Source: Dehalococcoidia bacterium (lineage in GTDB: Bacteria > Chloroflexota > Dehalococcoidia > Lucifugimonadales > UBA3495). Taken from it: a stretch of DNA of 64,000 nucleotides. Both the position numbers and the translations under genes were made by a program. The stretch lies in NCBI GenBank assembly GCA_965203855.1, contig CBDBDN010000005.1:65804-129803 (forward strand). Reading direction: 5' to 3'. Below the pieces are notes generated by a model that was not told the DNA's origin, ran no database searches, and saw nothing but the letters and a program-made list of their open reading frames with translations. Numbering within the stretch: the stretch's first letter is position 1; each line of letters starts with the position of its first letter. This document shows positions 1-64,000 of the stretch, piece after piece.

Positions 1-804
1 GCGCGGTTCCAGATTGCGGAAATAGGCGTTCAGCGGGGCGGCCACCATATGGATATGCTTGGAAAAGGGAATGTACAGGGCAAAGCCCAGTATAATCAGC
101 AGATGTATCCACCAGAAAACGGCCTGCCCAACGGACGCCGTCGCCTCCGACATCCCCAGCGCGTTGAGCCAGCCGCCGATGGCCCCGCCAATCGGCACGC
201 CCGCCTCCGGCCCCGTACCGCCGGCCGCCACATAAAAAGAATGCACCAGCAGCGTCGCCAGCATCAGCCCTCCCGTCAAGCCCACGATGATGACCGACTC
301 GCCCTTGCGGGTCAGGTCAAAGCGCAACCGGTGCGGCTGGGCAATCCAGCGGCGGAACAGCGCCCACGCCAGCGCCGCCAGCACTACCACCGCCAGCACA
401 TCCAGATAAACGCTGTACGCCAGCACTCCGGCCGGCGTCAATATGGTTTCGCCCAGCGGATGCCAGATTGAACCGCCAAAGATAAATATCAGATAGGACA
501 GGCTGAACGACAGAAATCCCCAGAAAATGGCGGCGTGTCCGATGCCGGCCAGATCGATGCGGCGGGAACGGGGATCGGTGCGTCCCACGCGCTGCAAAAC
601 CTTGCGCTGCCCTAGCACGATGCTGATAGCGCCGGCCAGCCGCGTCAGCGGACGGTCAAACCGCGCTGCCGGCTGCCCTTGCAACGCCAGCCGGAATACC
701 CGGCGATACACCGCATATCCCGCCGCCGCCAGCGTCAGCAGAGTCAAAAAATACACGCCGGCCCAAACCGGAATAACGCCAAACAAGCTGTCGGGAGGAA
801 CCAT
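1..804 (-). CDS. membrane-anchored Fe-S oxidoreductase-like protein, N-terminal cytochrome-b/NarI-like transmembrane part (3' end outside window)
   Basis: Absent from the ORF track because it runs off the window. My reverse translation from ATG (complement of 802-804) stays open to base 1: MVPPDSLFGVIPVWAGVYFL...AAIFWGFLSFSLSYLIF...LYIPFSKHIHMVAAPLNAYFRNLEPR. It is multi-TM with an FSKHIHM block that I associate with GlpC/HdrD-type proteins carrying a heme-b anchor. Confidence 0.5.
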   Translation of the reverse strand, partial: MVPPDSLFGVIPVWAGVYFLTLLTLAAAGYAVYRRVFRLALQGQPAARFDRPLTRLAGAISIVLGQRKVLQRVGRTDPRSRRIDLAGIGHAAIFWGFLSFSLSYLIFIFGGSIWHPLGETILTPAGVLAYSVYLDVLAVVVLAALAWALFRRWIAQPHRLRFDLTRKGESVIIVGLTGGLMLATLLVHSFYVAAGGTGPEAGVPIGGAIGGWLNALGMSEATASVGQAVFWWIHLLIILGFALYIPFSKHIHMVAAPLNAYFRNLEPR

Positions 805-940
805 AATCGCCAATCGCCTTGCCGGAAAGCCGCCCGGCGCAACGCCGGCCGCTCCTAGCTAATCAAAAACTGCCCGCCAGTGTACCACACCCCAACCGCT
901 AACCGCCCGCCATTCCCTTGGTGAGTGTGGTCATATTCGC

Positions 941-966
941 CGTCATTCCGGCGCCAGCCGGAATCC
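941..966 (+). repeat. REP-like palindromic element copy (loop variant GCCA)
   Basis: cgtcattccggc-gcca-gccggaatcc, an 8-bp stem, lying between divergent gene starts. Confidence 0.8.
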
Positions 967-1033
967 ACGCCCGCCGCCCTGCTATACTGCCATCCCCAAT
1001 ACCCCCATCACATCACACCCCGAATCGGAGCAA

Positions 1034-1999
1034 GTGAACCTTATGGAAACCGTTGGATTCATCGGACTGGGCAACATGGGCGGCGGTATGTCCGCCAACA
1101 TTCAGCGCGCCGGCTACCCCATGACCGTGTACGACCTGCGCGAGGAAGCCGCCCTGCCGCTGCTGCAAGGCGGCGCCCGTCTCGCCAATACCCCCGCCGA
1201 AGTGGCCGCCGCCAGCGACATCACCTTTACCTCGCTCCCCGGCCCCTACGAAGTGGAATCCGTAGCCCTCGGCAATGCCGGCGTGCTGGAGGGCATCAGC
1301 CCCGGCAGCGTCTATATTGACCTGTCATCCAGCCGCCCCACGCTGATTCGCGCAATTGAACCCAAGTTCCGCGCCAAAGGCTGCTATGTGCTGGACGCCC
1401 CGGTCAGCGGCGGCAAGACCGGCGCCGCCTCCGGCAACCTGGCCGTAATGGTCGGCGGCGACCGGGAAGTCTTTGACCGCGTCAAGCCCATACTGGACGC
1501 TTTCGGCGACAAAGTGTTTTACGCCGGCGCCATCGGCGCCGGCAGCGTCGCCAAGCTGGTGCACAATATGATCGGCCACAGCGTCCGGCAGGCCATCGCC
1601 GAGGGGCTGACCTTGGGCGTCAAAGCCGGCGTCGAGCCGGAAGCGCTGTGGGAATGCGTCCGGCGCGGCTCCCTGGGCCGGATGCGCGTTCTGCACGAAG
1701 GACTGGTGCGGACGATGTTCCGCGGCGAGTTCGAGCCGGCCAGTTTCGCCCTCAACCTCGCCTACAAAGACATCTCCCTGGCCACCGAACTCGCCCGCGA
1801 GTACGACGTCCCCATGCCCATGTCCACCCTGGCCGAGCAAATCGCTATGCAGGCGATGAACCGCGGCTGGGCCGAGCACGACAGCAGCATCACCGTCCGG
1901 CTGCAAGAGGAACAGGCCGGCGTTGAAGTGCGCGCCCCGCACCTTGACCCGGCGCGCGCCGGCCGCTTCATCACCACCCACCCGGACGACGAGGAATAG
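1034..1999 (+). CDS. NAD(P)-dependent 3-hydroxyisobutyrate / 6-phosphogluconate dehydrogenase-family oxidoreductase
   Basis: N-terminal Rossmann motif VGFIGLGNMGGGM, 321 aa. ATG at 1043 (METVGFIGLG) is the more likely start than GTG 1034. Confidence 0.85.
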   Translation: MNLMETVGFIGLGNMGGGMSANIQRAGYPMTVYDLREEAALPLLQGGARLANTPAEVAAASDITFTSLPGPYEVESVALGNAGVLEGISPGSVYIDLSSSRPTLIRAIEPKFRAKGCYVLDAPVSGGKTGAASGNLAVMVGGDREVFDRVKPILDAFGDKVFYAGAIGAGSVAKLVHNMIGHSVRQAIAEGLTLGVKAGVEPEALWECVRRGSLGRMRVLHEGLVRTMFRGEFEPASFALNLAYKDISLATELAREYDVPMPMSTLAEQIAMQAMNRGWAEHDSSITVRLQEEQAGVEVRAPHLDPARAGRFITTHPDDEE

Positions 2000-2011
2000 C
2001 AAACGCCGGCC

Positions 2012-2057
2012 GGCGGCGGGATTGCGCTAAAACGGAGATGTCGCCAATCCCGCCGCC
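2012..2057. terminator. GC-rich hairpin downstream of the dehydrogenase gene
   Basis: Perfect 13-bp arms ggcggcgggattg / caatcccgccgcc with a 20-nt loop, starting 13 nt after the stop. No T-tract follows. Confidence 0.4.
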
Positions 2058-2110
2058 ATACCGGATACAATGATAATAGCCAACCGCCGCCGCAACCGGA
2101 GCGAACCGCT

Positions 2111-2509
2111 ATGACTATGAAAGAGATGTCCGCCCTGGAACACGCTCAAACGGCGCGGGATTTCCTCGCCGCATCCGACCGTGAGTTTGACGCTGGCGAC
2201 CACCGGCAAGGTTCGGAAAAGCTGTACGGCGCGGCTACGCAGGCCATCAGCGCCATCTGCCGGCAGCGGGGTTGGCAGTACGATAACCGCCGCGCGCTGA
2301 AACAGGCCGTAGTCGGCATTGGGCGGGAGCATGACGGCGACATCTACGCCGGCCTCATCGGCGGGTTTATCGCGGCGGAACGCTTTCACGAAAATTTCAT
2401 TCACGATCATCTTGAGGATTACGAAAGGGATGCCGATCGTCCGTTGGTGCGTCACTTCGTCAATAGGCTGCTGGCACTGCTGGACATGGGTGACGACAGC
2501 GCGCCGTAA
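2111..2509 (+). CDS. PaREP1/HEPN-like small helical protein, paralog 1
   Basis: MTMKEMSALEHAQTARDFLAASDREFDAGDHRQGSEKLYGAATQAISAICRQRGW...AAERFHENFIHDHLEDY. The helix pattern matches my recollection of the PaREP1 family. RBS-like ggag lies upstream. Confidence 0.6.
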   Translation: MTMKEMSALEHAQTARDFLAASDREFDAGDHRQGSEKLYGAATQAISAICRQRGWQYDNRRALKQAVVGIGREHDGDIYAGLIGGFIAAERFHENFIHDHLEDYERDADRPLVRHFVNRLLALLDMGDDSAP

Positions 2510-2563
2510 CCCAGCCGGCCCAGTATAATGATACAACCCACGCCGCAGCCAGGGAGAACCGCT

Positions 2564-2953
2564 ATGACCACCAAAGAAATGACCACCCAGCAGCACGCTC
2601 AAACGGCGCGCGATTTCCTCGTCGCATCCGACCGGGAATTCGCCGCCGGCGACCACCTCCAAGGCTCCGAAAAACTCTACGGCGCGGCCACGCAGGTAAT
2701 CATCGCCATCTGCCAGCAGCGGGGTTGGAAGTACAACAGCCACCGGTCGATGAAATGGGCCGTAGATGAGTTGGCAAAGGAAATTGAAGAGCCTTACATC
2801 TCCGGCGGGTATATCGCCGCCGAGAATTTCCACCGCAATTTCTTTCACGACCACATGGAGGATTACGAAAGGGAGTCCGACCGTCCGACGGCGCACCTTT
2901 TCGTGAACCGGATGCTGACAGTGCTGGACAGCGACAACGGCAAAGCGCCGTAA
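2564..2953 (+). CDS. PaREP1/HEPN-like small helical protein, paralog 2
   Basis: Paralog of 2111..2509. Start moved from track ATG 2528 (which overlaps a TATAAT box) to ATG 2564 (MTTKEMTTQQHAQTARDFL), which aligns with paralog 1 and has GGGAGA 7 nt upstream. Confidence 0.6.
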   Translation: MTTKEMTTQQHAQTARDFLVASDREFAAGDHLQGSEKLYGAATQVIIAICQQRGWKYNSHRSMKWAVDELAKEIEEPYISGGYIAAENFHRNFFHDHMEDYERESDRPTAHLFVNRMLTVLDSDNGKAP

Positions 2954-3007
2954 CCCAGCCGACCCAGTATAATGATACAACCCACCCCACAGCCGGGGAG
3001 AACCGCT

Positions 3008-3409
3008 ATGACCACCAAAGAAATGTCCCCATTGGAACACGCCCAAACCGCCCGCGATTTCCTCGCCGCCTCCGACCGGGAATTCGCCGCCGGCGACCAC
3101 CTCCAAGGCTCCGAAAAGCTCTACGGCGCCGCTACGCAGGCCATCATCGCCATTTGCCAGCAGCGGGGTTGGCGGTACAAGAGCCACCGCGCGATGCAGC
3201 AGGCCGTAGCCAGCATTGCGCGGGAGTATAACGACGACAACATCGCCGACGGCCTCACCGGCGGGTTTATCGCCGCGGAACGCTTTCACGAAAATTTCTT
3301 TCACGGCCATCTTGAGGATTACCAAAGAGAGGCCAACCGCCCGACGGTGCACCGCTTCGTCGCCCGAATGCTGACACTGCTGGACAGCGACAACGGCAGC
3401 GCGCCGTAA
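3008..3409 (+). CDS. PaREP1/HEPN-like small helical protein, paralog 3
   Basis: Paralog of the two genes above. Start at ATG 3008 (MTTKEMSPLEHAQTARDFL) by alignment, with the same duplicated upstream module. Confidence 0.6.
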   Translation: MTTKEMSPLEHAQTARDFLAASDREFAAGDHLQGSEKLYGAATQAIIAICQQRGWRYKSHRAMQQAVASIAREYNDDNIADGLTGGFIAAERFHENFFHGHLEDYQREANRPTVHRFVARMLTLLDSDNGSAP

Positions 3410-3477
3410 GCCGGCCCGCCCGCCGCCGCCGCCAAGCAGTCCCGCATCCGCCCGCCAACGCACCGGAGCATATCACT

Positions 3478-3903
3478 ATGAACCTCAACACTTACCTCAA
3501 CTTCAACGGCGATTGCCGCGCCGCCTTTGACTTTTACCGCTCCGTTTTCGGCGGGGATTTCACCTTTCTGGTAACCTTTGCCGACGGCCCCTCCGATCTG
3601 CCGCCGCTTTCCGACGCCGAAAAAAGCCTGATCATGCACGTCAGCCTGCCCGTCGGCAATAACATCCTGATGGGCAGCGACAACATCTCGGCATTCGGCC
3701 CCCCGTCCACCGTCGGCAGCAATTTCTCTATCAGCATCGGCGCCGACAGCAGGGCGGATACCGACCGCCTGGTCAACGGCCTCGCCGCCGGCGGCGCCGT
3801 CTTGATGCCGCCCGACGATATGTTCTGGGGCGCTTACTTCGGTATGTGCCGCGACCGCTTCGGCGTCAACTGGATGGTCAGCCACGAACCGGCGCAGGAG
3901 TAG
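3478..3903 (+). CDS. VOC/glyoxalase-fold protein, PhnB/YjdN-like
   Basis: Family-typical blocks in 141 aa: YLNFNGDCRAAFDFY, IMHVSLPVGNNILMGSD and FWGAYFGMCRDRFGVNWMV. Confidence 0.8.
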   Translation: MNLNTYLNFNGDCRAAFDFYRSVFGGDFTFLVTFADGPSDLPPLSDAEKSLIMHVSLPVGNNILMGSDNISAFGPPSTVGSNFSISIGADSRADTDRLVNGLAAGGAVLMPPDDMFWGAYFGMCRDRFGVNWMVSHEPAQE

Positions 3904-4029
3904 CTGGGGCCAATCGGCAATCCGGCGCTACTATTTGATACAACGTCGCCCTGGCGTCCGGGATGTAAGCGTTGCGCCGACGGCGCGGCGGCGATTCCGG
4001 CCAACGCTAGATACTACGGAGATTTCACG

Positions 4030-4875
4030 ATGCAAGCCATTGATATGCACGTCCATGTGCCCCGGGAACCGGGCCTGCCCGAAATTGAAATTGAGGCCGA
4101 ACTGCTGCGCTACTTCCGCGCGCCGCCGCCCCCGTCGGACCCGGCGGAAATGGCCGCCCGTTTCCGCAGCCTTGACCTGTTCGGCGTCATCTTTTCCGTG
4201 GACACTACCACCAACACCGGCGAAAAGCCCGACAGCAACGATTGGGTCGCCAGCATCGTCAACGCCCATCCGCAGCAGTTTATGGGCTTCGCTTCCGTTG
4301 ACCCCTGGATGGGCAAGGCCGCCTGCTACGAACTGGAACGCGCTGTCAAGGAACTCGGCCTCAAAGGACTGAAACTGCATCCCATACATCAGGCTTTTAT
4401 GCCCAACGATACCCACTTTTATCCCCTGTACGAAGTTGCCGACGGGCTGGGCATTCCGGTTCTGTTTCATTCCGGTTTCGCCGGCGCCGGTTCCGGTACG
4501 CCCGGCGGCAGCGGCCTCAAGCTCAAGTACAGCCAGCCCATCCCCTGCTTTGACGATGTGGCCGCCGATTTTCCCAACCTCACCATCATTATGGCCCATC
4601 CCGCCTGGCCTTGGATTGACCAGCAGATTGCCGTCGCCCTGCACAAATCCAATGTGTACCTGGACTTGTCTGGCTGGATGCCCCGGTTCATCCCGGAGCC
4701 GCTGCTGCGGGAAACCAACACCCGCTTGCAAGACAAGGTAATGTTCGGCTCCGACTACCCGTTCATCCAGCCCGATGCCTGGCTGCATGACTTTCAGAAC
4801 CTGCAAATGCGCGACCATGTCATCCCCAAAGTGCTGATTGAAAACGCCCGCCGCGCCCTCAACATCCCGGCCTGA
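4030..4875 (+). CDS. amidohydrolase-2 family metal-dependent hydrolase (TIM barrel)
   Basis: N-terminal IDMHVHV and C-terminal FGSDYPF motifs, 281 aa. Confidence 0.85.
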   Translation: MQAIDMHVHVPREPGLPEIEIEAELLRYFRAPPPPSDPAEMAARFRSLDLFGVIFSVDTTTNTGEKPDSNDWVASIVNAHPQQFMGFASVDPWMGKAACYELERAVKELGLKGLKLHPIHQAFMPNDTHFYPLYEVADGLGIPVLFHSGFAGAGSGTPGGSGLKLKYSQPIPCFDDVAADFPNLTIIMAHPAWPWIDQQIAVALHKSNVYLDLSGWMPRFIPEPLLRETNTRLQDKVMFGSDYPFIQPDAWLHDFQNLQMRDHVIPKVLIENARRALNIPA

Positions 4876-5063
4876 CCGCCCCATTTCCCGCCTTACCAGG
4901 TGATAGGATAAATGGAACGACAGCGCGGCTTTGGCGCGGTTCTTTCAATGACCGCAGCATATAGCGTCGGCTGCCGGACGGCGGTTATAGTAGCGGCGCA
5001 AAAGCAGCCGTCCCATGCCGCCCGGCGCCGGCTTGCTGTACGCCTGATTTCCGATTCGCACCC

Positions 5064-6779
5064 ATGACCTCCCAAGTCTATTACCGCAAATGGCGACCGG
5101 CCCGGTTCAGCGACCTGGCCGGCCAGGAACATATTACCGCTACCCTGCGCCAGGCCGTCATCCAGGGGCGGGTCAGCCACAGCTATCTGTTCTGCGGGCC
5201 GCGCGGCACCGGCAAAACCACTACGGCACGCGTCCTGGCCAAGGCCGTCAACTGCCTCAACCCGCAGCAGGGCGACCCCTGCAACGAGTGCGCCCCTTGC
5301 CAGTCTATCAACCAGGGCCGCAATATGGACATCATTGAGCTGGACGCCGCCAGCAACCGGGGCATTGACGAAATCCGCGACATCCGCGACAAAGTGCACT
5401 TTCTGCCCGCCGAAAGCGCCCGCAAAGTGTACATCATCGACGAAGCCCATATGCTCACCGCCCAGGCGTCCAACGCTTTCCTGAAAACCCTGGAGGAACC
5501 GCCGCAGCACGTCATTTTCATTCTCTGCACTACCGAAGCCCACAACATCCTGCCGACCATCATTTCCCGCTGCCAGCGTTACGACTTCCGGCGTCTGCCC
5601 GGACAAGTCATCTTTGACCGTTTGGCGCACATTACCGACCGGGAAGCCGTCGCCATTGAACCGGAAGCGCTGCGGCTGGTCGCCCGCAATGCCGGCGGCT
5701 CGCTGCGCGACGCCGAAAACATCCTGGAGCAGCTGGTAGTTTCGGCCCGTGATACCGTCAAGGCCGCCGATGTTGAGGAACTGCTCGGCTTGGGCCGCGG
5801 CGACGCCTACCTCAAACTGGCGCAGCAGCTCCTGCTAATGGACGCCCCCGGCGCTTTGTCCACCATCAACGAAGCCCTATGGGAGGGCGCCGACCCTCGC
5901 CAGATGCACCGCCAGACCCTAGACCTCCTCCGCGCGGCGCTGCTGCTGTCCTGGGATGCCGCCGACACGGTGGACTTGCCCGATGCGGCGTTGGAAACGC
6001 TGCGCGCCGCCGTACCGCAGGCCGACCGCAGCCGGATTTTGCGCGCCGTCCGCATCTGGGCCGAAGCCAATCTGCGCTATGACGCCCCGTCCGCGCTGCC
6101 GCTGGAAGTAGCCGCCGCCGAAATCGGCAGAGACGAACCCATCGCCCCGGAACTGCCGGCAGCGGAGCCGGCAACGCGGCCGGCCGCAGCCCCGCAGCGT
6201 CCGCGCGCGCCGGCGGACGCCCCATCCCGAGCGCCGGCCGCGTCATCGCCGCCCCCGGCGCCGCGCCCGAATACGCCGGCGCCCGACCGCGCTCCGCCGC
6301 GTCCGCCGTCCCCGTCACAATCGCCAACGCCGCCACAACGCAGCGCGCCGCCGCCGGCCGGCAGCCTGCAAGCCCAATGGGAGCAGGCCGTCCGTGATTT
6401 AAGCCGCACCAAAGGCAGCAAGTACAGCATCGGCGCCCTGCTACGCGACTGCCGCTCCGACAGCGTCCATCTGTCCGCCGACGACGCAACGCTGATCCTG
6501 CCCTTTCGCAACATCGCCAATCTGGACCGGATGAAAGAGGAACTGGATACCCCCGGCGCCCGAGTCCGTGATACCATCGAAAACGCAATTGAGCAGATTT
6601 TTGGCACCCGCTATTCCTTTGAGGTAACGCTTGCCAACGGCAATAGCGCTGGCAATGGCAATAGCGGCGGCAACGACGCCCGCCCGGCCCGCAGCAGCCT
6701 GCAAGACAGCCATCTGATGCGTACGGCAATGGGACTGGGCGCCCGTATCATCGAAGACCAACAGGAGACGCCAAACTGA
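5064..6779 (+). CDS. dnaX: DNA polymerase III subunit gamma/tau
   Basis: YRKWRPARFSDLAGQEH, P-loop GPRGTGKTT, zinc module CNECAPC and SRCQRYDF. A Pro/Ala-rich linker lies in the C-terminal half. Confidence 0.95.
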   Translation: MTSQVYYRKWRPARFSDLAGQEHITATLRQAVIQGRVSHSYLFCGPRGTGKTTTARVLAKAVNCLNPQQGDPCNECAPCQSINQGRNMDIIELDAASNRGIDEIRDIRDKVHFLPAESARKVYIIDEAHMLTAQASNAFLKTLEEPPQHVIFILCTTEAHNILPTIISRCQRYDFRRLPGQVIFDRLAHITDREAVAIEPEALRLVARNAGGSLRDAENILEQLVVSARDTVKAADVEELLGLGRGDAYLKLAQQLLLMDAPGALSTINEALWEGADPRQMHRQTLDLLRAALLLSWDAADTVDLPDAALETLRAAVPQADRSRILRAVRIWAEANLRYDAPSALPLEVAAAEIGRDEPIAPELPAAEPATRPAAAPQRPRAPADAPSRAPAASSPPPAPRPNTPAPDRAPPRPPSPSQSPTPPQRSAPPPAGSLQAQWEQAVRDLSRTKGSKYSIGALLRDCRSDSVHLSADDATLILPFRNIANLDRMKEELDTPGARVRDTIENAIEQIFGTRYSFEVTLANGNSAGNGNSGGNDARPARSSLQDSHLMRTAMGLGARIIEDQQETPN

Positions 6780-6781
6780 TT

Positions 6782-7084
6782 ATGGTAAATCGCAGAATGA
6801 TGCGCCAGGCCCAGCAGTTGCAGAACCGCCTGGCCCAAGCCCAAGAGGAACTGGCCGAAATGACCGCCGAAGGCTCCGCCGGAGGCGGCGTAGTGCGCGT
6901 CACCATGAACGGACGGCAGGAAGTATCGGCAGTGGTCATTGAACCGGAAGCGGTTGAGGATATTGACCTGCTGCAAGACCTGGTGGCCGCCGCCTTCAAC
7001 GACGCTTCTACCCGCACCCAGCAGATGGCCGCCGAAAAGATGAACGCCCTGACCGGTGGCATGAACATTCCCGGCCTGGTCTAG
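6782..7084 (+). CDS. ybaB: YbaB/EbfC nucleoid-associated protein
   Basis: 100 aa, QAQQLQNRLAQAQEEL...VTMNGRQEV..V.I.PE, located directly after dnaX. Confidence 0.9.
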   Translation: MVNRRMMRQAQQLQNRLAQAQEELAEMTAEGSAGGGVVRVTMNGRQEVSAVVIEPEAVEDIDLLQDLVAAAFNDASTRTQQMAAEKMNALTGGMNIPGLV

Positions 7085-7086
7085 CC

Positions 7087-7114
7087 GCGCGCCGCCGGGC
7101 CACCGGCGGCGCGC
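7087..7114. terminator. GC hairpin after ybaB
   Basis: Perfect 12-bp arms gcgcgccgccgg / ccggcggcgcgc with loop gcca, starting 3 nt after the stop. No T-tract. Confidence 0.45.
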
Positions 7115-7122
7115 TAAAGCGG

Positions 7123-7170
7123 ACGGCGTTTTATCCATACGGTATTACGGCGTTCTATCCATACGGTATT
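7123..7170 (+). promoter_or_regulatory. two tandem 24-bp direct repeats abutting the -10 box of gene 7187
   Basis: acggcgttTtatccatacggtatt / acggcgttCtatccatacggtatt (one mismatch), ending 4 nt before TATAAT. Confidence 0.6.
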
Positions 7171-7174
7171 AGGG

Positions 7175-7180
7175 TATAAT
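7175..7180 (+). promoter_or_regulatory. -10 box TATAAT, leaderless-type (6 nt before ATG 7187)
   Basis: tataat-gctctt-ATG. There is no room for an RBS. Confidence 0.55.
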
Positions 7181-7186
7181 GCTCTT

Positions 7187-8284
7187 ATGACTACCAGCAT
7201 AACCGACATCGCTGACCTCGCCCGCATCCTCAACGAGCAGCCGGAATGGCGCGACGCCGTCCGCAGCATCCTGCTCAGCCAGGCGCTGATTGACTTGCCG
7301 CAGCAGATCGCAGAATCCACGCAGGCCGCCAACCGCCGGCTGGACGCCTTGGAAGCCGGCCCATCCCGACTGGAAACCGCCTTGGCCGCGTTTATGGAGG
7401 CTACCAATCGCCGGCTGGACGCCCTGGAAGCCGGCCAAGTTGAGCTGCAAGCCGGCCAGGTTGAGTTTCCAGCCGGGCTTGGCCGGCTGGAAACCGCCTT
7501 AGCCGAGTTTATGGCGGCCACCAACCGCCGCCTGGACGCCCTGGAAGCCGGCCAAACCCGGCTGGAAACCGCCTTGGCCGAGTTTATGGAAGCCACCAAC
7601 CGCCGGCTGGACGCCTTGGAAGCCGGCCAAGCCCGTTTGGAAACTGCCTTGGCCGAGTTTATGGAATCTACCAACCGCCGGCTGGACGCCCTGGAAGCCG
7701 GCCAAGCCCGACACGATGCGGATATTGCCGAGGTGAAAGCGGGAATCGCCGAATTGCGGACAGACCTCGGGCGGCTTGAACAGAGGGTCAGCCGGTTGGA
7801 GGGCACCGTAGGCTGGCTGGTCGGCGCCGAACTGGAACGCTCCGTCCACGCCAACATCATCAGCATCGCCAGCCGTCAGCTGGGCCTGAACCGCGCCCGC
7901 ATCCTCCAAAGCAAAATCGTTGCCAGAGGGCCGGATTTGCAGGACATCATTGACGACGCTGAGGAACAGGGCGTCATCACCGCCGACCAGGGCCGCCATC
8001 TGGAACTGTCCGACATCATCATCAGCGGGCGGCGCAAAAGCGACCGGCAGCATTGCTATGTCGTTGCTGAAGTCTCCGCCGGCATCCGCGACGCCGACAT
8101 TACCCGCGCCCGCGACCGGGCGCAAACCTTGGCCGCGGCGCAGCAGCTGCCCGTGATTCCGATGGTAGTCGGCGCCAGCATCTCCCATCAGCAGCGCAGC
8201 CTGGCGGACAGCGCCGGCGTGTCGGTAGTAATCGCGCTCAGCCTGGCGCAGGATACCGATGATGACCCGCCGGCGGACGAATGA
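7187..8284 (+). CDS. coiled-coil tandem-repeat protein with possible C-terminal PD-(D/E)xK-like domain
   Basis: About five 25-aa repeats (TNRRLDALEAGQARLETALAEFMEA, nt about 7325-7720). The C-terminal part (ELSDIIISGRR...YVVAEVSAGIRDADITRARDRA) has a D...E.S/K-like pattern. No family was firmly recognised. Confidence 0.6.
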   Translation: MTTSITDIADLARILNEQPEWRDAVRSILLSQALIDLPQQIAESTQAANRRLDALEAGPSRLETALAAFMEATNRRLDALEAGQVELQAGQVEFPAGLGRLETALAEFMAATNRRLDALEAGQTRLETALAEFMEATNRRLDALEAGQARLETALAEFMESTNRRLDALEAGQARHDADIAEVKAGIAELRTDLGRLEQRVSRLEGTVGWLVGAELERSVHANIISIASRQLGLNRARILQSKIVARGPDLQDIIDDAEEQGVITADQGRHLELSDIIISGRRKSDRQHCYVVAEVSAGIRDADITRARDRAQTLAAAQQLPVIPMVVGASISHQQRSLADSAGVSVVIALSLAQDTDDDPPADE

Positions 8285-8344
8285 CTGCCCGCGCCGGCCC
8301 GCCGGACACGCCCTCGTTAGCCGCTAACCGGATGGCGCAGCATT

Positions 8345-8968
8345 ATGCTTGGCGATTCCCTCCCTGGCACTACCCGCTCCCTGGCGCAGCTTACCGAGGA
8401 ACTGCGCCGGCTGCCCGGCGTCGGCCCCAAAAGCGCCCAGCGCATCGCCTACTATATCGCCCAGATGCCGGCCGAGGAAGCCCGATCCCTCTCCGACGCC
8501 ATTATCGCCGTGAAAGACCTGATCCTGTTCTGCGACGAATGCCGCAACCTCACCGATGCCTCGCCTTGTGATATTTGCGCCAACCCGCAGCGCAACCGGG
8601 ACCAGATTTGCGTAGTTGAGGAATCCCGCGACCTCGTGGCGCTGGAACGCACCCGCGCCTATCGCGGCCTTTACCATGTGCTGCACGGCGTCCTCTCTCC
8701 CCTCAACGGCGTCGGGCCGGAGGACATCCATCTCCCCCAGCTCCTGGCCCGCCTTGACGGCGCCGCCGACCCCTTGCAGGAACTAATTATCGCTACCAAC
8801 CCCACTTTAGAGGGCGATGCTACCGCCGACTTTATCCAGCGCCGCCTGTCCGGCTCCGGCATCACCGTTACCCGCTTGGCCCGGGGATTGCCCGTTGGCG
8901 GGTCCCTGGAATTCGCCGACGAAACTACCCTGACCCGCGCCTTGGCCGGCCGCAGCCCAACGGAATAG
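8345..8968 (+). CDS. recR: recombination protein RecR
   Basis: LPGVGPKSAQRIAYY helix-hairpin-helix, C4 zinc finger CDEC...CDIC, and a Toprim region (VVEE..D..ALE). Confidence 0.95.
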   Translation: MLGDSLPGTTRSLAQLTEELRRLPGVGPKSAQRIAYYIAQMPAEEARSLSDAIIAVKDLILFCDECRNLTDASPCDICANPQRNRDQICVVEESRDLVALERTRAYRGLYHVLHGVLSPLNGVGPEDIHLPQLLARLDGAADPLQELIIATNPTLEGDATADFIQRRLSGSGITVTRLARGLPVGGSLEFADETTLTRALAGRSPTE

Positions 8969-8975
8969 CCCGGCG

Positions 8976-9767
8976 ATGGCGCAGCCGCGCACCTACCGCG
9001 CCACGGCGCTTACCCTACGCAAGCGCATCGCCGGCGAATCCGACCTCATCGCTACCCTGCTTACCCGTGAGCATGGCAAGGTTGAGGCGGTAGCGCGCGG
9101 CGCGCGCCGCTTTACCAGCCGGCTGATGGGGCATTTTGAGCCCCTTACCCTGCTGCGCGTGTCTCTGGCGCGCGGCCGTTCTCTGGACACGGTTAGCGAA
9201 GCCGAAGTCATTTCCGCTTTCAATGCCCTCAAAAGCGACTACCGAACTACCGCCCGCGCCCTGTATGTCGCCGAACTGCTGGACGGATTCTCCGCACTCT
9301 CCGCCGTCAATCCCGAACTCTTTGACCTGGCTACCCGAACTTTGGCCGCTATTTCCGCAACGCCGGACGCCGACCTGCCGCTGCGCTGTTTCGACCTGCA
9401 ACTGCTCAACCTCTCCGGCTTTCTCCCCGAACTTTACTGCTGCGTTGACTGCGGCGATGAGCTGGCGCCGGAACAGCATCGCTACGCCGCCGGCGCCGGC
9501 GGTACGCTTTGCCCCGACTGCATCCCCGACGATACCCCGATTCGCCCGCTTTCGCTCCCGGCCCTCAAAGTGCTGCGCCTGCTGCACCGCACCGCCCGGC
9601 CCGACCTGCTGCCCGATATTCACATCCCGCCCGACATCCATAGCGAAGTGAGCGCCGCCCTTTCCGCCAGCCTCCGTTACTGGATGGACGGCCCGGTGCG
9701 TTCCCAAACTTTCCTGGACGGCATCGCCGCTGCTACGGCAGCGCATCCCGGTACTGCTATAAAGTAA
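8976..9767 (+). CDS. recO: DNA repair protein RecO
   Basis: N-terminal OB-fold pattern (ALTLRKRIAGESDLIATLLTREHGKVEAVARGARR), a C-terminal CxxC...CxxC, and position next to recR. Confidence 0.85.
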   Translation: MAQPRTYRATALTLRKRIAGESDLIATLLTREHGKVEAVARGARRFTSRLMGHFEPLTLLRVSLARGRSLDTVSEAEVISAFNALKSDYRTTARALYVAELLDGFSALSAVNPELFDLATRTLAAISATPDADLPLRCFDLQLLNLSGFLPELYCCVDCGDELAPEQHRYAAGAGGTLCPDCIPDDTPIRPLSLPALKVLRLLHRTARPDLLPDIHIPPDIHSEVSAALSASLRYWMDGPVRSQTFLDGIAAATAAHPGTAIK

Positions 9768-9817
9768 TGCCGTGTATAAAACGATGCCGTGTATAAAGCG
9801 ATGCCGTGAAATCCGCC
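9767..9817 (+). repeat. 17-bp tandem direct repeat x2.5 after recO
   Basis: atgccgtgtataaaacg / atgccgtgtataaagcg / atgccgtgaaatccgcc. A further gatgccgg lies 12 nt before the accC start. Confidence 0.7.
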
Positions 9818-9991
9818 GGAACTTGCCCCGTCGTCTATTGAACCGGCAGCGCCAAAAGGATTACAAAGAGCGTCATTAACGCGGCGCGGCCGCCATCCTC
9901 AACCGGGCACACCGTACCGCCCCCGTCCCGACCCGCCCGCCGGACGGACGGAATACGCCAAGAGTGGTAAGACGATGCCGGAGAGCGCAAG

Positions 9992-11578
9992 ATGTTCAGC
10001 AAAGTACTGGTCGCTAACCGCGGCGAAATCGCCGTCCGCATCATTCGCACTTGTCAGCGGTTGGGCGTGCCCACCGTGGCCGTCTATTCCGAAGCCGACG
10101 CCGGCGCCGCCCACACCCGGCAAGCCGACGCAGCAGTCTGCATCGGCCCCGCCGCCGCCGCCGATTCTTACCTCAACATTGACGCCGTGCTGTCCGCCTG
10201 CCGCGCCACCGGCGCCGCCGCCATCCATCCCGGCTACGGATTCCTGTCGGAAAACAGCGAACTTTCCCGCCGCTGCAAATCCGAAGGCATCATCTTTATC
10301 GGCCCCGGCGAGGAAGTCCTCAACCAGATGGCCGACAAACTCTCGGCGCGTCGGGTCGCCCGCAAATCCGGCCTCCCCGTTATGCCCGGCACCGAGGAGC
10401 CGGTACAGGACGACGAAGCCATCGCCAAAGCCTGGGAACTGGGCTTTCCGATGATGGTCAAAGCCACTGCCGGCGGCGGCGGCATCGGCATCCACGTCGT
10501 GCATAGCATGGCGGAACTGGAACCCGTCATTGAGCGGACGCGCAAAACCGCCGCCGCCGCTTTCGCCGACTCCAGCCTGTTCTACGAGCGCTACCTGCAA
10601 GGCGCTTCCCATATTGAAGTGCAAATTGTCGCCGACCACTTCGGCAATGTGCTGCACCTTTACGAGCGCGACTGCTCCATCCAGCGCCGCAATCAAAAGC
10701 TGATTGAGGAAACGCCGGCTACCGCCAAGCTCAACCCCGAAGTGCGCGGCCAAATCCGCCGCCTGTCCCGCCAGCTGGGTCGCGAAGTCGGCTACACCAA
10801 TGCCGGCACCGTCGAGTTTCTGGTTGCCCCCGACGGCCATTTCTACTTCCTGGAAATGAACCCCCGCTTGCAAGTGGAACACGGCGTTACCGAACTGCTT
10901 ACCGGGCAGGACATTGTAGCCTTGCAATTACAAGCCGCCGCCGGCATCCCTTTTGAACTGCGCCAGCGCAACATCCGCGCCCACGGCCACGCCATCGAAG
11001 CCCGCGTCTATCCCGAAAACCCCGATACTTGCCTGCCCACCGTCGGCACGGTAACCGATCTGCGGCTGCCGGAGGGCCGACATATCCGCGTAGATACCGC
11101 CCTCTATGTCGGATACGAAGTGCTGCTGCATTACGAGCCGCTGCTCGCCAAAGTGATGGTCAGCGGCCCCGACCGTCCCGCCGCCATCGCCCGGCTGGAC
11201 GCCGCCCTGGCCGATTTCCACCTGGACGGCGTAACCACCAACATCCCCCTGCTGCGGGATGTGCTGGCCAGCCCGGAGTTCGCTTCCGGCAATTACCACA
11301 CCGGCACGCTGCCGCAGATTATAGAACGCCGGCGGCAGTCGCACGGCCTCGCCCAAAATCAAAATGGCCGGAATGCGCCGGGCAAAACGCCGCAAAACGG
11401 GTATAATGCTGGCTTGGCGCAAAACCCGCGAGCATTGGCCGCCGCCATCGGCGCCGCCGTAGTGGCGGCCCAAGCCGGCCAGTCAGCCAGCGTTACGCCG
11501 GAACCCGCCGGCTCCCGCTGGCGCACTACGGGACGCCGGGAACTTTTCCGCTCGCGGCTCGGCAGCGCAACCTGGTAA
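9992..11578 (+). CDS. accC: biotin carboxylase (acetyl/acyl-CoA carboxylase subunit)
   Basis: MFSKVLVANRGEIAVRIIRT, ATP-grasp blocks (MVKATAGGGGIG; EMNPRLQVEH). There is a low-complexity C-terminal extension of about 75 aa. Confidence 0.9.
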   Translation: MFSKVLVANRGEIAVRIIRTCQRLGVPTVAVYSEADAGAAHTRQADAAVCIGPAAAADSYLNIDAVLSACRATGAAAIHPGYGFLSENSELSRRCKSEGIIFIGPGEEVLNQMADKLSARRVARKSGLPVMPGTEEPVQDDEAIAKAWELGFPMMVKATAGGGGIGIHVVHSMAELEPVIERTRKTAAAAFADSSLFYERYLQGASHIEVQIVADHFGNVLHLYERDCSIQRRNQKLIEETPATAKLNPEVRGQIRRLSRQLGREVGYTNAGTVEFLVAPDGHFYFLEMNPRLQVEHGVTELLTGQDIVALQLQAAAGIPFELRQRNIRAHGHAIEARVYPENPDTCLPTVGTVTDLRLPEGRHIRVDTALYVGYEVLLHYEPLLAKVMVSGPDRPAAIARLDAALADFHLDGVTTNIPLLRDVLASPEFASGNYHTGTLPQIIERRRQSHGLAQNQNGRNAPGKTPQNGYNAGLAQNPRALAAAIGAAVVAAQAGQSASVTPEPAGSRWRTTGRRELFRSRLGSATW

Positions 11579-11579
11579 T

Positions 11580-12029
11580 TTGACCACCGTAACCGTACGC
11601 ATCGGCGAACAATGGTACACCGTTGAAGTCGGCGACCTCTCTCAGTCGCCGGTTACGGTTACCGTTGACGGCGAAACCTTTCTGATTGACGTCGCCGTGG
11701 AACGCGGGCCGGCCCTGGCGGCGCCGCCGCGTTCCGGCCGGCCCGCCAGCAGCCTCAGCGCCCCCGATGCCCCGACTCCCGCATCCCCCTCCGGCGGCCC
11801 GGCGGCCCCTGCCAGCGACGACATCCTGCGTTCCCCGATGCCGGGGCGCGTTATGTCGGTGCTGGTTCGCCCCGGCGACGCCGTAGCCGCCGGCGCCGAA
11901 GTATGCGTGGTGGAAGCCATGAAAATGGAGCAAAGCATCCTGGCGCACCGCAACGGCATCGTCAAAACGGTGTTCGTCCAGCCTATGGACTCGGTCAACG
12001 CCAACGATCCGCTGGTAGAATTGGAATAG
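11580..12029 (+). CDS. biotin carboxyl carrier / biotinyl-domain protein
   Basis: Biotinylation motif EAMKME near the C-terminus and a Pro/Ala linker. TTG start lies 1 nt after the accC stop. Confidence 0.85.
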   Translation: MTTVTVRIGEQWYTVEVGDLSQSPVTVTVDGETFLIDVAVERGPALAAPPRSGRPASSLSAPDAPTPASPSGGPAAPASDDILRSPMPGRVMSVLVRPGDAVAAGAEVCVVEAMKMEQSILAHRNGIVKTVFVQPMDSVNANDPLVELE

Positions 12030-12057
12030 CAAACCCGATTGAACAAGGAGAGCCGTT

Positions 12058-12507
12058 ATGTCGGTAAAAGCCGGACGCCGTTCCATAGAACTGGTCGGCG
12101 AAGTGCGGGGAATGACGCTGAATGATGACGGCATCGGCGGCGCATTTCAGCTCCGCCTGGACGACGGCGCAACCGTCGCCGTTGATTTTGGCGCCGAGCA
12201 TGAGCCCGGCATCGTAATGGCGTTGTTGCAGCGTACTTATCAACGCCTCAAAATTACCGGATTGGGCGATTTCGGCGCAGACGGCAAACTGCGCCGCGTC
12301 TGCCGCCTGGACACCAAAACGCCGGCGCGAATTCCATCGCCGGCGGAAGCGCAGCCGGCAACCCCGGGCAGCGCGCGGGAGTTTATAGAGGAGTGGATTG
12401 CATTCGGCAAGACCATCCCGGAGGAGGAATGGGCCAAGTTCCCCACCGATTTCGCCGAAAATATGGACCACTATATGTACGGATTGCCCAAGCGAGGTGA
12501 GGAATGA
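12058..12507 (+). CDS. putative antitoxin partner of VapC (unclassified, 149 aa)
   Basis: 4-bp overlap with the downstream PIN gene and an AGGAG RBS. The C-terminal tail (FAENMDHYMYGLPKR) resembles antitoxin tails I recall from PIN modules. The N-terminal 90 aa were not recognised. Confidence 0.5.
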   Translation: MSVKAGRRSIELVGEVRGMTLNDDGIGGAFQLRLDDGATVAVDFGAEHEPGIVMALLQRTYQRLKITGLGDFGADGKLRRVCRLDTKTPARIPSPAEAQPATPGSAREFIEEWIAFGKTIPEEEWAKFPTDFAENMDHYMYGLPKRGEE

Positions 12508-12911
12508 CGCCGGTTTTCGCCGATACTTCCTACTGGTTTGCCGCTCTGGATCCGAGCGACCAATGGCACGAAGCGGCGATGCGCGCCGCCGCCGCTATCG
12601 GCGACCGCGAAATCGTTACTACCGAAATGGTCCTCGCCGAACTCCTGAACGCCGTCAGCCGGCTGGGGCCGACATTCCGGGCCGACGCCGCCGCGCGCAT
12701 CCGGAGAATGCGGCGCATACCGAACATTACCATCATTGAGCAAACCGCCGATCAGTTTGAGGCAGCGCTGACCTATTACGAAGCGCGGCTGGACAAACGC
12801 TGGGGCATTACCGACTGCGCCAGCTTCCTGACCATGCGCGCCGCCGGCATCACCCACGCCCTTACCGCCGACCGCGATTTTACGCAGGCCGGATTCTCCC
12901 TCTTAATGTGA
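12504..12911 (+). CDS. vapC: PIN-domain ribonuclease, VapC-like toxin
   Basis: Acidic PIN residues in the expected spacing across 135 aa: FADTSYW, VTTEMVLAELLN, ITDCASF and LTADRDF. Confidence 0.85.
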   Translation: MTPVFADTSYWFAALDPSDQWHEAAMRAAAAIGDREIVTTEMVLAELLNAVSRLGPTFRADAAARIRRMRRIPNITIIEQTADQFEAALTYYEARLDKRWGITDCASFLTMRAAGITHALTADRDFTQAGFSLLM

Positions 12912-12930
12912 AATCGTCCCGCCAATCCGC

Positions 12931-12936
12931 TAAAAT
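12931..12936 (+). promoter_or_regulatory. -10 box TAAAAT, leaderless-type (6 nt before uvrA ATG)
   Basis: taaaat-aaccct-ATG at 12943. Confidence 0.5.
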
Positions 12937-12942
12937 AACCCT

Positions 12943-16068
<3,126 letters not shown>

Positions 16069-16088
16069 CCCCAATGCTGAATTTCCGA

Positions 16089-17231
16089 TCAATCATCATT
16101 CTCTGAAATCACCAAATCACGGGGATTGTGCAACGTCCAACGCTGTCCTTCACGCCGCAAGTCCCCTTCTAACGAAACCACCAACCTCAGATTATGAGCG
16201 TCCGTAATCCGTCCGTAATCCGCTGGTGAGAAATCGGCCCGTATCGACCGCATTGCGCCCTCAACGACCGCCTTGAGGGTTACACGCCCCTGATGTTCCG
16301 ACTGTTCGCGCGCCAAGGATGTTACATAACCCTCGATCCTCTCGTCTGGATGCTCTTGCCGGTCTTTCAATGTGCGAGACGCTTCCCGCAAAATAGGCAA
16401 ATCGGATGCTACGAACTGCGCTTGCGCCCGGTTTTCTTTCGCGTTGCGGATTGCAGCCCAACTGACCGATATGTCAAGCGCTTTGCCGTTCTCGACGCCA
16501 AGCAACGCGGTGATGGCATCGCAGAAATTTGCGCTGATACCTTGTGCAATTTTCCGCTCGAAAGCTTGGATGTCTTCCCCCTGGTTGACTGCCACTATTG
16601 CTTCGCGCGTAGAGTGCAAGCTGGAAGCAAGTTTGCGTGTTACTTGCCGCTCGAACGGTTCCTCAGGAGCGGTATCAAGTAAGGCGCCCTGCCCGGCGGA
16701 CAGAACGGGCGGCACCGGCGAAAGCAAATTAGCAACGAAGCTGCCTTGTTCGGTCTGACCCAACCTAACGCTACGCATATAGTCGGATGCCTGCTGATTC
16801 CGCCCCGCCCGGAAAAATCGTTGCGGACGCACTGTAGAGCAAGCCGCCGCTAGCAGCAAATTGTGCGCCTCGCGGAACAGCGTTACGCCGGTATCTATTG
16901 ATACCGACCCGTCCTCTGCGGCTTCTGGCAAACGGACGCGCAGCAAGTCATAGCCCGTTAACCTGATGTCATGCAGGATGGCGCGGCCGTCCCTATTTTC
17001 TACCCGCGTCAAGGTTTTGATTATTTCGTTCAGTCGGATCGCATAATCCGCAAAATTCTCCGCCGCCGGCACCAGCACTTCATCGTTGCGATCCGCCGAA
17101 GTATAAACGCTCCCCATATCACCATACGGTCGCACCCCCTCCCAGCCGTGAGCGCCAAGATAGGCGTGCACCAACCGAGACGGAACCCTGGCTAGGGAAT
17201 CTAATCCGACCGTTTGCCACTGCGTTGTCAT
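16089..17231 (-). CDS. hypothetical protein, 380 aa, second gene of the DUF4365 cassette
   Basis: Long clean ORF in a lower-GC segment, starting 2 nt after the upstream gene stop. I could see no P-loop, HNH, DEAD, TIR or other recognisable motif. Confidence 0.7.
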   Translation of the reverse strand: MTTQWQTVGLDSLARVPSRLVHAYLGAHGWEGVRPYGDMGSVYTSADRNDEVLVPAAENFADYAIRLNEIIKTLTRVENRDGRAILHDIRLTGYDLLRVRLPEAAEDGSVSIDTGVTLFREAHNLLLAAACSTVRPQRFFRAGRNQQASDYMRSVRLGQTEQGSFVANLLSPVPPVLSAGQGALLDTAPEEPFERQVTRKLASSLHSTREAIVAVNQGEDIQAFERKIAQGISANFCDAITALLGVENGKALDISVSWAAIRNAKENRAQAQFVASDLPILREASRTLKDRQEHPDERIEGYVTSLAREQSEHQGRVTLKAVVEGAMRSIRADFSPADYGRITDAHNLRLVVSLEGDLRREGQRWTLHNPRDLVISENDD

Positions 17232-17233
17232 TT

Positions 17234-17737
17234 CTACTCAATCGGAATTCCCTGGACTGCCATATCCATCAATTGCTGCAATCTGCCCGGGTTCAGAATC
17301 TGCGATTCAGGCAGGATTACAACCTTGGAGCCACTGTCAATCTCCGGGTATCCACGCAACGACAGCCACCATACCCTGCGTCGCAACGCCAGTTGTTCCG
17401 CGTCGCATTTGCCCCAATCATCCGCGTCAGTCGGCAATTCCAAGACCGCTAGGATAATCGGACAAAATCGCGGCGATTCCCGAAGGTGTTCGTAATTAGG
17501 ATTGCGTACCTGGTAATGGAGGCCGTCTTTCAGTAAGTTCGGCGCTGATGTTGCTTTGAGCTGAACGTCTATCTGTCCAGTTGGCGGCCGTCCGGTTCGC
17601 ACTACTGCATCGACGCTTGTTACATCTGGCTCCGGCCCTCTTTCACAGGTATAGCCCGCCAAAGCGGCCAGTGCGGATAGCCACGCAAACGACAGATTAG
17701 CCTTGCGTTCATCGTCATTCAAGAATCCGCCGGTCAT
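17234..17737 (-). CDS. DUF4365-type (PD-(D/E)xK nuclease-fold-like) protein
   Basis: The pattern LSFAWLSALAALAGY...DVTSVDAVV...GQIDVQLKATS...YEHL...PIILAVLELP...VWWLSLRG matches my memory of the DUF4365 family layout. Confidence 0.65.
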   Translation of the reverse strand: MTGGFLNDDERKANLSFAWLSALAALAGYTCERGPEPDVTSVDAVVRTGRPPTGQIDVQLKATSAPNLLKDGLHYQVRNPNYEHLRESPRFCPIILAVLELPTDADDWGKCDAEQLALRRRVWWLSLRGYPEIDSGSKVVILPESQILNPGRLQQLMDMAVQGIPIE

Positions 17738-17776
17738 TGCGTTGCCCCGTCATCGGCCAAAGCCTTCGGTGCCGGT

Positions 17777-17804
17777 AGTATAACGATAATTGTCGCATTT
17801 GCAA
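17777..17804 (-). promoter_or_regulatory. sigma70-like promoter of the DUF4365 cassette
   Basis: On the minus strand: TTGCAA (17799-17804), a 16-nt spacer, then TATACT (17777-17782), about 40 nt upstream of ATG 17737. Confidence 0.55.
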
Positions 17805-17820
17805 CCGCCGCCCCGCAGCC

Positions 17821-18303
17821 CTACTCCCCCCGGCAATCCTCAAACTTCAGTATCCGCCCCACTTCCGCTATATTCCCGTACAGCGTTATCGTATCCCCGA
17901 TGCTGAACGCCAATACATCGTCCAGCTCCTCAAACCGGCACTCCACATAGTCATCCTTCTTCATCGCCCGCCGCGCCAGATGAAACTGCACTTTCGTCCC
18001 GTCTATCTTGCTGACGATGCCCGTGAACCCATACACCCCCTTTTCGTCCATCATCTTGTCAAACCGCACCGGATTCCGTTCCCTTTCATCCTGAAACCAG
18101 GCGTACAGCAGCGATGCCGGCTGCGCGGTCGGCGTCGGCAGCGGCGCCGGCGTGTAAATCGCCGTTTCGCCCCCACCGCATCCCAACCCCACCCCGGCGA
18201 GACCCAACGCCAGCAGCAGCCAGGCCGCCGCCGCAATCGCCATCACGCCCGGCCGCCGCCGGCCGCCGATGGCAGAGGATTGATTACGCTGATACCCCAA
18301 CAT
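17821..18303 (-). CDS. lipoprotein with OB-fold (tRNA_anti-like) domain
   Basis: Signal peptide with lipobox LGLGC. The C-terminal part has the layout F..K...K.V..F.G.V..I....V.F.........V.C.F........GD.ITL.G......L.FEDC. Confidence 0.5.
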   Translation of the reverse strand: MLGYQRNQSSAIGGRRRPGVMAIAAAAWLLLALGLAGVGLGCGGGETAIYTPAPLPTPTAQPASLLYAWFQDERERNPVRFDKMMDEKGVYGFTGIVSKIDGTKVQFHLARRAMKKDDYVECRFEELDDVLAFSIGDTITLYGNIAEVGRILKFEDCRGE

Positions 18304-18410
18304 AGCTAATGCCTTGACGCACTCCGATTATACACCGGCTCAACTTCCCGCCATTCCGGTTTGATTTCCCATCACTCCAATTTGACTTCCCGCCATTCCG
18401 ATTTTTCCCC

Positions 18411-18436
18411 CGTCATTCCGGCGCAAGCCGGAATCC
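18411..18436 (+). repeat. REP-like palindromic element copy
   Basis: cgtcattccggc-gcaa-gccggaatcc. Two left half-sites (cccgccattccg) lie at 18348-18360 and 18389-18401. Confidence 0.85.
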
Positions 18437-18506
18437 GGTTGCGTTTTCTAGCCTCCCACTTGCTCCAAAACGACGACCTTACGGATAATACCCCCGCAAA
18501 CGAACC

Positions 18507-20090
18507 CTACCGTGCCGCCGGCCGACCCGGCCGCGTCGCCGACAGCATCAGCAGCGATACCGCCGCCAGGTTGATGCCGAATGCCGTAAAAACCCCCTGG
18601 TAGCTGCCCACCGCATCCACTACTATGCCCGCCGCCGTCGGCCCGCAAGCCTGCCCCGCTACCTGCGCCGACAGCCCCCACGCCCGTATCGCCCCCAGAT
18701 GCGTCCGCCCAAAGTAATCCGCCCAAGTGAGACGGCTGATGATGTGCAGTCCCCCTACGCCAAACCCCAAAATGAATGCGCCCAGTATGCCCACGCTTAT
18801 GTCGCCGGCGTATGCCGTTACCGCCGCGCCCCCCGCTACTACCAGCCCCGCAACCGGCATCACGAACCGCGCCGCCGCCCGCTGTGCAATCAGCGACCAC
18901 AAAATGCTGGCCGGCACCTGCGAAATCGCAAACGTGCTGGCCGTCCACACCGCTACCGAATCCGGTATCCCCTGATCCTCAAAATGCGGCACCTGATGCA
19001 GCGATACCCCCGCCTGCACGATGAACCCCGCAAAGGCGAACAGCATCATCAGCCAGAACGCCCGCGTCCGCATCGCCTGCCGCAGCGTAAAGTTGATTTC
19101 GTCCGCCGCGCTCCGCGGACGCCGCCCGGATGCTGCTGTTGCCCCTGTCGCTGCTGACGCTGACGATGCTGACGCCGCCGCCGTCCCCCCGGACGCCCCG
19201 GCGGACGCTCCCGATGCTGCTGTTGCCGACGCTCTGGACGATTGCGATGGCGCCCTCGCCGCTCCCCCGTCCGGTTCCAGCCCCAAATCCTCCGGACGCC
19301 GCCCCATCAGCGCTATCGTCGGTGCTACCCCCACCGCCAGCGTCCAGATACCCAAAGCGTACCACGCCGTCTGCCAGCTCCACGCTCCGATGATGGCCTG
19401 CGCGATCAGCGGCATCACCGCCAGCCCGGAACCTTGCAAAATGTGATTCACCGCCAGCGCAAAAGGCCGCCGCCGGATGAACCAGTTGCTTACCGCCGTC
19501 GCCGTTCCCAGCTCCAGCGGGCTGGCGAATACCGCCCGCCCCGGCACATACACCAGATAGAACAGCGTAATGTGGTTGACCGCCCCCAGCCCCACGGCGC
19601 ACAGCCCGGCGATGCCCGTTGACACTCCTACCACCAGGCCCGACCCGTAGCGGTCTATCAGCGGCCCCACCAGCGGCGACAGCACTACGGCGCAGACCCC
19701 GCCCAGGCTGACCGCTACCGATACTGCCGTCCGCGACCACCCCAGCTCCGTTTCCATCGGCACCACGAATACCGTCAGCACCGCCACCGCCATCAGCGGG
19801 CGCGACGAATACGAAGCCAGCCCCGACAGGCCGAGGATTATCCATCCGTAATAGAACGGAACGGTCCGCGCCGTCCGCGCCTGCAACGCCCGCATCAGCG
19901 GCCACCGGCCCGGCGGCGGCAATTCGTCAACCCGGATACGAACAACCCGGATACGAACCGCCCGGATGCGAGCAGCCCGGATAGGAACGGCAGGACAGTC
20001 AAAACGGCAATGCGGCTCCGCGAAATTCTGCGGCGGCGGGACCGGTTCAACCCGCAGTTCCCGCCGATTATAGCAGGTAATGTTCGCCAT
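18507..20090 (-). CDS. MFS transporter
   Basis: Multi-TM profile, with an Ala/Ser-rich low-complexity central loop. The first 65 or so codons run through a 15-bp tandem repeat and are probably not coding. The likely start is ATG at complement 19895 (MRALQARTARTVPFYYGWIILG). Confidence 0.8.
   Translation of the reverse strand: MANITCYNRRELRVEPVPPPQNFAEPHCRFDCPAVPIRAARIRAVRIRVVRIRVDELPPPGRWPLMRALQARTARTVPFYYGWIILGLSGLASYSSRPLMAVAVLTVFVVPMETELGWSRTAVSVAVSLGGVCAVVLSPLVGPLIDRYGSGLVVGVSTGIAGLCAVGLGAVNHITLFYLVYVPGRAVFASPLELGTATAVSNWFIRRRPFALAVNHILQGSGLAVMPLIAQAIIGAWSWQTAWYALGIWTLAVGVAPTIALMGRRPEDLGLEPDGGAARAPSQSSRASATAASGASAGASGGTAAASASSASAATGATAASGRRPRSAADEINFTLRQAMRTRAFWLMMLFAFAGFIVQAGVSLHQVPHFEDQGIPDSVAVWTASTFAISQVPASILWSLIAQRAAARFVMPVAGLVVAGGAAVTAYAGDISVGILGAFILGFGVGGLHIISRLTWADYFGRTHLGAIRAWGLSAQVAGQACGPTAAGIVVDAVGSYQGVFTAFGINLAAVSLLMLSATRPGRPAAR
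19931..19990. repeat. 15-bp tandem direct repeat x4 upstream of the MFS gene
   Basis: cccggatacgaacaa / cccggatacgaaccg / cccggatgcgagcag / cccggataggaacgg. Confidence 0.8.
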
Positions 20091-20170
20091 CCCGGCCTAT
20101 TTTCCCCCATCCCGCCGCCCTATCCGAAAAGAACGCCGCCCCCGGATCATCCCTATGCCCCGGATTGCGC

Positions 20171-20176
20171 TATAAT
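20171..20176 (+). promoter_or_regulatory. -10 box TATAAT, leaderless-type (6 nt before nadE ATG 20183)
   Basis: tataat-accccc-ATG. Confidence 0.5.
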
Positions 20177-20182
20177 ACCCCC

Positions 20183-21949
20183 ATGCAACGCACCTTCAGG
20201 CTGGCCCTGGCCCAGTTCAACCCTACCGTGGGCGATGTTGCCGGGAACACTGCTCGCATCATTGACCTCATCGGCGCCGCCCGCGCGGCCCATGCCGACC
20301 TCGTGGCCTTCCCGGAACTGGCCGTTACCGGCTATCCGCCGGAGGACCTGCTGTTCAAGCCCTCCTTTCTGGACGACAACGCCGCCGCCGTGCAGCGCAT
20401 CGCCGCCGCCACCCGGGGCATCGCCGCCGTAGTCGGCTGCGTCGCCGTGGATGGCGACATCGCTAACGCCGCCGCCGTCATCCACGACGGGCGCCTGATT
20501 GACCATTACCGCAAAATTTACCTGCCCAACTACGGCGTCTTTGACGAAGATCGCTACTTCCGGCCCGGCGAAACCTGCCCGGTCTATGTCATCAACGGCG
20601 TATCCGTCGGCGTCAACATCTGCGAGGACATCTGGTATCCCGTCGGCCCGGCTGCCGTGCAACGCGACGCCGGCGCCGAAATTATCGTCAACATCAACGC
20701 CTCCCCCTTTCACGCCGGCAAAGCCGCGCAGCGCGAGCGCATGATTGCCACCCGCGCCGCCGACCACGGCATCTATGTCGCTTATCTCAACACCGTCGGC
20801 GGCCAGGACGAACTGGTCTTTGACGGCAGCAGCATCGTTTGCGGCCCGGACGGAGCGGTCGTCGCGCGCGGCCCCGCCTTTGAGGACTGCCTGCTCGTGG
20901 CCGATTTGGACAGCGACGCTGTGTTCCGGCAGCGCCTCCGGGATTCCCGTCCCCGCAAGGAACAACCCGGCATCCTCTCCGCAATCGGCCAGCCGCAGGT
21001 TACCGTGGTTTCCCAGCTCGGCTTTGCCGCGCCCCGCAATCCGGTTGCGCCGGCAATCCATCCCGTCCTTGATGATATTGAGGAAATCTATCAGGCTCTG
21101 GTAGTCGGCACGCGGGATTATGTCCGCAAGTCCGGCTTCCACAGCGCCCTCGTCGGCCTTTCCGGCGGCATCGATTCTGCCCTAACCGCCGCCATCGCCG
21201 CCGACGCCCTCGGTGCCGCTAATGTGCTGGGCGTTACGATGCCGTCCCGCTATTCATCCGAAGGCAGCGTCGCCGACTCCGCGCAGCTGGCCGATAACCT
21301 CGGCATCACGATGTGGCGCATCCCCATCGAGCCGGCGCACCTCGCCTTTGACGAGCTGCTCGCCGACCATTTCGCCGGCGCCGCCCCCGATGTTGCCGAG
21401 GAAAATGTCCAGGCCCGCATCCGCGGCAACCTCCTCATGACTATATCCAACAAGTTCGGCCGGCTGGTATTGACTACCGGCAACAAGAGCGAACTGGCTA
21501 TGGGCTACGCTACCCTGTACGGGGATATGGCCGGCGGTTTCGCCGTGCTGAAAGATGTCCCCAAAACCCTGGTGTACGCCCTCAGCCGCTGGCGCAACGA
21601 CCGCACCCCCGACGGCCATCCCCTGATTCCCCTGTCCATCCTGGTCAAACCTCCCAGCGCCGAACTCCGCCCCAACCAGGCCGACCAGGATACCCTGCCC
21701 CCCTACGACCTCCTGGATCCAATCATCAAAGCCTATGTTGAGGACGACTGCGGTTTTGCCGATATGGTCGCAATGGGCCACAACCCCGACTGGATCCGGC
21801 AGGTAATGGCCGCCGTCGACCGCAACGAATACAAACGCCGCCAAGCCCCGCCCGGCGTCAAAATTACCCCCCGCGCTTTCGGCAAAGACCGCCGCCTGCC
21901 CATCGTCAACCGCTACCGCCCCGAAACCGCGGCCTGGCCGCAGCCCTGA
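20183..21949 (+). CDS. nadE: glutamine-dependent NAD+ synthetase
   Basis: N-terminal CN-hydrolase domain (FRLALAQFNP...AFPELAVTGYPPEDL...ICEDIW) and C-terminal synthetase with the SGGIDSA PP-loop. The track ORF starts at 20165; ATG 20183 (MQRTF) is preferred. Confidence 0.95.
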   Translation: MQRTFRLALAQFNPTVGDVAGNTARIIDLIGAARAAHADLVAFPELAVTGYPPEDLLFKPSFLDDNAAAVQRIAAATRGIAAVVGCVAVDGDIANAAAVIHDGRLIDHYRKIYLPNYGVFDEDRYFRPGETCPVYVINGVSVGVNICEDIWYPVGPAAVQRDAGAEIIVNINASPFHAGKAAQRERMIATRAADHGIYVAYLNTVGGQDELVFDGSSIVCGPDGAVVARGPAFEDCLLVADLDSDAVFRQRLRDSRPRKEQPGILSAIGQPQVTVVSQLGFAAPRNPVAPAIHPVLDDIEEIYQALVVGTRDYVRKSGFHSALVGLSGGIDSALTAAIAADALGAANVLGVTMPSRYSSEGSVADSAQLADNLGITMWRIPIEPAHLAFDELLADHFAGAAPDVAEENVQARIRGNLLMTISNKFGRLVLTTGNKSELAMGYATLYGDMAGGFAVLKDVPKTLVYALSRWRNDRTPDGHPLIPLSILVKPPSAELRPNQADQDTLPPYDLLDPIIKAYVEDDCGFADMVAMGHNPDWIRQVMAAVDRNEYKRRQAPPGVKITPRAFGKDRRLPIVNRYRPETAAWPQP

Positions 21950-22040
21950 TACCCTCTGCGCCGACCGGCCGCCCGCATCCGCTATAATTTCAATCGCAAG
22001 ACTGGCACCGGACTGGCGCCGGATTGGAGGAGAACCTCTT

Positions 22041-22505
22041 ATGGAAATTGAACGCAAACTGGCTGAAATGGGCCTCGCCGTCAGCGAACCCAACCCCTCT
22101 ATCGGCAATTTCGTGCCGGCGGTACGCGCCGGCAATCTGCTGTTTGTGTCCGGCAACCTGCCCCGGCTGCCCGACGGCAGTATGGCCGCCAGCGGCAAGC
22201 TGGGCCGCGAAGTCAGCGTTGATGAGGGCTACGCCGCCGCCCGGCAGTGCGCCGTCAACTGCCTCTCCGCCGCCCGCAGCATCATCGGCGACCTGGACAA
22301 AGTGCAGCGCATCGTCAAACTGCTGGTAATGGTCAACAGCGACCCCGCTTTTGACCAGCAGCCCCAGGTCGGCAACGGCGCCTCCGACCTGCTGGTCGAG
22401 CTGTACGGCGCATCCGGCCGGCACGCCCGTTCCGCAGTCGGCATGGCCGCCCTCCCCCGCAACGCCCCGGTAGAAGTGGAAATGGTGCTGGAAGTGGCCG
22501 ACTAA
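22041..22505 (+). CDS. RidA/YjgF-family protein
   Basis: 154 aa with GNLLFVSGNLP...ARSAVGMAALPRNAPVEVEMV. Strong GGAGGAG RBS. Confidence 0.85.
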   Translation: MEIERKLAEMGLAVSEPNPSIGNFVPAVRAGNLLFVSGNLPRLPDGSMAASGKLGREVSVDEGYAAARQCAVNCLSAARSIIGDLDKVQRIVKLLVMVNSDPAFDQQPQVGNGASDLLVELYGASGRHARSAVGMAALPRNAPVEVEMVLEVAD

Positions 22506-22601
22506 ACGCTGCGGACTAAATGCGGAGACGCCGGAGCGCGCAGACTAAATGCGCCGCCGGGGCGAGTAGTCATTCGCCTTTATTGACCACAGGAAAGCCG
22601 C

Positions 22602-23093
22602 TTACTGCCGGGTAAGCGGTAAAGCCGGCGATATTGTTTCGCTGCCCCTCCGGCTTAGCATAAAGCAGACGATGGGGGATGCAATGCCGGCTGCGATGAT
22701 AACGCTAATCATCATACGGGTAGCGGCAAGGATAACGATTTCAACAGCAACGGAGCCCGGCGCGACCCCAGGGGGATACGGCAGTGCCACATTAGCGATA
22801 AACCCCAATCCCATCAGTATGATTCCACCGGGCAGCGCTGCGATAGTTGCGCCAACTACCCCGGCGGCTATACTGCCAGGGGTGCGAATCAGAATGTGCC
22901 GCCAAGTAGGACAGGATTTTGTCCGGCAGTAGATCGCGGATCCGGCGATTGCGCCGATAGCGGCAGCGATGGTCACAGCAAAAGCCATATCGTAATCACC
23001 TTCGCCTGGCGGGGTGACGGTGAGGTTTTCCAGCAGCACGACATAACCGGCGGCAGCAGAGGCGATGATAAATACGGCGATAGTGATTATCAT
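22602..23093 (-). CDS. hypothetical integral membrane protein
   Basis: 163 aa with 4-5 hydrophobic Gly/Ala/Ile-rich segments. GC is lower than in the flanks. Confidence 0.55.
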   Translation of the reverse strand: MIITIAVFIIASAAAGYVVLLENLTVTPPGEGDYDMAFAVTIAAAIGAIAGSAIYCRTKSCPTWRHILIRTPGSIAAGVVGATIAALPGGIILMGLGFIANVALPYPPGVAPGSVAVEIVILAATRMMISVIIAAGIASPIVCFMLSRRGSETISPALPLTRQ

Positions 23094-23194
23094 AGGAATC
23101 CTCCAAAACCGTCATCCCGACGCAAGCGGCGGTAGCCCGTATCATAACCGTTCCGGCGGCGGCGTCATGCGGGGTCGATGCCCGGCGGTATCAA

Positions 23195-23752
23195 TTACAC
23201 AATATCCCGCACCCGGCAAGCGAACCCCGGCAGTATGCCCCCAAGCTCCAGCGCATCGTCAACAGTCAAGTCCACCGCTGGACGGTTAGGGCGGCGCACG
23301 CTTATAGTAAGCGTTTCCGGGTTGACCGCCAAAGCCGCCCGCGCCCCATAGCGCAGCCACATCGCCGCCTTGTCATCCGCCGCCGCCACTCCATCCGATG
23401 GCGATACGATTTCAACCACCAGATCAGGAACAACGGGGCAGTAGCCGCTAATGGCAATGTCCAACGGCAGCCGTTCCGCAGACACATAAGCCACATCCGG
23501 CTCCCGCACGGTATCCGGGTTGCGTTCCAGCAGTACGCCGGCATCGGAACCAAAAACGCGCCCCAGCCGCCGGGGGCGCACATACGCCAGCAGAATCGCC
23601 CCCAAGGTCATCGCTATTTCACCGTGCTTCAAACCGACGGACATAGTTGCGTGCAGTTCTCCCCGGATTAGTTCGCCTTTGACGCCTTTGCTGTGCAAAC
23701 GCAACAGGTCATCGGCCGTCAGCAGCCGCGGCTTGGCAATCGTCGTTGTCAT
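23195..23752 (-). CDS. Uma2-family (DUF820) PD-(D/E)xK endonuclease-like protein
   Basis: GELIRGEL..M.....HGEI...L...L.......GRVF....GV.L........EPDVAYVS......PDLVVEIVSPSD is the classic Uma2 layout. Confidence 0.8.
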   Translation of the reverse strand: MTTTIAKPRLLTADDLLRLHSKGVKGELIRGELHATMSVGLKHGEIAMTLGAILLAYVRPRRLGRVFGSDAGVLLERNPDTVREPDVAYVSAERLPLDIAISGYCPVVPDLVVEIVSPSDGVAAADDKAAMWLRYGARAALAVNPETLTISVRRPNRPAVDLTVDDALELGGILPGFACRVRDIV

Positions 23753-23794
23753 GTCAGTTCCCCCAATCAGTCAATCGCCAACGCGCCGGGCGGT

Positions 23795-24421
23795 TCATGC
23801 CATCGGCCGGCCGGACAAATCCAGTTCCGACTCATCCCGCCGCGGCGCGAACTCGTGACCGCCGCGCGAGGATTCCCGGAAAGTTATGGCGTTGTAATAA
23901 TCATCCAACGGTATGAAAACGCCGTTGGCTTCCGCCCAAAGACGCATCCTCCGATTGCAGGAATGCTGCCACGACAGTATTTCTACCCGCCAGCCCCGCC
24001 GGTGCATCCGTTCCAGTGTGCTGTGAAAACCGCGTCCTTCAACATAGCCCGCTCCGTCGCCGGTCAGCAATGCCACGATACCGGGGTTGCCGTTGTAATC
24101 CAGCGCATCCTCCAACATACGCAGTTGCAGCCATTGGTCGGGCGTTTCCTGTTCGCCGCTGGCGCGCTCGCCCCGATCGAAAAGATGCACTTCTACGCCC
24201 CGGTTTTCCAAACGGTTCCAGAGCTGGCGCATTTGCGGCGGAATTGAGCCGGCCGCCAACGCCTTGGTTAGAGGCCGGTCGGCATGGGCCAGGCGCAGTA
24301 TATTGTCAAAGTGAATGCGTACCAGCTCCCGGGCGCCGGGAGTGGTTTCAAATTCCGCAGTCAGCCGCTGCGCTTCATGGAATATGTTGGAATTGTCCCA
24401 ATAGACGAAAACGCCGCTCAT
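23795..24421 (-). CDS. NYN-domain (LabA/PIN-like) protein
   Basis: VFVYWDNSNIF at the N-terminus, then IVALLTGDGAG and RRGWRVEILSW blocks, 208 aa. Confidence 0.7.
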   Translation of the reverse strand: MSGVFVYWDNSNIFHEAQRLTAEFETTPGARELVRIHFDNILRLAHADRPLTKALAAGSIPPQMRQLWNRLENRGVEVHLFDRGERASGEQETPDQWLQLRMLEDALDYNGNPGIVALLTGDGAGYVEGRGFHSTLERMHRRGWRVEILSWQHSCNRRMRLWAEANGVFIPLDDYYNAITFRESSRGGHEFAPRRDESELDLSGRPMA

Positions 24422-24472
24422 CGCTTGCTGCCCCTCGGTTTCAGTGTTGATTCCAGTGCCGAGTCCAGTGTA

Positions 24473-25129
24473 TCACGCTGCCCCATCCCCCTCTGCGGCC
24501 CCCTCTCGGTAAGCGAACACCGCAAACAGCGGATCCGACGGCGGCGCAGTCTCGGCGTTGGACAGCCCGCCCCGCACGCCGGACAGCCCGCCGGCATAAT
24601 GCATATAAGACGCTACCAGCTCAATATGATCCTCGTCGCTGCTGCCGCGCCACACCCGCACCGCTTTGGTAGGAAAGCACCGGTTGGAAAAAGTTGCGAT
24701 GCACACCCCGCCCGGCCGCAGTATCCGGGATACTTCGGCAAACATTTCCAGCGGATGAATCAAATACTGCACCGACACCGTAATAACTACCGCGTCAAAA
24801 GAGGCATCGGCAAAGGGCAGGGACGGGTCGGCATTAATATCCCGCAGCAAGTACTCCGACAGCTGCGGATTGTCCGCCATCTCGGCCGCGTTCATCCCCA
24901 GCCCCACAATGCGGCGATACGGATGACCCGCCGGCCAGTGCGTCCGCCAGCTGCTCATCAAATCCAGCACCTCGGCGCCTTCCGGTATCAGCCGCCGAAA
25001 CAGCCGCCCCACCGCCGCAATCGCCCCATCGTCAATATGCACGACCCGGCGGGGCATCGTATAAAACTCGGCGTCGTCGCTTTCATCCTCCCGCTGAAAA
25101 AACTCCGGCGGAAAGCTGCGCGGATCCAT
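24473..25129 (-). CDS. class I SAM-dependent methyltransferase
   Basis: VLDLMSSW (motif I-like) and ILRPGGVCIATFSN. The track ORF extends to 25195; ATG at complement 25129 with GGGAGG upstream is the likelier start. Confidence 0.75.
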   Translation of the reverse strand: MDPRSFPPEFFQREDESDDAEFYTMPRRVVHIDDGAIAAVGRLFRRLIPEGAEVLDLMSSWRTHWPAGHPYRRIVGLGMNAAEMADNPQLSEYLLRDINADPSLPFADASFDAVVITVSVQYLIHPLEMFAEVSRILRPGGVCIATFSNRCFPTKAVRVWRGSSDEDHIELVASYMHYAGGLSGVRGGLSNAETAPPSDPLFAVFAYREGAAEGDGAA

Positions 25130-25278
25130 TGCCAAACCAAGCCTCCCGGCGCGTAAGCGGGCCCCATGCCCGGCGCACGACGAATCTCCCGCCATTGTAC
25201 GCCGGCCACAACGCCCGGCGCAATCCCAACCCTACATCTGCCATCCCAACCCCTACGCCGTCATCCCGTCCCCCCAAC

Positions 25279-25511
25279 CGTCATTCCGGCGCAAGCCGGA
25301 ATCCATATCCGCCCCCCCAACCGTCACTCCCAACCTCAACCGTCATTCCGGCGCAAGCCGGAATCCATATCCGTCCCCCCAACCGTCACTCCCAACCTCA
25401 ACCGTCATTCCGGCGCAAGCCGGAATCCATATCCGCCCCCCCAACCGTCACTCCCAACCTCAACCGTCATCCCCGGCCCCTCAACCGTCATTCCGGCGCA
25501 AGCCGGAATCC
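25279..25511 (+). repeat. array of four REP-like hairpins, 62-bp period
   Basis: Hairpins at 25279-25304, 25341-25366, 25403-25428 and 25486-25511. The inter-hairpin DNA is itself repeated (atatccgcccccccaaccgtcactcccaacctcaac). Confidence 0.9.
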
Positions 25512-25595
25512 CGCCGCCATAATGGACCCCGACCGGCGCCGGGAAAACGGTCTTATAGATCAACCACCCGCAACGCAGCCGGCCCGCCGGCCGGA

Positions 25596-26141
25596 TTAGT
25601 AGCACCAGGCCATATTAGCCCAGCGCGTATAAAGGCCGCCCGAATAGCCCGTCCGCTCAACCACTTCAATTGCTAGGTATTTAGTCCCGTCAAAACCGTC
25701 GCTGGCGCTGATAACCCCGTCGCCGTTCCGGTCTATGATCGCGATCTGCGGATCAAAATCGTCTAGCGCCCGCACATAAGCAGTCCGCCCATCCCCAACT
25801 TCAACCGGATAATGATAGTGGACATTATTCGGATCGGTAAGGGTTTCCTCAGAAATTTGCCAAGATGTTCGCAACCGCTCGTAGTAAGTAACCAAGTGAG
25901 CGGCCCCTTCCAGCACAATCGCCCAGCCGCCAGAGCTGCTCCAGTTGTTGACGCCCACTTCGTCGCGGACAACGTACCAGCGGGGCTGCTGGCCGTATTC
26001 GTGGCAAACCCGCTGGGTGTATTCGTAGCCGTCCGGACCGGCCGCTTTAGCGGGGGGGGGGGGGGGGGCGAAAATTCCCAAGGCGATGACGGCAAAAACG
26101 CCGACGCCGATCAAGGACACCGATGCAATCAGGTTAAGCAT
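25596..26141 (-). CDS. secreted/anchored hypothetical protein with EF-hand-type calcium loop
   Basis: N-terminal signal anchor, then PPPPP encoded by a 17-nt C run. Canonical loop DRNGDGVISASD at 25698-25733. No family recognised. Confidence 0.55.
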   Translation of the reverse strand: MLNLIASVSLIGVGVFAVIALGIFAPPPPPAKAAGPDGYEYTQRVCHEYGQQPRWYVVRDEVGVNNWSSSGGWAIVLEGAAHLVTYYERLRTSWQISEETLTDPNNVHYHYPVEVGDGRTAYVRALDDFDPQIAIIDRNGDGVISASDGFDGTKYLAIEVVERTGYSGGLYTRWANMAWCY

Positions 26142-26266
26142 AATGTTGCCTCTTTAGCATCGGGCCTATCATCGCAATTCGGTGAAGCGATTGTACCATA
26201 GGCAGCCGGGCGTCGCAAGCGGTCTATCCCCCAAGTTAGCGTTTCTAATCAGGCAATTTGCGCTTG

Positions 26267-26336
26267 CGTCATTCATTCCGGCCTCCCCAACCATCATTCC
26301 GGCCTCCCCAACCATCATTCCGGCGCAAGCCGGAAT
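26267..26336 (+). repeat. REP-like element: two left half-sites plus one full hairpin
   Basis: cgtcattcattccggcc, ccatcattccggcc, then ccatcattccggc-gcaa-gccggaat. Confidence 0.8.
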
Positions 26337-26360
26337 TAGCCGGCCCCGATGCCCACGCGC

Positions 26361-27029
26361 CTATTCCGCAGTGTACGGCGGCGGGTCACCCCGATTCACC
26401 GTCCCACCCAGCTCCGGCGCATTGCGCGACCGCAGCGCACTCCACCTTGCATTGGCCTCCGCGCGCATCTCATCGAGCACCACGACGCGCATTTCGGCGC
26501 GCGCCTCATCATTCATTTCGGCCTGAACTTCCGCGCGGACTTCCGCACGCACCTCATCACGCACCGCGGCGCGTACCTCCGCGGTCACCTCATCCCGAAA
26601 CCCCTCCCTGATCCGGTTGATCCTGGGCTCAATAAACTTCTCGTTGATAATTCCGGCAATAGACATCAGCATCCTCCCGCTGTTTGCGAGTATCGGCGTA
26701 GCCATCAGCGTCAGCGCCGTCAGGCCAATTACTATTTTGCTGAATTCATCCAGCAGTGTAAAGGTGTTGGCGTCAGGCTCGCGCAGGCGCGACGGCGTAA
26801 TTTCCAGCAGCGGCGCCGGCGGGCTGGACGCGTAGTGCGCCCCGGCCAACGCCGCCAGCCCCAGCCCCCACGCCAGCAGCAGCAGCGGGAAAAACACCCG
26901 CGCATCCTGCCGACCGATGCTCCAAATCGCAACCCTTTCATCCGCATCCGCCTGGCACAGAAACCGGCCGATGCGGTGCAATACCGCCGCCGTCGCCCGG
27001 CCCAGCAAGAGCAGCAGGCTATTGGGCAT
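26361..27029 (-). CDS. membrane protein with C-terminal charged repeat region
   Basis: Hydrophobic N-terminal half, then REGFRDEVTAEVRAAVRDEVRAEVRAEVQAEMNDEARAEMR, 222 aa. Confidence 0.5.
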   Translation of the reverse strand: MPNSLLLLLGRATAAVLHRIGRFLCQADADERVAIWSIGRQDARVFFPLLLLAWGLGLAALAGAHYASSPPAPLLEITPSRLREPDANTFTLLDEFSKIVIGLTALTLMATPILANSGRMLMSIAGIINEKFIEPRINRIREGFRDEVTAEVRAAVRDEVRAEVRAEVQAEMNDEARAEMRVVVLDEMRAEANARWSALRSRNAPELGGTVNRGDPPPYTAE

Positions 27030-27113
27030 TTCGCCTCGCAGTCAAAGCAGCCTTGCCTCCGTGTAGCGTTTCCAACTAGGCGGTTTAGTTTCCCATCATC
27101 CCGAACCCCCCAA

Positions 27114-27265
27114 CCATCATTCCGGCGCAAGCCGGAATCCCCCACCCCGCAACCAGCATTCCGCACCCCCTCAACCGTCATTCCGGCGCAAGCCGGAATC
27201 CACCCACTCCGCAACCATCATTCCCGCCCCCCCCCCAACCGTCATTCCGGCGCAAGCCGGAATCC
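27114..27265 (+). repeat. cluster of three REP-like hairpins
   Basis: Full copies at 27114-27140, 27176-27201 and 27240-27265, with half-sites and a 10-nt C run between them. Confidence 0.9.
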
Positions 27266-27354
27266 ACCCACTCCGATGGACTCGCCCTACGCCGAAATGA
27301 CGGACCCATACCCGGGCCACCCAAAAAGAAACGCCGGCCCGCCGTCCCCGCCGC

Positions 27355-28383
27355 CTAACTTTCGTCCACCCGGTACACCCGCACCGCGGTGTCGTGGAAC
27401 ATCGCCGCCCGCTCCGCAGACGAATACCCCGCCGACAGCCGCTTGAACGCGTTGTACATCACATTGTACGAGTAGGACACCTTGTCCACCGGAAAGTTGC
27501 TCTCAAACATACACCGCTCCGGGCCGAACTGCTCTATGCAGTAGTGCATCAGCGGCCCCATGCTCCGCGCCAGCTCCTCCGAACCCGCCGGAACATCCCG
27601 CAAATGCCAGTCAAACCCCGTCCGCGGCATCCCGATGCCGCCCAGCTTGATGACCACATTCGGCGCAGACGCCGCCGCCGCAATGCCCCGGCGCCAGGTT
27701 CCCATCACCTCATCGTCATTCCCAGCGTAAGGCCCCACCCGCAGCAGCCCGCCAATATGGTTCAGTACGATGGTCAGGTCAGGGACGGCCTTGGCGAACT
27801 CCGCCAGCTCCGGCAGCTGCGGAAAGTACATCCACCCTTCCAGCGACAGCCCCATCGCCGCCAGTACGCGCGCGCCCGCCCGAAAGTCGTCGCTGCCCAT
27901 CTGCTGCGGCATACGATGCGCCGCAGTGTTCTCAACCTCCGGATGCGGATCCCAGGTAACCGAATGCCGGATGCCGCGAAAACGGTTAGGACTCGCCGCC
28001 TGCAACGCCTCCAATACCGGCTTGACTCCGTCGCCCAGGTTCAAGTTGGCGTGTCCCACGATAGACGCTGCCGCCCGCCCCGGGCCGTACAACCCGCTGG
28101 CCGATGCCGCCGCCAGCCCTTGCACAAACTCAACCTCCCCAACCGGCCGCATCTCCTCAGGCCCCGAACTGCGGTACATTGACCGCGCCTCTACGAACAC
28201 CGTAGAGGTTACATTATGGCCGCTGTTGATGTCGTCCGCCAGCTCATGCAGCAGGTAGCGCTGATACGGAATCCGCTCCGTGCGGTAATCCCAAAAATGA
28301 TGATGCGGGTCGCAAATCGCTATCTCCGGCTCCAGCGTCTCCTCTTCCCGAAGCGCGTGCCAGTCATTGCCTCCAAATGGCAT
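27355..28383 (-). CDS. amidohydrolase-2 family hydrolase
   Basis: ICDPHHHFWD near the N-terminus and FESNFPVDK near the C-terminus, 342 aa. Confidence 0.85.
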   Translation of the reverse strand: MPFGGNDWHALREEETLEPEIAICDPHHHFWDYRTERIPYQRYLLHELADDINSGHNVTSTVFVEARSMYRSSGPEEMRPVGEVEFVQGLAAASASGLYGPGRAAASIVGHANLNLGDGVKPVLEALQAASPNRFRGIRHSVTWDPHPEVENTAAHRMPQQMGSDDFRAGARVLAAMGLSLEGWMYFPQLPELAEFAKAVPDLTIVLNHIGGLLRVGPYAGNDDEVMGTWRRGIAAAASAPNVVIKLGGIGMPRTGFDWHLRDVPAGSEELARSMGPLMHYCIEQFGPERCMFESNFPVDKVSYSYNVMYNAFKRLSAGYSSAERAAMFHDTAVRVYRVDES

Positions 28384-28595
28384 AATCCTGCCTCCTGTAC
28401 GCCGCTAATTTGCGCCCGCAGCGCCCTAACCCAATGCGATGCGCCCGCAGCGACCGCCATCATACCACAACCGCATCCCATACTCGGCCCCATTCTCCCG
28501 TTCCCCCGGTAACAGGGTAACGGTAAAATGCACCAACCCCACGTATCTGGTAGCCTGTACGCATCCAACACAACCCCCCAGCGAGGTTAGCCCCT

Positions 28596-28985
28596 ATGCC
28601 CGAAAGCAACAACCCACAAAGCCCAGACGCCCAGCGCCTGATTAACGAAGCCGCCCAAACCCGCGGCTATACCCTGGAAATGCACCGCATCAACGCCCTC
28701 GCCGACCCGGAATGGACGCAGAAATACGGCGAATTCATCGCAGCCACCTACACCGGCCAGCGCCTCCTGGACCGCAAAACCAAAGAGCTCCTCCAAATCT
28801 GCGTCGAAACCGCCCTCCGCGCCGACCAGGAGCAGATCCAGGCCCACATCCGCGTTGCCCTCAACGAAGGCGCATCTCCCCGCGAAATCCTGGAAGCGAT
28901 GCAGGCCGTCATCGCCCCCATGGGCGCCCTCGCCTTCCGCCGCGGCGTCCAGGCCTGGGCCGCCGAAACCGGCTTTCAATACTAA
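28596..28985 (+). CDS. carboxymuconolactone decarboxylase (AhpD-like) family protein
   Basis: 129 aa with LDRKTKELLQICVETAL....EQIQAHIRVALNEGASPREILEA. Confidence 0.75.
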   Translation: MPESNNPQSPDAQRLINEAAQTRGYTLEMHRINALADPEWTQKYGEFIAATYTGQRLLDRKTKELLQICVETALRADQEQIQAHIRVALNEGASPREILEAMQAVIAPMGALAFRRGVQAWAAETGFQY

Positions 28986-29089
28986 CCTCGCAAACTGCGC
29001 CGGGATGCCCCGTTGTGTACAATAAACCACGACCGCAGCCCGGCGCAGACTGCCGCACCACGCCGCACAACCCCGGCGCAATCGCCGGC

Positions 29090-29134
29090 TTAATCGTAGC
29101 GGGCCTAATCGTAGCGGGCTCAATCATAGAGGTA
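29090..29134 (+). repeat. 15-bp tandem direct repeat x3 immediately upstream of the MTase-HNH gene
   Basis: ttaatcgtagcgggc / ctaatcgtagcgggc / tcaatcatagaggta, ending 8 nt before ATG 29143. Confidence 0.75.
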
Positions 29135-29142
29135 ACCCCCCA

Positions 29143-30966
29143 ATGTCAGCGCTGAATGTCGCCAACCGCACCCTGGCGATTATGGACAATCTGCGGTTCC
29201 TGCGCCATCTCAACAACGAATGCGTTGACCTGATTGCCATCGACCCCCCCTTCGCCGCCAACGAAACCTTTACCGGCCGTCCCCGCCCGCCCGTCAGCGA
29301 CGCCGAATATGCCGAGGAACTGGCGTTGGCGCAATCCCACGGCGCCCGGCACAACGAGGGCCGCGGCGAAACCCGCGTCCGCGACATCTGGAACTGGGAT
29401 GCCGATACCCACCCGGATTGGAAAATGGCCATTGAGGACGACTACCCCGCCATCCACGCCGTCATTGCAGCCGTTGAAGCCTGCGCTACCGAAAACGAAG
29501 CCGCCTACATCGCTTTTATGGCCGCCCGACTGCTGGAATGCCACCGCGTCCTCAAGCCCGCCGGCAGCCTCTACCTGCACTGCGACGACCACGCCAACGG
29601 CTACCTCCGTATGCTGATGGACGCCATCTTCGGCGCCGGCAACTTCCGCAACGAAGTCGCATGGCGACGCAGCGGCGGCCGCTCCGACTCCCAGAAATGG
29701 GGCCGCACCCACGACCGCTTGCTGTATTACGGCAAAAGCGAATCGTCTGTTTGGAACCAGCAATATCAGCCCCACAACCCGGAATATGTTCGCCGCAACT
29801 ATCGGTACGACGACAACGACGGGCGCGGGGCTTATCGCAAGCTGCCCCTGCACGCCGCCGGCGCCAGCGGCGGCGATTCCGGCTCCCCTTGGCGCAACTA
29901 CGACCCCAACTCCCACAACCGCCACTGGTCAACCCCCATCCGCGGCGTGATGCACCAGTACATCATTGACCACAATATAATCCCCGGCTGGCCCAGCCAA
30001 TACCCCACGACTCACCACAAATTGGATGCCTTGGACCAGCACGGCCTTTTGGTTCATTCCGACAACTACCTGCCCGACCTTAAAACCTACCTCGCCGCTA
30101 CCAAAGGTATCGCCGCTACGGACTTCATCACCGATATTCCCATGGCGTCCGGCCGCGAGAGAACCGGCTACGCCACCCAAAAGCCCCTGGAACTCTACGA
30201 GCGCATCATCGCCGCCAGCTCCAACCCCGGCGACATCGTGCTGGATGTATTCGCCGGCTGCGCTACCACCGCCGTCGCCGCCGAGCGCCTGGGCCGCCAG
30301 TGGGTAGCCTGCGATATGGCCTACCGCGCCTGGACGATGCTCAAACGCCGTTTCTATCTCAACGGCTTTATGCTTACGGATATGACCGATGCCACCAAAG
30401 ACGCCTTGGCGTCCGTCAGCAAAGGCCGGGGCTTCCAGGAACCCCAGCAGTGGACCGCCAGCCGCACCATCGGCCCCAATGAACTGCCAACCCGGACCGA
30501 TACCGACCCGGCGCCGCATCACCAGCTGCCGGCCGCACAACGCCCCGGCCGGCAGAGTACGCAGTCCGCATCCTGGTCCGGCCGCATCCCCAAAGAGGAC
30601 GCCAAGCAGCTGCTCATCAATCGCTTCGGCCCGGTATGCTGGGGCTGCGGCTACGAACCCCGCCGCCCCAACGGCAGCCTGGACGAAACCCTGCTGGAAG
30701 TTGACCACATCCGCGCCCGCCGCGCCGCCGCAGGTACGCCCGGCAACGACGAACTCTACAACCTGGCCCTCCTGCACCGCACCTGCAACGGCATCAAGCG
30801 CAACCGTCTCACCCTAGAGGAACTCCGCAGCCACAACGCCATGCACGGCCTCCTCTATGTCAACAGCCTTGCCGACCTGGTCGACCTATACGAAGCCACC
30901 CAGTTTGCCGCCGAGCAAATCGCCATACACACCGCCGCCCACGGCCTCCAACCCGGCATCACCTAA
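29143..30966 (+). CDS. beta-class N6A/N4C DNA methyltransferase fused to a C-terminal HNH nuclease domain
   Basis: Motif IV DPPF at 29242-29253 and LYLHCDDHANGYLRMLMDAIFG. Motif I VLDVFAGCATTAVAAERLGRQWVACD at about 30238-30315 (order IV then I indicates beta class). HNH: CWGC...EVDHIRAR...NLALLHRTCNGIKRN at about 30637-30810. Confidence 0.85.
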   Translation: MSALNVANRTLAIMDNLRFLRHLNNECVDLIAIDPPFAANETFTGRPRPPVSDAEYAEELALAQSHGARHNEGRGETRVRDIWNWDADTHPDWKMAIEDDYPAIHAVIAAVEACATENEAAYIAFMAARLLECHRVLKPAGSLYLHCDDHANGYLRMLMDAIFGAGNFRNEVAWRRSGGRSDSQKWGRTHDRLLYYGKSESSVWNQQYQPHNPEYVRRNYRYDDNDGRGAYRKLPLHAAGASGGDSGSPWRNYDPNSHNRHWSTPIRGVMHQYIIDHNIIPGWPSQYPTTHHKLDALDQHGLLVHSDNYLPDLKTYLAATKGIAATDFITDIPMASGRERTGYATQKPLELYERIIAASSNPGDIVLDVFAGCATTAVAAERLGRQWVACDMAYRAWTMLKRRFYLNGFMLTDMTDATKDALASVSKGRGFQEPQQWTASRTIGPNELPTRTDTDPAPHHQLPAAQRPGRQSTQSASWSGRIPKEDAKQLLINRFGPVCWGCGYEPRRPNGSLDETLLEVDHIRARRAAAGTPGNDELYNLALLHRTCNGIKRNRLTLEELRSHNAMHGLLYVNSLADLVDLYEATQFAAEQIAIHTAAHGLQPGIT

Positions 30967-31042
30967 CCCCCGGCCAAATACCGCCCTCATTCCCAACATA
31001 TACCGTCACCCCGCCCGACCTACCGTCATCCCGCCCCCCACC

Positions 31043-31280
31043 CGTCATTCCGGCGCAAGCCGGAATCCAACCCTCAAAACCACAACCATCATTCTCCCAC
31101 TACCACCGTCACGCCGTCCGCCCTACCGCCATCCCGCCTCCCAACCGTCATTCCTAGCCACCCCCAACCAGCATTCCCGCACCCCCACCCGTCATTCCGG
31201 CGCAAGCCGGAATCTATGGCTGCCAGTTCAATTACCGTCGTAGCGGATTACAACGCTGGATCCCGGCGCAAGCCGGAACG
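31043..31280 (+). repeat. REP-like cluster (two full hairpins, one degenerate, many half-sites)
   Basis: Full copies at 31043-31068 and 31190-31214, plus a degenerate cccggc-gcaa-gccgg at 31262-31278. ACCGTCA(T/C)(T/C)CC half-sites recur every 15-25 bp from 30997. Confidence 0.85.
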
Positions 31281-31327
31281 ACGGCAGTAGCGCGCCCGCC
31301 GCGCGCATAAAACCCCCACCCCCACCG

Positions 31328-32761
31328 TCAGCCCTCACCCGGCACATTCCGATGCCCCCACAGCGGATGCCGGAAAGTAGGCGCCAGCGCCGGGTTCAGC
31401 TGCCGCCGCCGTTCCGCCGTACCGCCGTCAACCGCCGCCGCAACATCCGGTTCGGCAGCCCCCGCCATCCCCGGACGCCGCGCCGTAGCCCGATGCGCCG
31501 GCCCCCGGGCATTCAGCCGATTCAGCTGCCGCGCCAGCTCTTGCAAGCTGTGCAAGTTATGCGCCGGCAGAAAGTCATCAACATACGGCAGCGCCGCCTG
31601 CATCCCCCGCGTCAGCGGCTGGTAATCCGCCGAACCCAGCAGCGGATTCAGCCAAATCAAACGGTGGCAGCTGCGTTGCAGCCGCGCCATCTCTTTGGAC
31701 AGCAGCTCCGGCTCCCCCCGATCCCAGCCGTCGGAAATTATCAATGCCACGGCGCCGCTTCGCAGCGTCCGCCGCGCCCAGCCGTAATTGAACGCCTTTA
31801 TCGCCTCTCCAATCCGCGTGCCGCCCGCCCAGTCCGGCACAACCCGCGCCACTTCCGACACCGCCCGGTCAACCCCCCGATGCTCCAAATGCCGCGTGAT
31901 GCGCGTCAGCCGGGTCGCAAACAAAAACGCCTCCACCGGCTGCCCGCTGCCCGCTACGGTATGGACGAAATGCAGCAGCATCCGCGTGTACCGTTCCATC
32001 GACCCGCTGACATCGCAGATTAGAACCAGCGGACGCGGACGGGCTTTACGCCGGCGATGCGCCAGTTCCAGCATTTCGCCGCCATAGGACAGGCTGCGGC
32101 GCATACTCCGCCGCAAGTCAATCGCACCGCCGGCCCGGTTGTCCCAGGCCAAACGACGAGTGCGCCGCCGCCCCAAATCCCACTCCAGCTCCGCCATCAT
32201 TTCCTGCGCCGCCGCCATTTCCGACAGCGTATATTCGGCAAAATCCCGCTGCCGCAGCGCTTCCCGCGCGCTGAAAGACCGCTGCAAGTCAACCACCGGC
32301 TGCCTTTCCCCGGCGTCATCCGGCGGCAAATCATCGCCCGGCGGCCCGTCCGCCGTATCCTCCCGATGCGGCATTATGCGGGGCGTGCGGTAGCGCCGTT
32401 CCTCTCCCATTGAGCGCAAATCCCGCATACTGCGCCCGTGCGCCGGCCGCCGCCAGAACACCTGAAACGCCTCGTCAAACCGCGCCAGGTCGCTTTGACG
32501 ATGCACCAGCAAAGCCCGCGCCGCCAGCCGAAAATCGTTCCGGCTCCCCCCGATGGGGATATACTCGGCAGCCCGCACCAAGTCCAGCATATTCGCCGTG
32601 CCAAAATCCAGACCTAGCCGCCGCAGCGTCTCCCCAAAAATCAGCAGGTTAGCCAGAATAGCCCCATCGCCAACATCAGCCGGCGCCGTATGCATATTAA
32701 CCGGCTGCGAGCTCCCCGGATGCAAATTGCCCGGCTGCGAATCGATATATGCGGCAGTCAT
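31328..32761 (-). CDS. VWA-domain protein, CoxE-like
   Basis: N-terminal LANLLIFGETLRRLGLDFG...FDEAFQVFW block and a VWA MIDAS motif (LICDVSGSM), 477 aa. Confidence 0.8.
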   Translation of the reverse strand: MTAAYIDSQPGNLHPGSSQPVNMHTAPADVGDGAILANLLIFGETLRRLGLDFGTANMLDLVRAAEYIPIGGSRNDFRLAARALLVHRQSDLARFDEAFQVFWRRPAHGRSMRDLRSMGEERRYRTPRIMPHREDTADGPPGDDLPPDDAGERQPVVDLQRSFSAREALRQRDFAEYTLSEMAAAQEMMAELEWDLGRRRTRRLAWDNRAGGAIDLRRSMRRSLSYGGEMLELAHRRRKARPRPLVLICDVSGSMERYTRMLLHFVHTVAGSGQPVEAFLFATRLTRITRHLEHRGVDRAVSEVARVVPDWAGGTRIGEAIKAFNYGWARRTLRSGAVALIISDGWDRGEPELLSKEMARLQRSCHRLIWLNPLLGSADYQPLTRGMQAALPYVDDFLPAHNLHSLQELARQLNRLNARGPAHRATARRPGMAGAAEPDVAAAVDGGTAERRRQLNPALAPTFRHPLWGHRNVPGEG

Positions 32762-32787
32762 ATCGGTTACCGCAATGCAACGCCCCG

Positions 32788-33114
32788 CTACGATACCGCA
32801 ACGGCGTCGGCAACTATGGCGGCATCCGCAGCGTCGGGCGCGGCGGCGGCAATGCTCTCCGACCTCCCCAACGGCCGGCCGTCATACCGACTGGCGCCGT
32901 AGCTGATTTCCACCGGATGCAGCACTTCGTACTCGCCCCAGAAATAGCGTCCGTGCGTCTGCTTCAGCGTTTCCACCGATAGCGCGGAAATCACCACATA
33001 CTCCATCCGACCGGCAAAAACGAGCGGCATCGGCAGCCCGGCGCAATGCCGCAGAATGTACGATATGGGAATGCCGCTGTCAATAGACGCCGGCCATACT
33101 GAATTCCAGCCCAT
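32788..33114 (-). CDS. possible small hypothetical protein (start uncertain)
   Basis: This is the 3' third of the 285-aa track ORF (MGWNSVW...MEYVVISALSVETLKQTHGRYFWGEYEVLHPVEI...). It ends 27 nt before the VWA gene start. The upstream two thirds cross a REP and are antisense to another gene, so they are discarded. Confidence 0.3.
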   Translation of the reverse strand: MGWNSVWPASIDSGIPISYILRHCAGLPMPLVFAGRMEYVVISALSVETLKQTHGRYFWGEYEVLHPVEISYGASRYDGRPLGRSESIAAAAPDAADAAIVADAVAVS

Positions 33115-33130
33115 CTTATAGTACGATTTG

Positions 33131-33180
33131 CCGTCATTCCGGCTTAAGCCGAAATGACGGTTGCAGGGTTCGGAATGACG
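33131..33180. repeat. REP-like variant: 30-bp near-perfect palindrome plus inverted half-site
   Basis: ccgtcattccggctt/aagccgaaatgacgg (one mismatch) at 33131-33160, and ttcggaatgacg at 33169-33180. Confidence 0.75.
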
Positions 33181-33312
33181 AAAGAAAATCAAACCGCCTA
33201 ATCGGAGACGCGGCCCTGTTGTATAACGGGCGTTGACATCATGGGGGCGGGGGTTACAATCGTTATCCCCACTCCAAACGGTAAAATTGAAATGAATTAT
33301 GGAGGCGCAACG

Positions 33313-33633
33313 ATGATCAAGGGCGAATTGGGGCCGGAGCCGATCCGCTATTACACCGAGCCGGTGCCGGCGAATCTGAAGTACCTGGAAATGCACAAGG
33401 ATCCCTTTCCGACGCCGGAGGAAGCGCAGGTCTGGTTCCAGCTGGGCGACCGGCGCAAAACCGCATTTGTGCCGCTGCGGATTGTGAACGAGGCCAATGG
33501 CACCGTAACCGCATCGCTGCTTGGCGAACGCGCCGGCAAGATCCTGGTGTCGTTCCCGCCGACCAACTTCGGGCAAACCGGGTTTGCCGCTTTGGAATCG
33601 GAACTCGAGGCAATTGTGCTGGAAACCCCTTAA
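33313..33633 (+). CDS. hypothetical protein, 106 aa
   Basis: GGAGG lies 7 nt upstream of ATG 33313 (the track ORF starts at 33241). It ends 10 nt before the dcd-like gene. No family recognised. Confidence 0.45.
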   Translation: MIKGELGPEPIRYYTEPVPANLKYLEMHKDPFPTPEEAQVWFQLGDRRKTAFVPLRIVNEANGTVTASLLGERAGKILVSFPPTNFGQTGFAALESELEAIVLETP

Positions 33634-33643
33634 TGCGGAGGGC

Positions 33644-34209
33644 ATGATGGTACTGTCAAACGTTGAGATTCAAGCGGAAATTGCCCAAAAGCGGCTGGTA
33701 TTTGACCCGCCGATTACCAATCCGGGTGACCGCATTGACAGCTCTACGGTGGACTTGCTGTTGCACCAGGATCTCATCCTGCTGCCGCCCCGTCCGTTGC
33801 CCGGCGTTACCATCGTGCCCAGCGATGATGAAGTCCAGGTGATGCAGCTTTTGAGCAACAACGGCGAGCATCGGTCAATCGGCGAGCATCCTTATCGGAT
33901 GGAACCGCACCGGTTAGTCATCGGCAAAACCCTGGAGAAAGTGACTTTGCCTAACCATTTGGCGGCATGGGCTGATGTAACGATTGCATTGATGGCAAAA
34001 GCTCACTGGCCCGGTTTGGACTCGCCGTCCATATCACGGCGCCAACGGTGCTGGCCGGGTTTGAGGGGCGGCTTTTTCTGGAAATGTACAATGTGGGGCC
34101 ATTCCATATTGAACTGGCGGCGGGGATGAAAATTGCACAACTGACGCTGGAACACGTGGGATTGCCGCCCTCGCGGGAATACCGGGGGCAATTCGCGGGG
34201 CAGGCGTAG
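33644..34209 (+). pseudogene. dcd: dCTP deaminase-family (dUTPase-fold) gene interrupted by a 17-nt insertion
   Basis: The N-terminal frame reads MMVLSNVEIQAEIAQKRLVFDPP...VTLPNHLAAWAD. After removing nt 33977-33993 the reading continues GKSSLARFGLAVHITAPTVLAGFEGRLFLEMYNVGPFHIELAAGMKIAQLTLEHV...YRGQFAGQA to stop 34207-34209, as in canonical Dcd. Confidence 0.8.
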
Positions 34210-34240
34210 CCGGCGTTCCGGCAAAGGATGGGCTTTAATT

Positions 34241-35800
34241 ATGGTTGACTTGCTGTTCACTAACGGAACCGTCATTGACGGAACGGGCGCCCCCGGCTAC
34301 CGCGCCAGCGTCGCCGTCGCCGGCGATACCCTGCAAATTATCCCCGGCGACCCGTCGGCGGTTGACGCCGGACGCATCGTTGACGCCAGCGACTATGTCA
34401 TCTGCCCCGGCTTCATCGATATGCACTCTCACTCCGACTTGAAACTGCTTACCGATCCGGCGCACGAAGCCAAAATCCGGCAGGGCGTAACTACCGAAGC
34501 GTTGGGAATGGACGGCTTGTCCTACGCCCCGACTACTCCGCGCGGCCTGGAGCAGCTGCTGGTCTATCTGGCCGCCGTCAACGGAACGCCGCCGGATGTA
34601 CGCTGGAGCAGCGTCGCCGACTTTCTGGCCCTTTTTGACGGCAACGCCGCCTGCAATGTTGTGCACTTCGTCCCGCACGCCGCCATCCGCGTGGCCGCAA
34701 TGGGCTGGTCGTCCCGCCTGCCTACCGATGCCGAGCTGGCGCAGATGCAGGAGCTGACCCGGCAGGGGATGCGCGACGGCGCTTTCGGCTTTACTACCGG
34801 CCTCACATACGCCCCCGGCGCTTACAGCGACACTGCCGAACTGGCCGCCATCGCCGCCGCCGCCGCTGCTGAGGGCGGGATCTACTGCACCCATTCCCGC
34901 TACACGCTGGGCGACCGCTTGCTGGATCCGTTCCGGGAGGCATTGGAAATCGGCCGGCGTTCCGGCGCGCCTGTGCATATCTCGCATTTCCATAGCCCCG
35001 TAGCCGGGCTCGGCGCGCAAATGACCGCCCTGGTGGACGATGCCCTCAACCGGGGACAGGATGTAACCTATGACCAGTATCCCTACCCGGCGGCCAGCAC
35101 TATCCTGCATTCGCTGCTGCCCTATTGGGCGCACGCCGGCGGCCCGCAGGCGCTGCTATCCCGTCTCGCCGACACCAAAGTGCGCGACCTGATGGTGCGC
35201 GCCGTAGAGCCGCAGTGGGGCGGCCAGACGCTGGACAACTACATTTTCGCGCACATCGCATCCGACAAAAACCGGGAGTGGGAAGGGCGCTCGCTGGAGG
35301 AACTGGCGCAGCATCGGGGCGGACGGATGGTTGACGCCGTATGCGACTTGCTGCTGGAGGAGAATCTCCAGGTCGCTTTCGTCGCCCGCACCGGCAACCT
35401 GGAAAACATCCGCGAAATTGCGTCGCATCCCGCCCAGATGATTGGCACCGACGCCATCCTGACCGGCGGACGGCCCAACCCGCGCACCTATGGCACCTAT
35501 CCGTATGTGCTGGCGCAGTTCGTGCGCGGCGAGGGCCTGTTCTCACTAGAGGAAGCCGTCCGCAAGATGACTGGCGCGCCGGCGCAGCGGCTGGGCCTGA
35601 CCGACCGGGGCGTCATCCGCAACGGCGCCAAAGCCGACTTGGCGCTGTTCAACCCCCGCCAGGTGGACACTCCGGCAACCTTTGACGACCCCACGCAGTA
35701 CCCGGTAGGCATTGACTATGTGCTGGTCAACGGAACGCCGGTAATTGACAACGGCCGGCACACGGGCGCGCTGCCGGGCCGGGCGCTGCGAAGCCGGTAG
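34241..35800 (+). CDS. N-acyl-D-amino-acid deacylase (D-aminoacylase) family amidohydrolase
   Basis: LLFTNGTVIDGTG...VICPGFIDMHSHSDL, 519 aa. Confidence 0.85.
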   Translation: MVDLLFTNGTVIDGTGAPGYRASVAVAGDTLQIIPGDPSAVDAGRIVDASDYVICPGFIDMHSHSDLKLLTDPAHEAKIRQGVTTEALGMDGLSYAPTTPRGLEQLLVYLAAVNGTPPDVRWSSVADFLALFDGNAACNVVHFVPHAAIRVAAMGWSSRLPTDAELAQMQELTRQGMRDGAFGFTTGLTYAPGAYSDTAELAAIAAAAAAEGGIYCTHSRYTLGDRLLDPFREALEIGRRSGAPVHISHFHSPVAGLGAQMTALVDDALNRGQDVTYDQYPYPAASTILHSLLPYWAHAGGPQALLSRLADTKVRDLMVRAVEPQWGGQTLDNYIFAHIASDKNREWEGRSLEELAQHRGGRMVDAVCDLLLEENLQVAFVARTGNLENIREIASHPAQMIGTDAILTGGRPNPRTYGTYPYVLAQFVRGEGLFSLEEAVRKMTGAPAQRLGLTDRGVIRNGAKADLALFNPRQVDTPATFDDPTQYPVGIDYVLVNGTPVIDNGRHTGALPGRALRSR

Positions 35801-35826
35801 CGCAGTCCAATTTAGCCGTTGGCCGG

Positions 35827-36252
35827 TTACAGCGGGTTGCGCCAACGCAAGCCGGGAAAGCGTCCGAAATCGGCATCTCCGGTATGCGCCTCTGCCGCGT
35901 ATTCCATCGCCAACGCCGCAATATGGGCATCGGGAACCAGGTTGCCGCCGGCCCCGACCGCATCAAGGTTTTGCCGGAGCAATGCCAGATGCGCCGGCCC
36001 CGGATTGATTAGTACAATATGCTCGCAAGCCAGCCAGTCCTGAACATAGCCAACGGCCTGCGCTGGCGTCGCGGGCGGCGTTACCACTCTGGGATTGGTT
36101 ATCAACCGGATGAACCCAACAATGACCAGCCAAGGCAGGCCAACGGTTTCCGTTCCGTTAACGAGACTTTCCCACCAGGTTTGGGCGGCTTTATGGTGTG
36201 GCGAATTGTTGTCATGAGCGAACACCAGCAGGTTGACGTCCGGCACAATCAT
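35827..36252 (-). CDS. vapC: PIN-domain ribonuclease, VapC-like toxin
   Basis: MIVPDVNLLVFA, a conserved D in PDAHIAALA, and TGDADF near the C-terminus, 141 aa. Confidence 0.85.
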   Translation of the reverse strand: MIVPDVNLLVFAHDNNSPHHKAAQTWWESLVNGTETVGLPWLVIVGFIRLITNPRVVTPPATPAQAVGYVQDWLACEHIVLINPGPAHLALLRQNLDAVGAGGNLVPDAHIAALAMEYAAEAHTGDADFGRFPGLRWRNPL

Positions 36253-37307
36253 TGCGATTTTTCCGGTTCCGTTGGCCCAGACCTAGCCAGCTTTGCCAGC
36301 AATTCCTCCTCCTCAAGCTGTGCGTTGAGGTGATTGAGGTTCATCTCTGCCACTCCCGGCGCGAATTTGCCGTTGTGCGGAATTACCCGGAACGGGGGTT
36401 TATCGGGCTGAGCTTCGGGTTCCGGCAAAATGTGCGCGTGGATTTCTGGATACGAATGCCAAATGCGCCGCTTGGGTTCGGCGGCAAAAGCGTAGCAGGC
36501 CAGAATGTCCTCATGCGTCAGTTCCGGGAAATCGGCCAGTACCTCCGCCTCGGTCATTCCCCCGGCCAGGTACGCCAGCACATCGTACACCGTGATATGC
36601 ATACCCCGGATGCAGGGCTGTCCGTTGCGCTTGCCCAGTTCAATGGTGATGGTTTTCTGGTAGTTCGCCGACAAGCGGTTTAGCAGCTGCTCAGGAACTT
36701 GGGGCGGGATGCGATTACGACGCGCTTCCTGCCGCTGCTTGCTGCGTTCATCAGCGTATTCCCTTTCCATATTGAGAAAGAGCTTCCACGCCGCGGTGGC
36801 ATAGGCCATCCATGCGACCTTATACTCCCGCTCCACGACAGCAACATCGAGACTGATATTCTCGTAGTAAAGCCACTCGACAAATTCATCGCTTTGGTTC
36901 CTACCCCATCCGGGGTATTCGTCAAGCCTGTCATCAAAACTCTTTACATCAGGGATACGCGGAGGTGTTGGAGCATCGTCAGGACGGCCCTGGCGCCGGA
37001 GGTGTTTTTGGCGTTTGAGTAAATCCTGCCAGTCATCCCACGTCGCCGCCTGTACCCAAGCCGCCGCATCCTCGTACCCCAGCTGCTCCCAATCCATTTC
37101 GATAACCGCCCGGAATTCCTTTTCCTGTTCCCAAACGCGGGCCATCGCCTGTTGTACCGACGGGTTGTCAAGGTTGGCCCGCATCCGCTCGTGGCTGGAC
37201 GCCTTGGCGGCCAGCGCCTCGCGGCAAACCTGCGATATGTTCAGTTCCGGCTTGAGCGGTTCCAGCCGCTTGTGCAGTTCGTTGGGGATGTTGATGCCGA
37301 TACGCAT
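36249..37307 (-). CDS. multidomain antitoxin-like protein: N-terminal RHH-like segment, central unknown region, DUF433 domain, C-terminal tail
   Basis: 4-bp overlap with the vapC start. The N-terminus MRIGINIPNELHKRLE is beta-strand plus helix of RHH type. The DUF433-like block is GKRNGQPCIRGMHITVYDVLAYLAGGMTEAEVLADFPELTHEDILACYAFAA. Confidence 0.7.
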   Translation of the reverse strand: MRIGINIPNELHKRLEPLKPELNISQVCREALAAKASSHERMRANLDNPSVQQAMARVWEQEKEFRAVIEMDWEQLGYEDAAAWVQAATWDDWQDLLKRQKHLRRQGRPDDAPTPPRIPDVKSFDDRLDEYPGWGRNQSDEFVEWLYYENISLDVAVVEREYKVAWMAYATAAWKLFLNMEREYADERSKQRQEARRNRIPPQVPEQLLNRLSANYQKTITIELGKRNGQPCIRGMHITVYDVLAYLAGGMTEAEVLADFPELTHEDILACYAFAAEPKRRIWHSYPEIHAHILPEPEAQPDKPPFRVIPHNGKFAPGVAEMNLNHLNAQLEEEELLAKLARSGPTEPEKSQ

Positions 37308-37326
37308 TTGGAGCCTCCATAGAACG

Positions 37327-37379
37327 GCGTATGCCGTATGCTTGCATTAAGCATACGGCATACGCTTGGCGGATGTCAA
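37327..37379 (-). promoter_or_regulatory. promoter with overlapping 17-bp perfect inverted repeat (putative operator) of the RHH-DUF433/vapC operon
   Basis: IR arms at 37327-37343 and 37349-37365 (gcgtatgccgtatgctt / aagcatacggcatacgc), loop gcatt. On the minus strand: TTGACA (37374-37379), an 18-nt spacer, then TATGCT (37350-37355) inside the right arm. GGAGG lies 7 nt before ATG 37307. Confidence 0.55.
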
Positions 37380-37418
37380 GGTGGCCCTTGATGAAAGCCG
37401 GAATGACGCTAAATGCGC

Positions 37419-38498
37419 TTATGTTGCGTAGCCCAGGATGTCCAGGCCCGGGCGGCAGGCTTCCGCAACCGCTGCCTGCTCGGCGGCGTCCAAACCGGCA
37501 TAGCGTGAAGTCGTGGGGCGCGGTATGGTTGCGGCGGCATTCACCCACGCTTCGTCCTCCAATTCCGGCGCCAGAAAGCGGATTAGACGGCGAATCTGCC
37601 CCTCCGGGTCGGCCTGCATATCCTCAAACTTGACATTCAGCAGCGCGCCGGGCGGCAAGCCCTGAAACAGCCGATGCCCGTATTCAACCATCGCGCTCCA
37701 ATAGGCGCCGAAATCGGCCAGCGTCAACCGGTCATAGTTCAGCCGGTCGGGTCGGAACAAAGCGCTTGCCGTCGGCTCCATCCAGAGGCTGGCGCGGTCC
37801 CAGTTATGTCCCCGCCGCAGCATCCCCAGCAGGTCAATGCCCAGCCGTCGCAGCGCGCGCATCGTCGCTACAATCATCCGAAAGAGGTAATGCCGCTGCA
37901 TCGACAAAGCTACTTCCCGGCCATCCCGGTACACGTGGATGACCCGCGCCTCCGGGAATTCCCGCAGCAGCCGCGCGGCCAGCATCAGCGAACCGCCGGA
38001 GCGTTCCGCCCATACCGCCCGGTTGAACAGACGGCACAGCCAGGCGAACAGCGCCCGGTAATGTTCCGCAACCCCCTGCTTCGGGACGGCGCACACTGCC
38101 GGCCCCAGCTCGTCGTACAGGGCTTCGTAATGCTCGGTGATATGCGGCAGCGTAGCGCACAGGATGGGCGGCACATTCTGCCGCGTGAAACGCGCCGCCG
38201 GGTCGTCAACCGGATACAGCAATTCCTCAAACCGCCCTTGCAGCATCATCCGGGTGCGCCGCTGCTGACGGCTGTAAAACCGCCACATATCGGCGCCGCA
38301 ACGGCGCCGGCGGCGAAACGGCCCCAGCCCGACGAAACTGAAAAACTCGGAGAGGCTCAATACTTGCGGATGCCGGTTCAGAATGTCCGACACCATCGTT
38401 GACCCGCAGCGTCCGGTGCTCAGCACCAGCGCCGGCGGGATGGCCGGCAATCGGTCGGTCGGCGTTGTCATACCGGATCCATTAACCGGGGCTGTCAT
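37419..38498 (-). CDS. sulfotransferase-family protein
   Basis: PAPS-binding-loop-like LVLSTGRCGSTMVSDILNRHPQVLSLSEF. The track ORF extends to 38861 but that part overlaps the upstream gene, so the start is set at ATG complement 38498 (alternative 38471). Confidence 0.6.
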   Translation of the reverse strand: MTAPVNGSGMTTPTDRLPAIPPALVLSTGRCGSTMVSDILNRHPQVLSLSEFFSFVGLGPFRRRRRCGADMWRFYSRQQRRTRMMLQGRFEELLYPVDDPAARFTRQNVPPILCATLPHITEHYEALYDELGPAVCAVPKQGVAEHYRALFAWLCRLFNRAVWAERSGGSLMLAARLLREFPEARVIHVYRDGREVALSMQRHYLFRMIVATMRALRRLGIDLLGMLRRGHNWDRASLWMEPTASALFRPDRLNYDRLTLADFGAYWSAMVEYGHRLFQGLPPGALLNVKFEDMQADPEGQIRRLIRFLAPELEDEAWVNAAATIPRPTTSRYAGLDAAEQAAVAEACRPGLDILGYAT

Positions 38499-38520
38499 AC
38501 CGGAGCAGCCGTACCGGGGG

Positions 38521-39693
38521 TTACCACGGCGTGGCCCGTTCCGCTGCCAGGTGGTCAGGCAGGCGGTAGCCGGCAAGGTCATTGGGCTGGGCGGCATCAA
38601 GCAGAAAGACGAAGTTCCGCCCCCGCCAGCGCTCCGCAATGCTAGGCGCCAGACGCCGCGCCGCCCGATAGCAGTTCCGCCGCCAGCGGAGCCAAGCCAG
38701 CAGGCCGGCGGTATGCTGCCGGGGGAATTCCAGCCGGTCGGCCATATCATTGCCCAGGAGGGCGCGGGAAACCCGATAAGTGTGGCTAACCATCGCTTGC
38801 TGGCCCTCCGAGTCGGTGATGCCGGCGATGGCGGGCAGGGCGTTGACCAGGGCGTTGGCAATCGCTACCGCTTCCGGGCCGGGCGGCGGCTCGCACACTC
38901 GGGCGATGCGGTACAGCTCGTGGGTCTGCGCTTCATCGCCTTCAAACAGCAGAGACTCCGGCGTGCCGATTAGATAGGACGCATAGCGCCAGATTTGCAT
39001 AAAACTTTCCCGCGCCTCTGCGTCCAGGCGCGCGCCCAGCCGTTCCACCTGCCGCAGCATCGTGGCCGAAAAGTTGGCAGAGGCCAGACCCATATGGGCG
39101 GCGCTCAGCGGCATACCGCAGGCGGCGACATCCCAATCATCCGACTCCAGCAGCAAGTGGCGTATCTGTGCGTGAACCAGCCGGATGCGAACCGACAATT
39201 TCCAGCCGTCCCCGTGACGCTCCAGCGCGCCGGGCAGCATAATCTCAATGAAATGACGCGTGTTTTGCCGGATGCGCCGCGGACCGTAGCCGGTCAGCAC
39301 CCGGCCCGTCAGATAGAAAGCGCGGCTAATCAGCGTGGCGGCATTCTGTAGGGTTACAACGAAAAAGGCGGGGATGAAAAGGTCGGAGTGGTCATGAAAA
39401 GCGCGGCGGCCCGGATAGACCGCAGCCGGGTCAAACCACGGCGGCGGCTCCGCAATCTGCTCAAAGAAGTCGCGCAGCGGCTGCGGGGCGTCCCGAAAAA
39501 CCGTTTCCCGCCCATCCATCCCGGCCTGGATCAGGCGGTGCACTTCCCGCGGTTCGTACCCGACCAAAGACGCTATGGCCGCATCGGCCAGCGGGTCGCC
39601 GATATGGGTCTGGGCCATATAAGATGCGGCCAGTTCGGGGTTCAAAGCCTGCGCGTTTTCCAATCCCGGCTGACAGAGCAGTGGCGTTTGCAT
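38521..39693 (-). CDS. DUF2236 / MpaB-like oxygenase-family protein
   Basis: IGDPLADAAI near the N-terminus and a WKLSVRIRLVHAQIRH block, typical of the family as I recall it, 390 aa. Confidence 0.6.
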   Translation of the reverse strand: MQTPLLCQPGLENAQALNPELAASYMAQTHIGDPLADAAIASLVGYEPREVHRLIQAGMDGRETVFRDAPQPLRDFFEQIAEPPPWFDPAAVYPGRRAFHDHSDLFIPAFFVVTLQNAATLISRAFYLTGRVLTGYGPRRIRQNTRHFIEIMLPGALERHGDGWKLSVRIRLVHAQIRHLLLESDDWDVAACGMPLSAAHMGLASANFSATMLRQVERLGARLDAEARESFMQIWRYASYLIGTPESLLFEGDEAQTHELYRIARVCEPPPGPEAVAIANALVNALPAIAGITDSEGQQAMVSHTYRVSRALLGNDMADRLEFPRQHTAGLLAWLRWRRNCYRAARRLAPSIAERWRGRNFVFLLDAAQPNDLAGYRLPDHLAAERATPW

Positions 39694-39872
39694 TGCTACT
39701 CTCCGTTTGCTGCCGCACCATCAACAGCTGTACTCAATATATCACAATACCACTTGGGCGGTTATAGCCGCATTTTGCGCCATTCCGAACCATCTTATTT
39801 GTCATACCGGCCGGCTTTCGCTCGAATCCAGTGTGGCAATCCAACACTGCGGCGATGAAACTGGCAACCATA

Positions 39873-39897
39873 GATTCCGGCTTTCGCCGGAATGACG
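39873..39897 (-). repeat. REP-like palindromic element, inverted orientation, loop GAAA
   Basis: gattccggc-tttc-gccggaatgacg on the plus strand. Confidence 0.8.
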
Positions 39898-40080
39898 ATG
39901 AATATGGCCGCAACCCCTGGGCAACCGCTGCCGATGCAAGGCGCATTGCCCGGTTGCCCGCCGCCGCCGCATAGGGCATAATTGCGCTTGTAACCACATC
40001 AGCAAAACCCGCATCAACAGAACCCGCATCAAATCGGCAACCGCCCCCGATTGCCCGGCGGCTGCCCCCGGAGTGCCATT

Positions 40081-41313
40081 ATGGATTTTGAACCGCGCTA
40101 CACCGCCGAGCAGGAAGCTTTTCGCACCGAAGTGCAGGAATGGCTCCGCGACAACATCCCCGCCGGCATTGAGCATCCCGCCGACTCCGGCGACTTGACC
40201 TATGAGCAGTACCAGCTGCGCCGGGAACTGGGCCGCCGGCTGGGCGCCAAGGGCTGGCTCTGGCCTACCGCGCCGCAGGAATACGGCGGCGGCGGCCTCA
40301 CCGTCGACCATTCCGTCGTCCTGGAGGAGGAAATTGACGGCTACAACCTGTCGCTGCCGCCGTACTACGACTCCGGCGGACGGCTGGGCGGCAACTCCAT
40401 CCTGGTCTGGGGATCCGAGGAACAGAAGCAGGAATTCCTACCCAAAATCTTCCGCGGCGAAATCCGCACCTGGCAGCTCCTTACCGAACCGGAGGCCGGC
40501 TCCGACCTGGCCAACGCCAAAGCGTCGGCCCGCCGCGACGGCGACGAGTATGTCATCAATGGGCAGAAAGTTTATGTCGGCAGCGCCCACGGCTCCGACT
40601 ATATGTGGACGATTACCTGCACCGACCCGGAGGGCGACCGCCATCAAAACCTCAGCTGGTTTATGATGCCGTCCGATTTGCCCGGCATCAGCGTGTTCCC
40701 GATGGATCTGCTCTCGTCGGCTGGCGAATCGGGCGCCGGTTCCGGCGTCAAGAACATCGTCTATTTTGACGATGTGCGCGTTCCCGCCCAAAACCTCATC
40801 GGCGGCGAAAACGAAGGCTGGAAAGTCGCTACCACGCATCTGGAACTGGAGCATGGCACCGGCGGCAAAATCGGCCGCAACTGGATTGTGGACCGCATCT
40901 TTGACTACTGCCAGTCCAACAACCGCCGGGGCGAGCCTTTGAGCAAAGATGCGGATGTGCGGGAACGGCTGGTTGACATTTACATTGACGCCGAGATTGG
41001 CCGTCTGTTCCAGCTGCGGAACTACTGGATGCGGCACAGCGGTGCCCACATCACTTACGAAGGCCCGCAGGCGTCTTATTTCCGCAAGCAGTCCGGCCTC
41101 CGCATCGCCACCGGCATCCTGGACATCCTCGGCCCGGCCGCCCTGACCAAAGACGCGCAGTGGGGCGCCGGCGAGGGCCACATTGAGGCGCACCAGCGCG
41201 CCGCCATCATCGCCCTGCATCCCGGCGGCACTACCGACATCCAGAAAGTGATTATGTCCCGGCGCATCGGCATCGGACGGCAGCAGCGGGAACGGGCCGG
41301 CGCCCTGGCCTGA
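40081..41313 (+). CDS. acyl-CoA dehydrogenase family protein
   Basis: MDFEPRYTAEQEAFRTEVQEWL start and ACAD middle and C-terminal blocks (WQLLTEPEAGSDL; INGQKVYV). The track ORF starts at 40051. Confidence 0.85.
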   Translation: MDFEPRYTAEQEAFRTEVQEWLRDNIPAGIEHPADSGDLTYEQYQLRRELGRRLGAKGWLWPTAPQEYGGGGLTVDHSVVLEEEIDGYNLSLPPYYDSGGRLGGNSILVWGSEEQKQEFLPKIFRGEIRTWQLLTEPEAGSDLANAKASARRDGDEYVINGQKVYVGSAHGSDYMWTITCTDPEGDRHQNLSWFMMPSDLPGISVFPMDLLSSAGESGAGSGVKNIVYFDDVRVPAQNLIGGENEGWKVATTHLELEHGTGGKIGRNWIVDRIFDYCQSNNRRGEPLSKDADVRERLVDIYIDAEIGRLFQLRNYWMRHSGAHITYEGPQASYFRKQSGLRIATGILDILGPAALTKDAQWGAGEGHIEAHQRAAIIALHPGGTTDIQKVIMSRRIGIGRQQRERAGALA

Positions 41314-41416
41314 CGGCAGACACGGAACGGAACCGTTGATTTCGCGGCGCGATTACCGACGTCAGCGTCAGCCCGTCGCCGTCGCGTCGGGCGCGCGCCG
41401 CAGGAGCGATTGAGCT

Positions 41417-42196
41417 ATGGACACTACCCTTGCCGCCGCGCGGGAAACGCGCCAAGCCGGCGCGCTCGCGACGGATACCGCCGCGCTGTACAAAAAAGCG
41501 GCGGCCCTCGCAGTCGGAATCGCCAAGTTCCCCGAATACCCGCCGCGTGACGATATGATGAACCCGATGTACCTCCACAAGCCGGCGCACCTGGCGGCCC
41601 TGGAATGGCATTTCGGCAACCTGGACGACACCATCGTCCTGGGCGAAGTGCCTATCGCCTGGGAAGTCCCCAGGGGACAGGAAGGAGTGCGAATACCCGA
41701 CCTGATGGTCGCTTTCGACATTCGCCATGCCCACATTCTGGCGCAGCGCGGCTATGCCATCAACGAACAGGGCAAACCGCCCGATTTCGTGCTGGAAGTA
41801 GCCTCTGACAATACCGCCAGAAACGATGTAACGCGCAAGTGGCACGACTACGCCAACTTCGGCGTAACCGAATACTGGATGTTTGACCCGGACTGGGGCC
41901 GGCGTTACGCCACCGGCCTCTCCGGGTGGACGCTGGTTGACGGAACTTATCAGGCCATCCCCATAAATCAGCTTTGGCATGGTGTACACTACGGCGACAG
42001 CGCAGCGCTGGGGTTGCAGGTGTGCTGGGAATATGGGCATCTGCGCTGGTACGACCCGGCGGAAGCGCGCTATCTGGATACCTACCACGGCCTGCTTGCT
42101 GCGCGGGACGCCGCCGTGAACGCGCGGGATTACGCCATTGCCGAAGCGCAGCGCCTGCGGGACGAACTCGCCCGGCTGCGCGCCGGCCGGGAATAG
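41417..42196 (+). CDS. Uma2-family (DUF820) endonuclease-like protein with C-terminal coiled-coil tail
   Basis: RIPDLMVAFDI...PDFVLEVASDNTARNDVTRKWHDYANFGVTEYWMFDP, with AGGAG RBS. Confidence 0.8.
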   Translation: MDTTLAAARETRQAGALATDTAALYKKAAALAVGIAKFPEYPPRDDMMNPMYLHKPAHLAALEWHFGNLDDTIVLGEVPIAWEVPRGQEGVRIPDLMVAFDIRHAHILAQRGYAINEQGKPPDFVLEVASDNTARNDVTRKWHDYANFGVTEYWMFDPDWGRRYATGLSGWTLVDGTYQAIPINQLWHGVHYGDSAALGLQVCWEYGHLRWYDPAEARYLDTYHGLLAARDAAVNARDYAIAEAQRLRDELARLRAGRE

Positions 42197-42304
42197 CTCT
42201 GCATTACTTGGCCCTACCGAAAGTTAGCACCCCGGTCAAATCAGCCGGCCAGTCAAATCCATCGCAACGACGGATTGACCATTACGAACAGGAGCAGCTT
42301 ACCA

Positions 42305-43447
42305 ATGGACTTGTCCCTCACGCCCGAACAGGAAATGCTCAAAACCGCCGTGCGCCGCTTTGTGGATACCGAATATCCCAAAGATACGCTGCTGGAGCTG
42401 GCCGCCACCGGCCAGACCGCGCCCTCCGAACCCTGGCAGAAACTGGCCGCTACCGGCTGGCTGGGCATTATCATTCCTGCCGAATACGGCGGCGAGGGCG
42501 GTTCGTTCACCGACGCCGGCGTCCTCTTTGAGGAGCTGGGGCGCGGGCCGGTGCCTGGCCCCCATTTGAGCAGCGCCGTCCTGGGCGCCCTATCCATTTT
42601 GGAAGCCGGCACGGACGCCCAGAAGCGCGCCATCCTGCCCGACATCGCCGCCGGACGCCGCACCATCGCCCTCGCCGTTACCGAAGCCGATTACCAGTGG
42701 GACGAGTCCGACGTGCAGGCCGTCGCCGTGGCCGACGGCGACGGCTACCGCATCACCGGCAGCAAGGTGTATGTCTTTGACGCCGCCGCCGTTACCGACC
42801 TGATTTGCGCCGTCCGCACCGAAAACCGCCAGCACGTCGGCCTGGCGATGATACCTGCCGACGCCCCCGGCGTTTCCATCCGCCGCCTGGAAGGTTTCGC
42901 CTGGAACCTCGCCGAAGTGCGGCTGGACGGCGTGCAAATTGAACGGTCAGCGGTACTGTCGGGCCGCGCTATGGCCGGCGACAACCCCTTTGCCGGCGGC
43001 TGGGCCGCTTTGGAGCAGGCCGTTGCTACTGCCGTACCGCTGCTCTGCGCTTATCAGGTTGGCGGTTCCCAGCAGGTCTATGAAATGTCGGTGGAGTACA
43101 GCCGCACCCGCATCCAGTTCGGCACTCCCATCGGGCGGTTTCAGCGGGTTCAAGATCACATCATCAACCTGGTCAACGAACTGGACGCCGCCCGCTGGAC
43201 TACCTATGAAGCCCTCTGGAAACTGGACACGGAGCGCATAGCCGCCGACAGCATCCATCTCGCCAAAGCCGTCAGCAGCGCCGCTTATTACAATGCCTGC
43301 AACCATGCCCACGAAGTGCACGCCGGCGTCGGCAGCACTACCGAATACGGCCTGACGCTGCACACTACGGCGTCGCGCACGCTCTACCAGTTCCTCGGCG
43401 ACCCCAAGTTCCACCGCCGCCGCCTGGCCGACGCGCTGGGGCTGTGA
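42305..43447 (+). CDS. acyl-CoA dehydrogenase family protein
   Basis: MDLSLTPEQEMLKTAVRRFV start and GWLGIIIPAEYGGEGGS, with AGGAG RBS. The track ORF starts at 42275. Confidence 0.85.
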   Translation: MDLSLTPEQEMLKTAVRRFVDTEYPKDTLLELAATGQTAPSEPWQKLAATGWLGIIIPAEYGGEGGSFTDAGVLFEELGRGPVPGPHLSSAVLGALSILEAGTDAQKRAILPDIAAGRRTIALAVTEADYQWDESDVQAVAVADGDGYRITGSKVYVFDAAAVTDLICAVRTENRQHVGLAMIPADAPGVSIRRLEGFAWNLAEVRLDGVQIERSAVLSGRAMAGDNPFAGGWAALEQAVATAVPLLCAYQVGGSQQVYEMSVEYSRTRIQFGTPIGRFQRVQDHIINLVNELDAARWTTYEALWKLDTERIAADSIHLAKAVSSAAYYNACNHAHEVHAGVGSTTEYGLTLHTTASRTLYQFLGDPKFHRRRLADALGL

Positions 43448-43495
43448 AACGAAAAGGAAAGCGGGCAATTTTACCAGTGCGCGGATCAAGTCGGC

Positions 43496-43524
43496 TTGTA
43501 CAAAGTCTGCGTTGGTGATATAAT
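43496..43524 (+). promoter_or_regulatory. near-consensus sigma70 promoter with extended -10
   Basis: TTGTAC (43496-43501), a 17-nt spacer, then TGaTATAAT (-10 at 43519-43524). It lies about 95 nt upstream of the NYN gene. Confidence 0.65.
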
Positions 43525-43621
43525 AGCAATATCCCGTCAGGGATGTTATACGGCCCCGTTGGGGTTCTGGCCCGAAACCCAGGCTTAAAAAGGGGTTGCC
43601 TACGGCCTCGTTGAGGTCACA

Positions 43622-44338
43622 ATGCGGCTCTGTCGCCAGGGCCGCATCTTGTTTGCTGAACCTGATATTATGCGCCCGACTTACTCATGCCTGGTTGATG
43701 TCGGTTTCCTGCGCGCGGAAGGGGCCAAAGCTATTGGAGCCGCCCCAGCCGCCGTTCAGCCTAATCCGGGCGCAGTTGTGGATTGGACTCGCTCCCTTGC
43801 TGGCAACGAACTGTTCGGGCAAACTTTTCGCCGCGCCTACTGGTATGATGGCAAATTTGCGCCAGCGCATCCTATGTATCGCCAACAGCAGGTTTTTCTG
43901 GAAGCCGTAGCCCGTAGTGACGATATAGAGCTGCGGCTTGGGAACGTTGTAGAACGGCGCAACCGATATGAAGTGCCGATACGCAGCGCTCTGATAGAAA
44001 CTGCTCGGGGTTTGGAGATTCAGCCGGAAATTTTGTTGCAAGAATTCGGAAAGCGCTGGGAATTTCGTAAAGAAATACAGCAAAAGGGCGTGGATACGCT
44101 GATTGCTTTGGATCTGGCGCTTTGTGGGGTTCAATCCCTTGACGCTACTGCCATCCTGATTTCGGGAGATCAGGATCTGCTTGAGCCGGCGCACGTCGCG
44201 CGGCAGTATGGCGTCAATGTAATCATTGCTACGCCCAAGCGCAATAGCGTTGCGCCGCAGTTGCGTAATTTGGCCAATGCTGTCATCAACATTGCCGGCG
44301 ACGATTTGCGGCGTATGTTGTCAGTTGCGCCCGATTAA
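43622..44338 (+). CDS. NYN-domain (LabA-like) protein
   Basis: QKGVDTLIALDLA and ILISGDQDLLEPA blocks. An alternative start at ATG 43670 (MRPTYSCLVDVGFL) fits the family N-terminus better. Confidence 0.7.
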   Translation: MRLCRQGRILFAEPDIMRPTYSCLVDVGFLRAEGAKAIGAAPAAVQPNPGAVVDWTRSLAGNELFGQTFRRAYWYDGKFAPAHPMYRQQQVFLEAVARSDDIELRLGNVVERRNRYEVPIRSALIETARGLEIQPEILLQEFGKRWEFRKEIQQKGVDTLIALDLALCGVQSLDATAILISGDQDLLEPAHVARQYGVNVIIATPKRNSVAPQLRNLANAVINIAGDDLRRMLSVAPD

Positions 44339-44485
44339 GCCATCGTGCGCCGTAGCAGTAAGCCGGGGCTATTTCGCCCTCACCCCAGCCGGCGCCGCCC
44401 CAACTTCCTCCGGCAATGCGCGGCGTTTTGCCGGGCGAATCAAACTGCTAGCCGTCCGGGAATAGCAGCGCCGCCCCGGCAAACC

Positions 44486-45904
44486 CTAATCCTGGTACAG
44501 GCTGGCGATGCTGCGGTGCCGGCGCGTTATTTTCAGCCCGATTACCGCGCTGGCGATGCTCAACGGTTCCCGCCAGCGGCGGCGCCAAATCGCCAGGCTG
44601 CGCGGCCGCAAGGCCCGCCACAGCGGCAGTTCCTCGTTGTCGTAAAGATTGAGCATCTGGAAAAACAGCCGCATTTGCCACATTGACGCGCCGTTCAAGC
44701 GCACCCGCAACCGCTTGGACGGCGCCCAAACGGTGAACATCCGCTTACGCACGCAGTCATTCAGCACCATGGCATTAACGCTGATTATTACCTGTCCGGC
44801 GCCGGGGTCGGCCGTTTCCGTGACGCGACGGGCCGACGGCTCAATCAGCCAATAGCGTTCACCATCGCCCTCGGCCACGGCGAAAACCACGCTGGGCAGC
44901 AGCCGTCGCAAAGGCCAGCCCGCCGCGCGCAGCAGTTCCTGTACATAGCGTTCAAAGCGGGGGAAGTTGCCTTTGGCGGCGGCCTCCCGACGGTATTGCG
45001 CTTCCAAACGGTCGGCGTAACGGCGCGTCAAATCCGCCACATAATCGGTATGCCTGGAGTAGTCAAAATCCCGCAGTTGGAACCCTTCCGCGTCGCTCCA
45101 TGAACTTCCCGGCGACATTACTATACAGCGGGGAAAGCCGGGGGGAGTGGGGGAATTCTCCGGCGCAGCCTGTTCCATATAGTCGGCGACCTGATTAGGC
45201 AGGACGGCGGTGCCATTGAAACGGCGGGTTTCCTGATGCACGAAACAATGGTTGCTGGCAAATGGGATGGCGTAGCGGGCGCGGACTGCATAAGTAAAGG
45301 CGGCAAACTCGCTCATATATGCTTCTTTGCTGCGAAAGTCGTCCACTGCCGGGTCATATCCCTCAATGCAATAAGGGAAAGCGTTGGCATTGGTATGGCT
45401 CCTCAATACAAAATCGATATTGGGAAACCGACGGTTAATCTGTCGCAGGCTGGCGCCGAATATCTTGCAGTCGTTGGCGTCCAATACAGTAGTATTGCCG
45501 TCTTGCAATACTGCCGCCGAATCGGTGGTAAAGGGGCCAAACTGGAAACTGTGCAGCCGGAAGCCGTCCGCAAGTTCTACCGACTTGCCATGCGGAATTT
45601 CCTTGATGTCGGTAAAACCCATATCGGTAAGGTCTTTAACCATGCGCGGCGACGGTATTTGTGGAATCAATACCGGCGTACCGGGATCAAACCGGCGCAG
45701 GCTGGGGCCGTGAAAATGATCCCAGTGCAGATGTGTGATGTAAATGTAATCCGGCTGTAATCCCCGAATCAGCGCGCGTTCCGGTTCCGGGAAATTGAAC
45801 CAGCTGCGCCAGTAACAGGAGCCAACCAGCCAGGGGTCAATGACTACCGAAGTTCCGGCGGATTCGGCCAGCAGCCCGGCGTGGGAAAGAATCGTGAATT
45901 TCAT
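44486..45904 (-). CDS. MBL-fold metallo-hydrolase with C-terminal extension
   Basis: MKFTILSHAGLL...DYIYITHLHWDHF (HxHxDH), 472 aa. GC is lower than in the flanks. Confidence 0.7.
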   Translation of the reverse strand: MKFTILSHAGLLAESAGTSVVIDPWLVGSCYWRSWFNFPEPERALIRGLQPDYIYITHLHWDHFHGPSLRRFDPGTPVLIPQIPSPRMVKDLTDMGFTDIKEIPHGKSVELADGFRLHSFQFGPFTTDSAAVLQDGNTTVLDANDCKIFGASLRQINRRFPNIDFVLRSHTNANAFPYCIEGYDPAVDDFRSKEAYMSEFAAFTYAVRARYAIPFASNHCFVHQETRRFNGTAVLPNQVADYMEQAAPENSPTPPGFPRCIVMSPGSSWSDAEGFQLRDFDYSRHTDYVADLTRRYADRLEAQYRREAAAKGNFPRFERYVQELLRAAGWPLRRLLPSVVFAVAEGDGERYWLIEPSARRVTETADPGAGQVIISVNAMVLNDCVRKRMFTVWAPSKRLRVRLNGASMWQMRLFFQMLNLYDNEELPLWRALRPRSLAIWRRRWREPLSIASAVIGLKITRRHRSIASLYQD

Positions 45905-45961
45905 TACGCTTGCTCCCAGGTTCGGGGGAGTGCGCCGCCATTGCCGCAGTAGCGATAGGGA

Positions 45962-46660
45962 TTACGCAGAGCCCATCCCCACCAGCGCCGCCCTTACTTC
46001 CTCCTGCAATGCCTGGAACACATCGCCCACGCTGCCCCGCGCATCCACCGTCACAAAGTTGTGCTCCCGCGCCAGGTTGCGGAACTCTCCAATCAACGCC
46101 CCCTGATAGCGGATAAAGTTGTCGTAAAGGTCGGGGCCGCGCAGGAAATCCTCTCCCGATTCCCAGTGATCCAGCTGGCGCACCGACAGGACGCGCGGCA
46201 GCAGGTGTTCCACATCCACATCCAGATAAAGCACCCGGTCGGGCACGACGGCGAACTCAAATACGTCGTTGAGCCAGCGCGCCGGCACTCCGCGCACCCG
46301 CGCCCGCGCAATGATGGAGAATATGTAGCGGTCAACCAGCGCTACCATCCCCGTCCGCAACGCCGGCACAATGTTTTTCTCCAGCCGATCCCAAAAGTCG
46401 GTGGCGTAAAAAAGGTTCAGCGTCAGCGCGTCCAGCGTGTTCCCCCGCATCGCCCGGTCGATGCCGGTGGCCGCCAGCGTGGAGCGGCGAAACCCCGTTA
46501 CCAGCACGGCGTACCCTTCCGCTTCCAGCCATTCCTGCAACATCGCAATCTGGGTAGAACGGCCGACGCCGTCGGTGCCTTCCAGCACAATCAGGCGGCC
46601 CGGCGTCGGTTCCTCGCCGGCGCCCGGCGGCGTGTGTCCGTAAAATCTGACAGTGTTCAT
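45962..46660 (-). CDS. thymidylate kinase-like protein with variant P-loop
   Basis: LIVLEGTDGVGRSTQ (Arg in place of the P-loop Lys) and LVDRYIFS. Confidence 0.7.
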   Translation of the reverse strand: MNTVRFYGHTPPGAGEEPTPGRLIVLEGTDGVGRSTQIAMLQEWLEAEGYAVLVTGFRRSTLAATGIDRAMRGNTLDALTLNLFYATDFWDRLEKNIVPALRTGMVALVDRYIFSIIARARVRGVPARWLNDVFEFAVVPDRVLYLDVDVEHLLPRVLSVRQLDHWESGEDFLRGPDLYDNFIRYQGALIGEFRNLAREHNFVTVDARGSVGDVFQALQEEVRAALVGMGSA

Positions 46661-46736
46661 CGCAATGCCCTCAATATGATTCCGGCAGACAGATTGGCAT
46701 GGGCCGGCCGTTGCCGGCCCGGCGGATTGGCGGATG

Positions 46737-47567
46737 TTACAGGTCGGATAGTTCGGTTGCGGTAAGACGGCGAGACATTGGCTGCGTGATGTAGCGTCCG
46801 GTCAGGCCGGAGCGGCTCAACGCTTCCGGCACGCTCTGCCCCCGCACCGGCATCGCATCATCGATGATCGGCTCCACATACCGCCGCACCTGCTGCTGCT
46901 GCACTGCGATGGGCTGCGTGGCGTCTATCGTCATCAGCCCGAACTCCTCCGTCATCGCATCATATTCCTCCAGCAGCCGCCCTTGAAAGATGCGGAACGA
47001 CTCCTCCCGGTCATCGGAGAAGCCCATATCCTGCCCCGATTCGTAGTAGCCCAGTTCCTCCCGCCCCGTATTGATGCGGTGGATGGACACATCCAGCGGC
47101 ACCTTGAAATACAGCGCCAGCGAGGGCTGCACCGCAAAAGAGTAGATGCGCCGCAGCCAGTCCCGGTTGACGCCGCGCGCCGAATCCCGCGCCAGGGCGG
47201 TATAGACATAGCGGTCGGCCAGCACGATGGCGCCGGCCCGCAGCGCCGGCAGTATCTGCGCGTGCACCCGGCTGGCGAAGTCGGCGGCGTGTATCAGGCT
47301 GAACGACATCGGCGTCAGCAGTTCCTCTTGCTTGCCGCGCTTGGTGGTGCGGCGCACAATGGGCGACGAGTTCCATTCCGTGAACACCGTTACCAGATTG
47401 CGGCTGTTCAGCCACTTGCACAGCAGGTCAATCTGCGTGCTTTTCCCGGAGCCGTCAATGCCCTCTACGATAATCAGCGTCCCCGGATATTCGCCGTCGT
47501 CGGGATGCCGCCCGTAGCGTTCCCCCATCTTGTAAGCCGGCGTCGGGTGCGTTTGCAATGTCGTCAT
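46737..47567 (-). CDS. tmk: thymidylate kinase-like protein (canonical P-loop)
   Basis: LIIVEGIDGSGKSTQ and LADRYVYT. 4-bp overlap with the upstream Ppx/GppA gene, 276 aa. Confidence 0.75.
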   Translation of the reverse strand: MTTLQTHPTPAYKMGERYGRHPDDGEYPGTLIIVEGIDGSGKSTQIDLLCKWLNSRNLVTVFTEWNSSPIVRRTTKRGKQEELLTPMSFSLIHAADFASRVHAQILPALRAGAIVLADRYVYTALARDSARGVNRDWLRRIYSFAVQPSLALYFKVPLDVSIHRINTGREELGYYESGQDMGFSDDREESFRIFQGRLLEEYDAMTEEFGLMTIDATQPIAVQQQQVRRYVEPIIDDAMPVRGQSVPEALSRSGLTGRYITQPMSRRLTATELSDL

Positions 47568-49249
47568 AGTCCACCTCTTGCGATGCTGATGGCTTCCCCA
47601 AATGTCTCTTGCCAGCGCGCGGCAAGTCCGGGCGCCGCCACCGCAGACCAGCCCGGCGTCTTTATAGTCAACATACCCGATTTTCGTCCAATCCGCACGG
47701 TTGCGGCCGGCATACCCAAAGGCAAACGGCTGTCCAGCCGGTCGGCCAGTTCCAGCATCATAGCGGCCTGGTCAATCAGCCGGAGCTCCTGCCGGGACAG
47801 CAGCCGCGACCGCCGAAACCGGCGGGGCAGCCGTCCGATTTCCGACATCAGCAGTATGGCGGCGATGCGCGCCGATTCCTGATGCGTGTATCCCGGCAGA
47901 TCCGTCCGCACTATTATACTCGCCGTCCGGTTCGCCCGGTTATAGAAATCAACGGCGTCGCCAATGTCCAGCAGAAATGCGGCGCACTGTAATGCCTCTG
48001 TCATTGCGGCGGTAGTCTCCGCTGCCGCGTCGTCCGGGTCCAGTTCCGTGCCCGGGTTCGGCCAGACGGCGGCGGCGATGCGGCCGGCCAGCGCAGCGCG
48101 GCGGCGGCCCCGGCCCGAATAGCGCGGCGCAAACCGCTGCGCCAGGTCATCCGTCGCCGTTTTGCGGACGGCGTCCAGCGCCGGCAGCCCGATTGTTTTG
48201 CCGGATGCCGGCCTTGGCAGCATTTCCGGCCGCCGCGCCAGTCCCTCCCGCAGCCCTTGCCCGGATACGGTCAGACTGCCGGCGCCGGCGTGCTGCGCCA
48301 ACGCGTGGGCAATTACGGCGCCGCCTACGATAGAATGGGCGCGTTCCGGGTTCATTCCTGCCATCCCGGCCCGTTCCTGCCGGGAGAGGCCGGCCAGCGT
48401 CCGCACCAGACCCTCCAGCGCGGCGGCGTCAATTTCGTACCCGTGCATCCTGATGATAGGATAGATTTCCTCCCGCGTGCGCGCCAGCCGCGCCAGCAGC
48501 CGCACCGACCCGCCGGAGCCGACCAGCGTGTGCGCCGCCGACGCTGTTTGAGAGCCATCCGGCGGACGGGCAACGCTGGCATCGGCCAGTATCTCGCCAA
48601 CATAAGCGTAGGCCGCTTGCAATCCCGCTGCGCTGGGACGGTCGGTAAGCCTGAACCGATTGGCGATACGCAGGCTGCCCACCGGCAGCGATGCCGCCGT
48701 CTGCATCGTGCGATTGGCGAAGCGCACGATTTCCGTGCTGCCGCCGCCGATGTCCGCCAGCAGCCCGTCGGCAACGGGCAGCCCGTGAATGGCGCCGATA
48801 AAGCAATACGCCGCTTCGTCATCGCCGTCGATAATCCGCAGCGGTATCCCGAAGCGTTCCGCCGCCGCGTCGGTAATGGCGGCGGCGTTGCCGGATTCCC
48901 GCAAAGCCGCCGTGCCGACGGCGTGAATCGTCTTGATGCCGTAGCCCCCGGCCAGCAGCGCAAAGTCGTCCAAAGCGTCCAGCGTACCCGCCACGCCGTC
49001 CGCGTTCAGAATGCCGTCCGCGCCGACATGGCTCATCAGGTTCAGGTTGACCCGCTGCTGCGCCACAATCTCAATGCCGCCGCCCGCGTTGACCTGCATT
49101 ATCACGGCCCGCGCCGACCCGGAACCGATGTCAATGATGGCCGTATAGCCCGGAGCGGCGCCGTTCCATTCCGCAGAGGACGGCGTCGGGAGCGTAGCGA
49201 CGGTTTGAAGCGGCATCATTGGACAACGGCTATGGGAAACTTCCGGCAT
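47564..49249 (-). CDS. Ppx/GppA-family phosphatase (exopolyphosphatase / pppGpp phosphohydrolase-like)
   Basis: ASKHA-fold motifs AIIDIGSGSARAVI and LADIGGGSTEIV, 561 aa. Confidence 0.85.
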   Translation of the reverse strand: MPEVSHSRCPMMPLQTVATLPTPSSAEWNGAAPGYTAIIDIGSGSARAVIMQVNAGGGIEIVAQQRVNLNLMSHVGADGILNADGVAGTLDALDDFALLAGGYGIKTIHAVGTAALRESGNAAAITDAAAERFGIPLRIIDGDDEAAYCFIGAIHGLPVADGLLADIGGGSTEIVRFANRTMQTAASLPVGSLRIANRFRLTDRPSAAGLQAAYAYVGEILADASVARPPDGSQTASAAHTLVGSGGSVRLLARLARTREEIYPIIRMHGYEIDAAALEGLVRTLAGLSRQERAGMAGMNPERAHSIVGGAVIAHALAQHAGAGSLTVSGQGLREGLARRPEMLPRPASGKTIGLPALDAVRKTATDDLAQRFAPRYSGRGRRRAALAGRIAAAVWPNPGTELDPDDAAAETTAAMTEALQCAAFLLDIGDAVDFYNRANRTASIIVRTDLPGYTHQESARIAAILLMSEIGRLPRRFRRSRLLSRQELRLIDQAAMMLELADRLDSRLPLGMPAATVRIGRKSGMLTIKTPGWSAVAAPGLAARWQETFGEAISIARGGL

Positions 49250-49258
49250 CCGGCAGCG

Positions 49259-50455
49259 CTACGGCGCGGACGGCGCCGGGCCGAGGATGCGGAACCCGTG
49301 GTTCTCCGGCGTCCGCTCCGACACCGGCAGCGGTGCCACTATGGAAGTGGACAGCCCGACTATCTCGCCATCCGCGTCAAAGCTGTAACTTTCACTTACG
49401 GCGCCGCTCCAGGTGATGCCGTACAAACAGTCCCGAATGCCGTCAGCGTCCTGGTCATCGCCCGTCTGTTTCAGACACTCCGCAATCAGATAGACGTCGT
49501 CGTAGCCGCTACCGACGAACCAGGGCAGGGGCGAATAGCCGTAGCGTTCCCGGAAATTCGCCACCACTTCTTGTACTTTGGCATTATCCGGACCTAGCGC
49601 GACCATTACGCCTTTGACGCCCACCGCCGCATCGCCGGCAATTTTCAGCGCCTCGCTGCCCATCGTTACTACTTCGGCATAGATTAGGCCGTCGTAACCC
49701 ATTGCCCGCGCTTCTTTGATAATCTGCCCCCCGCTGGCTTCCGCCTGCGGCGCAATATGCAACGCATCCGGGTTGGCCGCCAGCAGCGGTTCCAGTACCG
49801 GCCGGAAGTCGCTATCCCCGGTCTCAAACTGCTCCGATGCCGTTATGCTGCCGCCCAATTCCTCAAACCGCGCAATCGTAACATCCCGCAGCCCTATGGC
49901 GTAATCCGTGTTTTCGGTAATCGTTGCCAGCGTCCGCGCTCCGTCCGCCCACATTGTGTTGCCCGTGTCAATGCCAATCTGACGGCTGCTGAACGAAGTC
50001 CGAAAGATGTAATCGCCCGCCTTGGCGATGTCCGGGTGCGTCGCCGACGCCGACAGCATAACTACGCCGTCCGGCTCAGCCAAGGCCGACGCCGTCAGCA
50101 TTGATGCGCTGCATGAAGTCCCCAGAATAACCTTGATGCCCTCGTCATCGGTCAAACGACGGTAGGCGTTGCGGGCGCCTTCCGCGTTGCACATCGCATC
50201 CGCGGGCACCAGTTCCAGCATCCGCCCGTTGATGCCGCCGGCTTCGTTGATTTCAGCGGCGGCTATCTGCTTGGCCTCCCAAATGGTATTGCCGTAGGTT
50301 GCCCCCGCGCCGGTCAGCGAATCCATTACCCCGATGCGAAAGGATGTGTCATTGCCGCCGCCGCAGGCAATCGCGGCCGCCGCAAGCGTGGACAGTGCGC
50401 CGATCGCCAATGTCGACCGGCGCATCCGATGCCGGAAAGACACGGATATTTTCAT
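49259..50455 (-). CDS. ABC transporter substrate-binding lipoprotein, LivJ/branched-chain amino acid type
   Basis: Lipobox AIACGGG, then FRIGVMDSLTGAGATYGNTIWEAKQIAAAEINEAGGINGRMLELV. Confidence 0.85.
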   Translation of the reverse strand: MKISVSFRHRMRRSTLAIGALSTLAAAAIACGGGNDTSFRIGVMDSLTGAGATYGNTIWEAKQIAAAEINEAGGINGRMLELVPADAMCNAEGARNAYRRLTDDEGIKVILGTSCSASMLTASALAEPDGVVMLSASATHPDIAKAGDYIFRTSFSSRQIGIDTGNTMWADGARTLATITENTDYAIGLRDVTIARFEELGGSITASEQFETGDSDFRPVLEPLLAANPDALHIAPQAEASGGQIIKEARAMGYDGLIYAEVVTMGSEALKIAGDAAVGVKGVMVALGPDNAKVQEVVANFRERYGYSPLPWFVGSGYDDVYLIAECLKQTGDDQDADGIRDCLYGITWSGAVSESYSFDADGEIVGLSTSIVAPLPVSERTPENHGFRILGPAPSAP

Positions 50456-51384
50456 TTTGCCTCCTGTGGAGTTGTGATTAGGGTCGCAATTTCCCCTTCC
50501 AGCCGCTCAATATCGGCTTCGTCCAGGTTAAAATACCTGGCGTCGGGATGATGAAAGACGATTGCGGACACCGAACCTTCCGGATCCATCATATAGCCGT
50601 CGGTAAGCTCAACGCCGATGTTTTCCGTAACCTTGAGCAGGGCGAACAGCTTTTCCTGATCCTCCAGCCGGGGACAAGCCGGGTAGCCGAAAGAGTAGCG
50701 TTTGCCCCGGTAATTGGCCCGGAACAGTTCGCGCAGTTCGGCAGCGCCCGATACTTTCAACCCCGACGGTTCTCCGATGCCCCACATCGTGCGGATGCGC
50801 TTGTGCAGCAGCTCGGCGAACCCTTCCGCCGACTCAATCGCCAATGCCTGTAGGGTATGGGAATCCAGATAGCGGCCGGCTTCTTTCCAGCGTTCCGACA
50901 GCGCGCGCACGCCGGGGCCAACGGTGGTAGCGAACATTGCCACATAATCGGCCGGCCCGGCGCCGACCGGGCGGGCGTAGTCGGACAGGCATAGTCCATC
51001 CCGCTGCTGCTGCCGGCCGAAGTAGAACCGTTCCAGCTCCGTAGCGCCGTCTGCGTTGTAGATAATCAGCCATTGCCCGTCAGAGCGGCAGGGAAAAAAC
51101 TTGAACACGGCAGAGGCGGCAATGTCGGAACGGGACAGCATAATATCCTCAACCCGCTGCGCCTGCCGCCGCAGCACCACGGCTTTGGGTTCATCCTGCG
51201 CCAACGCTTCGGCAAAGCGCCCCCGGTAGCCCAGATGCCGGACATACAGCATCTGCGGATTAATGTACCCAAAAATTTCGTCCAGGTCATAATCGCGCAG
51301 GACATGGAGACGCAGGTCCGGCGGCTGCGGAGAGGCGTCCAGCCGGCGGAGGGGGCGCGCGTTGTCGGCATTAACGATAGTCAT
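50452..51384 (-). CDS. stand-alone methionine synthase activation (AdoMet-binding, Met_synt_B12) domain protein
   Basis: YINPQMLYVRHLGYRG, VFKFFP, DYVAMFATTVG, and RGKRYSFGYPACPRLEDQEKLF...GYMMDPEGSVSAIVFHHPDARYF. Confidence 0.85.
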   Translation of the reverse strand: MTIVNADNARPLRRLDASPQPPDLRLHVLRDYDLDEIFGYINPQMLYVRHLGYRGRFAEALAQDEPKAVVLRRQAQRVEDIMLSRSDIAASAVFKFFPCRSDGQWLIIYNADGATELERFYFGRQQQRDGLCLSDYARPVGAGPADYVAMFATTVGPGVRALSERWKEAGRYLDSHTLQALAIESAEGFAELLHKRIRTMWGIGEPSGLKVSGAAELRELFRANYRGKRYSFGYPACPRLEDQEKLFALLKVTENIGVELTDGYMMDPEGSVSAIVFHHPDARYFNLDEADIERLEGEIATLITTPQEAK

Positions 51385-51445
51385 ATTGACGCCGTCCTAA
51401 TTATGTCATTGTTTTCTGAGATCAGGTTAATGCGAATTGTAAAGA

Positions 51446-51859
51446 TTAACTTTGCAACCGCGTCTCGCGCAAGCACAAACCGGCGAGAGCCGTTGCAGTG
51501 GTGGAAATCAATGCGCCAAATAGGTACAAGAACGCAAACGCACTCTGCAAATCCAGGATAAACGCGAGCCACGCCAATACAGCGCCAATAACCAGCAGCC
51601 CAAAGCAGGTCTTGCGCAGTGCATAGGGCAAAGCCCCTCCCAATAAGAGAAACGGCGAGCTCACCATCGCTACAATCCCGGCAGTGACGAGAGAGCCGGT
51701 ATCGTCGCCAAACACCGCGCCGCCTACGCCCAAAACAAATGCCCCGGAGCACCCACTGATGAAAAGCCCCAAGCTGGCAATAATGCCCAAAATGATGACG
51801 GAAATTTTCACTGTGGCGCACCTCGGTTTACCGGCAACGAATCTTGCTGTGCTACTCAA
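51446..51859 (-). CDS. hypothetical membrane protein
   Basis: Four hydrophobic segments in a lower-GC segment. The start is uncertain, because it overlaps the upstream gene end by 8 nt. Confidence 0.5.
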   Translation of the reverse strand: MSSTARFVAGKPRCATVKISVIILGIIASLGLFISGCSGAFVLGVGGAVFGDDTGSLVTAGIVAMVSSPFLLLGGALPYALRKTCFGLLVIGAVLAWLAFILDLQSAFAFLYLFGALISTTATALAGLCLRETRLQS

Positions 51860-52298
51860 TCAAACAGCCGTTCAATGTTACGGCCTCTAGCGCTGCTTCG
51901 CCTTCGCTCTTGGCGCACAATAGCGTTACCACATCCCCGGCGTTTAATTTCAGGGCATCACTGCGCGCGTCAGGAAATAGGTAGGCTTCAACGCCATCCA
52001 GAAAGCCCGTAGGGCCAAGCAGAATTATAATAATCCTACCATCGGATTCGCCGGCAGCCCCAATGTCTCCTATATTCCCGGATATGCGAATTGCCCGGCC
52101 GCTTTCATAGGTATCAGCAACCCGGAGCTCGTTGTCAGTGTATTCCTGGACGATTTCGGCAACGGAGGTATCGATAACGCCGTTTGCTACCGCCTGCTCC
52201 AAGTCAGTGGTAGTCAAAACACGGGGTGCACAAGCAAGTAAGGCACAGCACACCAAAAACGGGGACATAATGCCAATGAACCGACTGGTCATAATCAT
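51852..52298 (-). CDS. lipoprotein with OB-fold (tRNA_anti-like) domain
   Basis: Lipobox LLAC, then IVQEYTDNELRVADTYESGRAIRISGNIGDI......V.A.LF.......LKLNAGDVVTLLC......LEAVTLNGCLI. Confidence 0.6.
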   Translation of the reverse strand: MIMTSRFIGIMSPFLVCCALLACAPRVLTTTDLEQAVANGVIDTSVAEIVQEYTDNELRVADTYESGRAIRISGNIGDIGAAGESDGRIIIILLGPTGFLDGVEAYLFPDARSDALKLNAGDVVTLLCAKSEGEAALEAVTLNGCLIE

Positions 52299-52315
52299 AA
52301 GGCGGCAGTCTCACT

Positions 52316-52969
52316 TTACCGGCTAACCGCCGCCGGCACCTGGAATACGGTGCGCCCGTCGGTGTCATGGGTGTGATTTGCCAGCGCCGCCAGCATCTCG
52401 TTGCTCTGCTGAACTTCGGCGCGCAACTCGTTGAGCGCTGCGGTTTGCGCTTGATTGTTCTCCCGCATTTCGGCGCGCAACTCGTTGAGCGCTGCGGTTT
52501 GCGCTTGATTGTTCTCCCGCATTTCAGCGCGCAACTCGTTGAGCGCTGCGGTTTGCGCTTGGTTGTTCTCCCGCATTTCGGCGCGCAGTTCCTGGTTGCT
52601 GCGCTGCATTTCAGCCCGCCACTCCTCCCTGCTGTGCTGCATTTCAGCCCGCCATTCCTCCCTGCTGCGCTGCATTTCAGCCCGCCATTCCTCGCTGTTA
52701 CGCTGAACCGCCGCCCGCCATTCCTCGTTGCTGTGCTGAACCGCCGCCCGCCATTCCTCGTTGCTGTGCTGAATTGCCGCCCGCATCTCCTCGTTGCTCT
52801 CCCGCATCTCAACGCGCATCTCGCCGACGGCTGTGGTCAATCCCTCAACCTGGTTGGACATCCGGCCCAGCATAAAGCCGCCCCTGACTACCAGCACAAT
52901 CAGCGTGACCGCGATCCCCGAGCCGGTTAGAGCGGCAATCGCAATGGCGGCAATAGTGGCGGCGTCCAT
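52316..52969 (-). CDS. single-pass membrane protein with long tandem coiled-coil repeats
   Basis: N-terminal TM segment. There are 33-bp repeats x6 (about 52604-52801; EEWRAEMQRSR units) and 54-bp repeats x3.2 (52415-52576; LNELRAEMRENNQAQTAA units, the first two copies identical). The C-terminus ends HTHDTDGRTVFQVP. Confidence 0.7.
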   Translation of the reverse strand: MDAATIAAIAIAALTGSGIAVTLIVLVVRGGFMLGRMSNQVEGLTTAVGEMRVEMRESNEEMRAAIQHSNEEWRAAVQHSNEEWRAAVQRNSEEWRAEMQRSREEWRAEMQHSREEWRAEMQRSNQELRAEMRENNQAQTAALNELRAEMRENNQAQTAALNELRAEMRENNQAQTAALNELRAEVQQSNEMLAALANHTHDTDGRTVFQVPAAVSR

Positions 52970-53056
52970 AAAGTCCTCCGTTGCCCAAATCTGTTACGAC
53001 GGTTCGCACCGCAACTATACCACACCGGCCCGCGCTGTCTTGCCCAGACCCGGCCA

Positions 53057-55690
53057 TCAGCTCCGCGCCGCCGCATCCGCCTGCATCGCCGCCGTTTCCT
53101 CCGCCAGCTGCGCCGCCATCCGTTCCCGCTCGTCGGCATCCTGTATCCGGTTGGCCAACGCCAGGCCGCTCATCGCGTCCGGCGAGTAGGCCACCAGCCC
53201 ATCGTATTCTGGCGCAATCCGCAGCCGCGTGAAACGGTTGGACAGGGCGGCGCCGCCCACCAGCACCGGCTCCCTGATGCCCGCCGTGCGGAAATCCTGC
53301 ACCGTCTCTACCATCATCTGCGCCGATTTCACCAGCAGGCCGGACAGCCCGATGATGTCGGGGCGATGCTCCCGGCAGCCGGCAATCAGCTCCTGCGCCG
53401 CTACCTTGATGCCCAGGTTCACTACCCGATACCCGTTGTTGGACAGGATAATCTCCACCAGGTTTTTGCCAATGTCATGCACATCGCCTTTCACCGTGGC
53501 CAGCAGCACCGTGCCGCGCGCCGCCGCATCGGCCCGTTCCATATGCGGCTCCAGATGCGATACGGCAAACTTCATCGCTTCGGCGCTTTGCAGCACTTCG
53601 GCCACAATCAGCTGGTTGGCGTTGAACTGCCGCCCCACTTCGTCCATACCCGCCATCAGAGGGCCGTTGATGATGGCCAGCGGTTCCCGTTCCCGCAGCG
53701 CCAAATCCAGGTCGTCGGCCAGCCCTTCCTTGCTGCCTTCAATGATGCACTGCGCCAGCCTCTCGTCCAGCGGCAGGGCGGAGCGTTCCTCCGCAGTGGC
53801 CCGCGGCGCGCGATCGCGGAAATGGGCGGCGAAAGCGGCCACCGGGTCAGCGCCCCGGTTCCAGATCAAATCCTCCGACAGCCGCCGTTCCTCCTCCGGT
53901 ATGGTGGCGTAACGCTGCATCATCTCCGAGTTGACAATCGCCAGATCCAGCCCGGCCTGCGTACAGTGATACAGGAACACCGAGTTGAACACTTCCCGGC
54001 CGGCCGCCGGCAGCCCGAAAGAGACATTGGAAATGCCCAGCGCCGTTTTAGTGTTGGGCAGCGCATCCTTAATCAGCCTTACGCCCGCAATAGTTTCGGC
54101 GGCGGAACCGACATAGTTCTCGTCCCCGGTGCCGGCCGGAAACACCAGCGGGTCAAAGATGATGTCCTGCTCCGGCACCCCGTACTTTTCCGTCAGCAGA
54201 CGATGCGACCGCAGCGCAATCTCCAGCTTGCGTTCTTTGGTGATGGCCTGCGCCTGGTCGGGGTCGTCGTCAATGCAACCCACGATCAGGGCGGCCCCAT
54301 AGCGGCGCGCCAGCGGCACTACCCGCTGAAAGCGTTCCTCGCCATCCTCCAGGTTGATAGAGTTGATGATGGACTTGCCTTGCAATCGTTGCAGCGCCTC
54401 CTCAATCACGGCGGCGTCAGTGGAATCAATCATTATCGGCGCCTTGACGCGGCGGTTGAGCTGGTCCAGGAACCGGATAACATCGGCGGTTTCGTCCCGG
54501 TCGGGGTCTTGCAGGCAGACATCCAGGATATGCGCTCCGTTGCGAACCTGCCGCCGCCCGATTTCGGCAGCTTCCTCAAACCCGTCCCGCGCAATCAGCC
54601 GCTTGAACCGCCGGCTGCCCAGCACATTAGTGCGCTCCCCGACGATGGTCGGGCGGGTATCGTCGTTGACCACTACCGCCTCAATGCCGGACACCCGCGT
54701 TTCCGGCGCCGGACTGGCGATGCGCGGCGTCTTGCCCGCCATTGCCGCCGCAATCCGGCTGATATGTTCCGGCCCCGTGCCGCAGCAGCCGCCGGCAATG
54801 TTGAGCCAGCCGTTGTCGGCGAACCGTTCCAGCGCGCCGGCCAGCATCTCCGGCGTTTCGTTGTAGTTGCCGTCCTCATCCGGCAGGCCGGCGTTGGGAA
54901 TGCAGGCGATGCCAAACCGCGACAAGCCTTGCAGCGTCCGCAGGTGGTCGGTCATAAACGCCGGGCCGGTAGCGCAGTTGAACCCGATCCACAGCAGCTC
55001 GCGATGCGACAGCGAAGTGTACAGCGCCTCGGCGTCTTGCCCGGCCAGCAGCGTCCCCATCGGCTCAATAGTGCCTTGCACGGCTACCGGAATGACGGTA
55101 TTCAACTCAGCAAAAGCCCGGTCAATTCCTTCCAGGCCGGCCTTGATATTGATGGTGTCCTGACTGGTTTCCAGCAGCAGCACGTCGGCGCCGCCCTCAA
55201 TCAGGCCGGCCGCCTGCTGATGATAGTCGGCGGCCAGTTCGGCAAAAGTAAGTCCGCCGGTAACCGAGATGGTCCGCGTCGTCGGCCCCATTGCGCCGGC
55301 CACAAAGCGGGGCTTGCCGGCATCGGCGGCGGAATAGTCGGCGGCGGCGCGGCGGGCAATGGCGGCGGCCTCCCGGTTGATGCGCCGCGCGTGTTCCGCC
55401 AGCGCATACTCGCCCAGCACCACGGCGGTAGCCCCAAAAGTGTTGGTCTCAATAATATCGGCGCCGGCCGCCAGATAATCCCGGTGGATGCCGTCAATCA
55501 CATCCGGACGGGTGATATTGAGATATTCGTTGCAGCCCTCGTATTCGGCGCCGCCAAAGTCGTCCGGCCCCAGGCCGCGCGCCTGTATCTGCGTGCCCAT
55601 TGCCCCGTCCACCACCAGGATGCGGGTTTGCAGCGACGCCTTCAGTTCATCGGTTCGGTCGGTAGCAGTCATCGTATGCGCTCTCACCAA
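53057..55690 (-). CDS. metH: cobalamin-dependent methionine synthase lacking the activation domain
   Basis: Hcy-binding (DGAMGT...GGCCGT), pterin-binding and B12-binding (GDVHDIGKN) modules. It ends after the cobalamin domain at 877 aa. Confidence 0.95.
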   Translation of the reverse strand: MVRAHTMTATDRTDELKASLQTRILVVDGAMGTQIQARGLGPDDFGGAEYEGCNEYLNITRPDVIDGIHRDYLAAGADIIETNTFGATAVVLGEYALAEHARRINREAAAIARRAAADYSAADAGKPRFVAGAMGPTTRTISVTGGLTFAELAADYHQQAAGLIEGGADVLLLETSQDTINIKAGLEGIDRAFAELNTVIPVAVQGTIEPMGTLLAGQDAEALYTSLSHRELLWIGFNCATGPAFMTDHLRTLQGLSRFGIACIPNAGLPDEDGNYNETPEMLAGALERFADNGWLNIAGGCCGTGPEHISRIAAAMAGKTPRIASPAPETRVSGIEAVVVNDDTRPTIVGERTNVLGSRRFKRLIARDGFEEAAEIGRRQVRNGAHILDVCLQDPDRDETADVIRFLDQLNRRVKAPIMIDSTDAAVIEEALQRLQGKSIINSINLEDGEERFQRVVPLARRYGAALIVGCIDDDPDQAQAITKERKLEIALRSHRLLTEKYGVPEQDIIFDPLVFPAGTGDENYVGSAAETIAGVRLIKDALPNTKTALGISNVSFGLPAAGREVFNSVFLYHCTQAGLDLAIVNSEMMQRYATIPEEERRLSEDLIWNRGADPVAAFAAHFRDRAPRATAEERSALPLDERLAQCIIEGSKEGLADDLDLALREREPLAIINGPLMAGMDEVGRQFNANQLIVAEVLQSAEAMKFAVSHLEPHMERADAAARGTVLLATVKGDVHDIGKNLVEIILSNNGYRVVNLGIKVAAQELIAGCREHRPDIIGLSGLLVKSAQMMVETVQDFRTAGIREPVLVGGAALSNRFTRLRIAPEYDGLVAYSPDAMSGLALANRIQDADERERMAAQLAEETAAMQADAAARS

Positions 55691-56114
55691 TCAGGTTAGT
55701 TTGACAATCAAGGCTACCCGCAACGGCAAGCAGTGTCAAACCGGGCGCGCTGCGGGCATTGTCAACATACGCTGATTATGTAAATATGCTGCGCTGCCGG
55801 CGTCTGGCACATTGAACTAGAACTAGGGGTTGCACTCGTGGTTGCGCGGCAAATCGAATCGTCTGGATCGTCATACGATGCGAAAGGATACAGCGGCGGG
55901 AGCGAGGACTGTGGGGCACCTTGGCGCTGGCGTGGATCCGGGGCCTAATCTAATGCCGGAACGGGTTAATAATACTCCCGGCAAGTCGGCATTGCGCCTT
56001 ACCCCAGGCACGCCTACAATGGCGGGCGTATCACCGGCCCCATCTAACCCTATCCCGCCGCATCACGCACTACGCCGGCCGTTGCCGGCGGACGACGCCA
56101 TAGGAGGCGCAACT

Positions 56115-57035
56115 ATGCCCATTGAGAGAATCAATCCCGCTTTGGACGCAATCATTGACGCTGATGCTCCCATCTCCGAACACGGCTCCGGCTATGGCGG
56201 CGCAGAAGGGCCGGCCGAAGGGCCGCTGTGGTGGGCCGACATTGCCGGAAATGGCGACGGCGGCTATCTGCTGTTCAGCGACATCCACAACAACCGCCGG
56301 ATGCGCTATACCCCCGGCAGCGGCGTAACCGTGGACGCGGAGCCGGTCAACCGGCACAACGGCCTGACGCGCGACTTGCAGGGGCGGCTCATCGCCGCGG
56401 AGCATGACGGACGGCGCGTCAGCCGCCGGGAACATGACGGCTCTACTACCGTGCTGGCCAACCAGTTCCAGAGGCGCCAGCTCAACCGTCCCAACGACGT
56501 GGTAGTCAAATCCGACGGCAGCATCTACTTCACCGACCCCTGGACTTTTCGGCGCCCCCGGGAGCAGTGGGAGCAGACCATTTCCGGCGTCTTTCGTCTC
56601 TCCGCCGACCTCGGCACGCTGACCCTGCTGGTGAGCGACTTTGTGGTGCCTAACGGCTTGGCGTTCTCGCCGGACGAAAGCGTCCTGTACATCAACGACT
56701 CGCGACGGGGGGTTATCCGGGCGTTTGAGGTGCAGGATGACGGCAGCCTGGCGCTGGCGTCCGACCGGCTGTTTGCCGACCTGCGGGGCGAGCGCGACGG
56801 CGTACCGGACGGGATGAAAGTGGATGTGGCGGGGAATGTGTACTGCGGCGGCGCCGGCGGCCTGCACATCCTCAACGCCGGCGGCGAGCGGCTGGGCATC
56901 ATCGCGCACGGTCAGACGGCCACTACCAACCTCTGCTTTGGCGGCGATGACTGGCGAACCCTGTATTTCACCAGCCGCAACACGCTGGGCAGCGTCCCCG
57001 TGAAAATCGCCGGCATCCCGGTGCCGGCGAAGTAA
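56115..57035 (+). CDS. SMP-30/gluconolactonase/LRE-family protein
   Basis: PNDVVVKSDGSIYFTDP, PNGLAFSPDE, PDGMKVD and NLCFGG. Start set at ATG 56115 with AGGAGG upstream (the track ORF starts at 55830). Confidence 0.85.
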   Translation: MPIERINPALDAIIDADAPISEHGSGYGGAEGPAEGPLWWADIAGNGDGGYLLFSDIHNNRRMRYTPGSGVTVDAEPVNRHNGLTRDLQGRLIAAEHDGRRVSRREHDGSTTVLANQFQRRQLNRPNDVVVKSDGSIYFTDPWTFRRPREQWEQTISGVFRLSADLGTLTLLVSDFVVPNGLAFSPDESVLYINDSRRGVIRAFEVQDDGSLALASDRLFADLRGERDGVPDGMKVDVAGNVYCGGAGGLHILNAGGERLGIIAHGQTATTNLCFGGDDWRTLYFTSRNTLGSVPVKIAGIPVPAK

Positions 57036-57103
57036 CCCGGATGCGCTATTGTGGGAAGCGGACGGCTGATAATCTCCACAATAGCGCATCGCGCCCGGCG
57101 TGA

Positions 57104-57109
57104 TAAAAT
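57104..57109 (+). promoter_or_regulatory. -10 box TAAAAT with TG extension, leaderless-type (6 nt before ATG 57116)
   Basis: tgaTAAAAT-gccggt-ATG. Confidence 0.5.
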
Positions 57110-57115
57110 GCCGGT

Positions 57116-57448
57116 ATGTACGAAGTTCTTGCTTACACTAACAACAGCGGGCGTAATCCCTTCGCCGCTTGGCATGAACGGCTACCTACGACGGTACAAC
57201 CCAGAAGCGATGTGGTTATTGCCCGAATGGTTGCCGGGGACTGGGGAGATACTCGCAGCGTTGGGGAAGGAGTAATCGGGCGTCGGGTGCATATCGGCCC
57301 CGGCTATCGGCTCTATTTCGCCTGGGACGGGCCGACGCTGATAATCCTGCTGGGCGGCGGGGACAAGAGCAGCCAGCGCAACGATATTGCCACTGCCAAA
57401 GAGCGTTGGCTGGATTACAGGATACGGACGCATCAAGGAGGCCGATGA
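57116..57448 (+). CDS. higB: RelE/ParE-superfamily toxin, HigB-like addiction-module killer protein
   Basis: 110 aa with GRNPFAAW......R..V..R......G..GD...VGEGV.......GPGYRLYF......LIILLGGGDKSSQ..DI..A. Confidence 0.75.
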   Translation: MYEVLAYTNNSGRNPFAAWHERLPTTVQPRSDVVIARMVAGDWGDTRSVGEGVIGRRVHIGPGYRLYFAWDGPTLIILLGGGDKSSQRNDIATAKERWLDYRIRTHQGGR

Positions 57449-57669
57449 TGAATCCGGCGGCGGAGGATTGGAAAATTGCGGCGCGCCGACGGGCGCAGAG
57501 CAGTCCCGAATATCGCACCGAGTTGACCCTGGCCATTGCGGAATTGTTGGAAACCCGCGATGCAGCAGACCGGCGGGCGGCTCACCACTTGGCGCAGGGG
57601 ATTTTGGAGCTGGATTTCGCCAACGACGCCGAACTGCTGGCGTTGCTGCGTGAGCCGGCCGTCGTCTAA
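57445..57669 (+). CDS. putative cognate antitoxin (short, no clear HTH)
   Basis: ATGA start/stop overlap with higB and AAGGAGG upstream, 74 aa. It lacks the HTH block expected of HigA-type antidotes, so it is either a different antitoxin type or truncated. Confidence 0.4.
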   Translation: MMNPAAEDWKIAARRRAQSSPEYRTELTLAIAELLETRDAADRRAAHHLAQGILELDFANDAELLALLREPAVV

Positions 57670-57778
57670 GAGCGTGTCTAAAAAGTCGTTAATTGGCGGC
57701 GCGGCGTAGCGGCCGGCTCCGGCCATTCTGGTGGCATCGGACCATACAACAACCATCTTACCCCAGCGCCCCCCTACG

Positions 57779-58035
57779 CCGAATGGCGGCTGGAACCCCT
57801 GTTGCCGCCGTCTCAACCCGGTGCCGCCATTCATTATTGACAATCAATCGGTGAAAACTACCGAAAAAGAGGGCCGCGCGGCTACGACGCCGGCAAAAAA
57901 GCGCTGGGGCGCAAGCGTCATATCGTAGTCGATACGGCGGGGCTGCTGCTGGCGGCAGTGGCGCATCCGGCGGATGTTAAAGACCGAGACGGCGCCCAGC
58001 TGGCGCTGTCCGGACTGGCTGGAAAGTTGCCGTCT
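57779..58035 (+). pseudogene. IS5-family (IS427/IS1031-like) transposase remnant with internal deletion and frameshift
   Basis: EWRLEPLLPP (N-terminal motif) is joined directly to [13 protein letters not shown]. After a +1 shift it reads [46 protein letters not shown], and is truncated after that. Confidence 0.65.
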
Positions 58036-58102
58036 CCAGCTGCCGGCCGGCCGGGTCTGCCGTGCGTCGCCGCCACCGGCGGCGCAGCCGGGAGAGTGTG
58101 GC

Positions 58103-58262
58103 CGCCCCCCTTTTTGACCCACCGGCACACCGTCGGCTGCGTTACGCCAACAATGCGCGCAACGGCGCTCTGGGATACGCCTTCCCCAAGCAACGCCAAA
58201 GCCTGTTCCCGGTCGGCGGCGCCGGGGTTGGTGCGGGCGGCGCCGTGGCTGTAAGCGCGCAC
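58103..58262 (-). mobile_element. truncated transposase N-terminal HTH fragment (IS630/IS3-like)
   Basis: [36 protein letters not shown], abutting the IS5 remnant head to tail. No DDE domain follows. Confidence 0.5.
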
Positions 58263-58472
58263 AGGCGATGTGAAGCCTCAGGGATGGGGATAATCCGGCT
58301 ATAACAGCATTGGCAGTTTGTGTTGAGAATGCCGTTCCTTTCGTAAGAACGCCTCAGATGCGCCGTATCAGAAGTTGAAATTGCCATGGCTGCCCAGCCT
58401 CTAAACGCCGCAAATGATGCCGGCGGTGATTAGCCCCGGCACAACGATGAATCCGGAAAGGATGACCCCAAG

Positions 58473-58580
58473 TCACCCCGAATCCCCCGATGCTGAGAGC
58501 ACGGACGGCATCCATCGCAGCACAACAACCGAGAGCAGCAGTATTGCGATGGCAATCACGGCAATTTGCCAGAATTTCAT
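58473..58580 (-). CDS. possible 35-aa single-TM peptide
   Basis: My own translation reads MKFWQIAVIAIAILLLSVVVLRWMPSVLSASGDSG, with GAGGG 8 nt upstream. It is below the ORF-track size cut-off and speculative. Confidence 0.25.
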   Translation of the reverse strand: MKFWQIAVIAIAILLLSVVVLRWMPSVLSASGDSG

Positions 58581-58652
58581 TTGACAGCCCTCGCTTGGCT
58601 TGCCGGGATTACTTACCGGCCGATTCAGCATATCACACCGCCGGCCGCGCTT

Positions 58653-59603
58653 TTACCCCGATTCCAGCAACGCCCGCTCCGCGAACTCCGGGCGCACCAG
58701 GCTGGCGTAGGGATGATAACCCTGCACCAGTCCGCCGGCGATTAGGGCGTCCCGCATCCGGTCGTAGCCGGCAGGGCGAATTAGCGGGTCAGCCGCCCAT
58801 ACTCCCGCTGCCTGGTAGCGGCGCACTCCCTCAATCAGGACATCGCGCGCATATTCGGGAAAGACGTCGGCGATGCAGTCGGCAACCGCATCGGCATCGC
58901 TCTCCGCAACCCAACGCTGCGCTTTGCCGTAGCCCGTTACGAAACGCTGCACCGTGTCAGGATTATCCGCGAGGTACGATTCCATTGCCGCAAAGCTGCT
59001 GTAGCAGATGTGGCCGCTTTCGTTAGCCAGCGTGGCCGCCAGGTATCCGGAGCCTTCCCGCACCAACTCTCCGGCAAAGGGATAGGGAACCTGGATATAG
59101 TCGGCGTCGCCGTTGCGGAAACGGGCCAGCATCTGCTCTGCCGACAAGCCGTCCAGCAGGTTGACGCGGGCCGGGTCAACGCCATGCCAGCGCATCGCCG
59201 CTTGCAGCGTGGTATAGGGGACGGGCGTGAACCCGACGGGTATCAAAGTTGCGCCCTCCAGGTCGGCCCAGCGCCAGCCGTCGGTAGGCCGTCGCGCCAG
59301 CAGAAAGAAGCCGTCCCGCCGGTTGATTTCGGCGATGTGCAACGGCGGGTTGGGGCTGCCGGCGTCCAAATCCATCAGGCTGCGGCTGATGCCGCTTTGG
59401 GTGATGTCAATGGCGCCGGCCTTGAGCAGGTCGGTGCTGGACTGGCCGGCGGGGATGTGGGCAAAGTCAATGTCCAGCCCCTTAGCGGCCAGAAATCCGC
59501 CCTCAACGGCGGCATAGATGGTGGTGTAGAACATATTGCGAAAGGCCACCCGCAGGCGGATGCGGCCAGTATCTTTGGGTTCGGTCATCATCATTCCTCT
59601 CAA
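58653..59603 (-). CDS. NMT1/THI5-like (sulfonate/nitrate/taurine-type) substrate-binding protein
   Basis: IRLRVAFRNMFYTTIYAAVEGGFLAAKGLDIDF...AGAIDIT, 316 aa. No obvious signal peptide. Confidence 0.6.
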   Translation of the reverse strand: MRGMMMTEPKDTGRIRLRVAFRNMFYTTIYAAVEGGFLAAKGLDIDFAHIPAGQSSTDLLKAGAIDITQSGISRSLMDLDAGSPNPPLHIAEINRRDGFFLLARRPTDGWRWADLEGATLIPVGFTPVPYTTLQAAMRWHGVDPARVNLLDGLSAEQMLARFRNGDADYIQVPYPFAGELVREGSGYLAATLANESGHICYSSFAAMESYLADNPDTVQRFVTGYGKAQRWVAESDADAVADCIADVFPEYARDVLIEGVRRYQAAGVWAADPLIRPAGYDRMRDALIAGGLVQGYHPYASLVRPEFAERALLESG

Positions 59604-59633
59604 TGCAGAGTGTTGGGCGGCAGCGGGACAATG

Positions 59634-59933
59634 TCAATTGTCGGAACGGTGCGGCGAATAGCAGTTACCGTCATCATCGCAGTACAGAATTGCCGGCGCC
59701 GGCGTCGGGGGCAATGTCGGGGCGTTATGGTCAAAGCTTGGATTTGGGGTTGACGACCTACAGCCGGCGCCCCGATGTCGCGGGCTGGGGCTCGGGCTCC
59801 GCCCATCGGGACTGGCCTCCGCGATGTCGGCATCGAAGTAGCCGGCATCGGTATAGCCCAATGTGCCAACACTAACGGCGGCCAGGGCGAAAGACAGCAG
59901 TACAATAACTTTGATGCGCCGACGGCTGAACAT
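59634..59933 (-). CDS. small secreted hypothetical protein
   Basis: Signal-peptide-like MFSRRRIKVIVLLSFALAAVSVG, a Pro/Ser-rich middle and a Cys-containing tail, 99 aa. Confidence 0.35.
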   Translation of the reverse strand: MFSRRRIKVIVLLSFALAAVSVGTLGYTDAGYFDADIAEASPDGRSPSPSPRHRGAGCRSSTPNPSFDHNAPTLPPTPAPAILYCDDDGNCYSPHRSDN

Positions 59934-59954
59934 TATATTACCTCATGCCGGCCG

Positions 59955-61958
59955 CTAGACCATTGCCGGCCGGCGCACATAGCCATCGGACAGCACGACG
60001 CCATCCTCGCAGATGCATTCTATGCCGCCGCTTTCGTACTGCTGTTCGTACAGCTCGGCATAGAGGCCGTTGCGCGCCAGCAGTTCCTGATGCGTCCCGC
60101 GTTCTACGATGCGTCCCCGGTCAACGACAAAAATCACATCCGCCGCCAATATGGTGGACAGGCGGTGCGCGATGGCGATGGTAGTGCGCCCCCGCATCAG
60201 CGGTTCCAGCGCCGCCTGCACATAGCGCTCGCTGGTGGTGTCCAAAGCCGAGGTGGCTTCGTCCAGTATCAGCAGGCGGGGCTGATGCAGGATGACGCGG
60301 GCGATGGACAGCCGCTGCCGCTCCCCGCCGGACAAACGGTAGCCGCGTTCTCCCACCACAGTATCATAGCCTTCAGGGAATTGTATGATGCGCTCGTGGA
60401 TGTAAGCCGCCTGCGCCGCGGCGTGCAAGTCGGCTTCAGCAGCGTCCGGGTTGCCGTACATCAGGTTCTCCCGGATGGAAGCGTGAAAGAGGTAACTTTC
60501 CTGCGATACATAGCCCACCATCCGGGCCAGGCTGTCCAGCCGGATGCGGCGCACATCAACGCCGTCAATGGACACCGTGCCGGCGGTCGCATCGTACAGG
60601 CGGGGTATCAGGTAGGATATAGTGGTCTTGCCGGCGCCGCTGGGGCCAACCAGAGCGGCCAGCTGCCCCGGTCTGACCTCAAAGCTTACGCCGTCTAAGG
60701 CCCAGGCGTCGGCAGCGTCGGGGCCGGCGCCGGTAGCGTCGGCATCATCATAACCGGCATCGCCGGCCAGAGGCGGGCGGCGGTAGTTGACGCGGACATC
60801 GTGGAAATGGACGGCGCCGCGCACCTGCGCCGGCGGCATCGCTACGGCGTCCGTAGCGTCCACAATCTCCGGGCGTATGTCCAGATAGCCGAATATGCGC
60901 TCAAACAGCGCCAGCGACGATTGCAACTCTACCGCCGTCCGCAGCAGCGTGCTGATGGGGAAATACAGCCGGGTTTGCAGCGTGGTAAAGGCTACGATAG
61001 TGCCGGCCGACACGCCGCCCAAGCCCAACGCGCCGTTGAGCAGATAGCCGGCCAGTACATAGATTACCACCGGGCTTAACGAAAAGAAAATCTGGATGCC
61101 GGCCCAGATGGCCTGCCCGGTCATCTCCCGGCGCACTTCCAGGTCGGAAAGGCGCACATTCTGGCGGTGAAAGCGTTCAATTTCCCGCCGCTGCGCGCCG
61201 AACAGCCGGGTCAGCATTACGCCGGACACCGACAGCGTTTCCTGCGTGATGGCCGTCATCTCCGCCGTGGATTCCTGCACCAGCGACGACATCGCCCGGC
61301 GGCGTTTGCCGACCCAGTAGCTGAATACGGCGAACAGCGGGGTAACGCCCGCCGCAACCAGAGTCAGCTCCCACGACAGCACCAGCATTGCAATCAGCGT
61401 GCTGATGAGGATGACGATGTTGGACAGGATGTTGCTGACGGTGCCGGTAACGACCACGCGGATGCCGGCGACATCGTTGGCGACGCGGCTCTGTATTTCG
61501 CCGGTGCGGGTGGCCGTGAAAAAGCCCAGCGACAGAGATTGCAGATGCGAATAGAGGCGGTCGCGCAAATCCCGCATCACTCGCTGGCCCACCTGTTGCG
61601 TCAGCCAGGTTTGCAGCACGCCAAGGCTGCCGGTAACGACTACGACGCCGGCCATCACCCCGGCGATAGTCCAGACCAGCGACAGATTCGGCCCGCCCGC
61701 CGCAAAGAGGGCCGAGTCAAACATCGTCTGGATCAGCACCGGATTGACGACGCCCAGCCCGGCGGTTACGACAATCAGCAGCCCGATGGCCGTTACTGAC
61801 CGCCAGTAAGGGCGGAATGCCGCCGCAATGCGCCGATTCAAGCCGGGCATTGTGCACCGGCGCGGCCGGCCGCGGCCATCGCTGCCACCGTTCCCGGATA
61901 CGCCGGCGGCGGATGCCGGCAGCGGCCGGCGCGGCGCATTGGGCAGATAGGAACGCAT
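59955..61958 (-). CDS. ABC exporter, fused permease/ATPase (MsbA-like)
   Basis: Six-TM N-terminal domain, Walker A GPSGAGKTT, signature LSGGERQRLSIAR and Walker B LLILDEATSALD. The true start may be the internal MPGLNRR (complement about 61850). Confidence 0.9.
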   Translation of the reverse strand: MRSYLPNAPRRPLPASAAGVSGNGGSDGRGRPRRCTMPGLNRRIAAAFRPYWRSVTAIGLLIVVTAGLGVVNPVLIQTMFDSALFAAGGPNLSLVWTIAGVMAGVVVVTGSLGVLQTWLTQQVGQRVMRDLRDRLYSHLQSLSLGFFTATRTGEIQSRVANDVAGIRVVVTGTVSNILSNIVILISTLIAMLVLSWELTLVAAGVTPLFAVFSYWVGKRRRAMSSLVQESTAEMTAITQETLSVSGVMLTRLFGAQRREIERFHRQNVRLSDLEVRREMTGQAIWAGIQIFFSLSPVVIYVLAGYLLNGALGLGGVSAGTIVAFTTLQTRLYFPISTLLRTAVELQSSLALFERIFGYLDIRPEIVDATDAVAMPPAQVRGAVHFHDVRVNYRRPPLAGDAGYDDADATGAGPDAADAWALDGVSFEVRPGQLAALVGPSGAGKTTISYLIPRLYDATAGTVSIDGVDVRRIRLDSLARMVGYVSQESYLFHASIRENLMYGNPDAAEADLHAAAQAAYIHERIIQFPEGYDTVVGERGYRLSGGERQRLSIARVILHQPRLLILDEATSALDTTSERYVQAALEPLMRGRTTIAIAHRLSTILAADVIFVVDRGRIVERGTHQELLARNGLYAELYEQQYESGGIECICEDGVVLSDGYVRRPAMV

Positions 61959-61971
61959 AGCGGCAGCGCAG

Positions 61972-62856
61972 TCAGCCTATCGCTTCTTTCAGGCGGCGGA
62001 TGGCGTCAATGTGGTCGTCGGGAGCGGCGGGGCCCCGCCGGCCGGCGGCGATATGCGTTGCGCCCATTGCCTCCCAGGAACGCAGTTCGTTGAGCCAATC
62101 CTCCGGGTTGTTGTCGGCGGTAATAGTGATGCGCCCCTCAAAGCCGATTTCCGACGGGTCGCGGCCGGCGGCGTCGGCTTGCTGTCGGATCCGGTTCAGG
62201 ATGGCCTGTCCGCCGGCGTCGGGCGCAAACATCGGAAAATAGCCGTCGGCCAGCCGGCCGATGCGGCGGATGGCGGCGGCGGGCGGCGTCGGCGCAGTGC
62301 TGCGGCCGGCGCCAATCCAAATGGGGATGGGACGCTGCACCGGCAGCGGGTTGATGCCGGCGTGAGTAATGTCGTGATATTCGCCGTGGTAGTCAATGAC
62401 TTCCTCAGTCCAGAGCCGGCGCAGCACTTCAATTTGCTCGGCGCAGCGGCGGCCCCGGCTGGCAAAGTCCACGCCCAGCGCTTCGTACTCAACCGAGTTC
62501 CAGCCCACGCCGATGCCCAAGCGCAGCCGCCCGCCGGAAAGCAGGTCAACTTCGGCGGCCTGCTTGGCGACCAGGGCGGTCTGACGCTGGGGCAGGATAA
62601 GGATGCCGGTAGTGAGGCCGATGGTTTTGGTGACGGCGGCCAGATACGCCATCAGCGTAAAGGGTTCGTGGATATAGGATTCGTGGGTATAGGGAAACTG
62701 CGGCACTTCGGGATGCTTTTCCGGCACGGCGCCAAGGACGTGGTCCAGGATACGGACGTGCGAATAGCCCAGATCCTCGGCGGCCTGGATGTAATCCCGC
62801 AAGGCCCCAAAGTCGTCGCCAAGCTCAACGATAGGAACGGAAACGCCAATTTGCAT
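61972..62856 (-). CDS. LLM-class (luciferase-like) F420/flavin-dependent oxidoreductase
   Basis: MQIGVSVP...LGYSHVRILDH, ILPQRQT and SGGRLRLGIGVGW, 294 aa. Confidence 0.85.
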   Translation of the reverse strand: MQIGVSVPIVELGDDFGALRDYIQAAEDLGYSHVRILDHVLGAVPEKHPEVPQFPYTHESYIHEPFTLMAYLAAVTKTIGLTTGILILPQRQTALVAKQAAEVDLLSGGRLRLGIGVGWNSVEYEALGVDFASRGRRCAEQIEVLRRLWTEEVIDYHGEYHDITHAGINPLPVQRPIPIWIGAGRSTAPTPPAAAIRRIGRLADGYFPMFAPDAGGQAILNRIRQQADAAGRDPSEIGFEGRITITADNNPEDWLNELRSWEAMGATHIAAGRRGPAAPDDHIDAIRRLKEAIG

Positions 62857-63021
62857 GGTGATAAAAACCTCCCGCTGCGTATGGCAGGGCCGGATGGGAC
62901 GGGTTGGGTTGTCGGTGCGTCCGGCTTGAGGGGAATGATACCACTGGCGCTGGGGGGATGGGATGGGGGCAGCCCAAAGAAAAAGCCGGCTGAAATTGAC
63001 CGGCCCGCATCCGCAGCATAG

Positions 63022-63072
63022 AGGGAATAGCGGGCGGGGCTTGACTATCTCAAGCCCCGCCCGCTATTCCCT
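63022..63072. terminator. 23-bp perfect hairpin 14 nt downstream of the DndB-like gene
   Basis: agggaatagcgggcggggcttga - ctatc - tcaagccccgcccgctattccct. No T-tract on either side. Confidence 0.6.
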
Positions 63073-63086
63073 GCGCTATTCGGTTT

Positions 63087-64000
63087 CTACGCCACTGGGT
63101 CCGGCAGTTTGTGTTTTTCCCAACCCGGGCCGTGAATGTGTTCAAGTAGAGCGTTGGCTTCCTCATCGGTCAACTTGGCGCCGCCAAGATGGGCGATGAA
63201 TTGGCAAGCGCGGTTGACGGCAGTGCCGCCGGACATAACGCGCCCGTTGGGATTCATCAGAACGCCATGCCAAAGCTCGGCATCGGCGCTCCAATTGATG
63301 CGATTCAATCGGTCGCACAGCTCCTCATCCGATACGCCGACGCACTTGTCCCGCATCAGCAAGTATGCCCTTACAAGGGAAAGCTGACCTATGGGCTTTC
63401 CTAGCAAAGTCTTTTCCCGAATTTCAATGCGGGTTTTATCTCCGGCAGGGGACGGGTCGGAAATGGCTTTCGCCCAAGGGGCAATGTGCGACAGCAAACG
63501 TTCCCACACCAATTGGATTTGCTCCTTGACCAGCGGTTGCCGTGGCTTTGGGAGGTCCTTCGGCTTGCCGGAGCCTTCAATTTTCAGACCGTTGACGATT
63601 GCCATATTGGCGTCGTAGAAAGTCGCCAGCGTAGTGAACTCGCGGGACGTTCTGTTGAGGCTGTTGGAGCTGATTTTGACGAGGCCCGGGTCGAGAATCC
63701 CTACCTCTTTCCGCAACAACTCTCGCGTAATGACAGCGATTGCGTCATCATCGTCGGTTATCAGGTTATCTCCCTTGACCGTCGGTTTGGCGTAGCGATT
63801 GATTTTGTTAAAAATCCGTCGGGAGCCTTGGTCTGTGAAACGCACCAAAATGACTGCAACGTCGTCTTTGCCAAGTTCGATATTGCTTTCAATGCTCTCA
63901 ATCTCCCGGTTGTTTTGGTCGATTCCTTCAATGGCAAACCTGAATGCCATCAAACGATGTTGCCCGTCAAGCGGCACCAGTATTTCACTGCCGCTCAAAA
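63087..64000 (-). CDS. DGQHR-domain protein, DndB-like (5' end outside window)
   Basis: VPLDGQHRLMAF motif close to the window edge, about 290 aa downstream of it, in a clearly lower-GC segment. The reading frame is still open at base 64000. Confidence 0.7.
   Translation of the reverse strand, partial: LSGSEILVPLDGQHRLMAFRFAIEGIDQNNREIESIESNIELGKDDVAVILVRFTDQGSRRIFNKINRYAKPTVKGDNLITDDDDAIAVITRELLRKEVGILDPGLVKISSNSLNRTSREFTTLATFYDANMAIVNGLKIEGSGKPKDLPKPRQPLVKEQIQLVWERLLSHIAPWAKAISDPSPAGDKTRIEIREKTLLGKPIGQLSLVRAYLLMRDKCVGVSDEELCDRLNRINWSADAELWHGVLMNPNGRVMSGGTAVNRACQFIAHLGGAKLTDEEANALLEHIHGPGWEKHKLPDPVA

Follow-up and report, generated by a model that had tools for sequence, protein, structure and literature searches.

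Two minus-strand genes lie between uvrA and an MFS gene in the window, that is, the whole 64-kb stretch of DNA analysed here. Gene A (positions 17234 to 17737) codes for a 167-aa protein that ORF calling, Pfam, PADLOC and phrog_27905 identify as a stand-alone DUF4365 putative nuclease (DREN-type, PD-(D/E)xK-like), while gene B (16089 to 17231; ORF calling, PADLOC and phrog_27927) codes for its 380-aa partner, assigned by PADLOC to PDC-M02B. The genes are read in the order A (17737 to 17234) then B (17231 to 16089), with a spacing of 2 nt, and the stop of B at 16089 is separated by 20 nt from that of the convergent uvrA gene at 16068. ORF calling returned both reading frames with the coordinates, lengths and 2-nt gap proposed in the initial annotation; the 20-nt gap to uvrA was likewise correct, and the peptide motifs quoted there were found in both proteins. 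The pair had also been taken for a co-transcribed nuclease and partner of the defence-candidate type, and both genes indeed match PADLOC PDC-M02 A/B. A and B constitute a genuine two-gene operon.

The minus-strand stretch between A and the MFS gene (17738 to 18527) is specific to the window, as blastn detected no similarity there to the syntenic relatives L081 or L085. It includes a 160-aa ORF (17821 to 18303) with a signal-peptide/lipobox-like N-terminus, for which tblastn gave no match in any locus examined and the profile searches gave no PADLOC family and no significant Pfam family. This stretch, together with its ORF, probably lies outside the two-gene system. On the other side of uvrA, both in the window and in L081, a toxin-antitoxin (TA)-like PIN pair is present.

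Composition and history of the uvrA-adjacent site

At 0.554, the cassette has the lowest GC content of all size-matched segments of the 64 kb (whole window, 0.625; sd 0.024); GC3 reaches 0.57-0.60, compared with 0.76-0.82 in the neighbouring genes. The compositional drop described initially is therefore real, with 60-nt lines reaching 41.7%, but milder than had been implied. A promoter-like element, TTGCAA-N16-TATACT, is present as described on the minus strand at 17777 to 17804 (33-40 nt upstream of the A start codon; 9/12 match), in a stretch that cannot be aligned with L081 or L085. The idea that the cassette has its own promoter nevertheless fails to rise above chance: three such elements occur in the region versus 1.5 +/- 1.3 in shuffles, and the promoter is thus without statistical support.

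In both relatives, L081 and L085, the cassette is likewise found at this MFS/uvrA site, and recO and recR lie a few kb away. At this conserved site A is 49-71% and B 56-61% identical, against 85-86% for uvrA and 80-82% for NadE, and the alleles are mosaic, with breakpoints. No convincing flanking repeats, direct or inverted, and no convincing att-like sites were identified around 15800 to 18700. Horizontal acquisition, as proposed initially, is not supported: a foreign origin would agree with the low GC, but the same site is occupied in two relatives. Since it is occupied there by diverged, mosaic alleles, the cassette is not a recent insertion; the locus is long-resident and recombining.

Domain composition of the two proteins

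The assignment of A to DUF4365, initially made from motif layout, was confirmed by Pfam (PF14280; E=4.8e-12, 46.6 bits against a cut-off of 24.3), with residues 15-159 of A covering profile positions 3-138 of 139. Conservation points to a catalytic core of the D...QxK type formed by D38, D43, Q59 and K61 (codons within 17555 to 17626, minus strand): among 67 A homologues, 65 retain D38 and D43 and all retain Q59 and K61, and the four residues are invariant in alignment A2. Conserved nuclease-type residues, on which the initial proposal had been made to depend, are thus kept across homologues. When the A profile was compared with the PDB, D43, Q59 and K61 fell in register with the PD...DIK core of EcoRV, a weak alignment (E=0.15) used solely for placing the motif; EcoRV was the only match and no SPARDA chain was retrieved. 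DUF4365 is the collateral DNase/RNase domain of SPARDA (PMC12205087; PMC10810196), and mutating the putative active-site residues Q62/K64 of its TmuRE protein abolished activity (PMC10810196). The isolated SPARDA domain is monomeric and inactive, its activity being turned on by sensor-driven tetramerisation (PMC12205087; PMC10810196). Judged from its sequence, A is a putative nuclease of the restriction-endonuclease fold with a conserved D38/D43...Q59-x-K61 motif.

B had been regarded as an orphan, a label it loses, as its family counts 5,404 cluster representatives at E<=1e-3. That it carries no placeable motif was correct: no Pfam or NCBIfam family matches B, and Pfam detects no helicase/ATPase motifs. 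Its AF2 model (pLDDT 85.9, pTM 0.77) can be divided into three domains and a short tail. The N-terminal alpha/beta domain (residues 1-100; 16932 to 17231, minus strand), delimited by model secondary structure and Foldseek, begins with about 60 aa of predicted alpha-beta-beta-beta-alpha topology resembling HicA and dsRBD proteins. Foldseek superposed the N-terminus on HicA (6g26_E) with a TM of 0.68 and an rmsd of 2.8 A over 59 aa (probability 0.97, E=0.5), a model-based resemblance that we treat as a lead only. HicA-like mRNA interferases are defined by a catalytic histidine. The invariant residues of the B N-terminus are Y24, W30, P55, D62, Y63, E78, R80, D95 and R98, and among 32 B homologues no invariant or near-invariant His occurs within residues 1-100.

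The middle domain (residues 112-290; 16362 to 16898, minus strand; model pLDDT 85.2) is of helical/beta composition, contains the highly conserved motifs AAACS..RPQ, VRLGQTE.GSF and GVSANLC, and has no PDB structure match at E<=0.001 in Foldseek. Residues 293-376 (16104 to 16355, minus strand) were recognised by Foldseek on the predicted structure as an OB-fold domain. The best match is the OB domain of PolC (3f2b; E=4.5e-3, a modest value), and the others include SSBs (2hql, 6cqo), RPA and the anticodon-binding domain of AspRS; in all, dozens of OB-fold matches were obtained with probabilities of 0.9-1.0 and target-normalised TM of 0.45-0.63 over 85-105 columns, and phage SSBs were matched in BFVD. 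The beta-rich C-terminus noted initially is accordingly seen in the predicted structure, which models it as a five-stranded OB barrel, a predicted nucleic-acid-binding domain. The protein ends in an acidic tail (residues 377-380, ENDD; 16092 to 16103, minus strand), identified from composition across homologues: the D/E fraction of the last 10 residues is 0.40 versus 0.149 overall in 66 B homologues, 45 of which have at least four D/E there, and one of which ends in DDLPF.

Beyond the OB-fold, Foldseek found no significant match to B among solved structures, and residues 1-292 modelled separately gave no significant PDB match. Structural matches of residues 1-292 such as Wzz/FepE were ignored, their rmsd exceeding 13 A. 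Comparison of the B sequence with the PDB, single or as a profile, yielded noise (herpesvirus capsid protein, E=0.12; designed armadillo repeats, by way of recurrent weak matches), which is considered spurious. Two variants of B were encountered, each as a single case: a fusion to TPR repeats (P0217) and a locus, L008, in which a patatin phospholipase neighbour replaces A.

A catalogued pair on chromosomes, plasmids and phages

As the contig index contained no record of the very B protein encoded in the window, genomic context was drawn from homologues. In approximately 72 of 80 loci, which come from many phyla, A is the gene immediately upstream of B and shares its strand, so that the synteny the initial annotation had proposed to survey holds in about 90% of them. 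The stop and start codons of the two genes overlap by 4 nt in 49 of the 66 loci compared. Their pairwise identities correlate (r=0.87), indicative of co-divergence, and the mean pairwise identity is 0.44 for A and B alike. The pair was found on Leptospira phage LE1, in M. abscessus prophages, where it lies close to the prophage end, and on 26 plasmids, one copy being next to a RelE/ParE pair; another locus adjoins phage DNA-hypermodification genes (5-hmdU kinase, Nmad3). The survey of defence islands, likewise suggested at the outset, located some cassettes flanked by genes of DISARM, Dsr2, Iet and PD-Lambda-4: three of about 31 sampled loci lie between known defence genes, namely DrmMI/Dsr2 (L004), DrmMI/C5-MTase/UvrD-like (L011) and IetS/PD-Lambda-4 (L013). 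Most sampled loci, the window included, are housekeeping neighbourhoods and not defence islands. Synteny, 4-nt overlaps, co-divergence, carriage by mobile elements and occasional defence-gene neighbours together support A and B being a functional pair. One protein carrying PF14280 (P0044, 544 aa) was not counted as an A-B fusion, being arginine-rich and frameshift-like after about 95 residues of its A part; in P0200 the C-terminal half of DUF4365 runs in frame into B, which could be an assembly or frameshift artefact.

Both proteins match the PADLOC models of PDC-M02 at full length, contrary to the initial view that no named system corresponds to the pair. A matches PDLC04278 (PDC-M02A; E=1.7e-38) over residues 6-162 of 167, and the 25 PADLOC matches listed for it are all PDC-M02A models; B matches PDLC04298 (PDC-M02B; E=2.8e-125) over residues 11-378 of 380, and of the 38 families that match it the 25 listed are all PDC-M02B. 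Among the listed matches no system besides PDC-M02 appears, and the genes are arranged as in PDC-M02, adjacent, on one strand and with A before B. Nor is the cassette undescribed, as had been thought: it was catalogued as CAS_00021 and assigned to PDC-M02, one of 145 candidate defence systems, by Payne et al. 2024 (bioRxiv 10.1101/2024.01.29.577857), in whose table the entry for CAS_00021 is 894, which we read as an instance count. On sequence grounds, the cassette does not differ structurally from PDC-M02 and is a member of this candidate system. PDC-M02 as catalogued is a 'guilt-by-embedding' prediction, with neither described B domains nor a proposed mechanism. Full-text literature searches found no paper mentioning 'PDC-M02' and none reporting an experiment on it, and the papers found to mention DUF4365, which include SPARDA/short-pAgo studies and Divona, contain no description of the A-B pair. 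Other PDC/HEC candidates proved active in just 4/8 and 0/2 tests.

Candidate mechanism and competing explanations

The reading we favour, to which we give about an even chance, is that the cassette, as a PDC-M02 candidate, combines a nuclease effector, A, with a nucleic-acid sensor/regulator, B, that activates it. For A we infer nuclease activity, for B a sensor role and a trigger, and for the pair a defence phenotype; the most likely role of B would be to sense nucleic acid and thereby turn on A. The stand-alone DUF4365 (DREN-type) nuclease of the restriction-endonuclease fold would be held inactive, whether by staying monomeric or by association with B, whose HicA/dsRBD-like module, middle domain and acidic-tailed OB-fold would together make up the sensor/regulator. 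The OB-fold would recognise a nucleic-acid cue from the invader (ssDNA, replication intermediates or RNA), and the acidic tail may be an auto-inhibitory or partner-binding element. Ligand-bound B would then assemble A into an active oligomer degrading the nucleic acid of the invader and/or the host, resulting in direct or abortive-infection immunity. Carriage by phages and plasmids, the occasional defence-gene neighbours, the low GC and the fast divergence at a conserved site are signatures of a conflict system and speak for this reading; the housekeeping surroundings of most sampled loci and the mixed results with other PDC/HEC candidates weigh against it.

SPARDA provides a precedent for a nuclease that is inert alone and activated by sensor-driven oligomerisation (PMC10810196; PMC12205087), and shares with the cassette the DUF4365/DREN nuclease domain, the QxK-type motif and the two-gene layout of sensor and nuclease. 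The analogy is confined to the nuclease domain, however, as B is unrelated to Argonaute/APAZ: A, with DUF4365 spanning 15-159 of its 167 aa, leaves no room for a fused APAZ, and B lacks MID-PIWI by Pfam. No Argonaute/APAZ structure appeared among the Foldseek PDB matches of full-length B or of the 1-292 model, and PADLOC listed no pAgo-related match for B; there is therefore no sign of guide-RNA-based recognition. A bolder version of this comparison, possible but in our view doubtful, would make PDC-M02 an Argonaute-independent counterpart of SPARDA. B, with a domain that has no structural match, an SSB-like OB-fold and an acidic tail, would then be a type of invader sensor not recognised before; binding to phage ssDNA, to replication intermediates or to an SSB-interacting protein of the phage would cause it to polymerise and to drive A, the stand-alone DREN nuclease, into active tetramers. 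Other effectors could make use of the same B scaffold, as the patatin-adjacent and TPR-fused variants hint, and the fixed uvrA-adjacent site with its mosaic alleles would represent a recombination-driven defence hotspot in this lineage.

Several other systems resemble the cassette in part. Hachiman and Shedu follow a similar general logic, in which a restriction-fold PD-(D/E)xK nuclease is restrained until a nucleic-acid cue, but their nuclease families, DUF1837 and DUF4263, differ from DUF4365, and B has no helicase or ATPase motifs. In the model, about 85 C-terminal residues of B superpose on the OB-folds of SSB, RPA and PolC, and SSB carries an acidic C-terminal tail similar to that of B; B nonetheless shows no sequence similarity to the SSB family, and the OB-fold makes up just a quarter of it. 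Divona, an integron-cassette protein reported to be anti-phage, has an N-terminal DUF4365, but is described as a single protein combining DUF4365, Mrr-type nuclease and crr6 domains, with no B-like partner (bioRxiv 10.1101/2024.07.02.601686).

An addiction or selfish module resembling a TA pair, with A as nuclease toxin and B as a large neutralising antitoxin or regulator, persisting because its loss is harmful, would account for the tightly coupled, overlapping genes, the patchy distribution, the solitary placement amid housekeeping genes and the presence on plasmids (once beside RelE/ParE), and the TA-like PIN pair beyond uvrA in the window and L081 would also be in keeping with it. We consider it unlikely: B is not a small type II antitoxin with a DNA-binding or disordered neutralising domain but a 380-aa, well-folded protein (pLDDT 86) with three conserved domains and no HTH, RHH or AbrB match in Pfam or the model. 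Its conservation equals that of A (mean pairwise identity 0.44 in each case), it occurs with other partners or in fusions, and the cassette is found inside defence islands, those of DISARM among them. The distinction from the favoured reading is in any case partial, because many TA modules are themselves defence systems. That B instead reads a feature of foreign DNA and directs A to cut it while the host is spared, in the manner of modification-dependent (type IV-like) or other DNA-directed restriction, appears distinctly improbable. DUF4365 belongs to the restriction-endonuclease fold and was aligned, weakly (E=0.15), with the EcoRV core, and the pair is found beside the methyltransferases DrmMI and C5-MTase and, at one locus, the 5-hmdU kinase and Nmad3 hypermodification genes; yet Foldseek detects in B no reader fold of the SRA, EVE, YTH, ASCH or winged-helix type. 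Single-stranded nucleic acid is the usual ligand of OB-folds, and the sole characterised DUF4365 nucleases are non-specific and collateral (PMC10810196; PMC12205087).

The location of the cassette raises a further alternative, to which we assign a very slight chance, namely a housekeeping accessory of DNA repair or recombination in which a nuclease and an SSB-like OB-fold protein act with UvrA, RecO and RecR. The cassette is convergent with uvrA at 20 nt, the arrangement recurs in L081 and L085 with recO/recR nearby, and the OB-fold and acidic tail of B recall SSB. Across 87 loci examined, however, a full-length uvrA next to B is limited to this lineage (L081, L085 and L086), the two other uvrA matches being short, weak, ABC-type and several kb from B; elsewhere the neighbours are unrelated, and the cassette is patchily distributed and is carried by phages and plasmids. 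Also at odds with a repair role are a GC3 about 0.2 below that of the neighbouring genes, a mosaic cassette diverging far faster than uvrA and NadE, and the lack of a match to any NCBIfam or Pfam repair family.

The present analysis adds a map of the domains of B, the predicted catalytic residues conserved in A, and a conserved site with diverged, mosaic alleles, and in the annotation of the window 'orphan' can give way to 'PDC-M02 candidate'. Should PDC-M02 prove to protect against phages, it would rank as a widespread immune system of two genes, its B family numbering about 5,400 cluster representatives across many bacterial phyla, phages and plasmids. It would pair an effector domain exploited in SPARDA-based nucleic-acid detection tools with a sensor that has no characterised relative, and working out what triggers B could reveal a new mode of infection detection.

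Assignment to a catalogued candidate system

Both minus-strand ORFs lie exactly where the initial annotation had placed them, gene A (167 aa) at 17234-17737 and gene B (380 aa) at 16089-17231, and the peptide motifs quoted for their products were found in them. The proposed DUF4365 assignment of A was upheld by a Pfam search, in which PF14280 was matched over almost its entire profile (E=4.8e-12; 46.6 bits against a cut-off of 24.3), whereas searches of Pfam and NCBIfam retrieved no family for B. When compared with PADLOC-DB, A matched PDC-M02A over its full length (best E=1.7e-38) and B matched PDC-M02B over residues 11-378 (best E=2.8e-125); PHROG matches were to families devoid of assigned function (phrog_27905 for A and phrog_27927 for B). 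By every computable criterion, A is a DUF4365 protein and the cassette a member of PDC-M02.

PDC-M02 is a two-gene phage defence candidate, and Payne et al. put such candidates into PADLOC explicitly as predictions only (bioRxiv 10.1101/2024.01.29.577857). In their supplementary table, cassette CAS_00021 (FAM_01850>>FAM_00842) carries the note 'Assign as candidate PDC-M02' and the number 894, taken here as an instance count (bioRxiv 10.1101/2024.01.29.577857). Since both proteins match this catalogued candidate, the view that the pair corresponds to no named system was mistaken, although the name is itself a prediction only, and the pair is not undescribed. A full-text literature search found no paper using the name 'PDC-M02'. 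Tests of other PDC/HEC candidates have had a mixed outcome, with activity seen for 4 of 8 in E. coli (PMC12881386) and for 0 of 2 when the host was a native Pseudomonas (PMC12409345). Nor is B an orphan: an exhaustive profile search gathered 5,404 cluster representatives of its family (3,709 at E<=1e-10), nearly all of them 370-390 aa long.

Linkage of the pair across genomes and mobile elements

When one genome was scanned per species, 363 relatives of B emerged, and 80 loci were kept, spanning Chloroflexota, Acidobacteriota, Alpha-, Beta- and Gammaproteobacteria, Gemmatimonadota, Nitrospirota, Myxococcota, Verrucomicrobiota, Latescibacterota and Binatia. Synteny of the two genes is borne out: tblastn placed an A homologue immediately upstream of B, on the same strand, in 70 of the 80 loci, and two more (L033 and L068) carry a divergent DUF4365-like ORF there that tblastn did not detect. 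The A stop overlaps the B start by 4 nt at 49 of 66 loci, and the two genes are 2 nt apart in the window (TAG-aa-ATG). Pairwise identities of A and B are correlated (r=0.87 over 2,211 pairs, partly inflated by common phylogeny), as a co-inherited unit would show. Among the informative exceptions, B is truncated or degraded in two loci (L031 and L042), and a PIN gene lies upstream of B in L069. In locus L008, a gene for a patatin-like phospholipase (PF01734, E=8e-27; 8734-9780, plus strand) replaces A upstream of an intact B (9953-11092), a single case that may represent an effector swap. TPR repeats are fused C-terminally to B in the 752-aa protein P0217. In P0200 (478 aa), the C-terminal half of DUF4365 runs in frame into B, either as a genuine fusion or through a frameshift or misassembly; P0044, an apparent A-B fusion, was rejected, as it looks like a frameshift artefact. 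In Chloroflexota locus L068, a second DUF4365 gene (4597-5049, plus strand) lies upstream of the A-B pair at a distance of about 5 kb.

Phages carry the pair as well, namely as gp38/gp37 of Leptospira phage LE1 and as genes 1/2, near the prophage end, of two Mycobacterium abscessus prophages. The pair of one M. abscessus prophage (prophi102-2) occupies 398-2160, genes 1-2 of its record, a few genes from 'WXG motif protein' genes. B homologues were found on 26 plasmids, and on a conjugative Gluconobacter plasmid the B gene abuts one annotated 'DUF4365 domain-containing protein'. Location in defence islands was confirmed for a minority: across about 31 chromosomal loci, the genes closest to the cassette are mostly housekeeping ones, but in three the cassette sits between known defence genes (DrmMI - A - B - Dsr2 in L004; DrmMI - A - B - C5-methyltransferase - UvrD-like helicase in L011; IetS upstream and PD-Lambda-4_A downstream in L013). 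This scarcity matches the remark of Payne et al. that PDCs are less tied to islands than systems found by enrichment (bioRxiv 10.1101/2024.01.29.577857).

The cassette site beside uvrA

In two related metagenomic chromosomes (loci L081 and L085), the cassette is placed as in the window, MFS - A - B followed by convergent uvrA, with NadE, BCCP, recO and recR around it. Protein identities to the window (L081 and L085, respectively) are 86% and 85% for uvrA, 80% and 82% for NadE, 76.5% in both for BCCP, and 72% and 69% for MFS; those of A are 49% and 71% and those of B 61% and 56%. At the DNA level the pattern is a mosaic: similarity of the window to L081 extends from uvrA across the 3' two-thirds of B, ending at 16991, and similarity to L085 covers 16709-17737, comprising the 5' part of B and the whole of A, while neither relative aligns over 17738-18527, where the promoter-like site and a 160-aa ORF are located. 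Divergence or recombination is thus much faster in the cassette than around it, a behaviour typical of genes in conflict systems but no proof of that role. Cassette GC is also low in both relatives, and a repeat search found no flanking repeats marking an insertion. The cassette had been described as horizontally acquired; a recent acquisition does not hold up, because with its shared position, its low GC in both relatives and the missing repeats the locus is a long-occupied site and not a fresh insertion.

The drop in GC is real, the cassette having 55.4% and the whole window 62.5% (sd 2.4% in size-matched stretches), and makes the cassette the lowest-GC stretch of its size in the 64 kb, but it is milder than two hand-counted lines had implied (individual 60-nt lines go down to 41.7%). 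GC3 is 0.57 in A and 0.60 in B, versus 0.82 in uvrA, 0.76 in MFS and 0.80 in NadE. The hexamers of TTGCAA-N16-TATACT are present at 17804-17777 (minus strand), where a promoter upstream of A is plausible by position; its designation as the cassette's own promoter lacks statistical support, since the site is only a 9/12 match and such matches number 3 in the 2.8-kb region versus 1.5 +/- 1.3 in shuffled sequence. Convergent uvrA (12943-16068, plus strand) stops 20 nt from the B stop, and as a hairpin scan of this gap (16069-16088) found nothing terminator-like, transcripts of either gene may extend antisense into the other.

Between A and the MFS gene, the 160-aa ORF (17821-18303, minus strand) has a signal-peptide/lipobox-like N-terminus (…LGLAGVGLGCGG…); it is absent from L081 and L085, had no tblastn match in any fetched locus, and matched no PADLOC family and no Pfam family significantly. 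Two 20-nt direct repeats (18343-18362 and 18385-18404; 95% identical, 42 nt start to start) lie in the intergenic region between it and the MFS gene. Immediately upstream of uvrA, at 12058-12911 (plus strand), a 149-aa ORF overlaps a gene for a 135-aa PIN-domain protein (PF01850, E=1.3e-12) in a toxin-antitoxin-like pair; L081 has a diverged copy at the same place (39% and 47% identity) and L085 none. With this pair on one side and A-B on the other, uvrA has variable accessory cassettes on both sides. The 1041-aa UvrA of the window contains a low-complexity insertion, enriched in N, G, S and A and with RRRRR after it (about 14301-14535, plus strand), which appears to be a hypervariable internal linker, being the only stretch of uvrA lacking DNA similarity to L081 or L085.

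Predicted structures and proposed function

Catalytic-type residues are conserved in A: D38 and D43 are kept in 65 of 67 homologues and Q59 and K61 in all 67, and the four are invariant in a 22-sequence alignment. A profile from that alignment matched the EcoRV core weakly (E=0.15), yet in exact register, with D43 on the D of 'PD' and Q59-x-K61 on 'D-I-K' (D74, D90 and K92 of EcoRV). The same QxK variant forms the putative active site of the SPARDA DUF4365 protein TmuRE, which is inactivated by Q62A/K64A (PMC10810196).

The AlphaFold2 model of B, built with a 32-sequence alignment, is confident (pLDDT 85.9, pTM 0.77) and comprises an alpha/beta N-terminal domain (residues ~10-100), a helical/beta middle domain (112-290) and a C-terminal domain (293-376) that is beta-rich, as anticipated. 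Foldseek found no full-length structural relative of B in the PDB. The C-terminal domain matches many OB-folds, among them the OB domain of PolC, SSBs of bacteria and mitochondria, subunits of RPA and the anticodon-binding domain of AspRS (probability ~1.0, target-normalised TM 0.45-0.6, with modest E-values, 4.5e-3 at best). Among predicted viral structures, B is matched over its full length by one protein alone, which is uncharacterised and comes from Leptospira phage LE1 (E=1.6e-23, TM 0.65); phage SSBs are among the weaker matches. Residues 1-292, modelled separately (pLDDT 85.2), gave no significant Foldseek match in the PDB. The first ~60 residues, alpha-beta-beta-beta-alpha, superimpose on HicA toxin (TM 0.68, rmsd 2.8 A, probability 0.97, E=0.5); since the homologue alignment contains no conserved histidine there, this part of the model is possibly an RNA- or protein-binding module rather than a catalytic one. 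The C-terminal tail of B is acidic (ENDD in the window); in 66 homologues, D/E make up 40% of the last 10 residues versus 15% overall. The conserved acidic tip of bacterial SSB is DDDIPF, and one of the 66 homologues ends …LDDAPDDLPF, recalling it.

The DREN domains of SPARDA are so far the only DUF4365 nucleases to have been characterised; Divona is a second reported defence protein with DUF4365 (bioRxiv 10.1101/2024.07.02.601686). The isolated SPARDA DREN domain is monomeric and inactive, and becomes a collateral DNase/RNase once target-bound Argonaute filaments force D2 tetramers (PMC12205087). A shares this nuclease domain and its QxK variant, but the pair has neither an APAZ domain nor an Argonaute partner; with both defining features missing, SPARDA membership was rejected, and A-B may work like SPARDA rather than being one.

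The initial guess of a defence-type pair is reasonable, and we put a sensor-nuclease pair of this type at roughly even odds, its mechanistic details below that. A amounts to little more than a DREN domain, and its partner B is larger, just as conserved and predicted to contain modules that bind nucleic acid. The most economical model has B as sensor and scaffold. Its OB-fold would bind a nucleic-acid cue of infection, its acidic tail could be an auto-inhibitory or partner-binding element, and B would next bring A together as an active oligomer degrading invader and/or host nucleic acid. An addiction module of toxin-antitoxin type, which overlaps with this explanation, is rather unlikely, and a restriction system targeting DNA directly or depending on its modification is improbable. 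We give very little credence to a repair accessory, a reading weakened because, among the loci compared, a full-length uvrA adjoins the cassette in this lineage only.

The window cassette is thus a further member of the known candidate system PDC-M02. What is new here is the domain map of B (a possible HicA-like module, a middle domain for which no structural relative could be detected, and an OB-fold with an acidic tail), the conservation of the D...QxK core in A, the quantified synteny, translational coupling and co-divergence of the pair, its phage, plasmid and defence-island contexts, and its behaviour beside uvrA as a conserved site with mosaic alleles.

Follow-up and report, generated by a model that had tools for sequence, protein, structure and literature searches.

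A beta-class methyltransferase-HNH fusion family with exchangeable recognition domains in sponge-associated Dehalococcoidia: a predicted one-protein restriction-modification design

A sponge-associated Dehalococcoidia bacterium harbors a gene for a 607-aa protein that joins a beta-class DNA methyltransferase (MTase) to an HNH nuclease domain within one chain. The gene occupies 29143..30966 on the forward strand of the window (the whole 64,000-nucleotide stretch of DNA that was analysed) and belongs to a large, multi-copy and unnamed family, most likely a one-protein restriction-modification (R-M) system of undescribed design. The prediction that we favor, with modest confidence, is that this protein (P0001) is a self-contained, single-polypeptide R-M-type enzyme; a preliminary description of the same DNA had raised a self-contained R-M or defence enzyme, and this is still the best reading. 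In the proposed mechanism, a central recognition domain (aa ~170-340) would read a short DNA sequence at which the Mod-like MTase methylates the host DNA, and the HNH domain, with its D-H...N...N active site set in a zinc knuckle of the CCHC kind, would cleave or nick DNA in which that site lacks methylation. Specificity would be reprogrammed by the exchange of recognition-domain cassettes between near-identical scaffolds, while the gene would multiply as a mobile cassette within sponge-associated Dehalococcoidia chromosomes. We infer HNH cleavage, the dependence of cutting on methylation state, the N6A chemistry and the defence or selfish role. Architecture and fold, conservation of the HNH domain, diversifying specificity, the partnerless state, mobility and dispensability, and sponge ecology make the R-M reading the most likely one. 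Against it count a marginal Pfam HNH score, non-significant HNH fold matches, the promoter absence at the window copy and metabolic gene contexts; nor does the reading account for how one chain would avoid cutting host DNA that is hemimethylated or has just been replicated.

The open reading frame begins at a Met common to the homologues, with a GAGG Shine-Dalgarno sequence 9-13 nt 5′ of the start codon, and is recognised by Pfam (N6_N4_Mtase and HNH) and by PADLOC models for MTases of types II and III. N6_N4_Mtase (PF01555) covers aa 28-393 (E 1.3e-34, 120.5 bits vs a threshold of 26.7). All parts of the gene are on the + strand. The N-terminal catalytic MTase half (aa 1-175, 29143..29667) is a conserved scaffold with a median pairwise identity of 0.76 and contains motif IV, DPPF (aa 34-37, 29242-29253). 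It is followed by the target-recognition domain (TRD, aa 176-339, 29668..30159), a swappable cassette, and by the most conserved block of the protein (aa 340-404, 30160..30354, median identity 0.88), which comprises motif X (TQKPLELYERII, aa 345-356) and the AdoMet motif I (VLDVFAGCATT, aa 366-376). A Pro/Thr/Gln-rich linker of about 100 aa had been described after the MTase; the linker is there, but it measures ~73 aa (aa 405-477, 30355..30573), is semi-conserved and partly predicted to be structured, and low model confidence is confined to aa 458-476. The HNH nuclease domain (aa 478-560, 30574..30822) is supported by its Pfam match, invariant columns and dN/dS. The C-terminal helical tail (aa 561-607, 30823..30963), with a predicted helix at 582-600, may serve dimerisation. 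The AlphaFold model of the whole protein has a pLDDT of 79.7. With both domains found by Pfam and motif IV preceding motif I, the fusion of a beta-class MTase to HNH claimed in the preliminary description is borne out.

The motif order, IV, then the TRD, then X and I, is the permuted order of the beta class, with the variable domain in between. In a Foldseek search with the model, the best match is EcoP15I Mod (4zcf, 2e-16), and the H. pylori Mod-like protein 6k0w, M.MboIIA, CcrM and RsrI are also retrieved (E 2e-16 to 1e-11). A PDB sequence search matches the motif X/I region (aa 340-404) to M.MboIIA, CcrM, RsrI and Mod proteins, the best match of the AdoMet region being M.MboIIA (1g60, 6e-15). 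PADLOC MTase_III models, PDB sequence and fold all identify a Mod-like MTase of Type III R-M, and the MTase is a beta-class, Type III Mod-like N6/N4 amino-methyltransferase. Given the DPPF form of motif IV, its predicted target is probably N6-adenine. Type III Mod proteins (EcoP15I 4zcf, H. pylori Mod-like 6k0w, Mbo45V Mod 7dsu), which give the best structural and PDB-sequence matches, are likewise beta-class, with conserved N- and C-terminal parts on either side of a variable recognition domain. However, Type III systems employ a separate Res subunit (helicase plus PD-(D/E)xK nuclease), whereas here a nuclease of another fold, HNH, is fused to the C-terminus, with no ATPase, and no locus has a Res nearby. 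The absence of a separate restriction or specificity gene noted in the preliminary description was confirmed: no Res, helicase or specificity gene is found within ~10 kb of the window copy, nor a res gene within ~10 kb in the close strain L080.

Paralogues within the same genome are ~100% identical over aa 1-165 and 346-607 and unrelated over aa 166-345, with sharp swap boundaries at ~aa 166-180 and ~331-346. Among 82 copies, 16 recognition-domain types occur. Pairwise identity of the scaffold is unimodal (0.7-0.9) and that of the recognition domain bimodal (0.2-0.4 or >= 0.6), and metagenome depth over the TRD is far below that over the scaffold segments. As judged from these alignments, the family keeps its frame almost constant and exchanges the predicted DNA-recognition module. 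Allelic swapping of recognition domains is known in mod genes. A more specific version of the R-M reading, which we put forward tentatively and at less than even probability, is an undescribed class of one-protein R-M in which HNH replaces Res and each genome would maintain a small library of paralogues, their scaffolds kept near-identical by gene conversion or recent duplication and their TRD cassettes exchanged. Mod proteins work in pairs, and with identical scaffolds the paralogues might by analogy also dimerise with one another, creating combined specificities. Since the family presents 16 or more natural recognition modules within a nearly constant frame, it is a ready-made system for studying how the TRD sets specificity, and new specificities for cutting or nicking might be drawn from it.

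To our knowledge, the characterised single-chain restriction enzymes all pair a gamma-class methylase with a PD-(D/E)xK nuclease; if active, the present protein would extend this group by a new architecture, in which a Mod-like methylase of the beta class is followed by HNH at the C-terminus. Like Type IIG/IIC/IIL enzymes (MmeI, BpuSI, Eco57I), it combines nuclease, MTase and recognition domain in one partnerless chain, and its predicted working principle is alike in that specificity shifts via the recognition domain. In contrast to these enzymes, in which a PD-(D/E)xK nuclease at the N-terminus precedes a gamma-class MTase (PMC4081073), the beta-class MTase comes first and the HNH nuclease is C-terminal, and no sequence relationship is detected beyond the common MTase fold. 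The same two chemistries, an HNH nuclease and a beta-class N6A MTase, are combined in the Type IIS system MboII/M.MboIIA (also MnlI, HphI); R.MboII and MnlI belong to the Type II enzymes with an HNH nuclease (PMC4081073). However, in MboII-type systems the two activities reside on different proteins, each of which recognises DNA by itself, whereas here both activities are fused and would presumably share one recognition domain.

The preliminary description had called this architecture uncommon, which does not hold: at least 2033 homologues are found at E<=1e-3 (8000 candidates scored), and the best 120 are mostly near full length with 60-99% identity. In reference genomes, 121 matches yielded 79 loci, all 79 in Dehalococcoidia/Chloroflexi MAGs, and 2-4 or more copies are often found per genome. 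The architecture is thus abundant but taxonomically narrow. Family members are labelled only 'hypothetical protein' in the sources, and a literature search for MTase-HNH-type phrases returned no paper. The R-M reviews and surveys consulted treat HNH nucleases solely as separate proteins. The gene is present in sponge metagenomes, and an enrichment of defence genes, R-M among them, has been reported for sponge symbionts (PMC5649159, PMC5099237). If active, the family would help to account for the policing of foreign DNA by uncultured sponge symbionts, whose genomes are streamlined and rich in repeats, and for the spread of restriction-type genes in bare cassettes that lack a transposase.

The window copy lies, as had been stated, downstream of a CMD-family gene and upstream of a REP cluster (confirmed by Pfam and by sequence, respectively). 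The CMD gene (28596..28985, + strand, Pfam CMD) and a CoxE-like VWA gene (31328..32761, - strand, Pfam VWA_CoxE) flank the element and are outside it. Two relatives (L084 and L085) have an empty site, in which only 16 bp separate the CMD stop from the CoxE stop and the wider synteny is the same as in the window; the segment missing from them is 2.34 kb (28986..31327). The MTase-HNH gene is inserted here between the convergent CMD and CoxE genes. On its 3′ side is a cluster of REP-like hairpins with cgtcattccggcGCAAgccggaat units (~30980..31330), whose length differs in L080 and whose summed contig depth reaches 3000-16000 vs 16-50 in the flanks. Homology between copies ends sharply at the ORF or 57-104 bp upstream, and the copy comparison reveals neither conserved ends nor target duplications. 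Tandem arrays contain up to four MTase-HNH genes. One genome carries four identical 3.4-kb units of IS1595 plus the gene, and a DDE_Tnp_IS1595 transposase adjoins the gene in a few other loci too; most loci are without a transposase, and the window has no transposase match anywhere. IS1595 was accordingly rejected as the general vehicle, since it holds in few genomes only. About 11 of the 82 copies (about 13%) are broken. Mobile and non-essential, the gene travels as a bare cassette, with IS1595 as an occasional carrier. When ORFs of >= 100 aa within 5 kb on each side of the 79 loci were clustered, no neighbour family recurred and only antisense shadow ORFs did so. A conserved partner gene was rejected, as the true neighbours are metabolic genes without relation to one another (SDR, luciferase-like, DUF1800/DUF1501, CoA-transferase and the like); a DUF4058 gene is near MTase-HNH in 9 of 79 loci. 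Many copies sit amid housekeeping or metabolic genes, outside recognisable defence islands. The suggestion of a domesticated phage protein found no support, and a phage, plasmid or viral origin was rejected: searches of phage, plasmid and IMG/VR collections gave no match to the C-terminal module, and the IMG/VR match of the whole family is to the generic MTase motif only.

These features may also be accommodated by a selfish homing or addiction element whose selected function is the spread of the gene rather than phage defence. The HNH domain would then cut chromosomes that are unmethylated, or alleles in which the gene is missing; repair would copy the cassette in, or its loss would be lethal to the cell. 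The bare, sharply bounded cassette without a transposase at most loci, the many copies per genome in unrelated contexts, the clean insertion vs an empty site at the window locus and a depth of the conserved scaffold segments that is 25-100 times that of single-copy flanks in the sponge metagenomes are consistent with such an element. However, the flanking genes vary among the 79 loci and the insertion sites share no recognisable target, although one recurrent target is expected of a homing endonuclease; conserved ends and target duplications are not seen either. Furthermore, about 13% of copies decay, so the copies are not strongly addictive. We therefore regard this explanation as unlikely, and it overlaps with the R-M reading because R-M systems can act selfishly themselves.

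The 15-bp triple direct repeat reported before the gene as a possible regulatory element is real (29087..29129, + strand; TRF, period 15, 2.9 copies) and ends in the Shine-Dalgarno sequence. It has 3 units in the window vs 2 in L080, a metagenomic contig of run X4 is without 15 bp at 29112, and 7-mer and 8-mer arrays lie upstream of copies in L061. A TGnTAGAAT promoter is present in 23 of 68 other copies and absent from the window copy, 5′ of which no sigma-70-like promoter was found either; to judge from its upstream sequence, the window copy may therefore be poorly expressed. No exact SOS/LexA box (GAAC-N4-GTTC) occurs in the 68 upstream regions or in the window. One-mismatch versions are found in 10/68 upstream regions, which is taken as near chance, and in the window there are 0, leaving SOS/LexA control unsupported. 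No RNA run was found to contain the MTase-HNH gene; two runs marked '?' behave as source-sample DNA, in that their contigs are exact and the depth across the flanks is flat.

The upstream tandem repeats (the 15-mer x3 in the window, the 7-mer and 8-mer in L061) resemble those of phase-variable mod genes. Together with the Mod-like fold and the housekeeping-like contexts, they could point to an epigenetic or repair enzyme, in which methylation is regulatory or strand-marking in the manner of phasevarions or Dam and HNH nicks DNA for repair or recombination. In each case near recA, mutL is flanked by four copies in two genomes. However, the mutL linkage is seen at two loci only, and the 16 TRD types, the differing paralogues of the same genome, the presence/absence polymorphism and the frequent pseudogenes are unlike a core repair or regulatory gene, which makes this role quite improbable.

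The HNH domain had been described as intact. Its motifs are CWGC (499-502), DH (521-522), N540, H545 and C548-N549, of which C499/C502/H545/C548 form a putative zinc site (CCHC) and D521-H522, N540 and N549 a catalytic set of the HNN type. C499, C502, D521, H522, N540, H545, C548, N549 and K552 are invariant in 116 aligned sequences. Non-conservation of the catalytic residues, named in the preliminary description as the outcome that would count against it, is thus the reverse of what the alignment shows. In a subfamily with only 22% identity the Cys-x2-Cys, DH, N, CN, K and N columns are all invariant, and H545 is replaced by Cys, as expected for a zinc ligand. With a dN/dS of 0.00-0.19, close to that of the MTase core, the domain is subject to purifying selection. 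The Pfam HNH match (PF01844, aa 516-555) is marginal at 22.6 bits vs a gathering score of 21.4. NCBIfam gives a weak match to IscB, and the HNH region by itself finds nothing but chance matches among PDB sequences. The model of the isolated C-terminal domain (pLDDT 83.7) has a strand-strand-helix arrangement at the HNH motifs, and its top Foldseek matches are HNH domains (7enh, PacI 3ldy, Cas9, Cap5), all non-significant (E 0.3-7, best 0.33). SauCas9 and SpCas9 are among them; Cas9/IscB HNH domains share the D-H...N...N pattern, which ends in Asn instead of His, but the likeness is limited to the small catalytic core and there is no sign of RNA guidance. The marginal profile score and the lack of a significant structural match of the isolated domain would fit a catalytically silent HNH, the C-terminal domain being a zinc-knuckle module for DNA binding or dimerisation, but this is very unlikely in view of the general base D521-H522, metal ligand N549 and zinc ligands conserved down to 22% identity (H545 as Cys there), the low dN/dS and the Pfam scores of relatives. 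The domain looks functional by its residue conservation and dN/dS, with cleavage predicted. Clear HNH and HNH_5 profile scores are obtained for relatives in L081 and for several representatives.

The open reading frame at 29143-30966 (+) comprises 607 codons preceded by a GAGG Shine-Dalgarno sequence, and its start codon occupies the same alignment position in all full-length homologues. Pfam places N6_N4_Mtase at aa 28-393 (E 1.3e-34) and HNH at aa 516-555, the latter marginally over threshold (22.6 bits vs. 21.4), confirming the methyltransferase-HNH (MTase-HNH) fusion proposed in the preliminary description. The beta-class order given there was also seen: motif IV (DPPF, aa 34-37) comes first, and motifs X (aa 345-356) and I (aa 366-376) follow. 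In NCBIfam, the AdoMet region matches CcrM- and PRK11524-type adenine methylases and aa 486-561 weakly match the IscB HNH region; PADLOC returns generic type II and type III methyltransferase models and nothing else. GC content is uniform throughout the region. The surroundings are as described, with a CMD-family gene upstream, a 15-bp tandem repeat (2.9 copies at 29087-29129) and a REP-like cluster downstream.

All 116 sequences share C499, C502, D521, H522, N540, H545, C548, N549, and K552, and the CxxC, DH, N, CN, K, and N columns stay invariant when a subfamily of 22-23% identity is aligned. The H545 column holds Cys in this subfamily, which argues that H545 is the third zinc ligand (CCHC vs. 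CCCC). The last catalytic residue is an Asn (N549), which points to a D-H...N...N site of the type known from Cas9 and IscB HNH domains, and this putative assignment fits the weak IscB match. Pairwise dN/dS values of the HNH domain (0.00-0.19) are comparable to those of the methylase core (0.04-0.22). The best structural matches of the full-length AlphaFold model (pLDDT 79.7) are EcoP15I Mod (2e-16) and the H. pylori Mod-like 6k0w, followed by small beta-class methylases. Modeled alone, the C-terminal domain (pLDDT 83.7, pTM 0.80) forms a strand-strand-helix at the motifs; Foldseek gave no significant match for it, the weak top ones being HNH domains (SauCas9 HNH 7enh, PacI 3ldy with probability 0.51, Cap5, and SpCas9). 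The profile match and the motifs are what suggest the HNH assignment.

Conservation is distributed in blocks. Median pairwise identity over 116 sequences is 0.76 in the N-terminal methylase half (aa 1-175), 0.35 in the recognition domain (aa 176-339), 0.88 in the motif X/I block (aa 340-404), 0.58 in the linker (aa 405-477), 0.84 in the HNH (aa 478-560), and 0.56 in the tail (aa 561-607). Identity in the recognition domain is bimodal (0.2-0.4, or 0.6 and above), and single-linkage clustering at 50% divides 82 copies into 16 types. The clearest picture came from paralogues of the same genome, compared at reference-genome loci carrying relatives (L002/L066, L009/L069 plus a third tandem copy, the L007 and L021 tandems, and L054/L055): aa 1-165 and 346-607 are ~100% identical, aa 166-345 are unrelated, and the boundaries are sharp. 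Because only ~78% of scaffold residues are shared between genomes, same-genome scaffolds have either been homogenized or recently duplicated, with the recognition cassette then replaced. Under either scenario, different specificities would be held side by side in one genome. Relative to single-copy flanks, depth in sponge metagenome contigs rises to 25-100x over the conserved scaffold segments, where assemblies break, and to roughly 1.5-4x over the recognition-domain segment.

Of the 8000 candidates scored in a word-based search, 2033 proteins passed E<=1e-3. Most of the top 120 are close to full length (generally 570-625 aa), with 60-99% identity, and 'hypothetical protein' is the only source name given to relatives. 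Relatives are encoded in 121 stretches (GTDB, one genome per species), and all 79 loci kept derive from MAGs of Dehalococcoidia or 'Chloroflexi'; a large share of these MAGs are complete chromosomes of 1.5-4.7 Mb. The window sequence itself occurs in sponge metagenomes. Several genomes carry 2-4 or more copies. Two loci (L081 and L021) each hold four genes in 12 kb, two long tandem copies and two of a shorter subfamily (467-494 aa, 31-39% identical); in both genomes the shorter pair lies in tandem directly upstream of mutL (L081:240-3434, L021:665-3493) and the long copies a few kb downstream, beside ispH (LYTB). The C-terminal module alone (aa 405-607) has 153 cluster representatives among 1.84 billion, 43 of them at E<=1e-10. 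Since ~60 of the 153 have methylase motif I upstream and ~30 both methylase halves, the fusion is older and wider than the window copy's subfamily, yet rare overall; the remaining matches are HNH proteins with N-terminal regions lacking any Pfam family. Phage and plasmid collections contain no match to the module, and IMG/VR has essentially no members of the family. The architecture in the preliminary description stands and its proposed function is reasonable, but the suggested rarity does not hold inside Dehalococcoidia and nothing points to a phage origin.

No gene family recurs beside the gene across the 79 loci: apparent conserved neighbors are antisense shadow ORFs inside it, and the real ones are unrelated metabolic genes. 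The sole recurring non-metabolic neighbor is a DUF4058 gene, directly downstream on the opposite strand at 9 of 79 loci (L010:11874-12692 and eight others). One Dehalococcoidia genome contains four identical 3.4-kb units in which an IS1595-family transposase is accompanied by an MTase-HNH passenger gene (L042:8633-12044; also L043, L044, and L058), and this composite unit is recently active. An IS1595 transposase is also near two identical copies in another genome and at a few other loci; the 64-kb window gave no transposase match. In differing contexts, inter-copy DNA homology starts at the start codon or sharply 57-104 bp upstream and stops at the stop codon, and an extended -10 element (TGnTAGAAT) lies ~50 nt upstream in 23 of 68 distinct upstream regions. 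By these limits, what moves is the ORF alone, in some cases together with a short promoter of its own. Roughly 11 of the 82 copies are disrupted or truncated.

The same arrangement as in the window is found in the L080 strain (~97% identical over the gene segment) and in contig L082. In the more distant relatives L084 and L085 (CoxE 81% identical), wider synteny is kept (NAD synthase, YjgF, Methyltransf_11 gene, Amidohydro_2, CMD, CoxE). Because just 16 bp separates the stop codons of CMD and CoxE in these relatives, the window holds a 2.34-kb insertion (28986-31327) between the CMD (28596-28985, +) and CoxE-like (31328-32761, -) genes, made up of 157 bp of upstream sequence, the MTase-HNH gene and 361 bp of REP-like repeats. 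REP-like units with the hairpin ccggcGCAAgccgg (cgtcattccggcgcaagccggaat) lie on both sides of the gene (30980-31330 and 28990-29090) and elsewhere in the window; their summed depth in sponge metagenome contigs is 3000-16000 vs. 16-50 for unique flanks, and the 361-bp array measures ~590 bp in the ~97% identical strain. At L084:11341-14884, two identical-length, inverted DDE_Tnp_1 (IS4/IS5-like) transposase genes flank a FitA-like antitoxin region; contig L085, otherwise collinear, has a PIN gene at this site that is missing from L084, the complete empty-site relative. A few kb downstream of the MTase-HNH gene there is a DUF433 gene (36249-37307, -), and in contig L082 (3454-4964) one is followed by a PIN-domain gene in a toxin-antitoxin-like arrangement.

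We favor, with moderate confidence, a self-contained restriction-modification-type enzyme, with diversifying pressure acting on its specificity. A Mod-like methylase, a conserved HNH under purifying selection and the lack of a partner gene point to this function, as do the many recognition-domain types in a constant scaffold, the presence of several paralogues in a genome, the presence/absence polymorphism and the frequent decay. A selfish homing or addiction element, a reading that overlaps with the former, is unlikely. A regulatory or repair role fits the data less well and is quite doubtful. A silent HNH also agrees less well with the data and is highly improbable. Enrichment of restriction-modification and other defense genes has been reported in sponge symbionts (PMC5649159, PMC5099237), which fits the ecology.

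The methylase half resembles Type III Mod in appearance and in its predicted working, but the protein falls outside Type III systems, as Res is absent at these loci. Type IIG/IIC/IIL enzymes, with which it shares a one-chain logic, combine an N-terminal PD-(D/E)xK nuclease with a gamma-class methylase. From this make-up (PMC4081073) the fusion departs in both defining domains. Its two chemistries are paired most similarly in the Type IIS MboII system, though there as separate proteins: the nuclease, R.MboII, is of the HNH type (PMC4081073), and the methylase, M.MboIIA, gives the best PDB sequence match to the AdoMet region. The literature search found no paper on a beta-MTase-HNH fusion, which is somewhat more probably than otherwise a single-chain restriction-modification enzyme of variant design. 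What the analysis newly adds for this locus is proof of the insertion from the empty site, a demonstration by blocks that recognition cassettes are exchanged in near-identical scaffolds of one genome, dN/dS values, the assignment of zinc ligands and an HNN site, and a depth signature in metagenomes.

The TGnTAGAAT family promoter is missing from the window copy, a consensus scan found no sigma-70-type promoter upstream of this copy, and it may be read through from the same-strand CMD gene. A search for RNA runs containing the gene found none. The 15-bp repeat has 3 units in the window and 2 in L080 and in one sponge metagenome; unit number alters the spacing ahead of the Shine-Dalgarno sequence and leaves the reading frame unchanged. 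In a subgroup of copies (L010, L012, L014, L019, L024, L033, and L076), a perfect 13-nt palindrome, CTGCTGACAGCAG, lies ~76-88 nt upstream of the gene, just upstream of the extended -10 element TGGTAGAAT, and inter-copy homology ends sharply at ~-87; the palindrome could be an operator or a cassette end. At another locus (L061:9890-10000), (GCAACCG)x7 followed by (CCAACCAG)x3-4 directly precedes the MTase-HNH start codon, a simple-sequence tract of the kind driving phase variation.
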